A DNA stretch of 64,000 bases. Source: Ruditapes philippinarum (lineage: Eukaryota). The stretch is taken from contig NW_026857826.1 in the NCBI RefSeq assembly GCF_026571515.1, positions 62,001 through 126,000 of the forward strand, read 5' to 3'. Made by a program: the position numbers and the translations under genes. Within the stretch, counting starts at the first letter, position 1. Every line of letters starts with the position of its first letter. The notes beneath the pieces were generated by a model that worked only from the letters and a program-made list of their open reading frames with translations, was not told the origin of the DNA and ran no database searches. Positions 1-64,000 of this stretch are shown here, piece by piece.

Positions 1-1382
1 TATGTTAAATCATGGCTAGTACCTAAAAAAACAAAAGAAAGTAGACAATGGAAAAACAAACTACAGAAAGCGTTTGACACTACCATTACAAAATTATTGA
101 ATTCTCCAATTCTAGCCTATGCAAATTATCAACTACCTCATCAACTGGTCTTGGTTTGGTCTTATTTGAACGACAATGAAGGATAGATAAAGTCATTGCC
201 TAGAAATTTAAAATCATCTGAAAAGCATTATCCGGCACATGAACTTGAATTTTGGCACTGAAATGGGTTGTTACTGAAAGGATCAATGATTACTTCTTTG
301 GAAATAAATTTGTAGTTCTAACGGACAACAACCCATTTACATACTTTCAAACGATAGCAAAAGTAGACGCACTTGGGCAATACAAAAATAAACTGAAGAA
401 TACAATACAACAATAAATAAAGATGTTTTAAATGCACTAACCTTTACGTCAGCGCACAAGAAGTACCACTTAAGTGTACTTACTACTGAAAACGTACCTG
501 AAGCTGAATCACCTTTTAAAGTACTTACTCCGGAAGATTTAGTCGAGTCAGAATCACTGTGTTCCAAAGATTGGAGAGAGGCACAACACGATGACAACAT
601 TATATCGTAAGTATTTAAATATCTCCAAGAGAGACTAAGCCTTTCGCTAAGCGAACCTCGTCCATAGATTCTAGTGTAATTAAAATACTTACTCGATTGG
701 GAGACAATGTCGTCTACCGTCGATGTTCATTGAATAATAATGAATACCTTCAACTAGTCTTACCAGCAAACCTTCCTGATATACTCAAAATACTTCATGA
801 TGACCTAGGCCACCAAGGAAGAGATCAAACTATATCTTTTTATTCCAACAAAGATTTAATTGGCGAGGTATGAATAAATTAATTGAAGAAAAGGTTAAGC
901 AGTGTTCGAGATGTATTATACGAAATATCTTACCAACTATCACTTCATTAGTAGTAAACAGAAATACCTCAGCTCCAATGGCAGTTCTTTGCATCAACTT
1001 CCTCAATTTAGAAGGATCAAAGGGTGCATTTGAAAACATATTAGTCGTTACAGATCATTTGACAAGATATTCTCAAGTTTACCCAACATATATTCAATTA
1101 GTTTAAACAACTGCAAAAGTTTTATTCGACCAATTCATTGTTCATTACATCTTTACTTTACAATAATTCATAGTGACCTGGGAGTAACTTTGAATGTCTA
1201 CTAATCAAAGACCTATGTGAGTAAGCAGGTATTGCTAATAGTCATACCACACAATACCACCGATTAGAAATGTAAAAGTAAAAAGATTTAATTCTACATA
1301 ACTAAGGCTGCTTGGAACATTAGAAAACTGTAATAAAAAAAATGACTGGAAAACTCGTGTCCCTCCAAGCGTCCACGCTTAC
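1..1382 (+). mobile_element. pol: Decayed Ty3/Gypsy LTR-retrotransposon pol fragment (RT end, RNase H, integrase), copy 1
   Basis: Frameshifted, stop-ridden motifs: EKHYPAHELEF..LKWVVTE and TDNNP (RNase H); HDDLGHQG..VKQCSRC (integrase HHCC); ILVVTDHLTRYSQVYPT, HSDLG, RFNST and DWKT..VHAY (integrase core). RH-IN order is Gypsy-type. Confidence 0.9.
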
Positions 1383-2376
1383 ATATATTATTTCGTTGTT
1401 TACATTTTTGACAGCTGTCATCTGTTTAATGATATTTATATTTGTTCTGTTAAAACATTGTAATTGTATTTTATATTTTCCGATCTATAACTATGTATAT
1501 GTGTGTGATTACTTTATTTGATCATTTGATGACCGCCATCATTGATTAATAAAAAAAAACCTTTTATGACTATAAAATACTTTGTCATCTCTCGGAACTC
1601 ATATTTCCTACAATCTGCCAACTTACACCAGGTGACATATATACTAATAGTATCCGCTTTCACAAATTCAACAGCAGGTGCTTAAAAACGTATTTAATTA
1701 CCATATGTTATTATCATTAGTATTATTATTATTTATCATGCAACTTCATAACAAATGCTTGATAACACTAACCTGAAAATTATTTTTGGTATCAGGTTGA
1801 TATCAACAGTAAGCCCTTTCAAGTACAACAATTTTTTTTTCAATAGCTAATATTCTCATTTTTATATCATCCTACTATATTACAACCTTATCTCATATTA
1901 TGAAATTTAAAGTTTTAATAGTTCAATTTGTACGGCAGCCTCAGCGCTCCGTCAAAACAGTTAAGAGACAGCCTACACTGCCTCTAAAATGCTTTTATCG
2001 GATCGCTTAAACTTTACAAAATACACAACATACAAACTGACTTTACGATTATATTTTAGTATAGTGCGGTAAAATATAACACTTCATTGCGTTGGACGTC
2101 ATATCAATAAAATGACCTCCAAGATATTCAAACATTCTATTAACGTAAGTCGTTAATCAATTGAATGTTTGCGCTCACTTTAATCTAATACTTAATGAAA
2201 AATATTACAAAATGCTGAATGATACGTAGGCGAGATTACAAGTTTTGTATTTCTAAATAGATATAATTTTATTATTGCAAATACAAGGTACATCCACATC
2301 AACTACAATACAATTTCATATGACCTTATCATAATCCGTGCCTCATGACAAAATCTCTTCTATTCCATTCTAGTCA

Positions 2377-2672
2377 TTTTAGCTCGACTATTCGACGATT
2401 ATAAAAGATACTGCACTCACAAAGCAGTCGGCATTGCCGTCATTGTCACACTTCGGTTAAGGTTTCATCGGCAAGTTTGTCAATAATTCATACACTGACT
2501 TAAGAGCATTTTAAGAGGTAAATGTTCAATAATAATTTAAATACGGATTTTGAAAGAATCATGGCCTTTCATGAAATTTATATAGAAAATTCTACATTAA
2601 CAAGGTTCTTGTTTTATAATCAGGTACTGAGAAGATATATCCGAGCATGCTGTCCCACTGACAGCTCTTGTT
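2377..2672 (+). mobile_element. Non-autonomous Helentron-associated element (HINE-type)
   Basis: Starts ttttAGCTCGAC with a decayed (gtcggc)n tract. Ends with a subterminal repeat (ccgagc), a hairpin GCTGTC-ccact-GACAGC (2649-2665) and TCTTGTT, matching the known bivalve HINE layout. Confidence 0.7.
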
Positions 2673-3424
2673 AATTAAACATTGTGTATTTCTTTGTATT
2701 ACACGCATCAATGTCGCATCTGCAATTGCCTTAACTCTTGTTATCATGATAATGGATAAGCGTGAATATCAATCACTAAAAAAACTCATCATGAGTTCAA
2801 TTTCTATTATCTTTCATTTAAGTTCATGTCATTCCAATATTTATAACCATTAAAATGAAAGACCGTAAATGGTTATATATGTGAAACATGTGTATAAGAA
2901 TAACAGAAAACGAATTTATAATTCATTAGATAAATTTAAGTTCACTATCAATTGCAGCCCAAAACAAACAATGAACGAGCTAAATGGTACATCATTTGCA
3001 AATGACACAGAATTTTATTATTTTCTCTTTTTTCTCTCTTTATTTCATTAATACTTGATATGATCTGCAATGGCAAAATATTAAATTTACAGGAAATTGC
3101 ACATTTTATGTATAATGGCAGAAGATTCATGTTTTCTCATTTAACAAATTTATTCCTAAAATCAACGTATGTTGCAAGATTGACTCCATACCTGAAGCGA
3201 TGAGTATTGAATACTGCTTTAAGCATGCTAGGGAGCGTGAACGATATCACACTTTTAATTATATCTAATAAGAAGACTCACTAAATCAGAATTTAAGATT
3301 CTAAACATTTTGTTCTGTGTTTGTTCCCTTAAAGAGTTCTTTTTATGTTTCTATAAAATGTACCATGCACCGGAACGTTGATGTGATGAAAAATAATATT
3401 TAATCTGGGACAATTTATAATCTG

Positions 3425-3593
3425 NNNNNNNNNNNNNNNNNNNNNNNNNNNNNNNNNNNNNNNNNNNNNNNNNNNNNNNNNNNNNNNNNNNNNNNNNNNN
3501 NNNNNNNNNNNNNNNNNNNNNNNNNNNNNNNNNNNNNNNNNNNNNNNNNNNNNNNNNNNNNNNNNNNNNNNNNNNNNNNNNNNNNNNNNNNNN
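3425..3593. other. Assembly gap (169 N)
   Basis: Run of N characters. Confidence 1.
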
Positions 3594-6500
3594 TCTCACA
3601 CTTACCAACATTACAACAATTATATCAACATATTTTTATGATATATATACACCTTCCGTTCCGGACATATTCCCTTTAATAATTCTAAGTATTAATTTGG
3701 AACAATGTCATATTCCAATCAATAAACAGTAATATGGTCATTCTCTTTTATATCATGTAAATGTGAACATTCTTTAATTTGTTAAATCATGACGTATGTA
3801 AAATAGTTGCTTATTTCATGAGCACGTGCTACTTTTTGTGACATGTTATTGTTCCTTTCTGGACAATGACGATTTACTTTCTCACATGATTATAATGAAA
3901 TCATGATCTCATGCCAATACCCGATAGCATTAGACAATAAAACAACAATTGGAAACCGTACAGGTAAATAAGCGTTAAATTGAAACTGTTATTGATATAT
4001 TTTGATTGATATAATCGTCAGTGCTAATTGCAAGCAATTGTTCAAACCACTTAGCACCAGCGTAAGCAAAATGAAACATTTATCATGAAATTGTTGTTAT
4101 AGCAATCACGACAAAATTTTTCATACAACAATTGTAATAAACCTTAGATGTAAATGTTACCCTTTTGTGTCATCTGGTAAAAAGAGACATATTACCATGA
4201 ATCTAAAGAGTGCGTGTGAGGCGGAACAAAAAATAATTATATTTTGAGAAGGCATCAAGGTTATAAACTCTATGCATCACAGACAGCTTCCAAAAGACAA
4301 ATTAAAAAAGACAACATAACCGTGGAGTGATTCATCACTTTTCAAGTAAGGATGAACAATACACTTTAATTCATCTATTTTTTTAATGTCTACATTAGTC
4401 ACCTTTGGTACATGTAAAGCAATTAATTGCAAAAAGCTCTCATTTCAAATAAAAATAAATAGATAAAAATATGTATGACAATGATAACGTATTAAAATAT
4501 CACAATATCGCAATGTACACACCTGGGTAACGGCAGCCTTAAAAATATCACAAAGAACTACTTAACTGTAGATAAATCAAAGAAAAGGCTTTCTAAATTG
4601 TCTTAAATGCCTTTTAAGTTTTAGTGAACTTAAGACCAGGTATTGCCACTTTAAGCCGCTCACATCTTTGGATCTTGTTATTTTAATACCATTAGTTTAG
4701 AATAAATAAAATGAACCTGATGGCTTTTATTAATTTATCAAATAGGGCAATGAACTTACCGGTACAAAAGTAAAAACAAATATTTGTGTATGAAAATAAT
4801 GTTTCGAATTCAAAAGAAGCATTATCTGGGAGGCTCCTGTGGGAACGTGAGAAGTTAATCATATAACATTTTTTCTAATTTTTCAAACAAATGAAAACCA
4901 TACTAGAATATGATATATTATAACTTAGATTACTAAACTTAACAAATACTAGTAGTGAAAATCCGACTTGCTAAAGAACTCTCAAACGGTGCAATTGAAA
5001 ATGTCATAAAACGCTATTTAAACCATATAAGAAAATGATATAAACAAAATAATTACACAGAATGAACGTAAATGGCGTATCTGGAAATAAATTAATGAAA
5101 AGGTCAGGTGAAAAAAATCGTCTGGCCACAAGGATAAACAACAGACTCCCAGTAATAGACATAAATTGGTTGTTAATTTTATTGGCTGATTTACATGAAA
5201 ATTCTGGGAAGAAGAAAGATATTATAAATCAATAATAATGTTCTGAGGGTTTGATATAATTGTACTTGTTGATGGAATCGCAAACATTCTACGGATTAAT
5301 CATATATCGAAACAAAACAATATAGAAACGAATGGAAATCTTATAGCCCGCATTTCATAACTGATGAATATGTTGGAATTATTTTTTTTAATGATTCATT
5401 CATTAAATATTGTCTAGAGCGGTGTCTTTTTCTTCGTGTGTGCTTGCGGCACAAGAAATGCTGCAAATTCCAAACTCTTTCACTGCTGTCCATACTAAAC
5501 AGGCATAATAACGGCAACCCTGCAACATTTTCAATTTTGACTATTCTGACGTTCTTTTAAGGAATCTATTGCCTTTTCGTGTACGTTACTATATAATGTT
5601 AAGTGTCGACCGAACGCAAAAGCCGCCATTAAAAGTCGGTTTCTTTTATTTCAAATTTTGAAAAAATTCCCGTCCGTGATTTGCGTTATGTGTTCTTCTG
5701 GCTTTTTGCCGGTGGTCCTGTATTGTTTGGTTTTGTTGGGAGATGCATTAAATGAATGCCGTTTTTCTTTTGAGCTTGTTTATTTTTTTCTTCATATTTT
5801 TACATAACGGTAGCTAGAAAATAATTTTCACGAATGGTATTTAAATGCCAAGACCTTTATTGAGATATTTTAATGAGACTGAAAATGTTATTTTTTACCA
5901 GCCATTTTCACTTATTTATTTATTTCAATTGGGTTATATATAAAATGTATTAGTCCGAGCTATCCATTTATACCTTAAAACTCGTTTCTGTCAAAAATTT
6001 ACTTATTTGCATCATTCGCCATTACTTTGTTCAGATTCATATGTCACAGAAAACACGGGTTGACCATGTAGAGGCGATGGTTTTACAGGGTTTACCTGCA
6101 TTTTTGAAATGCATTTTGACATATACTCGACTAAGGAGATTTTTAATCAAAGAAAAAAACAGGAACTATGACTGTCGGAGGGGCTTTGCTGATTTTTAAC
6201 TACTGATTTAGGTACAAAATTTAAGTAAAAATATTTTGCAATTTTAAATTTTTCATTTTAAATTTTTTACATTTTTTAAAGCATTATATTATAATACTTA
6301 AAGGGTAACAGTTTACTTTGGGATTTTAAAAAAAAGTAATTTATAGTTTAAAAATTAGGGAAACGAGTAAAACCCCTTTCCCAAACTTTAAACTTTGGGG
6401 AATGATTAATTTTTAAACGCTATATTATGTTTTTTGGAAAAGGAATAAACTAGCAAAATTTAAAACCCCTAAAAAGTTTTTTAAACCGTAAGCTGCGCAA

Positions 6501-9500
6501 CTCGTTCAATAAGATTCTTCATAGCAATAGCATTGCCTTTTGGAGCAGCAGTTTTGGGTTTATTGGGACAGGGGTCATGTGTTAACACATTTTCGGTTAG
6601 GATATACAAAATTAATCAAACTGAAGGCTAATACATAAGAATTGCAAGTAATTTTCAGTTTATTGCGACAATTTATTTATGATAAACTTACAGGTTTGTC
6701 ACGAAGACATAAAGAATCCAAATTATCACCTAAAAATTCTACGGATAAAATTGCTTAAGGTGTCGACCCACTCAATTGTCGTGTTCTTTATTCTATAATA
6801 AATTAGTCAAATTTAGGCTAAATTTGGGGTTTGGCCGTGTATTTGCTTCAGAAAAATTAATATTTTTTGTCATCCCTGTGATCAGTGTCCAGTGCGTAGA
6901 ACATATTCAATCCTTCCGCCCAGAAATGAGGTCCTGAAAAATATACACAAACGTTTTTAAATGCATCAGATACCTCACAAAAGCTATACAAATACAACAT
7001 AATATACACTTAAAATATCACTAATCATACTAGGAAAACTTAAAATCGGAGCTGTTCAAAATAGTAAAGAACTATATCTCTTGAAATGTGAAATCTTTCA
7101 AATACTCTCAGATAATGATTTGAATCATTTAACAGTTAGTAACCTAATAGATAGATATTATGGTATCATGAAATATATATCAAAACGGGGAAAATTAAAT
7201 TTTTAGTTTAAACAACTTTTTATTTCAATCAGACATATATACGCAACATAATTACAATCAAATGCAAAAAGGATTGAGTAGAAAGCTACAAGCTTTTTAA
7301 GAAACACTCCCCTTAAATTAAAAAAAATCAACGTTATTGGCGTTCAAGGTTTTGCTAACATGTTATCAAATAAAAATAATGCTTTAGAGAAAAGAACCAA
7401 ACCTACAACTTTTAATATGTCAATTCACTAGAAAATATAATGAATTTAAAGCCTATGTAACTTTGATATAACTGTAGCTAATATGATACTACTTTGATCA
7501 AGTCAGACAAGTCTTTCTACAATAACTGCAAATTAAGTCAATTAACGTATAACCAGGAACATATAGCGAAGTAAATAAACGTATTTACTTGGGATTATAA
7601 GAATAAAATGACTAATTCTGTTATTTAACTATTTTTCTTGCCATCAGGACTCAAATTAATACATATTTTTCATGTATGCTTTGGAAATGATTTATTTAAT
7701 AGGTACATTAAACATCGGAAATGGTAATAATTTCTCTCCTCGCGAAAGGGCGAACATGTGTTGAAAAATATTTAAGAAATGATATCGGTTTGGAGTTTTG
7801 ATGCGTAGGAATTGACCACGAAGGCCGTAGGCCGCAGTGCTATAAGTTTAAAGGGTTATAATATGTTATATGATCACTTATAAACACTGATATGTAACAC
7901 AAAACTCGTCTTGCTACCTAAACTTTCAATGCTCATGAGCTATTTGATAACAGATCTCTTTTCATTCATGTAATCTTAAACTTGCCGAACCCTGGTGTTT
8001 ATTTTGCGCAAAAGTATCGATGTGTATCAATAACTTGGCATTAATTAACCTTAAGTTGAACTTATAGACTTTCAAGTTTAAATGCCATCAATTATGTCAA
8101 AGCATTAGAAAAAAATGATGGGCTTTAAAAACGGAAAACAAACAGTCTTGAAGACGACAAAAAATCATTGTTAATAAAAGCAACTGACTGAAGTGAGTAA
8201 AACCTTCTTCTGTTTTTGTCAATTTGGACAGGCGTGGCTGATATGGGCTGGAATATGCCAGCATGTTAAGCTTCTTCTGCCCATGATAGTAATGCAGGAC
8301 CTCATAAAACTGATATATTAGAAACATCAACAGTAGAATGATTATTATGTTTTTTCTATCTTTTCATTGATATTTTATTGTAGATAAATAAATAAATGTA
8401 GGGCATTTATGTTCAAAGTTGTTATTCTTGAAATGTCACCGCCTTTGATATGTGATCATCAACTTGAAGATGGCGCCTTAACTTGATTGTTTTCTTTTTG
8501 TTTTTGATAATTGACAGAACAAAACATTACAGATTTTAGAGAAAGACATCTATCAATCAACCAAAAACAAACTTTAGCTATATATATATGCGTCCTGTAA
8601 ATTTTCTTTCACTTTGTACCTGTTATTGACTTTATCACATTTTAAAACTATATGCATTTCTGAAATTCTTAAAATTAGGAAATATTCTATATGCTACTAT
8701 TTCAAACTATTTCAAATCAATTTCTTTCTGATTTATACATTGATTTTTCAGAAGAGACTTGTTGCTTATTTTCCAATATTAATTATTTCATAACAATAAA
8801 GGTCAATAGCTAATGATCATTACACAATATCACTTCAATCATTAATTGGTATGTTCTTTTGGTAAACACTTTCGGTAAATATTTTAGTAATTGATCTGTT
8901 TAAAAGATGCCCTTCAGTGAAATTAGTTAATTAGCGTAGACTGATAAAACAATATTACATTTTAGCTTTTGACAAACCCTAATGTAACCGTTGTTTAAAC
9001 ATTCAAGTAAAATACAATATTAATTTCAATATTTCTCAAATCTGAAGCGCAATACGTCATTTATCTCTACCTTCAATTGTACTTCAGAATAGAATACTTC
9101 AGAAAAAAGTAAACATTCCATTTTAGAAAAACTCGCAATTGCAACGCAATTACATGTTTTGAGAAGAGCTTAAGAAGGGATCCAAATCCACTTTGTTATT
9201 TTTATATCACGAAGGGGAATAGTTTTAAACAAAGGAGACTAATAATATAGTCTTTTTAAGGAAACACCGCTTTAATGTGAGACAGCCAATTGAGTTTCTA
9301 TGAGAATTGGTAAAATGAAAGCGTTTTACCAATATGCACCAAAAAATACATTGAACTGTTAATGAATATATTGGATATTGATATGAAAATATATGGTCTG
9401 AATAACATTCCATTCCAAATCAAATTCATTTGCTTTTTTGAAGTATTTTACAAAATGTGTGCGCCTTTGTTTCATGTTTTTGATAATTTCTTTGAATTGT

Positions 9501-9516
9501 GATAGCGCATTTGATA

Positions 9517-12500
9517 TTAATTGTTATTGATAATTGCTCAAAATCTAAATGATGATTTAAATCACAGATTGTTTGATTTTTAATTCATTTTTCTATTTGA
9601 ACAATGACTCGGAATTAGAAAATCGATTGAAATATCTTGTAGACATCATTTGCATAGATAATTAATCAGGAAAGGCTCTTATTCAAGTAATACCCGAGTC
9701 ATAAAGATTGTTATCATTGCATGATTGTTCGTCACGAATAAAACGAAAATCTACGAAATCGTTTTTGAATACTTGAAAATGTTTAAGTATATACATTTAG
9801 TAATGAGTAAGCAATGTCAAGGTAACTATGTGTTTAAGCAGATTGTAGAGGTTTTTACGACTGTTCTCCTATAATCTTCGGCAAACTGAAAAAAAGTAAA
9901 TGACTCGGCATTCTTTAAACTGTTTTAAAGTAAGATTTTGCTACTCCTAGTGAATGCATCTGCGTAGTTATTAGAAACAATATTGATTGAACAATATAAG
10001 AAACAATACAGTAGTATATATAGTAATATCCTGTTTGTCGCATAAATATTATTTGTTTTCATCTTTTTCGACGGAGAGGGTTACCAAGTCCAAACACTTA
10101 CCAGATACAATTTGCGAGTGTTTACTTGGTTTTACTGATGTATGTAAACAAAATAGTACGGCAAAAACAACATCAACAAAAAACAACAACAAAAACAAAA
10201 AAAACAACACTTAGGTCTCCGTGAGAAATAAAAATAATTCTTAATAAATGAACCTTGATTTGTCCATCGTTTCGAATTCGAAACAACTTCTTTTAAAATC
10301 TTTAAGCAAACGATTGTTATAATAAATTTAGAAATGAATTTATTTTGCCCATGTATTATTTCAACAGACATATTCGCTTAATAAAAGTCACTCGAGAATT
10401 GTTTTACATTTGATAAATACGGCACATTTCACCGTTTCATTAACACTCGAATGAATTGAAACGTCTATTTCAATTTCAAAGTGAAATGTCTTTGCACTTG
10501 GTATCAATAAACTTGATTGAATTTAGCGTTTGGTTATCTAAAGCTGATAATATAACTTCTACATCATAGTTTATATATGGTGATTAAATAGGTGAACATT
10601 TTCATTTCCTATGACTTGCTAATATTTTAATTAGCTTTATTTAGAAAAGCAAAAATTAAGAGATATTATAATTAGAAGAAGTTAATGCAAAATTAAAATT
10701 TTCACAATTGACAAATGCAGTTAATAAGTAATAATTCCTTACGTTTTAATACAACATTGCTTTCACTGTGTAACTGTCATAAAAGTTTCTTTTAATCAAT
10801 TAAATGAAAAAAATGAAATTTAATCAAAATTTGTGACACCCTTCCAAAATCTTAGGATTAAAAGGGGAAAAAAGCACGATACCTCAATTCAAAGTGAAGG
10901 ATTGTTAACTCGAGTGTAAGGAATAGAACAGTTAATCTGTGATAATACAAGATTATTTCGTTGTTTTAATAGCGTTATCGGTTGTTGTTTCACTTTTAAT
11001 TTTACACAAATGATACATAAAGCCAAATTCTAATTTCATTAAAGTTTGTAAAGTTCAAGCCACTTTTTAACGCTTTAAAGTGAAAATGCTTTAACATATC
11101 ACTTTTAATGAGGGGAAAAGCACAACGTAAATTTTGCTGTTAATAAGATAATATTATGCAGAAACTAGTCGATTTTATAGGTTTGACATTCATGTCAATG
11201 GCTTGTCATCTACAACAAATGGTAAATATGTTATTCGCTAAATTGGTTAAGTTGAAACATTTTTTTAAGATCACGCTCAAAGCAAACAGTATAGCTTTGG
11301 CTATCCCTTACTAGAGAAAACATTATAAAAAGTATTTGATTAGTGTAATGATTTATACATTACAGCCTTAAAACAATTTCATTGTTCATCAACAATAGGC
11401 TTAATGGTGTGGGATCTGTAAGTCGATTACCAGAGTATAATTGCCGCTTACTTTGTTATAGTTAACAAAACAGGAATAATATAAAAGATAAATGCTATTT
11501 CATTGTCAGGTCAGGAAATAACTTTACGAAACATTTCGTTTCCACTTAAGAAACAAATGAATCAGGCAAAGGTCAGCCGGTTAAAACCATACAAAATTAA
11601 AACTTACAAAACAGGAATAATATAAAAGATACATGGATAGTTTTGACATTCTTTCAATCTTTACAACTTTTCTAAAAACGTATCAATGACACGGCCTTTA
11701 ATTAATTTGACAATAAATTGCTTTTCATAAAGATCCCGGGGTTGTCCAAACATTCTTTGAGTACAGTCCTTTATAATTAAGATAATTAAAAGTTTTTTCG
11801 AGGATGGGGTAGGGATAAATTCTAAAGACATTTCGTTAATACGTGGGACGGATGCAAGCATAGTTTAAGAATCTTTTTACTTGTATTTTTCTTTTGAGAT
11901 GATTTGGATAGTGCTGTTCAGACATAGTTCTAGTTTCAAAAACATAATTGGCGCTTTTATGTAGTAACGGCGCTTTTATGTAGTAAAGAGAGGTCTTGGT
12001 AACGGGTCTGATGCCTTTAATGTCTTATATACTACGATTATGCTAAAATTTGATGTTTTATCGTTGGTCCTTTGCTAATTAAAAGTTTATATATCGTTTA
12101 AACGGGATATCATTAATTAATGTTCAAAGCATTGCGATAAACCATTACAAGCAACACCGTCCACATATAAGTAAGATATGATGCCGGTGTCACATTACGA
12201 CATTTACAGAAGCGGACCCGTCCTGTCACAGTATAAAACGAGTAATAGAATTTTAGTGTCGTACAGCTTCCCCTTTAATTTCAGCAACTGCAGAGATCTA
12301 AACAGACATTCGTCTAGGTAGCATTTTATGCGGCTCTTCTAAAGGTATGCAGTACACAGCTGATCATTCCTTTGCAGCCATTTTAACGCATGCATAAAAC
12401 CTCGATTGTTGCTACCCTGTTATGATTACCTGTATATCTGTTTGTGCACATCATACATAAAATTGCACCATGAAATAACTAATAACTTATTGTATGTATA

Positions 12501-15500
12501 GGAAAAGGTTATTATAGACATTCTGCGGTCAAGATCTTTATTGTTTTTCTTTATTTACGAGTTAACAAGGCAATGTTCTTAATAATCATGTAATAAGTTA
12601 CTAAAGGTAAAAATATTCTCTTCGCCAACAATTATGAAACATTTATTATAAGTAATTGAAATATCTAATACCTTGTCTTTGTACGTTACACTTTGTTTAA
12701 AACTTTGAAAAAACACCTTTTGACTTGGGGAATATAGCCAAAGAACAGCTGATGCTGATGTAAGATATAAACATATTTGATATACAGTGCAATAATCCGA
12801 GTTTGTGAAATGGAAATCATTGGCATTTTATTAATTAATATGATTGTAAAACCTTTGCAAACTTAAATATCTGCAAACTTAAACCACAAAGCATTACTGA
12901 TGAAATGCCTTTTTTCCCTGACGATTTAGATAGCGTTGTCGCAGTCTTGGTTATTATTTTTGAGATAAAAACCCAACAAATTAATAGTAACAGCTGAAAT
13001 TCCAAAGATTCGCTGTACAAATATTTGATTGTTTGTACACACAAACTGAGAGGGAGTGGGATAATTGATAAGCATTACATGACAATGAACTAAGACAGTC
13101 AATTCGTTTAGTAAAATTAGAAATAACTTCAGACTAAAGATGAAGAAATTCTTTTTATTCATACTGCAATTTGTAACAATATTAACAGATATCCGTTTTA
13201 TTTTAAGGATCGGTTTACGTTTATTTTTGTTGTCAACAATTGATAAAGAAAAATGTTTCATGATACAAGATATAAACGATCTAAATTATTAAAAGACTGC
13301 CCCACTTTTTTATGAATTACATATTTCCGATAGGTTTTTAAGGATATTTATAGACATTTCAATTGATCATCTATATTACTGTTTATTTTTCATGGTAAAA
13401 TCTAAAATTGAACACGTCAAGTTATTGTTACCTGTTCACCGATCAATTTATAATGGATTTGCATAATGTCGTATTAAATGAAGGTGATATTCTTACTGCT
13501 CTGTCTTCCCTTAATATATAGAGTACTTTTGTTATGGTCATTTGGTTTACCGTTCATATGTATCTACATGAGCATTTCTGTGATTTTTTTATATCACCTT
13601 TTGTAACAATAACAACTGTCAGAATTTATTTTATTTACACTTTCTTGTTTAAAAGAACCATACTGGGGGTAAGAGTAAGGTTAAGTGCCCCATTAATCGG
13701 TTTAAACTCTCCAGAAGTGCTTATGTTGCTGATCGTCCCTCTATGTTTCTTAGATATATGTGAAGACTCCATCAAACCGAGTCTACAATTTCCATGCCAT
13801 TTTTCTGATGTTAATGCTTTCGAGGGATCACGTTTCCATATAAAGGTTAATTGTTACATACAATTGTGGTGACACTTGTTTCGTATTCGATAAGTGTCAC
13901 TCCTTTCTCTTAAATTTTATTTTTTTCAATTTTGCCCTCCATCTGCCTCCTCTTCCCCCTTGTCCTTTGTCTTTTAATTGATTTCCATTAATTGATTTTA
14001 ATTAAATTAATCATCTTTCAAATTGGTAACATTTTAAGTTTCTATGATTACTTGTTTTGTTATGACATTCCATCCGTTTTTTGTTGTTTTTTGTCCCTGT
14101 GCCCTGTTCTGTTAAGTGTCATGCTGGTCCTGTGTTAAGAGATGCGTACATTTAATTCCGTATTTCCTTGTTGGTCTTGTTTTCATATTCTAATTAATAA
14201 TAAATCATGAAACAATGCACAGAAGAACCCCTTATCTCTTTACTGCCAGGAAAACCTCGAAAGTAATCATAAGGTATGACCTTTGCGGGTACTATGGCAA
14301 AAGTTGTCAATCATTAAGATGATGTATTTAGTACATTCATCATAACTGTGCAGAAACAAGAGATGTGTCATATTTATGATTCAGATCAATAGTTTATACA
14401 CATACAGGGATACAAGGCATGAGTAAAGTACACGTTGATATTGAGGTGTTTAATGTGTTGAATTGAATGATATGAATTATGAATGACAAGTTGTTTTCTA
14501 TTTCCTATAAACATTTTAAAATATATATTTCTAAAAACATATTATTTCCTGTAAAAAAGATAAAAATTCAACATATGCAATTGCATTGAGTCATGTAAAA
14601 TATTAATGTTCAACACAGTCATGCAACTGTGAAATATCAGTAAGCAGGTTTGCAGATATTGGCTCAACATTTGGTAAATGTCTTACACTTATTATTATTC
14701 ATAAACATACTAAAACATACATATTTATCAAACCAGGAGTATTTTTCACACATTATATTTTATCTCATTGCATATACAACGGCAGAAAATAGACGACTTG
14801 CCTTAATTTCATTGCTATAATTTTATATATGCATCATGTCAAAATATCCTTAATCAAAATTGTCATTGTTGTTTTTATTCGTCTTCCTCATAAACACGCC
14901 AATACGGGAAATTAGTTCCTTCACCTTCATGTCATTTGATATTTTATATTCATTAGAATGTAATATGACTATCACTTCTTTAATTCCGATTTTTATTACC
15001 CTGATTTAATGTAGTGTATTATTCCAATATGTTTAAGGAATCTCTCTGTTCCTCAGAAGAATTAAAAAATAAGGTCAGTTGTCATTTGACATTAACAAAT
15101 AATTATCGGGATTTGGATGCAAGAAATACTTTAACAAGATGTTGTATGAATAATAAAAACTTATTTATCTTTAGCTTCAAATTGTTTCTAATTTAACAAA
15201 ATGTAATCGTTGTCTAATTACATTGTCTTGGATAGGCTTATTAAACGTTCTCTCCCACTCAATATATGTGTACAAGCAATCAAATATTTGCAAATCTCTC
15301 GAGTATTTTTTTATTTTTTTCTTTTTATCTCTTTTTTTTATCTAAAAATGAAGATAATCAAGACCGCGGTAACTGCTATCTTAGTTATCAGGGGGAAAAG
15401 GATTATATACCAGTAATGCTTTCTGGTTTAAGTTTGCAGATATTTCTGTTTGCAATACTTTTAAATTCATATTTATAAATAAAAATAACACTCCTTTAAA

Positions 15501-18403
15501 TTTCCCAAAACTTAAAATGTATATCAATTATGTGTACATTTAACATTGGCAAATGAAAAGTCAAAACCATTAAATTACTATATTTACTCAAATTACGTCA
15601 TAAATGATTCTTCACAGCATGGTTGTCTGTATAAGTAATCTATAATGCAGTTTAAAAGTAATATTTGAAGCTATGTCAATGAAATTAAAACGCAGTTATT
15701 TTTAAACACGTCATGTGACAAGAACCAGCCTCGGAAGTGACAATTAGAAATATGGCGGATATTTAAAGTTTAAAACAAGTCTAATTTGTTCACTTGACGG
15801 TTACTTCTCTACGGACCCATAGTTCACTGCGATATTTAGCACCAATAATACATTTTCGTACCTGACCCACGTGGGTCAAGTAGGAAAACAACCGGATTTT
15901 CTTTATATTTTAGGGGAAGAATGTATATCAGACTTTTTAGTGTATTCATTTCAAAGACATAAAAAAAAATATCGGATGAAAGATTAAGAAAGAAGAAATA
16001 CAATTTTCAATATATATCCATGGCTAAATTCCTCAAAGTCAAAAAGGTAATTTTAGTTTAAAATTAATGTTCATGTGAATAAAGGAATGTACGAACAGAA
16101 TGTATTCATTTTATATTTTAATCATTTTTTTTTCAATTTTCATAATTTATAATAGTAATTGATCTAGAGAACATTCTTATATTTACTAATTTATACATTA
16201 TAATATATGCATTGCCTTGTTATATATAGGCGCAATAATATAAACACGATTTAGAGCGCAGTGTCCCAGATGAACTAAGGTTTTTACGTATATGTCTTCT
16301 TACGTGACGTCTAATGGATGCAGCAACTGTACTTATTATATATTTTATAGTGCGTGTTTTATATATGACTTAAAAGGTACGAATAGGTGAAAACAGATAT
16401 TAAGAAATATAATAGTTATTAAGTTTTAAAGGATAACAATTACTTATTGTGACGAGACACTTTAGCAAAAGGTTAACTGCAAATAAATAGATTCTTAAAA
16501 GCTATGCGTGCAGCAGACGAACGAATTTATACAAATATCTTTAGAATTGCTTCGCAAAAATATCTTGTAGATTATGAAGACTGTGAAAGAATTTCTGGGC
16601 AACCAAGTGAACTTTTAAGCACTTTATTGCCAATTTAATTAAGGGTCGCATCATTGATATTGATGCCACTCTTGTTAAATATAAAGCATAGAAATAACTA
16701 CACATAACTGAAATATATAAATAATATATACAGTTTAAAAGAGTTCAACAAATTTAATGACATTTTCTCGCATAAAAGCTTGGTGGAAGCCCCATTATTC
16801 AGTGACCAAGTTAATATACACAAGTTTTGTTTTGTTGAGATAATGAGATTGATGAGATAATTACGAATTAGTTCTTTGTAAATATGTGTCCTGGTAACCT
16901 ACCATATCACCCATTTTATAATATGTTCAATGGTTTTTTGATGAGGGGGGGATGATTGTCGGGTCACAAGTTGTATTTTTTTATGTTAACTTTGAATAAT
17001 TTCATTGTACAACTTATTCAAAATATATTATAACAATATGTTTCTTAAAAAGATGTTTCAAGAATAAAATTTCATACTGAACAAGGGTATTTCGTTTATA
17101 ATTTTAATGTGGTAACTAGTTGTTGTTACAACGTCATGTATGCTACGGGGTTTCCATGGTTTTTTGATTGATTATCGTAATAAGGCTGTTTTGCAGCCTT
17201 TTGCATTTGTTTTAGCAAAACTTTCAGAACTGTAAACAAAATATGTCCTCCCATTAAACAAATTATTTCAAAGACAACATTATTGTGTTATTTAATTACT
17301 ATTTAGGAAAATAAATGACGTATTCATTTAAATTGACATAGTAATATAGCTAAATCATATGCATCTACCCCTTGTAAAAATGATTATATGACATATATGC
17401 ATACTAAAATTCAACTCGTATATTTATACAAACATGGTAATATGTAATATGGTATCCTTCACATGTTTGTGGCGTCTATCTTTTACCAAATAGTTTTGTT
17501 TTCACAAATTGCTCTAATGAACTGAATCATTTTTATTTGATATGCTTATTTTCATTTTCTTTAAATGAACTGTACGAGTATGTATTACATTTGATCCACA
17601 AATTGATAAAATGTGTGTTTAATGGTCATGTCTGTAGACCAGAAATTCTCAAAGGGATGTGTTCTCCCCAAAGAAAACAAATATCTTTAAAGCTGTAAAC
17701 ATTTTACGTGAATATTTTTCAAAGTTATGCCAAAATTAATGCACTCATTTCATTGACAAATGAACTGTTCACTAAGTCTTAGTTTAAATCTTTTTAATTG
17801 TTTCATTTTTAAACAAGTTAATAACATTTTTCAGTAAATGTTAATTTAAAAACTAGGAAAAAGCCATTTACATTTAATCTGACTAATTTAAAAATGTTTA
17901 TGTAGACTTGATCCTCGACTTCTATTCAATTTGATTTTTGCGATTAGGCTTTTTTGAGCCAACCAATCAAATCATTTATTACTCAAGCATTTTTCAAAAC
18001 ATCAACAGTCAGAAAAGTAATTAAATATTGCCTTGTTAAGCACATGTTTTTCGGATATTTTTTAGAGGAATATAAGATTTTATCATTTTTGGAAAATAAG
18101 CTTTTATTCAATGTTATTTATCTAAAAAATTCTTTGGCTTCCCAGTGGTTGTTTACCCGCAATGTCGTAATGTCTTGATATCGTGAAAATCTCATATAGT
18201 ATACGTTTCAGATTACCCAACGGATAAAAAAAAATAAACTGATCAATCTTTAAATACGTGAAAGTAATTTATTCACTTTGGACAAAAATGTTATTTTTTT
18301 CTCTTTTCATATTATTAGTGCCCATTAAACGTAAATTTAAACATCTAATGGCCCTTCATTGATATAAAAAAAATGATAGCTCAAACGAAACGAAATGTGT
18401 CTC
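9517..18403 (+). repeat. Head-to-tail tandem duplication, unit 1 (~8.9 kb)
   Basis: Begins ttaattgttattgataattgctcaaaatc and ends aacgaaacgaaatgtgtctc; the same start follows directly at 18404. Over 90% identity to unit 2. Confidence 0.95.
11250..17061. repeat. Ancient large inverted repeat: arms ~11250-13190 and ~15115-17061, spacer ~1.9 kb
   Basis: Reverse-complement matches in nested order: 11252-11270/17043-17061, 11681-11775/16571-16659, 12563-12575/16210-16222, 12716-12740/16021-16047, 12835-13185/15125-15480. Confidence 0.8.
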
Positions 18404-21400
18404 TTAATTGTTATCGATAATTGCTCAAAATCTAAATGATGATTTTAATCACAGATTGTTTGATTTTTAATTCATTTTTCTATTTGAACAATGACTCGGA
18501 ATTAGAAAATCGATTGAAATATCTTGTAGACATCATTTGCATAGATAATTAATCAGGAAAGGCTCTTATTCAAGTAATACCCGAGTGATAAAGATTGTTA
18601 ACATTGCATGATTGTTCGTCACGAATAAAACGAAAATCTACGAAATCGTTTTTGAATACTTGAAAATGTTTAAGTATATACATTTAGTAATGAGAAAGCA
18701 ATGTCAAGGTATAACTATGTGTTTTAGCAGATTGTAGAGGTTTTTACGACTGTTCTCCTATTATCTTCGGCAGACTGAAAAAAAGTAAATGACTCCGCAT
18801 TCTTTAAACTGTTTTAAAGTAAGATTGTCCTACTCCTAGTGAATGCATCTCCGTAGTTATTAGAAACAATATTGATTGAACAATATAAGAAACAATACAG
18901 TAGTATATATAGTAATATCCTGTTTGTCGCATATATATTATTTGTTTTCATTTTTTTCGACGGAGAGAGTTAAAAAGTCCAAACACTAACCAGATATAAT
19001 TTGCGAGTGTTTACTTGGTTTTACTGATGTATGTAAAAAAAATAGTACGGCAAAAACAACAACAACAAAAAAACAAAAAACAAACAAACATAAAAAACCA
19101 AAAAAAAAACACTTACGTCTCCGTGAGAAATAAAAAAATTCTTATTAAATGAACCTTGATTTGTCCATCGTTTCGAATTCGAAACAACTTCTTTTAAAAT
19201 CTTTAAGCAAACGATTGTTATTGAATTTATTTTGCCCATGTATTATTTCAACAGACATATTCGCTTAATATAAGTCACTCGAGAGTTGTTTTACATTTGA
19301 TAAATACGACACATTTCACCGTTTCATTAACACTTGAATGAATTGAAACGTCTGTTTTAATTTCAAAGTGAAATGTCTTTGCGCTTGGTATCAATTAACT
19401 TGATTGAATTTAGCGTTTGATTATTTAAAGCTGATAATATAACTTCTACATCATATTCTATATATGGTGATTTAATAGGTGAATATTTTCAATTCCTATG
19501 ACTTGCTAATATTTTAATTAGCGTTATTCAGTAAAGCAAAAATTAAGAGGTATTGTAATAAGAAGAAGTTAATGCAAAATAAAAAAAATCACAATTGACA
19601 AATGCAGTTAATAAGTAGTAATTTCTTACTTTTTAATACAACATTGCTTTCATTGTGTAACTGTCATAAAAGTATCTTTTAATCAATTAAATGAAAAAAA
19701 TCTGATTAATCAATGATATTCGTCTGTTTGAAAAAATGAAATTTAATCGAAATTTGTGACATCCTTCCAAAATCTTAGAATTAAAAAGGGGAAAAAGCAT
19801 GATGCCTCAATTCAAAATGAAGGATTGTTAACCCTAGTGTAAGGAATAGAACAGTAAATCTGTGATAATACAAGCTTATTTCGTTGTTTTAATAGCGTTA
19901 TCGGTTGTTGTTTCATTTTTAATTTTACACAAATGATACATAAAGCCAAATTCTAATTTCATTAAAGTTTGTAAAGTTCAAGCCACTTTTTAACGCTTTA
20001 AAGTGAAAATGCTTTAACATATCACTTTTAATGAGGGGAAAAGCACAACGTAAATTTTGCTGTTAATAAGATAATATTATGCAGAAACTAGTCGATTTTA
20101 TAGGTTTTTATAGGTATACTTTGTTTCCAGAATTTTGACATTCATGTAATTGGCTTGTCATCTACAACAAATGGTAAATATATATTACGCTAAAATGGAT
20201 AAGTTGAAACATTTTGTTAAGAGCGCGACTCTAAGCAAACAGTATAGCTTTGGCTATCCCTTACTAGAGAAAACATTATAAAAAGTATTTGATTGGTGTA
20301 ATGATTTATACATTATAACCTTAAAACAATTTTGATTTCATTGTTCATCAACAATAGGCTTAATGGTGTGGGATCTGTAAAATTTGATGTTTTATCGTTG
20401 GTCCTTTGCTAATTAAAAGTTTATATATCGTTTAATAGGGATATCATTAATTAATGTCCAAAGCATTGTGATAAACCATTACAAGCAACACTGTCTACAT
20501 ATAAGGAAGATATGGTGCCGGTGTCACATTACGACATTTACGGAAGCGGACCCGTCCTGTCACAGTATAAAACGAGTAATAGAATGTTCGTGTCGTACAG
20601 CTTCCCCTTTAATTTTAGCAACTGCGGAGATCTATACTATACAGACATTCGTCTAGGTAGCATTTTATTCGTCTCTTCTAAAGGTATGCAGTACACAGCT
20701 GATCATTCCTTTGCATGCATAAAACCTCGATTGTTGCTACCCTGTTATGATTACCTGTATATCTGTTTGTGCACATCATACATAAAATTGCACCATGAAA
20801 TATATAATAACTTATTGTATGTATAAGAAAAAGTTTATTATGGACATTCTGCGGTCAATGTTTTTCTTTATTTACGAGTAAACAAGGCAATGTTCTTAAT
20901 AATCATGTAATAAGTTATTAAAGGTAAATATATACTCTTCACCAACAATTATGAAACATTTATTATAAGTAATTGAAATATCTAATACCTTGTCTTTGTA
21001 CGTTCATTCACATTTCACTTCGTTTAAAACTTTGAAATAACACCTTTTGACTTGGGGAATATAGCCAAAGAACAGTATTAATGCTGATGTAAGATATAAA
21101 CATATTTGATATACAGTGCAATAATCCAAGTTTGTGAAAAGGAAATCATTGGCATTTTATTAATTAATATGATTGTAAAACCTTTGCAAACTTAAATATC
21201 TGCAAACTTAAACCACAAAGCAGTACTGAAGAAATGCCTTTTTTCCCTGACGACTTAGATAGCGTTGTCGCAGTCTTGGTTATTATTTTTTAGATAAAAA
21301 AACCCAACAAATTAATAGTAACAGCTGAAATTCCAAAGATTCGCTGTACAAATATTTGATTGTTTGTACACACAAACTGAGAGGGAGTGGGATAATTGAT

Positions 21401-24400
21401 AAGCATTACTTGACAATGAACTAAGACAGTCAATTCGTTTAGTAAAATTAGAAATTACTTCAGGCTAAAGATAAAGAAATTATTTTTATTCATACTACAA
21501 TTTGTAACAATATTAACAGATATCCGTTTTATTTTAAGGATCGGTTTACGTTTATTTTTGTTGTCAACAATTGATTAGAAAAAATGTTTCATGATACAAG
21601 ATATAAACGATTTAAATAATTAAAAGACTGCCCCACTTTTTTATGAATTACACATTTCCGATAGGTTTTTAATGTTATTTATAGACATTTCAATTGATCA
21701 TCTATATTACTGTTTATTTTTCATAATGGTAAAATCTAAAATTTAACACGTCAAGTTATTTTTACCTGTTCACCGATCAATTTATAATGGATTTGCATAA
21801 TGTCACATTAAATGAAGGTGATATTCTTACTGCTCTGTCTTCCCTTAATATATTGAGTACTTTTGTTATGGTCATTTGGTTTACCGTTCATATGTATCTA
21901 CATGAGCATTTCTGTGATTTGTTTATATCACCTTTTGTAACAATAACAACTGTCAGAATTTCGCTCGGCGGGGATTCATTTTATTTACACTTTCTTGTTT
22001 GAAAGAAACATACTGGGGTTAAGAGTAAGGTTAAGTGCACCATTAATAGGTTTAAACTCCCCAGAAGTGCTTATGTTGCTGATCGTCCATCTATGTTACT
22101 TAGATATATGTGAAGACTCCATCAAACCGAGTCTGCAATTTCCATGCCATGTTTCTGATGTTAATGCTTTCGAGGGATCACGTTTCCATATATTGGTTAA
22201 TTGTTACATACAATTGTGGTGACACTTGTTTCGTATTCGATAAGTATCACTCCTTTCTCTTATATTTTATTTTTTCAATTTTGCCCTCCACCTGCCTCCT
22301 CTTCCCCCTTGTCCTTTGTCTTTTAATTGATTTTCATTAATTGATTTTAATTAAATTAATCATCTTTGGTAACATTTTAAGTTTCTATGATTACTTGTTT
22401 TGTTATGACATTCCATCTTATTTTTTTGTTTTTTTTTTGTCCCTGTGTCCTGTTTTGTTAAGTGTCATGCTGGTCCTGTGTTAAGAGATGCGTACATTTA
22501 ATTCCATATTTCCTTGTTGGTCTTGTTTTCATATTCTACTTAATAATAAATCATCAAACAATGCACAGAAGAACCCCTTATCTCTTACACGTTGATATTG
22601 AGGTGTTTAATGTGTTAAATTGAATGATATGAATTATGAATGACAAGTTGTTTTCTATTTCCTATAAACATTTAAAAAAAATTTATTTCTAAAAACATTT
22701 TACTTCCTGTAAAAAAGATAGAAATTCAACATATGCAATTGCACTGAGTCATGTAAAATTTAAATGTTCAACACAGTCATGCAACTGTGAAATACCAGTA
22801 AGCAGGTTTGCAGATATTGGCTAAGTGTAGTATTCCAATATGTTTAATGAATCTCTCTGTTCCTCAGAAGAATTAAAACATTCAGTCAGTTGTCATTTGA
22901 CTGAATATGGCTAAATTTCTCAAAAACAAAAATGGTTATTTTAGTTTAAAATTAATGTTTATGTGAATAAAGGAATGTACGAACGGAATGTATTCATTTT
23001 ATATTTTAATCATTTTTTTCAATTTTCATAATTTATAAAAGTAATTGATCTAGAGAACATTCTTATATATACAAACTTATGCATTATAATATATGCATTG
23101 CCTTGTAAATATATAGGCGCAATAATATAAACACGATTTAGACCACAGACTGTCCCAGATGAACTAAGGTTTTTACGTATATGTCATCTTACGTGACGTC
23201 TAATGGATGCAGCAACTGTACGTATTATATATTTTATGGTGCGTGTTTTATGTATGACTTAAAAGGTACGAATAGGTGAAAACAAATATTTAAGAAATAT
23301 AATAGTTATTAAGATTTAAAGGATAGCAATTACTTATTGTGACGAGACAATTTAGCAAAAGGTTAACTGCAAATAAAAAGATTCTTAAAAGCTATGCGTG
23401 CAGCAGACGAACGAATTTATACAAATATCTTATAGAATTGCTTCGCAAAAATATCTTTTAAATTATGAAGACTGTGAAAGAATTTCTGGGCAACCAAGTG
23501 AACTTTTAAGCACTTTATTGCCAATTTAATTAAGGGTCGCATCATTGATATTGATGCCACTCTTGTTAAATATAAAGCATAGAAATAACTACGCATAGCT
23601 GAAATATATAAGTAAATACATATAGTTTAAAAGAGTTCAACAAAATTAATGACATTTTATCGCATTATTCAGTGACCAAGTTAATATACACAAGTTTTGT
23701 TTTGTTGAGATAATGAGATTGATGAGATAATTACGAATTAGTCCTTTCTAAATCTGTGTCCTGGTAACCTACCATATCATCCATTTTATAATATTTTCAA
23801 TGTTTTTTTTTGACGAGGGGAGGGGGGGGTGTCGGGTCACAAGTTGTATTTTTTATGTTAACTTTGATCAATTTTATTGTACAACTTATTCAAAATATAT
23901 TATAACCATGTGTTACTTAAAAAGATGTTCCAAGAACAAAATTTCATACTGAACAAGGGTATTTGGTTTATACTTTTAATGTGGTAACTAGTTGCCATAT
24001 ATGCATACTAAAATTCAACTCGTATATTTATACAAACATGGTAATATGTAATATGGTATCCTTCACATGTTTGTGGCGTCTATCTTTTACCAAATAGTTT
24101 TGTTCTAATGAACTGAATCATTTTTATTTGATATGTTTCTTTTCATTTTCTTTAAATGAACTGTATGTATTACATTTGATCCACAAACTGATAAAATGTT
24201 TGTTTAATGCTCATGTACACCAGAAATTCTCAAAGGGTTGTTTTTTCCCTAAAGAAAACAAATATCTTTAAAGCTGTAAACATATAACGTGAATATTAAT
24301 CAAAGTAATGCCAAAATTAATGCACTTATTTCATTGACAAATGAACTGTTCACTTACTCTTAGTTTAAATCTTTTAACTTGTTTCATTTTTAAACAAGTT

Positions 24401-25058
24401 AATAACACTTTTTAATAAATGTTTATTTAAAAACTTGGAAAAAGCCATTTTCATTTAATCTGACTAATTAAAAAAACGTTTATGTAGACTTGATCGCCAC
24501 TTGTTCATTCTCGACTTTTATTCAATTTGATTTTTCCGATTAGGCTTTTTTGAGCCAACCAATCAAATCATTTATGACTGAAGCATTTTTTCACAACATC
24601 AAAAGTCAGAAAAATAATTAAATATTGCCTAGTTAAGCACATTTTTTCGGATATTGTTTAGAGGAATATAAGATTTTATCATTTTTGGAATAAAAGATTT
24701 TATTCAATGTTATTTATCTAAAAGATTCGTGGGCTTCCCAGTGGTTGTTAACGCGCGATGTCGTAATGTCTTGATATCGTGAAAATCACATATAGTATTA
24801 CCCAACAGTTAAAAAAAATACACTGATCAGCCTTTAAATACGTGAAAGTAAAGTATTCACTTTGGACAAAAATGTTATTTTTTCTCTTTTCATATTATTA
24901 CTGCCCATTAAACGTAAATTTAGACATCTAATGGCCCTTCATTGTCTGCCTTGTTGAATTGAAAACTCCTCAAAAGTTAACAAAGTAGAAAAAATAGAAA
25001 AGTGAAAAAATAAATGATAGATTTATATTCTCTCTCCAACGAAACGAAATGTGTCTCT
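18404..25058 (+). repeat. Head-to-tail tandem duplication, unit 2 (~6.65 kb)
   Basis: Collinear with unit 1 but lacks about 11421-12045, 14240-14428, 14665-15010, 15092-16017 and 17123-17392. Ends aacgaaacgaaatgtgtctct at 25058. Confidence 0.95.
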
Positions 25059-26424
25059 AAGGCAAAAGCAAAAACCGTGATTTCCGTGCAATAATTGAAA
25101 TAGACCCAGTAGAAACATTACACTCTTCGTAACGAGAATCGCCATCATACAAGACCTCAAAACAATCATCGACGACTGTAATATTACTATATTTGTAAAG
25201 ATTCCCGGGGTGTTTTGATATCATATTTTACCCACGCATGAAAATATTTTTCGATGCGGAAACAATCGTTTTACATTTGTATTAAAAAACGGTGTTGTTT
25301 AATATTGCATTATTTATTGTTATTTTTAAGATCACAATTATATTCATATTAAAGAGCATCTTCCTGAAATAATTAAATTATATTCAGTTAGCATGCACAT
25401 GAAATGTAATAAAACAAATAAATAACGAGAGACCTGATTATAACATACAATTCCAGGTTTTCCGCAAAAAGTAATTTAAATCCCTTGACAAAAGTTATGT
25501 GCAACGAAACGTTATTTTTACTTCTTGCAGCAACAAGCATTTTAATTTTGCAAAAACCACTCATTCAGAAAACCCTGCACCAGGACACATTATGACAACT
25601 ATTGTTCTGAAAACATTTGGGATAGGACACTCATAAAGCTTTCATAGCTTTCTTCCCTATCACAAAATGTATTGTGTAAATATTGCCATAATGTAAATAT
25701 ATATAGAAAAAATATGTTTAAACAGAAATACATAAAATTAAATAAAATAACATATGTGAAAGAAATTGCCATAAATCCGCCAAGAATGATCAAATAAAAA
25801 ACTTTGAAAATATGCACAAAGGCTCACAGGTGATGAGTAGTTGCTCAATTACAGATTTGGAAAGAAAACAAATCCAAAGTAAATGAAAGTTTTTGAATGC
25901 ATGTCTGTAAACCGTTTATGCTTATAACACATATATTTTACGGGCATTAGACGCAATAGACTATATTATATTGCAAGCCAAAACCAGTTCAATTTAGCGT
26001 CATTGAAGTTATAAATGAAAGAATACTTAAGCGTTTAAAATTGTTAGGATAATGAGTTTGGCACTTTAATGCTTACGTCAAATACAAAGCTTGAGAAAGT
26101 GTTGTTTTTTTCTTGCCTCAAATATCTGTTTTACGTGACGTTTTTTACGTGGACAGAAGTTGCACCTTACTTGATTGCTTGCAAAAAGATAAAGTCACAT
26201 TGTCAAGCATTTCTTTTACAATATCCACGATCTAAATGTATATATTAGGCAGCATTGTTATTGATTAAATTTAATACTATACACGTGGGATTGACATATT
26301 TATAGACAAAACTCACAGCCTAAAAATGTAACTTAAAACGTGCCATTTATTTATTTAGACTAATATCGTTACTTAGGAAGTCAACTAAATTGTATCAAAT
26401 AAATTTTATACAGTATAACTCGTA

Positions 26425-27961
26425 TATGTTAAATCATGGCCAGTACTAAAATATACAAAGAAAGTAGACAATGTCTTGATTTCACTGGATACTACAGCAG
26501 GTTTATACGAGGATATGTTTAATTAGTTTAACCATTTACTGATCAGCTAATTGGATATAAAATAAACAAGAAACAAAAATTCTCAAACAAAAGAGTACCT
26601 TTTATATGGGAAGAAGAACAACAGAAAGAATTTGACACTATCATTTAAAAATGAACGAATCCCTCTGTTCCAGCCTATTCAAATTTTTTCATCTACCGTT
26701 TGTGGTCCATACAGATGCCGCATCAACAGATCTTGGTTCGTTCTTGGATGAATAGATAGAGTCGTAGCCTACGTCAGTAGAAGTTTAAAACCACTTGAAA
26801 AGCATTATCCGGCATATAAACTTGATTTTTTGGCACTTAAGTGGGCTGTTACTGAACAATACAATGATAAGCATACTTCTATGGAAAAATATCGTATTAC
26901 ATACTTACATACGTTTAAACGACAGCAAAGCTAGACGCAACAGGACATCGTTGGTCAGCCGCTTTAACAGTATATCTTTACATCATCACATAAAGAAGTG
27001 GAAAAAAGAATGCAGACAATACCAAAACAAACTAAAGAATACAATAAAGATGCTATAAATGCACTAACCGTTACTTCCTTCTTCCGCGCACAAGAAACAC
27101 CACTTGCTTTTAGTGATCTTATTCCTGAAAACTTACCTGAGGTTAAATAATGTTCTAAAGAACTTACTCCGGAATATTTAGTTGAATCAGAATCATTTTG
27201 TTCCAGACTTGACAAAGGCACAACATAATGGCAACATTATATCTCAAGTATTTAAACATCACGAAGAATAAACTAGGCATTTCGCTAAGCGAACCTCGTC
27301 CATAGATTCGGGTGTATAAAAATACAAAAAAAATTGGGATAATTTGGTTCGTATAAACAATGGCGTCTGCCGTAGAGGTATATTGAATAGTTATAAATAC
27401 CTTCAGCAAACCTTCGTGATGATATACTCAAAACAATACATGATGACGTAGGCCACCCAAGATGAGATCGAACTATATCCTTATTCAAACAACGATTTAA
27501 TTGCCCAGGTATGCGTAAGTGGATTGAAGAAAGCGTTAAACAATGTCCGAGATGTATTGGACGACCTTACCAACTACAGCTTCATTAGTAAACATACATT
27601 CTTCAGCTCGAATGGATTTTTTTTGCGTCGACTTCCTCAGTTAAGACTGATCATTCGCAAGCTGACCAACAAAGAATCAAACAGCTAAAACAACTACAGA
27701 AATTTAATTCGACTAATTCAATGTTTATTTCGGCTTCACTTCAAAAATTCACAGTGACCTGAGAGCAACTTTGAATCTCTACTAATCGAAAACCTATATG
27801 AGTAAGCAGGTATTGTTAAGAGTCATACCACACCATACCATTCGATCAGTAATGGAAAAGTAGAAAGATTTAATTCTACATTACTAAAGATGCTTGGAAC
27901 ATTAGAGTACTGTAAAAAATCGGACTGGAAAACTCATGTCGCTCCACTCGTCCATGCTTAC
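26425..27961 (+). mobile_element. pol: Decayed Ty3/Gypsy pol fragment, copy 2
   Basis: VKSWPV, FTGYYSRFIRGY, PFVVHTDAAS, VVAYVSRSLKPLEKHYPAYKLDFLALKWAVTE, HDDVGHP, VKQCPRC, GKVERFNSTLLKMLGTL and DWKTHVAPLVHAY across several frames with stops. Truncated at the same HAY position as copy 1. Confidence 0.9.
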
Positions 27962-28295
27962 ATATATTGTTTCGTTGTTTACATTTTTGACAGCTGTCAT
28001 CTGTGAAATGATATTAATATTTGTAATGTTTAAATACATTGTTATTGTATTGTTTATTTTCAGATCTATAACTTTGTATATGTGTGTAATTACTTCATTT
28101 GAACATGTGATGTCCACCGTCATTGATTAATAGAAACCCCTTTTTATGACAATAAAATACTTTTCATCTCTCGAACTCACATTTACTACAATCCGCCTAG
28201 TTATACCCGGTGACAAATATACTTATATTGTCCGCTTTCACAAATTCACCAGCAAGTGCTTAAAAACGTATTAAACTACCATATGTCATTATCAT

Positions 28296-29090
28296 TATTA
28301 TCGCCGTTCCTGGACGGCGATATATACAATTGACAAGATTTAACAGTTCTACCTGTACACCACATGCCTTTAGCCAATCAAAGCGAATAATTCAATATAA
28401 CATGATACAAAATGGACGTAAGAAACTTCAATGAAAGATGCTTAAATGGACTCGCGCAACCGCCATGTTTTGCCAGGTTACTTATTCGTACAACTGAAAA
28501 ATACCATAACCATGTACAAACTAAGTGTCAGTGTGTAGGCTTATGCAGGATAAACACCTCAAATTGCAGTATTTTTGGCTAGATGTCATTTCTGATAACA
28601 AAATGTAGTCTCAGTAAGAATATATTTTGTTCCTTTTCAGATTGCACTTAAATAAAAAAATGCTTTCATCCGGGCGAGTTTAATATCATGAGAGTTTTTA
28701 TTGCGTCATGCCTATGTCAGTTATAGTCCATTCCAAAAAATCAAAACAAAAACAAAAAACTTCGCAAAGCAGTCGACGGAGTATACATGTAGATAGAATG
28801 CAGGAATTAAAACATTCGCAGACATGAATTTTAATGTGCAGCAAGTAATTGTTGTTAATTATGCAAGAAGCTAAATTTTTGTGTGAATTGATGCACTCAT
28901 TAAGTAGCGTTTGTAGTCCAACTAATTGTACTACACGCTTAGTCATAGCTTAGCACGTCAAAGTATTTTGACTAGAACGGAATGGTAGAATAAAGCAAGA
29001 ACTTTTGTTGGCTTTATGTGTTGAAATATTATTTCTATATACATGGCTTAACTGCGATTCCAAGCATTTTTGGAAATGCTAATACTTGGT
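28296..29090 (+). mobile_element. HINE/Helentron-like insertion present only in duplication copy B
   Basis: Absent from the homologous site (~1710-1730). 5' hairpin TATCGCCGT-tcctgg-ACGGCGATA; 3' GCGAT subterminal repeat, hairpin AGCATTT-ttgg-AAATGCT and terminal ACTTGGT; sits in an (ATT)n tract. Confidence 0.65.
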
Positions 29091-32000
29091 ATTACTATTA
29101 TTATTAATATAATTATTTATCATGCAAATTCATGACAAATGCTTGTTAACACTTACCTGAAATCAGGCCAATAACTTGATATCAAAAGTAAGCCCCTTCA
29201 AGTACAACAATTGTTTTCAATAGTTAATATTCTCATCTTTTTATCATCTTACTATTACAACCTTATCTCATATCATGAAATTTAAAGTTTTAATAGTACA
29301 ATTTGTTCGGCGGCCTCAGCGTTCCGTCAAAACAGTTAAGAGACAGCCTACGCTGCCACTAAAATGCTTTTATCGGACCGCTTAAACTTTAAAAAATGCA
29401 CAGCAATTGTTCAAACCACTTAGCACCAGCTTAAGCAAAGTTAAACATTCATCATGAAATTGTTGTTAAAGCAATCACGGCAGAATTCTTCACACAAAAG
29501 CAATCATAGAACCTTCGATATGAATGTAACTTTTTTTGTGAAATTCGGTAAAAATAGCATATTATCACAGTGCCTGAGACCTAAGGAAGCAAAACAACAG
29601 GCGAAACAAAATAAAATGGTATTTTGAGAAGGCATCAATGTTATAAACTCTGGTAACAAAAGACAAATAAAAAAGGTAACATAACCTCGAATGAGTCATC
29701 ACTTTTCAAGTTAGGATGTTCAATTTACATTCATTCATCCAATTTGTCAAAGACTAGTCTCTGTTAGTATAGCAACTAACTGCAAAAAGCTCTAATTTCA
29801 AATAAAAATAAATAAATAAAAATGTTAATGCCAATGATAACGAAAGTGTATTAGAAATATCACAAATTACACACCTGAATAACGGCTTACTTTGAAAATA
29901 TCACACAGAACGACCAAACTCTAGATAAAACATAGAAAAGGCTTTCCAACTGTCTTAAATGCTTTTCAAAATTAAGTGAACTTAAGATCAGGTATTGCCC
30001 CTTTAACCCGCCCCAACATCGTTGGATCTTGATTCTTAAATACCATTAGTTTACAATAAATATAATGAACCTGATGGTTTTTATTAATTTATACAATAGG
30101 GCAATGAGCTAACCATTACAAAAGTAACTACAAATATTTTTGTATGAAAACAATTGAAAACATCACAAAACGCTATTTAAACTATTTAAGCCATAAAAGA
30201 AAATGATATTAACAAAATAATTGCACAAAATGATCGTAAATGGCGTATCTTGTAATAAATTAATGAGAAGGTCAGGTGAAAAATATCGTCTGGTCACAAG
30301 GACAAACAACAGACTCCCAGTAATAGACGAAAATTGATTGTTAATATTATTGGCTGATTTACATGAAATTTCTGGAAAGAGGAGAGATATTATATAATCA
30401 ATAATGCTCTCTCTGAGGGTTTGATATAATTGCACTTGTTGAAGCAACCGCAAATATTGTATACAATAATCATGTATCGAAACAAAACTATAGAAATAAA
30501 TGGAAACGCCCACAATTCATGATAATTGATGAACATTTGATTAATGTATATGGTGGTATTTGATTGTTCCAGAGTGTGCTTAAAGGGCATATTACCAATG
30601 TTAGTTGTTTTCAATGTGATATAAACTCAGAACCCATTTCTTGATGTTACATTTGTATGTTAAACAACATAATTAAACCTAAGTCTTTAGAAAATCAAGC
30701 GAATTTCGGCATCACGAATAAGAATGATTTTTTAAGCTTTTAGAATATTTTAGAGTATGTGATATTACAACTAATGTAAGATGACATTTGTATTTCATCA
30801 CTTTAACACTAAAATATTTTAACCAGCGAAACCAGGGCGCAGCTTGTTTAAGTATTTTAAATATTTTAAGCTATTTACATTTGAAATCCATACAAATTTT
30901 GTAAGCAGAAAGAGGGAATCCTTGATTATGCCAGTGTGAAATTAAATGTAATTAAATATATATCTATTTCCAAAGGACACTTTGAAATGTGAAATCTTTC
31001 AAATATTCTAAGATAAGGATTCGAATTATCAAACAGCTAGTAGCCTAATAAATAAACATTATGGTATTATGAAAGATACTTTTTTGTTTAGTTAAAACAA
31101 TATTTTATTTCAATTTCAATCAGACCTACGCAATATATTTACAATCAAATGCAAAAAGGATTGAGTAGCATGCTACAAGTGTTTTTTTAAGAACCATTCT
31201 CCTTAAATTTAAACCTTTCTTGATTACTTATGTTAAAGGTAATGTTCACATGTCATCAAATAAAAACCTACAGCTTTAAATATGTCAATTCACTAGAAAA
31301 TATAATGAATTTAAAGCCGATGTAACTTTGATATAACTGTAGCTATTATGATACGACATTATTGATATTAAGATATTATTCAATTAATGATCATGTCAGA
31401 CTGTTCAATTAATGACCATGTCAGACCAGTCTTTCTACAATACTAGTTACTGCAAATGCAGTCAATTATCAGGAACATAAAGTGATGTCAATAAACGTAT
31501 TGAACTTGGGATTATAAGTATAAAATGACTAATTCTGTATGAATAAAAATGTTTCATGAGTGCTTTGGAAAAAATTATATAATAGGCACATTAGCCATCA
31601 TAGATGGTAATAATATCTCTTCTCATGAAAGGGCAAACATGTGTTTAAAAATATTTTTTAATTAGACCTTGTTAGATGTTTTTCGGGTATAACGGTAGTA
31701 GCTTTACTAATGGCCAAAAAGCAAAGTAAACCTTACCATGGTGCAGTTAAATGGCCATTGAATATAATTTTAGAAATTAAAACAGTCGTTAATTTTTGGA
31801 AAATGAAGAAAAGAAACATTTGAAGTTTTAGTTGTTTTTATGGAGTTTATAAGTTGCAAATGATTGTAACATGGAGTTCACTTTGATGTCTTTTCCTCTT
31901 GCTTTGTACTTCGGCTCCTCCTTTGGACGTCATTGCTTTATATTGTGGGGTCTGCGTTCAATAAATATGACTTTCCCCTATCAATATATAGTCTCTTATT

Positions 32001-32809
32001 TTATAAGAATCATATGAACGACAATTATAGAGAAACGCATTAAAGCACTTCTGCAGTAGTATAAATTTAAGGGGTTAAAATTTGTTATATGATCGCTGAT
32101 AAACACAGCACTCGTCTTCAACCCAAACTGTAAAGTGCAATATAACCTGTTAATCAAAATAAATAAAATACAAGTTATCAAATGAGCTATTTGAGCTATA
32201 CAGATCTCCTTGCATGTAATGTTAAACTTGTCGAACCCTGCTGCTTATTTGGCCCAAAACCAATTACTTGGCATTAAATAACCTGAAGTTGAACTGTAAG
32301 ACTTAGACTTTCAAGATTGTATGCCATCAATTACTTGTATGTCAAAGCATTAGAAAAAATGATGGGCTTTAAAAACGAAAAATAAAACGCAACAGCCTTG
32401 AAGACGACTAAACGTGATTATTAATTGAAGGAATTGAGAAACACATTCTTTTGTTTTTGTCAATATTGACAGGCAATGCTGATATGGGCTCGAAGGTGCC
32501 AGGCTTGAATTGTTTCTTCCGCCCATATCAGTTATACAGAACCTGATAAAACTGATATATAAAAACGACAATAGAATGTGTTTATGTTTTATTTCTATCG
32601 TGTCACCCTTTCAATTTCATTGACATTTTATTGTATATAGGGGATTTTTATTCTTAAAATTCTGCCGCCCTTAACATTGGAACATCAACTTGTAGATGGC
32701 GGCCATTTCTTGATTTTAATGATTTCTAGTCGCCTTATGCGAAGTCACTTTAAAGTATTGACTTCAAATATTGTATTTAAAAACGAAATTAAAATAATAA
32801 AACGACAAA

Positions 32810-33220
32810 ACCGTTATGGACCCTTTATAAATGAATTGCACACTTAAGATGATGTCATTACGCTGCCTACGAATTGGCGCCGATTTGTCGTATCAATTTT
32901 ATCAACTGATATTGATCAAATCTGGCGTTAGCGTATGTGTGATATATCTTTAGCATTATACGAAAAGATAATATAATAAGAACGGGAAATATCAATAGAA
33001 TTGCGTTATTATTGTTGCTTGAAAATGGCTTTGAAAGCTATATTACCGAGGGAGAAAAACTAACAGCTGCATGTACACGTAGTGTAACCATAACAAGTGT
33101 TTATTGGCTGTTTAACACCGGGTTTTTCTTTTTTGAGTATAGTGAAAAACTCAATTCGTAAGCAGCGTAATTACGTCATCCTTGGTATGCAACTCATTAA
33201 AAAGGCGCCAGAATGACGTC
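32810..33220. mobile_element. Diverged MITE-like element with ~65-bp inverted repeats
   Basis: 32810-32877 (aatgaattgcacacttaagatgatgtcattacgctgcctacgaattg) is the reverse complement of 33150-33220 with mismatches. Confidence 0.6.
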
Positions 33221-33463
33221 ATTTTAAACTGACATGAGTGGGTTTTGAAGAATGATTATTTGAGCACCAATGAGAACTCAATACGATCCAGTCTGTCACG
33301 TTTTAATTGTAAATAATTCTTGAATAATAAATAAATGTGAATCATATTTCTTATTACTTCTTTTGTTAATAATTCTTCATACCTTAGCGAAAGTAGGTTG
33401 CGAATAGAACAGCGTTATATCAAAATTGACAGCGGAAATAATCTCTGCTTGAGAATAAAAGCG

Positions 33464-33707
33464 TAAGTGATCTCCCTTAATTTGTATCATATTGTTGGAA
33501 TCGAAATAATATCGGTGGTTTCATCGGTGTTCATCGGCTATTTAACACCGGTTTTGTCGTTTTGATGCGAAAAGGAAACCAAGAACCCTGTACTTCGTGG
33601 TCAATCATATGCATGAAAACCGGTGTTAAATAGTCGATGAACATCGATGAAACCACCGATATTATTTCGATTCTAACAATATGATACAAAATAAAGGAGA
33701 TCACTTA
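33464..33707. repeat. Near-perfect palindrome: 92-bp arms, 60-nt loop (foldback/MITE-like)
   Basis: 33464-33555 vs the reverse complement of 33616-33707: 5 mismatches in 92 bp. Confidence 0.95.
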
Positions 33708-34650
33708 TTCTCAAACACCGCAAAAACGATATTATTTCTTAAATTTCAACAGTTTTCTGTTTTCTTATTTAGTTTTACTTTATCATAGTTTTATAATTTT
33801 TAATAACAACGGACCCCTTTTGAGGCAGCATTTTCACAATTGAGATGTTTGTGTTTAAAAATAGTTTGTGGTTTTAAGATTTAACTTGTATTTTTATATT
33901 TACTGTCCTCTGTCATAATTATTACAAACACACCTATTAGGGCACTTGCTCCTTCCACTTCTATTTAAAGCAAAGCTTAGCCTTTAACGTAATCAGAAAT
34001 TTATTAGTGACAATTAAGTTAACGTTTTTGTGTCGAAATCAAATTATCATTTCTGCCGACTGAATATGGAATAACATATTAATTATATCCAACATAAAAA
34101 ATATAATCTGAAGCCGTTATATAAATGACAAATCTGTCTCAAATGTTAGAAAAATGAACTGTAAAATACGTACATAGATAACACGTAACCTCACAGCTAG
34201 TTGTCAAAGCTGATCAGATATCTGTTATAGTAATGTATAGCAGCAGGAAATGATATATATATTGGAATTCCGCGTTCTGTCTTTCTAGTAGAAGTTGGCT
34301 ATTTAATCGAGAACTAACAAAATTACACTAGCATGAGCTGACTTCTCGTGGAAAATATACCGATAATTCCGTTTAATAACGTCTTTCCGTTTTTAGTTAT
34401 AGTAAACCATTAAGTTTAATGAAAATATTAAAGTTTTTAAAAACCGAACTGGAATATAAGTTTTTTACGCACTGCCTCGGAAATAACTGAAATTTATTCA
34501 ATAATTCAGGATAGAAAAAATTTCTGTCAAAGCTTATCATATGCTTGATATAAGAATCGCAAGTAAACATTTGATTTCAAAGATATTTAAGAAGCAACGG
34601 AAAAGATCGGGTAGTTTAATACAAGTATAGCATATAATAAAAACTTCATA

Positions 34651-34783
34651 ATGAATATAATCAGCATAGTTTTCTCCATGTTGGCATGTGTTTACAGTGT
34701 AACTATGTACCCACTAGACAATTTACCACTGTATCAAGAGGAAATGCTAGAAACGGACTACCCAGAGGTTTTGTACGATCCAG
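34651..34783 (+). CDS. Coding exon 1 of the precursor (signal peptide and start of acidic spacer)
   Basis: ATG at 34651 with A at -3; MNIISIVFSMLACVYSVTM/YP is signal-peptide-like; strong donor CAG|GTAAGA at 34783/34784, followed at once by an (AAT)-rich intronic tract. Confidence 0.85.
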
Positions 34784-37700
34784 GTAAGACAATAATAATA
34801 ATAATGATATTTATAATCATAATAGTAATCATAATAGTAATAATAAAAGTGAATAATAATAATATATTTTTTTAGAGAAGGTAACACATTAAGAATATAC
34901 AACAGCAATCATATAAAATTATATCTTATTTTTAATGTAGCCTTCTGAAATTAAAAAAAACAGTTTTTTTAAATGAACACTCACTACCTTTTTTATCATT
35001 TTATTCGCTTTTTGCGGCATTACTGTTTTATTTTAAAAACAAACTATAAAACTTACATATTTATAGTATTACCTTTTTATTTAATTATTTTATTGATATA
35101 TAGGAGACAATTTATGCTTTTGATAAGTTTAATCAGCAAGCTTCGTGATAGAGCGTGCAAATAAGTTATTGTGTGGAGAATCATAACGATTGTAGTGTTT
35201 AATTTTAATACAGGAAAAATAACATATAATACAAACGCAGTTAGGTAATAAATTGGGAAAAGGGAAAATTTAATGTAAAATAATCACACAACTTCAGTTT
35301 TTGTTTGCTACAATCAGATTTGGAATTTTGATATTAAAATAATAACTTGAGGATATTGGTATTTATAATTCATTTAATATACAAAAAAGCGTGACTTTCA
35401 CTTTTAAAATTGGAATAAAGAAGTAATTTATGTGTATCCCTGGTTGTATCATTTTAGATAAATTTTATATTTAAAGCCATTATGTCTTAAAAATGCTGTA
35501 ATTTTTATTTATCAAATTTAAACTTTCTATCTTTGGTATCTTGGCACAGTTACCCAAAATATTCAACTGCCATATATATAAAGTATATTTGGCTTATTTT
35601 GCTCTGTTTGCGAATGGTTTATTTAGTGAAAATACTACTTTGTTTACATTTTGCTACCTTGATAACACCTTACTGTATGTTCAGTGCTACATTTTCAGTT
35701 GTTGAATATCTAACATGCTGTTAATCAATTACAAAAAATATTTTCAAACACATATTTGCCATTTCGAAAGTATTTCAAAAATATGAATTTCTGAGGCATA
35801 ATATGCCTTCAAATAGTTTGTCAATATTGATATTTGTAAGGCGTGACAAAACGTTACTAATGGGTATCAACTTAAAAACATTCATAGCAGTCTTAACTAC
35901 GATTTACCAGTTCAACAATTTTTAAGTATCAGAAATTTGCTTTATTTCTTTTACTTCTTTGGCATGAAAAAAATCTTATCAATGATAATTGTAACATTTT
36001 AGAGTTTTTTCAATATTGATATTTGTAAAGCATGAATAATGGGTATTAAAGTATAACATCCATAATCGTGTAAAGTCTTAACTTCGATAAACAAGTTAAA
36101 CAATTTCTAACTATAAGAAATTTGCTAAATTTCTTTTAGTTCATTGACATGAACAAAAATCCTATCAATGATAATTGTAAATTCTCATTGTATCATTTAC
36201 CAAGCTCTTGAAATGTCGTGTCTATTTCCGTCCATTAAAAGCTTATTTTTCCACTTCGTTTGTTTTTCAATATCTTAATTGTATTGGTCATTCTTTAGAA
36301 GATCTGATATCAAAAGAGATACCTGTAAAGTGTATGCTATTCACAGACAAATTTAGTCCATTACTATAATTGAAATTCCTCCCTTTCAAACTTAGAAGTA
36401 CAATTAATTAGAGTCCGGCTGTCCGTCGCCGCTTTGAGCAACAATTAAAAAGAAGACAGATCAATGGGTACGGTAAACGTTTTATTATTTTTAATCAAGC
36501 TATCCATGCAATGAACTACATGACGAATGAGTTGCTGCACAATAACAATAATGATGTTTAAATTTTTATTGATATTCAGAATATGATATCGCATCTGTGC
36601 GCAAACAATCACTATTTTCATCAAAGCAAAAGAAACAAGATTTTACATACTACCATGTCTTTATATTTATTGCTAATATTTCTACTCAGCCTCCCCCCAC
36701 CCCCTACCAAACCAAAAACCGCAATAAATAAGCAAAACCAGTTATAAAGTACTTTGTATAATCTCAATATATCTTTGATGTCTGTTTAGTAAAAAAACTT
36801 AAATGTTTCAATATATCATAGGCGTACAAGTTTGTTTTATCCTCAGAACATATTTTTTTACAATCCGGTTGTCTAGCACCTGGGGACTTTACAATCAATA
36901 AAAAAACAATAGCTTAACGACGTTTAAATATCAAGACTTGATGATATTTGCCATGTAATTCAAAACATGTTATTTATATGTAACTTCGCTTTATTTCCGT
37001 CTTAATACAATTATACGTGTCTAGACATTGATTACAATACAGTGTATTTTCATTAGTTTTTTATTTTCAGTAAAACTATTAGGATTCGTAGGCACACTAG
37101 TTGTTTAAGTAGACATAACCATTTTTGTAATAAGATTGTATGTCTTTAAGTATATAAGACTTAATATAATTATACACGGCATCTAATAACGTCAGAATGA
37201 AACATGTATGATAAACTTTGGGAATAAAACCATTTTGATATGGAACCAAAATCTATTCAAAATAATGTTCAAGCTTTTAGACAAAGATTCAAAACAGATA
37301 CATACCGGTATAGTGTCCTGCTTGTTTAATTCAATTTCTATTTTGGGTACTCGGATTTTAAAATTCATATTTAACTTGTAAACGCATAGCAATAACAGTG
37401 TAAATAGAAAAACAAATGAATTTATCATCTTGCAAATTACACAGTTTCATGTTAAACAAGCCAATATAATATGGCATTTTGATATACATCTGATATTGAA
37501 TTCAATTAATCAACATTCTCAGAAACCGCTAATTTACCGAACTTTGTCGCAAAGTTTGAGGTAAAGTTAATGGCAGGATTTCACTTTCATTATATTGAAG
37601 GTGATATCATGTGGTTTAATTCCTCTAACAAGTTTATCAAGATCTACTCTCGATACAAAACCAATTTTCTATTTGATAAGCACAGAGGCATTTTAGTTAA

Positions 37701-40700
37701 TAAAATGTATATGAATGTGTTGGAATAGATACTTTATAATATTGTTGCATAAATCATTTAATCTAAATCTGTATGGTAAGGTGAAATTTTGAACCAAACT
37801 ATAATTTGTAGTTAAATATTCGATTTGAATTTGAAGATATGTGTTGTTGCAAGTCAGATAGTTATAAAAGGATAAACATTTCATCTGTTGGATCATAATT
37901 AATGGGAAAGTTCCAAGAATTATGTTAATGCCATGTAGAGTAGAGTAAAACTGTATTGTACTGTACGGTACATTATTTCTAGTTTCGCTTGTTACAAATT
38001 GTTAAATGTATAAGCATTGATTAAAGATATACTATATATTTTTGCAACACTTTTATCTAAAATAATATTTTTTGCAAAACTACAACATTAAAATGTAAGC
38101 TATGTTATTTTTTCTTCGAGCTAAAAATGTTCAATTTTTAAAACGTTTTAAAGAATGTGATCTGGAATTCAAAAGAACAAAAACTTGATTTTTATATTTT
38201 TCACCCATCTATACATCAAATCGCTTTATATTAAGCTTGTCGTAGTTTTTGTATTTTGTTAGCAATGCTTTTATATTGTCAAACCAATTTCTATACTGTT
38301 GGGAAAAGGCGTAAAATGAAACAAACAAACAAACAAAAACAATTTCTTTCAACAATCTTCTGTTTATCTTTTTATCTAAATTTTCTTTGTGTTTCTTTAC
38401 CAGAACAAGGTTTGAAAAGAAAAGCATAAAAAACATCAAAAGAAATGTCAATAATAACGTCAGTTTAACCTAAAAATAAATTTATACGCTTAATCAGATT
38501 TGCCTGTCAAAGCTTCTCGTTACATGTAAAAATGTAAATATCACGCTAAATATGTACGTTAATTATGTCTAAAATCAAGTTGTTTATCCTACTGACAAAC
38601 TTACATTGTCGAAATCAATGTTTTCAATTTATTTTACTTGTCTTCATGTTTCGTCAATCAAAATAGAAACAAAATTAAATTTAGATTTTCTAAAATAATG
38701 ATGTTCAAAAGATATTACATTACTTAGTTCATTTATGAAGCTGAAAATAACATGTTTACTGATGCTATTTTAATGTCTTTATCAATAACATTAGAATGAT
38801 ATTAATGAAAATAGATGTGTGTTACGTATATATGTTTTACAGAATTTAATGTGTTACAAGATTGATCAAAAGTACAAAGTTAATTTTTAACATTTTTTTT
38901 GTCAAATTCATCTTTTGAAATGATAAATAAATCATTTAGAAATATGATGTTGCCAATGAGTCATTACACAGCATAACGTATCTTTTTAAGTGGCAGCATG
39001 GCTGAGCGGTCATTCTTACCTTTGTTTCCTTGAGCAAGAACTGGACACTAATTGCTCAGTACTGGATGGTTCCAGAAATAGATTTGAGGGTGTGTCTATA
39101 AGCTATAAGCCTCTGTAAAGTCTGTATAAACCAAATGACACAGTAAGCGGCTTCAGGTTGATATTAACAAAATAAATTAGATGTATAATTTCGTCATGAC
39201 ATTTTATTTAGAAAGACGTATGCATTCTAGTTGGTCAGTAAACATTTTTTTATGAAACAAATGTCTCAAAACAATATCCAAGATATAATTCATTGATAAA
39301 GATGTGTAAATCATGACAATATTTCAACCCTCACAATAGAAGGAGTTATGTTACTTAGTTCTTGTAAGATGAAAGAAACTTAATGATGCTTGTTGATATA
39401 TTATTATAATAATAAAATCCCTTTTCTTATCCAATGTAAATGACGCAATCCTTGAGCATTTGAAACCTCTTCTAAGAGCTTAACAGAGGTAAATATTTTT
39501 CCAGAAAAAATCATAACATGTATCATTATTACAAATTGTTAGTGAAATATGTTTTAAAATTTCTTAACTGTTTATTTCATTTTTTTTCCATCTTTTGGCT
39601 GAATTTTGTTTTTTATTAAAAGTCTAGATTTGTTCCTTACTGTTTCGAAAAAATGAGAATAATATCAAAATGACAATTTAAACCCATAAAAGTAATAACA
39701 CTAATATTGGGCATATTAAAGTATTTTAGTTCTATTAGCTCTAACATTTTGACATTAAATTTCAGACTATTTCAAATGTTGACATATAAAGCAAATCATT
39801 TTACGATGCCTTTATCTATCAATTGACGAACAATATATTTGGTCATGAAGGAAATGTAGGCGTATTTGAAGAGAAAGTAAATAACGCCACTTGCATTCTG
39901 AAACTATTGATATAATTGCACTGTAAAACAGTATTCATTTTCATAAAACGTGCAACTATGATATATTATGATTTATCCTTTTGTAATTTTCAAGCTCAGA
40001 TATTGAAATATAAGACAGAATACAGAAAATAACACACTTTTATTCATACTTTAACACATTTTATGATTATGAGACGTAAAATGTAATATGTGATCTTCAT
40101 AAAAGTGGCAAAATGTTAAACCATATAAGAACCTTAAATAACAAAAGCAAGCAAATCAGATTTTTATATTATAGAAGGAATAGTGCAAATCAAACATGCA
40201 ACCTTCAAATTGGTAGCACCGAGTCTGGAATGTTTATTATTTTGCCGCTTTTTTTTGGAGGGGAGGGGGCTGTTTGGAGTTCCGTTTTCTTTATTTTTTC
40301 CCCAAAAAATTTTCTTCAATTAAGCATACATTATAATAGTAGAATATCAGCGTTGAATATTTCTTTCAGATAAACATTTAAATAAATCATTTAAAAAAGG
40401 TTATAAACTTTTCCGGATATTCATTGAACATCTCTTTTCCGTAACGGTTGTTTAGTATGAATTTCATCATATGAATCAAATATCTTATAAATAGACGCAC
40501 GTTAAGTAACTTATCCCTCTGAAAGACATCACTTCTATTAAAGAAGCATTTGAGAACTATTGATCGAATTCTGTCGTAGCAGCCAATTTTGGAATGAATA
40601 CAGAATGATATTCCAAGTCACGTGGAGAAAATCTGTCATGAATACAATAAAATGTGTAAATGTTGAGTCAAAATAAGTTTATATATTTCCATTATTGTAT

Positions 40701-43700
40701 AATTTAATATTTTACTATTAATAATCCACGTGAACCTCGGACATTTCTCTAAGTATCGTTCGGAATGTACATGTATCGGTAACATCACATTTTGAAAAAG
40801 ATTGGTGCTTTTTATAATTTTGGTAGTTTCTATATAGTATTCTCAACATTTTTCATTATCAATTATCAATTATTATATCAATTTTTGCTCATTCCCCCAT
40901 TATAATAGCCAATGTATTAAAAAATAAGCACTTTGTCACTTTAATTATCAATAACTGCTTTTATAAAAACGTTTTATCATAAATAAAATATTAAAACAAT
41001 CGTAATGATTGATCAAAGTTTGATATACAGATATACATTAGTTTAAAATACATTTAAAATTTGTTTACCATATATTAAGAGAACTAAGATATGATAAACA
41101 AGATCACCAAGGAAAGGCGGCGTTCAAATCCATGTTTAAAAAACTACTAATGGTTTGTACCTAAACAAAACGTCAAGTCCCTGTAAAGTTTTTTTAAGAA
41201 TACAATGATAAGATAATTGATACAAAAACCTGAGTTAAAGATTGAATAAAAACCCAACAGTGATGAATATTATCTCAACTCCTGCTGAAAAAAATGAAAG
41301 CAATAATTGGGTCAAATTTTCTACATTTTCGGTGGATTCTAATACATTTAGTGCTCAAAACTGGCTATGCTGTTTCTAGGTGGCATGAAGTTGGACTATT
41401 CTGTTGTTTTTCATGAACCATAGAATCAAACAGTCTCATTTACAGGGTGGAGATTCTTTTGGCATCGTGCTGATATGCTCTATAGACAAGTCTTATTTCT
41501 AATAATTAAATCTGTTGCAAAAACGGTTTAAAATATAATTATAAAGCTATAGCTATAGCATGACACATGACAATTCAATACAATTTTCAGGTTTTGTTTG
41601 TGATACTTTATTAAACGTGATATAGATATCGGTCTTGAAATATAGATGACTTTCTACTTGGCAATTCTGTAGGTGGAAGTTTAAATATATTGTTTTATAT
41701 TATTTTCAATTTTCTGAAAATTCAAAGAGGACTGAATTAATGAATAAAAATAGTTGTTATTATCTGGTGATATTAGGAATTTTCTTCATTTAATTGAAAT
41801 TTTAAATATATTTGTTAGCGGAATTTGTGTTCAAATATCTTCAAACAATGACTGTAACTCCATTCAAAAATTAATGCATATTATAAGAGAAAATTCATGG
41901 AACATGCGATCAATAATTTTATTGACCTTATTCTTTTTCTAAACTGTTTATAAAGCATCGGGAATAAAGTGCACTCCGATATATTTTACATCTATCTTTT
42001 ACTCTCCTACGTTTTTATCTCTTTTATTCTTTAGTATATACTCGTAGTTTTAACAGAAAAAAATGTTAATTGCAAAGTCCAATCTACTGACACCATACTT
42101 AAAACAAATGGAACACTTTTGCTACAACTTTATTGTTGCCTCGAGCGGAATCAATGAGTTCTTTATCTCCATGTATTAGGTTGAACAATGGTTCAGGTGA
42201 TTTAGATAATGGCTTTAGTCAAACGCGTGTAACATTTACCATAACATGTATTCAAGTACCGCTCGTGTTAGTCCCATAGCTTTCAAATGAGTTTACTGTT
42301 ACTTTTTATAGGCAATCCAATAGCATCATGTACTTTTAAATAACTTTGAACAGAGCTATCAAATACCATTTGATAAATGCAAAGAGAGTACATGTGATTA
42401 AACATATATCAAATTTCTATGTAATGTCCATTACTCTCGTAATAAAAACATCAAATAAAAATATAAAAGAAGTACGTAAAATTGGACGATGCTTGATGTA
42501 AAAAAAATATTATATGACAAATGTATATACATAAATATGTATTAGATTTCAAGTAAAACATCAAGCAATTCTGTCTGTAAAAAGTTTTTCTTTAATTAAC
42601 GGGATATTACTTGTTTCTATGAACCTATCCGTTTGAGCCGGTACAATAACTAGGGATACTAAGCAATCGGAAAATTTTTATAATAAATCATAAACTACCA
42701 AATCAATTTTATTTTTAAATGAAAAATGCAAACAATTGGGAAATAATCCATAACTACCATCAAAGAATATTACTAACAATATATTTTATTTAAACGTTTG
42801 AAAAACTAATTTTATTCCGAAATGTTAAAGCTGTCATAATATTTATGTTTGACTGATCACTGAGAAAATGATATTCATAATTTCAAAAAAATTCTCGAGT
42901 TAATGGCTATTAATCAAAACAGTTTGCACTTTATTATGGAGTTGTATGTAATATTAGAAATCAAAACGCTAAAAAATATGCATTATATTCAATGCTTTAT
43001 CGTTTTACATACACATATCTGCATGGTATTTTATTTTCAAACTCTAACATAATTAACAATTAATACCCCTCGAAAACATGTTTTACACTAATTCTTCGGT
43101 ATAGATATGATCTTAAAATGTTCAGAGATAACTAAAGGTTAAATAAAAGAAATAGTCAAAAGGCTTATAAAATTTCAAAGATAAGTAAATGTGTTCACGC
43201 TTTTAGAAGTTTTTTTTTGTTGGAACTTTTCATGTAAATGGATAAAAAGATTAGCTTTAGGTAAAAAATAAAATATTAGCGTAATGAATGCTAAAGAGAA
43301 AACTATATATTACGTAAAATACATTGATTTCTATTCTGTGCATATAATTATCAACTGAATTGTTTCCTTATTCATGTGTTTAATCTAATATCGTTTCAGA
43401 GGTGATCCTGCCCTACACATCGTATCCATCTCCAGTTATTGTATACCCAGAATTATCACTTTCAAAACGACAAGACACTCGCAATGTTAACGGTAAGTTC
43501 AATATCACAACACCACAATAGTCATATATTACATTTGAATGTGTTGCATCAAAACTATTTTTCGTTTTTTATATTTTGCTATATTATTTTACTATTATTC
43601 ATATTCATTTACGAGGTATAGATTATTATCAGTCATACATAAAAATCTCTGAAACAGCTCCTATTTATAAAACTGTATCATTTTTAAGAAACTGCCATTT

Positions 43701-44037
43701 CTACGTCTGGTGTAACGTTTTTGAAAGAAAACATTTAATTTCAACTAAAAATACAAAAAGAAACTTAAAAAATAAGATGTAATTTGTAGGTATCTCTTAG
43801 ATGTTAAATAGATCTGAAACGTTTAAAATCTATTTTTATTCAGTTTTATCAAAACATTTACATTAAGAGTGTTATACATCTATATCTTTTGTATCTACGT
43901 ACTCATTTATATTTTCAGTGAACAAAAGAGCAACACTTAATCAACTTTTAAGACGCCTTATTGCCTTATATGGAAACAATGACATAGCATTCTCTGGCAG
44001 ATCATCTCATGTGCGATTTGGCGCAGGAGGCCGATGA
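34651..44037 (+). CDS. Spliced gene for a putative neuropeptide/peptide-hormone precursor, 114 aa, join(34651..34783,43400..43492,43919..44037)
   Basis: Exons of 133+93+119 = 345 nt joined at canonical GT-AG sites (both phase 1) give one open frame: MNIISIVFSMLACVYSVTMYPLDNLPLYQEEMLETDYPEVLYDPEVILPYTSYPSPVIVYPELSLSKRQDTRNVNVNKRATLNQLLRRLIALYGNNDIAFSGRSSHVRFGAGGR*. Hydrophobic N-terminus, two KR convertase sites, terminal GR amidation signal, downstream AATAAA. Confidence 0.85.
34790..34863. repeat. Imperfect (AAT)n microsatellite at the start of intron 1
   Basis: aataataataataatgatatttataatcataatagtaatc...; source of the spurious poly-Ile tail of ORF 34651..34875. Confidence 0.85.
35813..36185 (+). 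repeat. Diverged tandem dimer, ~188-bp unit
   Basis: tcaatattgatatttgtaa...tatcaatgataattgtaa occurs at 35821-35995 and again at 36010-36180. Confidence 0.85.
36297..37189 (+). repeat. Dispersed ~0.9-kb repeat, copy 1 (in intron 1; partner 63120-64000)
   Basis: Continuous alignment at ~85-90% from agaagatctgat to tatacacggcatctaataa. Confidence 0.92.
38294..38340 (+). mobile_element. 5'-truncated SINE/LINE tail
   Basis: tactgttgggaaaaggcgtaaaatgaaacaaacaaacaaac is nearly identical to the 3' end of the SINE at 58080-58123. Confidence 0.75.
38990..39140 (+). mobile_element. Decayed CORE-type SINE
   Basis: A-box-like TGGCTGAGCGG followed by a CORE-domain-like tccttgagcaaga...ctaattgctcagtactggatggttccag. 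Confidence 0.6.
43400..43492 (+). CDS. Coding exon 2 (Pro/Tyr-rich spacer, first KR site)
   Basis: Acceptor TCGTTTCAG| at 43399, donor ACG|GTAAGT at 43492/43493; 93 nt, phase 1-1; reads (E)VILPYTSYPSPVIVYPELSLSKRQDTRNVN and continues the YPE/YDP-type composition of exon 1. Confidence 0.85.
43919..44037 (+). CDS. Coding exon 3 (second KR site and predicted mature amidated peptide)
   Basis: Acceptor ATATTTTCAG| at 43918; reads (V)NKRATLNQLLRRLIALYGNNDIAFSGRSSHVRFGAGGR then TGA at 44035-44037; locally raised GC. Confidence 0.88.
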
Positions 44038-44396
44038 CACCATTCGTTGCTAAGCAATGCAACACATTTTAGAATGTGATATCAAAAGCACGCCTTTCGA
44101 ACATGATCAAGTTCTTGTGAGAAAAAAGAATCTTATTTCATTCATTTCTGTTTCATTGTGACAGACATAATGAGAGTATGGGCACGTATTAAGTTAGGTT
44201 ATACGTTCATCACAGAAATTTGTTTTAAAAGTGTAAAATTAAGTACTGAAAGTCATGAAACTGTATCTTTTTATCAAATACAGGGACACTCACCATTTCT
44301 ATCTAATCTTGTTCATTCTAAAGTATTTGTATCGTGCAAAGCTCTTTGTAAGTATTGAGATGTAAGTGTTGATATTTTATTGTTTTGAAATGTTTG

Positions 44397-44452
44397 AATA
44401 AAATGTAGAGTCAAAGAGAGTCACCACATCGTGTTATTTTTATTTTGTCTTT
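44397..44452 (+). terminator. Probable polyadenylation signal of the precursor gene
   Basis: AATAAA at 44397-44402, about 360 nt after the stop, followed ~30 nt later by a GT/T-rich element (gtgttattttttattttgtcttt). Confidence 0.55.
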
Positions 44453-44601
44453 AAAGTCAGGGGTTAAACAGAAATAAATAATAAGACCCTGCTAAAATAG
44501 GGCATCCAAAAGGACCCATTCTGGTTTGAATAAGATAATTGTGTTCAATTTTATTAATGTGTCGTATGGTCCTTTTCAAATGTAGGAATGGTCTGTTTAT
44601 G

Positions 44602-44864
44602 CCTGTAAGGACATAAAACATACGCCTTGATAAATAAATAAACAAGATAAACAATTTCTGGCGCAAACCAAGAGAAATATTTATACCAAAGTGCATAAAT
44701 ACAGTTCCGAAATACATAAACGATCAATGGAAATATGCATGATAATGAAACATAATGAATAACAACAATTACCTGTAAGGACATAAAACATACGCCTTGA
44801 TAAATAAATAAACAAGATAAACAATTTCTGGCGCAAACCAAGAGAAATATTTATACCAAAGTGC
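44602..44864 (+). repeat. Exact ~93-bp direct repeat, period 170 bp
   Basis: cctgtaaggacataaaacatacgcc...atttataccaaagtgc at 44602-44694 and 44772-44864. Confidence 0.92.
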
Positions 44865-46940
44865 GCATGCGTGAGGTGGATTTTCCGGGAAGTTTGTAAA
44901 AACTGAGGCCCGGCATGCAAATTATGTCAAATGAAATATGAGAAATTAGTTGTTGTAATGAGATGATGAAATGGAATGATATAGGAATGATATGGGATAA
45001 TGGATTGTATATCGGACTGTAAACAGACAAATACAAAAGATATATATACAAATACAAGGACAAAATGATACATAAAAACGATATTCAAAAACACGAATAT
45101 CGACCACATGACAAATGTATCAACAGATTATGTTTACAAAACATGATAAGACTGAACACAAATAATTAGAATGTTTGATGTTGTGTCTTTTAAAATTTGT
45201 ATTATTTCCCAAAACAATATTCATGACACTGAAATAAGATATAAAAAATATAATTCACATTATTTAAACAATAAATATGCAAATTACTTTCAATCAAACC
45301 AAGTTTGCAATTTTCATGTTGTTGTTTTCAATGCTCATGTGAGATTTTCCCCTATTTCAGATTTTTATATGCATAATCTTCGTATGCCATTTAAACTCCT
45401 TCTATTGTATTCAAAATACGATATATTTTTTCAAACGAAGAAGCATCCGTCTAGTTTAAGTGAAGCCAAATCTTCAAAGACATAATAGAAATTCTCTTAA
45501 GACCTATCATGAGAAAACAGTTTTTAAAAGACAGATTACCGGAGAGGAAACAGGACTAAAATATGTATGCACTTGGTTTTTTAAATTGCCACTGTTCATA
45601 ATTGACAATATAAAAACTTATATGCAGATAGATGATGAAGTTTGGTTACGAACATAAAAGAGAAAAGTATTCCGAATGTATTTTCATATTTTCTGGGGCC
45701 AGAGAGTCACGTCAGAATAGTATAATTTTTTATTATATATTTTATATAGATATGTAACATTTAAAGATTTTGTCCATATTCCATGCCTAAGTTTTGTCTT
45801 GCGGGTATATAGAGAGAACACATACAGAAACATAATTGTGACATTAGTAATACCTTTGCTCTTTACCAAAGCGACTTAATACTCGCGAAATTTGCAGTCA
45901 CTATGTTTACGTGAAAGTTTGTTTTCGTGCAAAAACAATCCTTATGAAAAACGCGAACTATTGTTCCGCAAAGTTTCTAGGAATACAGTATTTCAGGTAG
46001 ATTTTAAACATAATCATAAAGAACACGCGACGTCAATATAAAGTAACAGAAATTTTAATTGTGAATTGTCAGGAAATACATATCGTTTGGGCGGCGACAA
46101 ACAATGTTCAAACATTTTTATAGCGACCTTTCCCTTTTAGTTTAGACTCTGAGTTCAAATGGACAGTAACTGGATTTTTTCCAACTCAATGTTATATATA
46201 AAGTGGACCTCTTAAATAAGCTTAAGGTTGGCCTTGATCTAAGTGTTCTTCGAAGAGAGTTGGAAGTGGGTATTAAGGAGGCTGCATATATATTTTGTTC
46301 ATCCATATATCTGAGGTTATATGTAATGTGTATAAGGACTGGGGAAGATAAAAAGATTATATATGATTAATGTTACGACATAAAAAAAAGATTCATGATT
46401 ATTTCTCCTGTTTTTTTTTTAAATTATTCCCACCCAAGTACGTTTACTTTTGCTGCTTCCTTTTGAACAGATTCTATCTTTATTTCTTCTTCAGTAAGGA
46501 TCACATACAACTTGAGCATTTTCAAATACGAAACAAAAATACATTCTTTGAAAACATTTTCATTCGTTGGGGATTAATGTTTGTTGATTGCGTAGTTCAG
46601 GTCAACCACGAAATTAAGTCCCAAAGAACAAAATGTGCACAAGATTGATAAAGTGGTCTCTGTCAGTCAATAGAACTATAAAACGATGGGTGTGGTTCGC
46701 AATTGCCTTCATCCTTTGTTGACAAGTTGTGCGCGCAAGTACAGCGTCGTAAACACGTCTTGCTGTGTAGCTAAAGTAATTTGATGGTGCATCATCACAG
46801 GCGAAAGGTCGACGTTTTTACACATCTTCATAAAGTGTCTTTACACAACATTTATTTTTACAATTAATAGATGCGCAACAGATATAAATAAAATATAATT
46901 GAGAAAATGTAATTCAGAAGACGTACATGTATCATCCTAT

Positions 46941-47178
46941 TTGCCTTACAACACTGTAGGTTCGAGCCGCTCAAGTTTCGAAGTATTCTTCATGTGAGAA
47001 AGCTACCAAGCTAGCTTACGGAATGTCGTCGGTTCCACTCAGGTGCCCGTTTGTGTCTGAAAAAAAATGTACAGAGGGTCACATGAGGTCTTCCTCCTCC
47101 AGTAAAGTTCTGGAAAGGCGCTATATGATCTATAACGTGTTGGAGCGACATAAAACTCAACCAAAGAAATAAAATAAG
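46941..47178 (+). mobile_element. tRNA-derived SINE (Meta-SINE-like), 5' end eroded
   Basis: B-box GGTTCGAGCC (46959-46968); body ttcatgtgagaaagcta..cagctagcttacggaatgtcgtcggttccactcaggtgcccg...gaggtcttcctcc; A-rich tail. Confidence 0.75.
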
Positions 47179-48939
47179 ACACCTGTCAAAATAGATCTTT
47201 AAAACAGTGCAACATTTAAAAGAAGTTGTATTTCATACTTAAAATGTTTTGATTGTTTTTTGTAGCGTTCAGAAACTGCAAAATGAATTGTTGCGCTATT
47301 TAATATCAAGAACTTTTTTTCCTTAAAAAAATAGAAACTAACAAATGAGAACATGCTTGAAAAAAAAATCATTTTATAAAAACATGATTGGAACAAACCA
47401 ACATAACATACTTATTATAGGGTAAAGGACAGCGTACGTTAAAAAACATCATATTTTTTAAACTTATTTAACATTGGTTTGAACAGAACATAACTTCTCA
47501 ACTATGCTTCTTGCATCTGGTTTTAACTCGAAAGTAATGTTTTTAGAAATGACGTTAAATATATGTCATTGATCATTTAGAGCAAATTTAAATGAGACAA
47601 TCATGTTTTTATACTTCCTTCTGCATTAAATGAAATATTGGAAAGTAAATAAAGGAATAATGATAGTTGTGATTGTTTTCCTAGTCACGTTTTATAAATA
47701 CATTCGGTTAAATTTTCTCAAATCTTTACCGCAGCTGTTTTAACGATTGATAATGTCAACTTGAATTTAACATCAGGCAGTGTAGTTTAAAAGTACTGAA
47801 TAAATTTGCATAGTGTTGCTATTTATGACGCCTTGTATGTTGCAATCGGTACATTGACGTTAAATATAGAACCCGATACCAGAACACTTTATAATTGTTC
47901 CTCATGTATAATGTTAGGTTAGATTAAATAATTTTACAAACTTAAACTTTTCTCTTTTTTCATTCTATTTTTGTTGTTTTTTCTTTGTTTTGTCGTTTTT
48001 GCAATATTTACCACAATAAAAAGGCATTTCATCTAATTGGGCTCGGCGTATTTTCCCTATGTACATTATTAAGATATATTTCCTGCCAAGATCATATATC
48101 AACGCAAATATAATTTTTTTTATCAAATCAAAGGCATTAACCCTGAAAACCAATGTCGTTTGTGGATCAAGGTCAAAATAATCACACTATGCACAAGAAG
48201 ATGTATTAAAAACTCCAAATTTTATTATAACTAGTTCAATGATGTTTTTGAGTTTTTCTCTAGAAACTCATCAGCAACAATTTTCACCAACTATGTAATT
48301 TTTTACAATAACTGCAGTATGTTAGGTATGAGAAGGTACGCTCATCCCATAATGTTACCCGAGAGCGTGCAGCCAATCACCCTGACGTACGGAAAGCCTC
48401 AAACCAATACATCTCCCTTATAATATAATATCTTTTGCTGGCTGTGTAATTATACTATATTTAAATTGATACATAACTAGTTTTGCTTCTTTATTCGCAA
48501 GTTTATTAAATTTTATATAAAAATATTAACTTTGCTTATTTTTTGGAACCAAAAAGGGTTAATAAAGACCTGCCGACTTCCATGAAAGGTTTTCGAAAAT
48601 TTTAAAATGAGAATGAAAAAAATCAAAAAAAAATCAGCAATCAAATTGTCGGCATTACATGGGAATTACAAATACTGAAATTACAAATCTCGTCCAAGAA
48701 CTAATAACATTTCAGAAAAAAACGCTACGGAACTGAAAATAATGTTTTGCTAATTTTCTTTTTTCACTCATAACAATTGCACATAAACTTCCTTTTTAAT
48801 GGGAACCACAATCAAGATAATATCACATTAAATACTACGTGTCCAATGTGGTATAAACACATCTGACACATCTTCTTTTTAATTAAATTCCATTGTATTA
48901 TCCATTCCCGGTATATATTAAGTAAACATTTTACTTTTG

Positions 48940-49340
48940 AACTAGTGCTAGTGGATTATAAGACATAATCATTGAGCTGATAAAACAAACGAAACCTAGG
49001 TCGAGCCAGTATATGCTAAACAGAAGACTTTAAATATTTCCCTTTTTATGACTATATAAAAACATAAAATAAATCATTGCCATGTGTTTTAATAATTGCA
49101 TTAACTCCTTTTTGGACTTTTGATTCAGATGTTATATCTGTAGCTTGGTAAATCTCCTATGAACAGATTCATTAAATCGAGTCTGCAAATTTCTGTGTGT
49201 TTTTGATTTCATTGCTCCCAGGAGCTTTTCCAAAGTTATATTACATTCTTGTTAAACAGATCAAAATTATATTAAGCCTGAATTTCAATTCATTACCAAA
49301 CCCAGCTTAATTATGTTCTTCGCTTACAGCCCACATCTCC
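48940..49340 (-). mobile_element. Very decayed non-LTR retrotransposon (LINE) ORF2 3' remnant
   Basis: Minus-strand fragments HRRFTKLQI, GNDLFYVFI and YWL occur in the order of the R..TK.R / GDEFH...C / YYW..P motifs at the C-terminus of RTE-X-like LINEs; many stops. Confidence 0.4.
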
Positions 49341-51892
49341 TTTCAACAAATACAACGATTAAAATATTGAAATTTCATTATGATGGTGTTGGTCAAGCGA
49401 AACTACGACTCCCACATTATTTCTGATTTAGGGTACTGAAGGTCAAATCAACACAGTTTTATTTCTAAGGTTCCTATTAAATATCATTTATATCATATAT
49501 AATACGTTTTACCGATATGATCATCAATGTATTCGTATGATAAATAAAAGAAATGATGTAAGAAGCAGTTAACAGAAATGTTTCACTAATTCCTCTGTAA
49601 AAATAATTTTTAGACTACTTTTCTTTAATTAAAGTTATAACAATCAAATTTTTTGATTATTTCAATGTAAATAAAACTTATTGTCAAGAAACATTTCAAT
49701 ATAATCAATGTTATTTAACTTTAATTTTAAGAGAATTTTTCTTTAAATGTTCACTATTTGCCATATACATTCATTTGTCCGGTAAATCGATGTCATCATA
49801 TGATCTATAATCTATTTGGAGACGAACTTTACAAGACTTGATATCTTTCGTTCTAATCCATTTCCACATTGTATATAGCTGAATGTTCATAATGTTTTGT
49901 GTATGTTCTGAAATAAGATAATTATGTTAAAATTATGCTCCTTTTCATTGGCCGCAATGGTATTTCGCTGATTCTGCTGATAAAAAGGCATGTGTCATTG
50001 ATCTACTACATGTACTTTACTATGCAGAAAAGAGATGCCAAAATAATTAAGTACATTTATTGTAAAATGCGAGAATGTTTTCATTACAGTTTTGTAACTT
50101 ATGTTACTAAAAGAAAAGCTATATGGAATTAAATATGCAAGTCATGCAGCTCTGAAATAAATAACATACACTGATTTGTTCCGCTAGTCTTTATTCGATA
50201 TATGAACAAGGCTCTTGATGTAATATGCGTTTATATATCGTAAGGCATTGATATCAAATAACTTCATTTGATATGGTGATATATTTGAATCTTAATAAAC
50301 ATAATGACGTTCAATTTCTTAAGAGAATGTTACAAACTTCAAATGAGAGCATTATTTGTATGATACTGACAGCGTTTCATTTCGTTTGATATTTTTCTCA
50401 CTTAAATTCTTTTCTGGTCTATAAAATGTGTCTAAAACTACTGTATTGATTTACATAAAAAAATACTTCAAAATGGCAAATGAGTGGAACAATGTAGCAT
50501 ATAACAAAAAATGATAATGATAAAAAAGAATAATAGTGTCATTGATTTACTGAATTCATCATTTTTTGTATTCAAAGAATTATAATGAAAGCAAAGCGAT
50601 ATCATAACAATATGGATGACAAAGTGTGTGGGTGGAATTTTCTGTCTGTCAATTTAATGAAAACTTACCCATAATAATAAAAGTCAACCATTATTCCTTT
50701 TTAAGAACATACTATGTCTCTGGTTCTACTTTAAATAAGTACGTACAGAAACTCTAAAGTAAGTTCACATATTTTATGAATATATATTGTGTTCGTACCA
50801 CTACCAAATATTAATATTATATCACAAGTTTCAATTAAATTTTCTTTGAAGTATTATACTTGTTTATATTACAACCTCTTGCGTGAGGTTGAAAATAGAT
50901 ATCTTACGTTCGGGCTTCTTGTTTCCATAACTACTCGTATAACTTGTGTTACTGTATACTAAAATGTCGGCTTCAGAATTATCAAGTTTATTTCCCTTCT
51001 TTGACTGATTAAAATCTAAATTTAAAATACTGCTATTATCATGAAACATTATACTACCGGATATTTCAGGAGCATAATCTGACGAAGTATTGAAAACTAT
51101 GTTAATTCAACGAAACCATTGTACCCACAAATAACTTCTACTTGAGATTGTCCAATAATTCTCTAAAATTAAATACGAAATTTCAGATGAATCATTCCTT
51201 TTTGCAAGATAATATGTTTTATATAGTCTTTAGCAACTCTCTAGTATTTTTTTAACTGTTCAATACTGTACCATAATTCTCCAGATTCTTATAGCATAGC
51301 ATATTCATCTCAAAACGGGAAATTTAAACTGACCTATTTTATTACTCATTTCCAAACGTTATAAAAGACAGTATATCAAATGCTGGCATGGTTGTGAAGG
51401 GTCAAATGAATGTCATTTGCTATCTGTAGGATACAGAATTGTGATTCTACTAGATCCCTAGTAGATCAAGATATATTCAACGAGACGACACAGTGCGACA
51501 ATCAGTTTTATTACCATGATATTCCAAAACAATGTTCTTATGCCTTATGTCGTATCCAAGCTTTGAGAAAACATCATATTCAAATGAATAATAGAAGGTT
51601 TAACCGCAAACTAAAGCAAGAAATAGATAGCTAAATACGTTTACTTTATATTTGTTTACCCTTCCTAGCTCTTATTTTTATTTACAATCAAGGCAGAGAC
51701 TTTAAATTACCATATTTTATTCACTTGGAAATTTTTATAAAGATAAATTTTATTATTCGGCTAACATATCGAAAACAGATATTATGCACAAACCTCTAAA
51801 TTTTAAAACGATATGTGCTGTAGTTTCAAATGATATCAAGTGTTATTTACTCCTTATATTCTGCAATGTTGAAAGGTTGGATATATTGGAGA

Positions 51893-51962
51893 TAATTATT
51901 ATTATTGTTATTGTTGTTGTTATTATTATTATTATAAATATTATTATTATTATTATTATTTA
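51893..51962. repeat. (ATT/GTT)n microsatellite
   Basis: attattattattgttattgttgttgttattattattatt... Confidence 0.9.
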
Positions 51963-52153
51963 ATTCTTTATGTTTTACCATGAAAATTTGTTTGAATTAA
52001 AAAACGTATACAAAAGGGACATTTTCTGAAAATGTCAAAAATCTATGATAAAATTTAACCATACATTGAATATGCATTTCAACAAAAAAAAATGTTACAA
52101 TTCTATTTAATCACAAATGATACAAAATGATACTACTTCAAAGCAAATGATTA

Positions 52154-52338
52154 TTAACCATTTCCGTGCTGAATTACAACGATTGGCCTTTGCCCAGCTA
52201 GCACATCTAAGTCGTCTACCATGGCTCTATAATGTTGGCTAACTAACTGTTTTCGTTTAGATATCCGCACATTTTTTACAGTTTCATAAATAGAAGCTGG
52301 ACGAGTCCACCAAAAGAATTCAGCATATAAATGCTGAA
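52154..52338. mobile_element. Decayed short TTAA-type MITE
   Basis: Begins TTAACCatttccgTGCTGAATT and ends AATTCAGCAtataaatgctgaa (imperfect TIRs); ~185 bp. Confidence 0.5.
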
Positions 52339-55062
52339 TTAATACAAATATGATGGAAACGTACTTGCAAAATAGTTTTTAGATATTTGCTGATTCATGA
52401 TAAAAGGCAATTTCTGTAGAATGCAAATAACGTGTCGTATTTAAAGCTACACTAAATTGAGAGAGCAATTTTATTTGTCAATCAAATCAATATGAATTTT
52501 GAGACATTTAGCTTTTGAAAGCAGACCTGTACATAACCCTGACAAAAAAGAACAGGTAAACTTATCCAAAACCCACGTTTTTTCACATGTGGCAAAATGT
52601 TAAACGCTTATGAAGATTAACGTTCACAATTTAACTGTGAAACAATTTTAACAAGTTGTGAAACAATTTTAACAAGTTGTCTACATCCGAGATGAATTCT
52701 ACCAATAACCACAAATGCTCTTAACTTCACATATTGAGTTTTATTTTAGTATTTGAATGGTGCCATTGATCTTTAAATCTGTCAATGTTAATGTATATTC
52801 ATTTCTAAAAAAATGTTTTCATACATTTTTAGTTTGGACAGCATAAGGGGAAAGAGGAAAGTTGAATCGTAATTTCCAGTAGAAAATGATTTAAAATTCA
52901 AGCTGCAACATTTTACATTTGACTCTATTTTGAAAGCTAAACGCGACTCAGTTTTCCTTTAATAATTTGTAAATTATATAAAATTATATGATTATATACC
53001 ATTAAGTTTATCAAAAGACTTAAAGGAACTCCAGAGAGGTCTACACGCTTAAAGAAATAGGATATTTAATTTTAACATAATTTAGTTCAGGCACTAATAA
53101 CAGAAAGAATAGGAAATATACTAGAAAAAAATTGAAAATCGTACTTTTTGTGCTATTCTTAGCCCGATTTGAGTAAATAGATATGCTACGATTTTTGTTT
53201 GGATCATTTTTCACAATTAGAATAATGCTTCTGGGAAAAACGAAGCGAATGCTCAGATAGTTTGCATAGAAGTTATTTGTCTAGACCTTCATCAATTGGA
53301 GCATTAATCTCAAAAAATATTTTCAGTTCCGTCATGTTGGAAAACTTCAGTGGAATCCATTCAACATAGCCTATGTCTTAGTGAATAGTGTTTCTGATGT
53401 TAACTGAAGCTTTCTTAAACAAATCAACATTAACAATAATTTGTATAACTACAGCAACGTTACAAATTCAGAGTCTTGACTTTCAAGACTCAAATTTGAG
53501 GAAGATATATGTAAGACCAATGTATGTTTTTGAAACTAATTCCCCAAGTACATGTATTAGGTCTCTGGTATGAAAAGATATATTCTTTTATCAAACGAAT
53601 GATAAAGCTAATATTGAATTGAAGCTGGCATTTTTTAAGAACAAAAATATTTTATAATTATTATAATGATATATTATCTGACCGTTTTATATGTGTTCGT
53701 TATACCCTAATAGCAATAAAATAAAATAAAGTAGCATAGCAATTTGATTTGTATGAAAACACTTTGTAACAGAGTATCAGTATTTTTTATTATTTCTGAG
53801 AGTAAATGTAGTCAATTTGCAGTGTACGATATCAAAGATCCTGTATGTTGTAATTAGAGTTGTTACCACACAAATATTATACAAGTATGACTTGTAATTA
53901 TGCTTCTAAAACAATTTTTGAACATCAAAGAATATGTAAAATATGTACTGCAGTTTTTGTCCACATTATATGTAGTCATTAAAATATATGCATTCATTTC
54001 TTATAGAAGAATTTGACTTAGACTTTAAAAAGAATAAATTCCTTATAACCTCCCTTTATTAACATGAAATTTAAATTCGGTAATATCTTTACAAATAATG
54101 CTTTTTGGAACTTACAATATTGATAAATCTTCATTTGAGCATTATATTTATGATATAAAATCATAAAATATTGAGCTACAGGATCTTTAAATATATCACA
54201 CTAATGGTAAAATATAATTTAATAACTAACCACGTTCTTTGCCATGTAGGGATTCACGACAGCAAAGGAACAACTTGATTAAACTATTTCGCCTACAAAC
54301 ATAGTTAATTGCAGGATTAGTATAACCGCCGACATAAAGACTAGATTCTAATGAGTTTCGATTTAAATTGAGTTTTAAAGGAAATCTTATTTGGACTAAA
54401 TTTTCATTAAAATATTCACAAACAAAATTAGAATTTAGTTTATTGTAACAAAAATTTAAATATTTGTGTTTTATATTCAGAGGGAAACAATTTCATTTAA
54501 ATTAACCCGGTGTTGTATATATTAAATGATAGATGAAACATCCTCAGAATATTTGTATGTTTGTTTCTTCGTTGCATAATCTTAATTTTACATGATTGTT
54601 GAAATATTATCATACAATACTTCATATTTTGAAATCTCGGGTTTTTGAGGAATTATATTATCATTATGCTTTAGTCTTAATACTCGTGCTCGTAAAGATC
54701 GGAAAACAGTTTCTATATGACATTTACAAATAATCCACTCATTCATGAAATTCTTAATAAAGTGTTCTTGCTACAGATATAAATCACGCGTTGTGGTATC
54801 ACAAAACTGATGCCTTCTGCTGGTCTTGTTATTTTGGGTCTTTTTATAGGTTTATTTTCTTTTTTTCTTTTTTCTAATGTGGGTTTTGGTTTTGAGGTTT
54901 GTTTGTGTGTTCTTTTTGTCTAAAGATTTTGTTGTTGGTTTGTATGTTGTTCTTTTTATTCTTGTTTTTGTCTTATTGCTGCTTCCGCGGCTGCCCACTG
55001 GTATATAATTTTCTAGGCACAAAATACATAACTTACATACCTTCTAGATGTTGAGAAAGTTT

Positions 55063-55295
55063 CTTTGTTTGTTTTGTTTTATTTCAAGTCATATCGACAC
55101 TGAAGAGGTCATACGGTGAAGGACGGTCTGTATGAAATGATAGTTGTTCAACTCGGGTGCCCTTTAGTTCCTGAAATTATATACACAGGAACACTTTAGT
55201 AGAATAACCGACAATCCGTAAGATAGCTGGAAAAACATTTTTGACGGGATTCAAACCCAAAGAAGCAAGGGCAAGTGATGTATAGTCGACGTTTA
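55063..55295 (-). mobile_element. tRNA-derived SINE, same family as 46941-47178
   Basis: The reverse complement shows B-box GGGTTTGAATCCC, body ccagctatcttacggattgtcggttattctact...ggcacccgag and an (AAAC)n tail. Confidence 0.7.
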
Positions 55296-57906
55296 ATGCA
55301 AATACTGATAATGAACAAACATCGTGTGCGAAAACTAGGAGACAAATTTAAACAAATATCAACAATTTGCGTCAGCGAGCAGAATGGTGTTTTTTCTTAT
55401 GTCAATAACCATCAACTACTTACGTCGAACGACAATATTATCTGTATTTGCCAAAACCTATGCTAAATAAGTGTTATTGAACTTATCACGTAAATAAGCA
55501 TTGCACATTTACGAATCTAGAAAACATCATATCAAATAATTGCATGGTTGAGGAGCGGCAAATTAATGTAGTTTCCGTTCTGTATGACACAAAATTGGTA
55601 CCTTTATTATGGTGAGACAAAATATTCTGAGAGTACACAATTGTGATACCGAAAAAAATACAATATCTTACCTAAAACTTGGCTTATTCTTTAAGTCTAA
55701 TCGGATTATGTCGTAAAACATCATTCAAATATCTACATGAGCAGGCTTTACCACACTTAAAATAAGATATTGTAATACATAAAAGGATGCGGTTTCTTCT
55801 ACAGTTCTTAATTTTGTCTTAGCTAGACTCATTTTCATCCACTCTCATTGCATTGACTTGCAATTACTATATATCAGTCATTTTGACGTCTAGTGTTAGT
55901 TAAATTTTAGACTTTGACTGTAAATTGTACTTTATATGTGCTTCGCGTGTATAACTTATGTTTGTGTATGAGATACTAGTAGTCCGTATATACATGCCCT
56001 TGTAATAAATAATGAAAGTATAATCTAATCTGATCGAAAAACAGTGTTGTTTTGTTATGTTTACACAAATTGATTGACGGCTAAAATACAGCTGACTTGA
56101 GGTAAAATGCTAAACTTTTACAACAATAACATATCATTGTATCATATTGGGGAACTTTCTGTTGAAAATGTGTCAGACTTAAATCGTATACATATACATG
56201 CACAGTGCGTTAACTGGAGTGCAGGTATTAGTTACCTTCCAGAGTATGCCCATTGATTGACTCATTTTTGCTGGGGTTTTCATATTGTGACGGCAGAGAC
56301 AGGGGAAGCGATAGATAGAAATATCATATTCAGATGCTCGTTCATTGGTTTCTTTTTTTTTTGGGGGGGGGGGTGTCATATTGTGACAACAGGGAACGTG
56401 TGACTATGACACAAAAGAGAAAGAACATCAAAACACACGGCAATCTGATTAATACTCGGGGGGGGGGGGCTACGCCCCTCGTAGAAATCAGATAGCCTCG
56501 TGTTTTGATGCTCTTTCTATTACTAAATTGGCACATACTAACAATCAATGGTCAATACCAATATGAAATGGAAATGGGATATGTCTATCTACGAGCATAT
56601 TTTCTGTAATAATTCATATTTGATTGCACTGACTTATTTCATAATTTGATTTATTTTCATAATTCTAAATATGAGTAAATGTTCTCACGATAAAATAACA
56701 TAAAATTTTGATAAAACATTTGATATCATTATGAACTACATTTAGAGCTGGTTTTTTTTAAAAAAAATAGTAGTAAGAGTGAGAGTTTAAAGAAATTATT
56801 GTTAAAAAAAATGTTTGGTCATAAAGACTGAGTGTAAAAGAAAATGACCTACCAACTGTTGTCTTTATTTCAATACCAAAACAATGTGAGCAAAGGGTGC
56901 ATGTCATTGAGCGCTGATTTCTGTTGAGAACAATTCAAACACGAAACCAATGACCAAGATCCACTTTAAAATGTTTAAATGTTTGATTGTAGCATTTTAC
57001 TTATTAGATAACCAACAGATAGCAGATTATCGGGTATAATCACAATAGATTTTTTAAAAAGCTGTATATAATTTATCATTGACAACCGAATGACATTGAA
57101 GTGTAAGTAAATCTTAGTTTTAAAAACCGTTCTAATTAACTCATTCATTTCAATTATAACGTGTTCCTACTTCATCCGTTTTTCCTTCCTTATTGATGCT
57201 TTGTTTCATTCTATCCCTCACTGTTTTTTTTTCTCTCCGAATGAATTCCATGAACGTATATTTACATAACGGATAACACATATTCATGCGAATTCAATTA
57301 TAAGCTATAATGTAGAATAAAAATAAAGAGAAACAGATAAATATGTGAACAAACCCTTCATAATTAGCAGGCTTCAAATTATCAAGTTCAAAAAAACATT
57401 TGTTTAATATCTTATACTTGTGGTCAACTTTATGCTTCCCAATATACTTTAAAGATATCTCGTTCATTTTTTTTCTCATTTGATCAACCGAAACCTACTG
57501 TTACAAACAGCTAAATTGATGTTTTTGGACATATGTTTTTGAACTTAGCTCATATTTATGACCGTAATGGTATATCATTTAATTGTTTAAATCATACTAA
57601 GTTTCGTTTAGTACTAGATTTAAAAATTATGTATGATGTGATATATTAGCTTCCGTATTCAAGTTAATTTGTATACAGTGGAAATACTGTAATATATTAA
57701 ATAATGACGTTGAAAGTATTTAGTATCAGACATAACAACAATCATGAACTAATTATATATGGATATTGTTGCTAGTGGGAAACACATGATCCGATATTGC
57801 ATATATTTATATAGCAGATAACAACATTTTCTAGAACAAAATATCAATTATCATCGTAATAATGTTTACACTATATCACTTAAAACTTTACCAACAATTT
57901 TTTTTA

Positions 57907-58126
57907 ACCGCCTCCGTGGTCGAGGTGTTAGAGTCGATGACTTCTTATCCAGTTACCTCTCTGGCGTGGGTTTGATCCCGGGAGATGCTTTGGCAGTTTA
58001 GCGCGAAGGAAGGTAGTCTAGTACTGGTGAAACTCTCCAGGAACGATGGTTAATAAACTACCCACCTATATCACTGAAATACTGTTGGAAAAAGGCGTAA
58101 AATGAAACAAACAAACAAACAAACCA
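57907..58126 (+). mobile_element. tRNA-derived SINE with (AAAC)n tail
   Basis: A-box TGGTCGAGGTG, B-box GGTTTGATCCC, 3' end atatcactgaaatactgttggaaaaaggcgtaaaatgaaac(aaac)n. Confidence 0.8.
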
Positions 58127-61100
58127 ACATTTTGTTTCTAGCAATATTTATTAAGAATAACCAAATGATACATTTGTAATGTTTTTGTTTTTCTTCAATA
58201 TTTAATTTTCTTTTATAGAAAATGGACCCATTGTAGACCAATCCATTTTAACCTCTGAAAGTCACTGTTTTACTAGCAATAATTTAAATATAGGAAACAG
58301 CAATATCGTATATCTGGTGCTGTAAGGTGAGTTTTCTTTCCCTATCTCTATTAGTTGTGTAGCCTTATATAATTGCCGAAGGCCAAACAGTTGTAAGATT
58401 TCTTTAAATTTAATTCCGAGATATCAGAACGCGTCATATTCATTTAAATGTATTTGAGCAATATTTCCGGGAAACGGGGAAACTGTATTTAAGGGCGAAA
58501 CAAACCTTTAGAAGTATCTCTTGAAAAAGTCTATTCTTCGACAAATGAATTGATTTAATACATAAAATGCATATTTTTAGTTCTTAAGAAATATCAAAGT
58601 TAACTTGTGTTTAAAGGTTTAGCATGACACATGTTTAAATACTGAAGAAAGTAGCGCTGAACGTGCAGTTATATGTCGTTTAGCTAGGTAGCAAAATGTA
58701 AACAAAGTAGTATTTTGACTTCCATATACAAAATACTAATTCAGTATAATTATACCGATTGCTGAAAAAGTAAAAGTAACAAAAGATAGTTCAAATATGT
58801 GGAAAATGGGTATATTATTGGAAACATTAAGGAGATACCCAAAATAAAAAGTGTTTGAGAAATAAAATTCATGGCATTTCTGAGGTATAATGGAACTTTA
58901 ATGTTAATTAATTGATTAAAACACGGATTTATGTAATAAGTTAGAATAAATATTGTTTTATATCGGCAATGTCCGAAATAGTTTTGTGTATTTTCTTAGA
59001 TTTCTTTTGCAGCGAATTAAAAACTCGATATAAGTATAGCATAAATATTGGCACATTACTTATCGATGGAAAATATGCTAAAATGATATCTGTCCGCTCG
59101 TTCTGTCGGAAGCTCAATGTTTTGTATTTTGTTAGTGAAATCACTTAAACTTGACGTGGTCTTTTCTTAATTGAAAGTTTGTCTTAATTTTGAGTTTTAA
59201 TATGTAATGCAAGGGAATAATGACCTTTAAAAAAGCTACCTGGCTTTATGTTGAAAAAATCAAGTACAACACAACCATTTAAATGTTCTCAATATAAACG
59301 TCACGATATCACCGTTCTTGTCTAGTGTTTTTCAATCAAAACAGGTTTTTTTCATAGATATTTTATGATATGTTATCATTGGCTAAACGTTGATGTACAA
59401 TGTATATATTAAACAATTAAAACAGACGTCTGATAAAAAAAACGATATAGAAAGCCTAGAGAATAATTTCTCAGAAACAATACAACCTAATGTAATTAAT
59501 AGGTATAAAAATTCTGTCAACAAGTACGTATATAAGAACCCCAGTACCACTGTAACGTAGACGAGACTCTTATATTTTTTTAATTTAATTATGTCTGAAG
59601 TTGGATACCTGTTTGGAATATACTATCATGCAATTAGCTTTAATATAAGTCTGGAATTAGATTCATTGTGTTCAAGAATTAGAAAGTTCGTGTTTCACAT
59701 ACCAAGAGAAAACAGTTCTATTAAATTCACCGATATCGTACTTGATTTTAAAAACTGTTACCTTCCGAACAAACACAGTCAATTCACGTGATAGCCAAAA
59801 GTGTTTTATAATTCAAAGCCACATTAGCTAAATCAATTTAAAATTTGAAAAATATGAAAATATGTACGCAACGTGCAGCTCATCATGTTTTTATAATTTT
59901 TAGATAATAAAAGAACAGAAGGAGTTACTATTTGGCATTTATGTATAGTTCACCAAGTATAAAATTCTAAATGAAATCAATTGACATTTAACAATGATAT
60001 AAGATATACGGAAAGCCATCTCAGTTGGAATATACTTCAAGACGGTATATTATTACATGTACATGTAAGAGACGTCCTTAAAAAAAGTCTACAAGCTGAA
60101 AGACATATTATTCTAAAATTTTATATTTGAAAAAAAAAACAAAAATAATAACTATAAGATACAGTCTCTTTTGAAATGTTAAATAAACATATTTTAAATA
60201 CAACCAGAGAAAAAATGTTACGTTTTAAACATTACACACTACAGGTAATCACAATATGATTACATAGTGTCATTAAAAAATCCCTGGTAGTTTCTATAAG
60301 ATTACACCAAATTAATTTGACAAGTAAAAGGGAACGCAGCTTCTCAAACAAAGTTCTCCTATTAAATAGATACATATTCAGAAAGAGTAATCATTCGACA
60401 CATCATGTTCAGGGACAAAACCTTCGTGTTTTTCTCTACTGTATCACAAGCAACTGATTATGATGATAGAAAAATAATAATAACCCTTTTAAGACAAAAT
60501 AAACTAAAATGTTACCATATTGTTTTGCATAACTTAGTATAATCATGCCGATTTAAAAACTTTTTTCTTCTTTAATATAAGATTAATGTCTTGCAATTCA
60601 TCTTTAAAAATATTTAAAAGCGTACACTGTCTCAATATTTAGTTTTATTAACATATTTACCAGTGTTTTTTTCTTCAGATATTTTTTTTAATGTCGGAAG
60701 ACAGGATGTGTCTGAAAGGATGAAATCAGAAATGGTTATTTCCGTGCTATAATAAAGAAAAAGTCCTTGTTATGTAACGTTATTCATCTCATTGTTCTGA
60801 TAAGTCATTTCCAATACACACAATTATTAATCTAAGTATACTATCAAAACAACTTGAAGACCATTTGATGTCATAAACCAATATTGAAATGAAAATAGCT
60901 TCAGAGCGAAGATATACTTTTTTCTTCATATTTCTGTTTTTTAATTCATATATAGACTCTTTTATAACAAGACATAATTAGTTCGTTTAAAGAAGGGCAA
61001 TAAAGTACTTATATGATATACAAAGCGTTTGTTATAAAGTGTACACCTGTTACCAGATAAAACTAATTTATAAGGTCTATAAAAAGGGAGTGTGATGAAT

Positions 61101-61540
61101 AGAAATCCGTACATTTATGGCCATATTGGTATTTAAAGGCCTTTTATGCTTCAGGAATGTTTTCCTTGCCTTGTATGTGTGCGCGCGTGTGTGAGTGTGT
61201 TGCTTCTAGGCAATTAATGCAGTTATAGTGTTTAAGTTTTTGTAAGGAAGTCGAAACACAACTTGCTTACATCTTGCTACTTTTAAGACAAATTATTTCA
61301 CATTTTGCACTTCTCTCTTCAGATAACTGGCATCTGCCATGCTCTAAATCCAATCATTGAACATTATAAAGTTCAAGCTTGCCCTTTCTACTGAGGCATA
61401 ATCTACCTTTAAGTATTTCATGAATAAAAAAATGCCCCGGTAAAATATTCAGGAAAAATAATAAATAAACTATTTGGAAAAAATACTTATTTCATGTGAG
61501 TAAGGCTTTATCCAAGTGTGGTTGAATGCAAGAATGCAAG

Positions 61541-61700
61541 TTTTCTTGTTTGGTTTTATGGTGCACTAACACAATTTAGGTCATATGGCGCCGAAACAGG
61601 AAAGATGATTTTGGCTAACCTTGGGTGTTACAAACTTAAAGCAACGCAAGAGGTCAAAACCACCTCACCTGCTGGAGCTAAAAGATGCCCACACTAACCA
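61541..61700 (-). mobile_element. Retroposon 3' fragment sharing the SINE tail
   Basis: The reverse complement ends cgccatatgacctaaattgtgttagtgcaccataaaaccaaacaagaaaa, homologous to the tail of the SINE at 47118-47170, but with a different upstream body. Confidence 0.6.
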
Positions 61701-61989
61701 ACGAAAGCAAATTATTAAAGAAATGCGTGATTTGTACCAACAATTACAACATTCTTGGCTTTACATATTTCTACTATGCTCGTATAAAAATAAGCTTTAC
61801 CACACACCCGTGCCGATTTTGCGACTCCGTAAATATGGTATTGCACGGCAGTGCATATATTTTGACGTGATGTCATAAGCGTTATACAAACATAGTGCAA
61901 AGTCGCGCTTAATGTAAGCGTTATACTATAGGCGCGTCAATGAAAAAAGACTCTTATTTCACTTTAAACGGTCTTTATTTTTGGTATGT

Positions 61990-62150
61990 GATAAATATTA
62001 TATTAAATTCGTGTAAGTTCATTACTGAATTTATTGCACTCGTTGAAAAAAATGATATTATGCTCGCCAGAGGCTCGCATAATATAATTTTATTCAACTC
62101 GTGCAATAAATTTAGTATTGAACTTACACTCATTCAATATCCTCTATTTA
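61990..62150. mobile_element. Palindromic end of a non-autonomous element (possibly Crypton-like)
   Basis: Imperfect ~120-bp palindrome 62011-62129 (gtgtaagttca...tgaacttacac) centred on gctcgccagaggctcgc; ends atatcctctattta. Confidence 0.6.
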
Positions 62151-63119
62151 CCACACTTTTTATTTATGCCAATAAAACGCATTTTATTCATCCCTATGTC
62201 TGTCTGTTAAATGACATAATAAAAAGTGTTATGATAGCTCGCCAGGTCGATTGTCAGATAATTTTGTGTCCTCTCTAGAAATCCTATACCCATTTAGTGA
62301 TTTACTGCAAAGTACTTCACATCAGTGTTAATATGACTTTCTTGTTATTCTAGAGAGATGAGTGACTCTAATACGTTAGTTACAAAAATAGAATGCTTCT
62401 ACAAACGCTGCCATGGGATTATGACAGATGTGTGTTGCACCTTTCATTACATCTCATGAACAGACTTAATTTAACCGGGTCTGTAATGTTTTACCTTTAC
62501 TTTTGTTCCCGAGAGATTTCCCCTTAATCGGTTCTTAATCAAATGTTTATGTAAGTGTGATTCCATCTCCCCGTGATTAAGGTCAAAGCCACCCTTTAAC
62601 GTCAAATGTCAAATGTGTTTCCATAGTATAAATTGAGTACCCCTTGAAAGACTTTCTTCAAACTTTTGTCCTTCGAAGGTAATACCCTACATATTTTTCA
62701 TTTCCTCATAGTATTCACAAGAATAATACAAGGACAAATCTTTAGCAAGGATGTTAAAGCTAAATTTGTTTTATTTTGTTTTTGTCATACGGAAACATAA
62801 ACAACTTTAAGCTAATGTCTTTTGATAACATCTGTTTGCGGAAACATCAAACAGCTTCTTTAGAAAACATCTTAAAGATAAAACATCCATTAAACTGTAT
62901 ATCTCGTCCATTCAAATTCATTGTACTTTGCCTTGATTTTTTTGGCGTTCTTTGGTGATTCTGTTTTTTTTCTCTATCATTTTATCGCTCCATTTCTTCA
63001 GCTTGCTAATAGACAACAAATCTGATGAGAAAGGATCTATATCATACACTGTCTTTGTTTTATTTTTTATGGGAGAGGTGACTTTACATGGAACGGATTA
63101 TAAATAAATGGAAATGTTA

Positions 63120-64000
63120 AGAAGATCTGATCCAAGAGAATAATATCAAAAGAGATACCTGTAAAGAGTGTGCTATTCACAGAAAAATTTAGTTCATTAC
63201 TATAATTGAAATTCCTCCCTTTAAAATTAATTAGAGTCCGGCTGCCCGTCGCCGCTTTTAGCAACAATTTAAAGTAAGACAGATCAATGGTTACGGTAAA
63301 GGTTTTATAATTTTTAATCAAACTATCCATGCAATGAACTACATGACGAAAGAGTAGCAGCACAATAACAATAATGGTGTTTAAATTGTAATTGATATTC
63401 TGAATATGATATCGCATCTGTGCGCAAACAAACACTATTCTTATCAAAGCAAAAGAATCCAGATTTTATATACAACCATGTCTTTATATTTATTGCCAAT
63501 ATTTGTAACTTAGACCCCCACCAAAAAAACCGCAACAAATAAACAATATCAGTTATAAAGTACTTTGTATAATGTCAATATATCTTTGACGTCTGTTTAG
63601 TGAAAAAAACTGAAATGTTTCAATATATCATAGGCGTACAAGTTTATTTTTATCTTCAGAATATAATATTTTACAATCCGGTTGTCTAGCACCTAGGGAC
63701 TTCACAATCAATAAAAAAACAATAGCTCACGATGTTAAAATATCATGACATGATGATATTTGCCATGCAATTCAAAACAAACTATTTATATGTGACATCC
63801 CTTTAATTCCGTCTTAATACAATTATACGTGTCTAGACATTAATTAAAATACAGTGTATTTTCATTAGTTTTTCATTTTGAGTAAAACTATTAGGAATCG
63901 AAGGCACACTAGTTGTTTAAGTAGAAATAACCATTTTTGTAATAAGATTTATGTCTTTAAGTATATAAGACTTAATATAATTATACACGGCATCTAATAA
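63120..64000 (+). repeat. Dispersed ~0.9-kb repeat, copy 2 (runs off the window end)
   Basis: Same alignment to 36297-37189. Confidence 0.92.

What the first reader, a model, noticed from the sequence alone, without database searches (positions are those of the whole stretch)
34651..44037. Hidden three-exon gene for an unassigned neuropeptide precursor ending in -RFGAG-amide
Seen: three exons with canonical phase-matched splice sites give a 114-aa ORF with a signal-like N-terminus, KR at two sites and a terminal GR-stop. Established: prohormone convertases cut at KR, carboxypeptidase E trims Arg, and PAM converts a terminal Gly to an amide. Inference: the products are a 33-aa amidated peptide ATLNQLLRRLIALYGNNDIAFSGRSSHVRFGAG-NH2 and a 9-aa pyroglutamyl peptide pQDTRNVNVN. 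I cannot match it to molluscan FMRFamide, LFRFamide, luqin, NPF, sulfakinin/CCK, NKY or other families I know, so it may be the ligand of an uncharacterised signalling system. It is the best candidate for a novel system in this window.
Basis: partly seen in the sequence, partly recalled or inferred. Interest (0 to 1): 0.85.

Follow-up and report, generated by a model that had tools for sequence, protein, structure and literature searches.

The report
Clam SYGAGamide/WGAGamide neuropeptide precursor gene
The three-exon gene is real and expressed, but it is already annotated in the Manila clam genome and belongs to a bivalve neuropeptide family already named (SYGAGamide in scallop, WGAGamide in oyster), whose function and receptor are still unknown.

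Summary
Exons 34651-34783, 43400-43492 and 43919-44037 (+ strand) have GT/AG borders and matching phases and encode 114 aa. RNA contigs from three separate studies join all three exons.

The gene is not hidden. An identical 114-aa protein is in RefSeq as "uncharacterized protein LOC132751167" of Ruditapes philippinarum, on a contig of this contig's length.

The peptide is not unassigned either. A search with exon 3 alone found relatives, and every named one is a bivalve. Conservation sits in the two KR sites and the C-terminal peptide. The pectinid members match the published scallop "SYGAGamide" precursor, fragments of which were found by mass spectrometry in nerve ganglia. Its oyster orthologue is "Cragi-WGAGamide". 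No function or receptor is published for either.

Most likely it is a secreted prepropeptide giving a C-terminally amidated peptide. That is either the 33-mer ending RFGAG-amide or, if the invariant internal Gly-Arg site is cut, a 22-mer plus SSHVRFGAG-amide. The pyroGlu nonapeptide lies in an unconserved linker and is probably a spacer.

One new detail: exons 2-3 sit in a 27-kb tandem duplication that excludes exon 1. The second cassette keeps 211 of 212 coding bases, against 87-92% identity in the introns.

Verdict: a new member of a known kind, of modest interest.

The parts
34651..34783 (+). Exon 1, coding part: Met1-Pro44 plus the first base of the Glu45 codon. It holds the signal peptide (about residues 1-16 or 1-19) and the start of the acidic spacer.
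   Evidence: In some searches the N-terminus has a 12-residue hydrophobicity of 2.76 and AF2 predicts a helix at 2-18. The loose ends of RNA contigs in X1, X3 and X8 match the end of this exon. It has only one copy in the genome.
34784..43399 (+). Intron 1 (8616 nt, GT..AG, phase 1). The left edge of the tandem duplication lies inside it, at 36307.
43400..43492 (+). Exon 2: rest of the spacer, the first KR site (Lys67-Arg68) and most of the variable linker QDTRNVN(VN).
   Evidence: RNA contigs cover 43397-43491.
43493..43918 (+). Intron 2 (426 nt, GT..AG, phase 1).
   Evidence: a joint that skips 426 bases, GT..AG, is seen in one contig each of X1, X3 and X8.
43919..44037 (+). Exon 3, coding part: the second KR site (Lys78-Arg79), the conserved peptide, Gly113-Arg114 and the stop codon.
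43930..44028 (+). Coding sequence of the conserved peptide Ala80-Gly112 (33 aa). It contains an invariant internal Gly102-Arg103 site and the core Arg108-Phe109.
   Evidence: AF2 predicts a helix at 82-93.
44038..44403 (+). 3' UTR, with AATAAA at 44397-44402. The RNA contigs of X1 and X8 end at 44403.
36307..63119 (.). Tandem duplication unit A (about 26.8 kb). It holds exons 2-3 but not exon 1.
63143..64000 (.). Start of tandem duplication unit B, which runs on beyond the window to about contig position 153307. Its exon 2 and exon 3 copies lie at contig C6313:133070-133162 and 133552-133670, outside the window.

Best explanation
This is the Manila clam (Ruditapes philippinarum) orthologue, LOC132751167, of the bivalve neuropeptide precursor family published as SYGAGamide (scallop) and WGAGamide (oyster). 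Shown here: a three-exon mRNA is made. The protein has a hydrophobic signal-like N-terminus, an unconserved acidic spacer, two conserved Lys-Arg sites and a conserved C-terminal 33-residue segment ending Gly-Arg-stop. Inferred from the standard prohormone pathway: signal peptidase removes about 16-19 residues. A prohormone convertase cuts after Lys67-Arg68 and Lys78-Arg79. Carboxypeptidase E removes Arg114, and peptidylglycine alpha-amidating monooxygenase (PAM) converts Gly113 into a C-terminal amide. The product is either the 33-mer Ala80-Gly112-amide or two amidated peptides. The two-peptide outcome needs cleavage at the invariant Gly102-Arg103, which would give Ala80-Ser101-amide (22 aa, helical N-terminal half) and Ser104-Gly112-amide (SSHVRFGAG-amide). 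The authors of the oyster paper likewise predict two amidated C-terminal peptides. The peptide(s) presumably act on an as yet unidentified receptor. The QDTRNVNVN linker is most likely a spacer.
For: Gene model. RNA contigs of three studies join exon 1, exon 2 and exon 3. The RefSeq protein P0016 (XP_060597284.1/XP_060597286.1) is identical to the model and sits on a 154345-nt contig, the length of this contig. Family: phmmer with exon 3 alone found 14 proteins at E <= 0.001 among 1.84 billion representatives, 6 of them at E <= 1e-10. All named members are bivalves, from Solemya and Sinanodonta to pectinids and venerids. Column conservation is 0.96 and 0.92 at the two KR sites and 0.73 in the peptide, against 0.21-0.38 elsewhere. 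Invariant residues are L85, L89, A91, G94, I98, G102, R108, F109 and G112. BLASTP of P0016 against the Pecten maximus member gives E = 3e-13 over residues 77-114. The published scallop SYGAGamide precursor (PMC5996578, supplement) has the same C-terminal peptide as P0013 and P0014. YSLNDLIAR and YSLNDLIARL, which start right after its KR site, were detected by LC-MS/MS of nerve ganglia. The oyster partner XM_011449597 corresponds to XP_011447899, Cragi-WGAGamide. AF2 predicts a signal helix at 2-18, a helix at 82-93 and disorder elsewhere. The nearest ESM-Atlas clusters are mostly neuropeptide precursors, which is a lead only.
Against: There is no peptidomic or tissue evidence for the clam itself. 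The runs are coded, so neural expression could not be checked. The one raw-read RNA run shows only about 1x depth on the exons. The scallop MS search used trypsin rules, so the detected fragments prove that the protein is present in ganglia but not the exact natural ends. In oyster no peptide was detected and expression in visceral ganglia was very low. No SignalP or NeuroPred run was possible. In the clam the residue before the conserved Tyr-Pro is Met, an unusual -1 residue for signal peptidase. I did not see the oyster sequence itself. Its link to this family rests on the two papers' statements and accession tables.
Confidence: 0.88

Rival explanations
1. The family is a diverged branch of a bilaterian RFamide-type family (NPY/NPF-like or QRFP-like). 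On this view an ancestral ...RF-Gly amidation site acquired a short Ala/Pro-Gly tail, and the peptide acts on one of the orphan RFamide-type GPCRs of bivalves.
For: The Arg-Phe-Gly core is conserved (R108 and F109 invariant, G110 in at least 90% of members) and preceded by a helix, and the peptide sits at the C-terminus of a precursor of about 110 aa. The tail after RF varies in length between lineages: GA, GP, AG, GAG, GPG or ALG before the amide donor. ESM-Atlas neighbours include NPFF, QRFP and, for the C-terminal part, pancreatic-hormone clusters at 0.83-0.89, which are leads only.
Against: None of 13 members hits any Pfam neuropeptide family even at E <= 10. As encoded, the peptide does not end in RF-amide in any member. 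Bivalves already have separately catalogued NPY/NPF, NKY, luqin, LFRFamide, FFamide and CCK precursors, according to the papers read. The Atlas scores are in the range that shuffled proteins also reach.
Confidence: 0.1
2. It is a secreted peptide with a non-neuronal role, for example an antimicrobial or tissue-signalling peptide with a cationic helical segment, rather than a neuropeptide.
For: The layout is an anionic pro-region followed by a cationic C-terminal peptide with a helix. Expression in oyster visceral ganglia is very low. The tissue of the clam RNA runs is unknown.
Against: Fragments were detected in scallop nerve ganglia extracts, and the precursor was found in ganglion transcriptomes of scallop and oyster. 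The terminal amidation signal and the internal Gly-Arg are strictly conserved, whereas immune peptides usually evolve fast. The helix is only moderately amphipathic, with a hydrophobic moment of 0.50 that 634 of 5000 shuffles reach.
Confidence: 0.05
3. The ORF is a chance assembly of open frames and is not a gene.
For: None remains after testing.
Against: Spliced RNA contigs in three studies, an identical RefSeq model and conserved orthologues.
Confidence: 0.01

Closest known systems
SYGAGamide precursor of the scallop Patinopecten (Mizuhopecten) yessoensis (MH045261; Zhang et al. 2018, PMC5996578)
   Same: Both have a signal peptide, a variable spacer, a KR site and a conserved C-terminal peptide of about 34 aa. 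The shared motifs are LN-L[LI]-RL-A, I--[ST]G[RK]S and RF followed by small residues, then a Gly plus basic stop-proximal amidation signal. The pectinid proteins P0013 and P0014 carry the published peptide and align to the clam protein at 55% identity over residues 77-114.
   Different: The spacer and linker are unrelated in sequence. Scallops have an extra KR-flanked upstream segment. The clam peptide starts ATLNQ rather than YSLND, and it has a dibasic RR inside the helix that scallops lack. The published scallop transcript ends RFAGGKR rather than RFGAGGR.
Cragi-WGAGamide precursor of the oyster Crassostrea gigas (XP_011447899.2; Réalis-Doyelle et al. 2021, PMC8398477)
   Same: Its authors align it with the scallop protein. 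Zhang et al. paired the scallop SYGAGamide with XM_011449597, which is its mRNA by the accession offset checked. [quoted passage not shown]
   Different: Its name implies a Trp-Gly-Ala-Gly end instead of Arg-Phe-Gly-Ala-Gly. It was too diverged to be found by my searches, so I could not align it myself.
NPY/NPF family (Pfam PF00159)
   Same: Both give a single amidated peptide of about 33-36 aa with a helical segment and an aromatic residue preceded by Arg near the C-terminus.
   Different: There is no RxRF/Y-amide end, no polyproline N-terminal segment and no Pfam match. In NPY/NPF precursors the peptide follows the signal peptide directly, whereas here it is at the C-terminus.
QRFP / 26RFa precursors (Pfam PF11109)
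   Same: In both, the peptide lies at the extreme C-terminus of a precursor of about 110-135 aa, with a helix followed by a Gly-rich stretch and RF-Gly.
   Different: QRFP ends in RF-amide, and the Pfam scan gave no match. The resemblance is one of layout only and rests partly on my own knowledge of QRFP.

Membership tests
Bivalve SYGAGamide/WGAGamide neuropeptide precursor | Significant sequence similarity of the C-terminal peptide to the published type sequence | tested here: met
   P0013 and P0014 (Argopecten, Pecten) carry the published scallop peptide, including the MS fragments, as read. P0016 against P0014 gives BLASTP E = 3e-13. phmmer with exon 3 alone reaches P0014 at E = 6.8e-4 in 1.84 billion proteins.
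Bivalve SYGAGamide/WGAGamide neuropeptide precursor | Precursor layout: signal peptide, variable spacer, then dibasic site(s) directly before the conserved peptide at the extreme C-terminus | tested here: met
   All full-length members have a hydrophobic N-terminus (12-residue KD of 2.35-2.96). The signal peptide was judged by hydrophobicity and the AF2 helix only, because no SignalP was available.
Bivalve SYGAGamide/WGAGamide neuropeptide precursor | Terminal Gly followed by basic residue(s) and a stop (C-terminal amidation signal), and a conserved internal Gly-Arg/Lys site | tested here: met
   G113-R114-stop. G102 is invariant and R103 is present in at least 90% of members (Lys in Solemya).
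Bivalve SYGAGamide/WGAGamide neuropeptide precursor | Expression in nervous tissue and detectable mature peptide | not testable with these tools
   Transcription and splicing are shown, but the runs are coded without tissue and no clam peptidomics is available. Ganglion evidence exists only for scallop and oyster.
NPY/NPF (PF00159) | Match to the family profile and a C-terminal RxRF/Y-amide | tested here: not met
   No Pfam hit for any of 13 members at E <= 10. The encoded end is RFGAG-Gly-Arg.
FMRFamide-like / RFamide peptides in the strict sense | Mature peptide ends in Arg-Phe-amide, encoded as RF-Gly followed by a basic residue | tested here: not met
   RF-Gly is followed by Ala-Gly-Gly-Arg in the clam, and by 1-3 small residues before the amide donor in every member.
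PDF/cerebrin (PF06324), DH31 (PF27927), QRFP (PF11109), NPFF (PF15085) | Match to the family profile | tested here: not met
   No hits. These families appear only as ESM-Atlas feature neighbours at 0.87-0.91 with low shared-feature counts.

The most novel reading that the evidence does not exclude
The gene may have one promoter and signal-peptide exon but two alternative downstream cassettes. Exon 1 lies outside a 27-kb head-to-tail duplication, and each unit carries its own exon 2, exon 3, 3' UTR and poly(A) signal. The second cassette has stayed intact: splice sites are kept and 211 of 212 coding bases are identical, while its introns diverged by 8-13%. This suggests that it is still used, perhaps by read-through splicing from the shared exon 1 under different regulation. 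Separately, the peptide, with its RF core plus a short amidated tail, may be the ligand of an orphan bivalve GPCR and represent a bivalve-specific signalling system.
Probability: 0.2. Interest if true: 0.5.

Novelty: new member of a known kind. Interest (0 to 1): 0.3.

Why it matters
It also shows that "no match to families I know" was a gap in recall, not novelty.

For biology, the value is modest but real:

- **Annotation.** The clam, Mercenaria, Mya, Mactra, Dreissena, Sinanodonta, Tegillarca, Solemya, Argopecten and Pecten proteins are all labelled "uncharacterized" or "hypothetical" in the databases. All of them can be named as SYGAGamide/WGAGamide precursors.
- **Age of the family.** A member in a protobranch (Solemya) and one in a unionid place the family at or before the base of living bivalves.
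- **Peptides to synthesise.** The alignment defines the constrained core: the helix motif, the invariant internal Gly-Arg, and RF plus a short amidated tail. This tells experimenters which peptides to make for receptor deorphanisation.

The family still has no known function or receptor, so it remains an open, testable orphan system.

Tried and rejected
- **Second exon 1.** DNA and protein searches of the whole genome found only one exon 1. Sensitive blastn and tblastn of the duplicated region gave only a weak hit at 57856-57930 (44% identity over 25 aa, E = 0.037). That hit has no signal-peptide start and no GT donor, so I rejected it.
- **ORF 61940-62278 as an alternative first exon.** Its translation is low-complexity with no resemblance to the family, so I rejected it.
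- **Copy B as the transcript source.** The three RNA contigs lack most copy-B-specific bases and share only three sites with copy B, where the assembled copy A seems to carry private alleles. This is no evidence for copy-B expression. It is also no evidence against it, because contigs drop rare variants.
- **Known protein families.** Pfam gave no family.
- **Known RNA families.** Rfam found nothing in 34000-45000.
- **Wider relatives.** The profile search of the 5.8-billion-protein set added only one further Argopecten isoform. It found no oyster, gastropod, cephalopod or annelid member. That search is limited by its word index, so absence beyond bivalves is not shown.
- **ESM Atlas.** On the C-terminal part alone it gave nothing above chance level.
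- **Amphipathicity.** The helix is not significantly more amphipathic than shuffles of it.
- **Literature.** Searches for RFGAGamide or RFGPGamide as names found nothing, and no Ruditapes neuropeptide catalogue listing this gene was found.
- **Exon joining.** I did not make the joined spliced protein by hand. Exons were searched singly by reference, and the full-length sequence used was the database protein P0016.
Full report
**1. The observation**

The window is G000:C6313:62001-126000 of a 1.4-Gb genome. At the stated places the + strand reads as follows:
- an ATG at 34651, open to 34783 and followed by GTAAGA;
- TTTCAG, then an open stretch 43400-43492, followed by GTAAGT;
- TTTCAG, then 43919-44037, ending GGA GGC CGA TGA.

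The lengths 133 + 93 + 119 = 345 nt give 114 codons and a stop. AATAAA lies at 44397-44402. The full-length sequence I used later is a database protein returned by a search.

**2. Is it a gene?**

Three independent lines say yes.

(a) Expression and splicing. The exon 3 plus UTR stretch is held by contig sets of 20 runs from 12 studies. Four of these runs are on record as RNA-Seq of a "mollusc metagenome". I laid window 38550-44549 against three contig sets from three studies and one raw-read RNA run.
- One contig each in X1, X3 and X8 skips 43492/43919 at GT..AG.
- Each contig begins its match at 43397 and carries before it the loose end AAACGGACTACCCAGAGGTTTTGTACGATC.
- That loose end is the end of exon 1, 34751-34780. 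The next three bases, CAG, are shared by the exon end and the intron end, which explains 43397 rather than 43400.
- So exons 1, 2 and 3 are joined in RNA. Two contigs end at 44403, just past the AATAAA.
- The contigs extend 191-343 nt 5' of the ATG. I could not see where that UTR maps.
The junction is therefore inferred from the loose-end letters, not from a listed joint.
- The raw-read run shows only about 1x depth on the exons.

(b) Independent annotation. A search with a 95%-identical relative returned P0016, 114 aa, [quoted passage not shown]. It sits on a contig of 154345 nt, exactly the length of this contig. It carries two RefSeq accessions, XP_060597284.1 and XP_060597286.1. So the organism is the Manila clam, and the gene is annotated but unnamed.

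(c) Conservation. phmmer with the 38 aa of exon 3 against 1.84 billion cluster representatives gave 14 proteins at E <= 0.001 and six at E <= 1e-10.
- The best is a 114-aa protein from a 965-nt Logan contig, with the hit at residues 77-114.
- The named members are from Mercenaria, Mactra, Mya, Dreissena, Sinanodonta, Tegillarca (two genes), Solemya, Argopecten and Pecten. All are bivalves, spanning protobranchs, unionids, pteriomorphs and heterodonts.

**3. Anatomy of the protein**

In the 13-member alignment A1 the invariant residues are M1, Y53, R68, L85, L89, A91, G94, I98, G102, R108, F109 and G112.

Mean frequency of the commonest residue, by region:

| Region | Conservation |
|---|---|
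| Signal region | 0.33 |
| Spacer | 0.38 |
| KR67-68 | 0.96 |
| Linker 69-77 | 0.21 |
| KR78-79 | 0.92 |
| Peptide 80-112 | 0.73 |
| Gly113-Arg114 | 0.85 |

- Every full-length member has a hydrophobic N-terminal core.
- AF2 on the alignment gives helices at 2-18 and 82-93 and disorder elsewhere, with mean pLDDT 61.
- The helix is only moderately amphipathic. Its hydrophobic moment of 0.50 is reached by 634 of 5000 shuffles.
- The tail after the Arg-Phe core varies by lineage. It is GAG or GPG in most members, GA in Solemya, GP in Sinanodonta, ALG in one unnamed member and AG in the published scallop transcript, each before the amide-donor Gly. The constrained end is therefore "RF plus two or three small residues, amidated", not GAG as such.

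**4. What it is**

A full-text search for "GAGamide" led to two papers.

- Zhang et al. 2018 (PMC5996578) named 13 new scallop ganglion neuropeptide precursors, among them SYGAGamide. Its sequence in their supplement ends ...KRYSLNDLIARLRAMVGSDEIRHSGRSSYLRFAGGKR. That is the same peptide as in the pectinid family members P0013 and P0014.
- Their LC-MS/MS of ganglion extracts found YSLNDLIAR and YSLNDLIARL, which begin right after the KR site. The search used trypsin rules. The fragments therefore show the protein in ganglia, and are consistent with KR cleavage, but they do not fix the natural ends.
- Réalis-Doyelle et al. 2021 (PMC8398477) described Cragi-WGAGamide (XP_011447899.2) as a mollusc-specific precursor. 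[quoted passage not shown] No peptide was detected by MS, expression in visceral ganglia was very low, and no function is known.
- Zhang's Ka/Ks table pairs SYGAGamide with oyster XM_011449597. The XM-to-XP offset of 1698 holds for two other pairs in the same tables, FYFY and GNQQN. It maps that mRNA to XP_011447899, so the two names denote one family.
- P0016 aligns to the Pecten member at 55% identity and E = 3e-13 over residues 77-114.

The clam gene is therefore a new member of a family that is already named and still orphan.

**5. How it most likely works**

Shown: the mRNA, the ORF, the conserved sites.

Inferred from the standard regulated-secretion pathway:
- signal peptide removal, either just before the conserved Tyr/Phe-Pro, where several orthologues have good -3/-1 residues, or after Ser16 in the clam;
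- convertase cleavage after KR67-68 and KR78-79;
- trimming of Arg114 by carboxypeptidase E;
- amidation by PAM using Gly113.

Two product sets are possible. The other arises if the invariant Gly102-Arg/Lys103 is a monobasic cleavage-plus-amidation site. It would give a 22-mer ending Phe-Ser-amide and the nonapeptide SSHVRFGAG-amide. The invariance of G102 and the oyster authors' prediction of two amidated peptides make me rate the two outcomes about equal.

The RR at 87-88 is not conserved (AR in scallops and Solemya) and sits inside the helix, so it is probably not a processing site. The linker QDTRNVNVN is the least conserved part and is probably a spacer. The receptor is unknown.

**6. Comparison with other families**

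No member hits any Pfam family even at E <= 10. Membership in NPY/NPF, PDF, DH31, QRFP or NPFF is therefore not supported.

ESM-Atlas feature neighbours of the whole protein are mostly assorted neuropeptide precursors at 0.86-0.91 with low shared-feature counts. That fits "looks like a prohormone" and nothing more. The C-terminal part alone gave nothing useful. An origin from an RFamide-type ancestor remains possible but untested.

**7. The duplication**

Exons 2 and 3 occur twice and exon 1 occurs once.
- Self-comparison of the contig shows a head-to-tail duplication. Unit A is 36307-63119. Unit B is 63143 to about 91307 in window-equivalent coordinates, which is contig position 153307, and the contig ends at 154345.
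- The left edge lies inside intron 1, so exon 1 is outside the unit.
- Between the copies, the coding parts of exons 2 and 3 differ at 1 of 212 bases. That one change is synonymous (43419 A/C). The splice sites are kept.
- The intron 1 tail is 86.7% identical, intron 2 is 91.8% identical with two large indels, and the 3' UTR is 96.2% identical. Comparing coding sequence with introns, Fisher p = 1e-8.
- This argues that the second cassette is, or recently was, under selection as mRNA, or that short gene-conversion tracts homogenise the exons.
- The three RNA contigs are of copy-A type, so use of copy B is not shown.
- An assembly artefact (two haplotypes in series) cannot be excluded with the calls I had, though there is no gap at the junction.

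**8. Verdict**

It is a real neuropeptide-type precursor with an orphan ligand, but it is neither hidden nor unassigned.
- Novelty: a new member of a known kind.
- Interest is modest. The useful by-products are naming about a dozen "uncharacterized" bivalve proteins, dating the family to the base of bivalves, defining the constrained core for receptor work, and the shared-exon tandem cassette.
- Among this scan's earlier notes, only one concerns this gene. It covers 43930-44034 of this same window. None was found for this family on other DNA.

Noticed in passing
window 36307-63119 and 63143-64000, continuing to contig C6313:153307: A head-to-tail tandem duplication of a unit of about 27 kb, 79-97% identical in blocks. 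Its left edge lies inside intron 1 of the neuropeptide gene. The second unit nearly reaches the contig end, so further copies beyond the contig cannot be excluded.
   Followed up: partly
window 9517-18361 vs 18404-24944; 409-8360 vs 27035-32599; contig C6313:53400-61000 vs window 8705-25382: Further nested segmental duplications (75-96% identical) fill the first half of the window and the 10 kb upstream of it. The whole region is a patchwork of tandem repeats of several kb. What they encode was not examined.
   Followed up: no
window 41085-41127: A 43-nt stretch inside intron 1 has enormous depth in all four RNA data sets (summed contig word depth in the thousands in its 200-nt bin; about 290x in the raw reads). 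The flanks are heterogeneous, and there are 'goes back' and opposite-strand joints. It looks like a short motif shared by many transcripts or a very abundant repeat. No Rfam family matches it.
   Followed up: partly
window 44561-45113: About 550 nt just downstream of the poly(A) site are present in copy A but absent from copy B. The stretch contains two direct repeats of about 95 nt (around 44603-44697 and 44773-44866), so it is probably an insertion of a small repetitive element.
   Followed up: no
window 3425-3593: The only run of N in the window (169 letters).
   Followed up: no
P0016 (database record): The same 114-aa sequence carries two RefSeq accessions, labelled isoform X1 and isoform X2, of one gene. 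This is unexpected for identical proteins. It might reflect transcript variants that use the two exon 2-3 cassettes.
   Followed up: no
Tegillarca granosa proteins P0011 and P0017; Argopecten P0013 and P0018: Other bivalves also have two near-identical genes or several isoforms of this precursor. Duplication or alternative 5' parts may therefore be a recurrent feature of the family.
   Followed up: no
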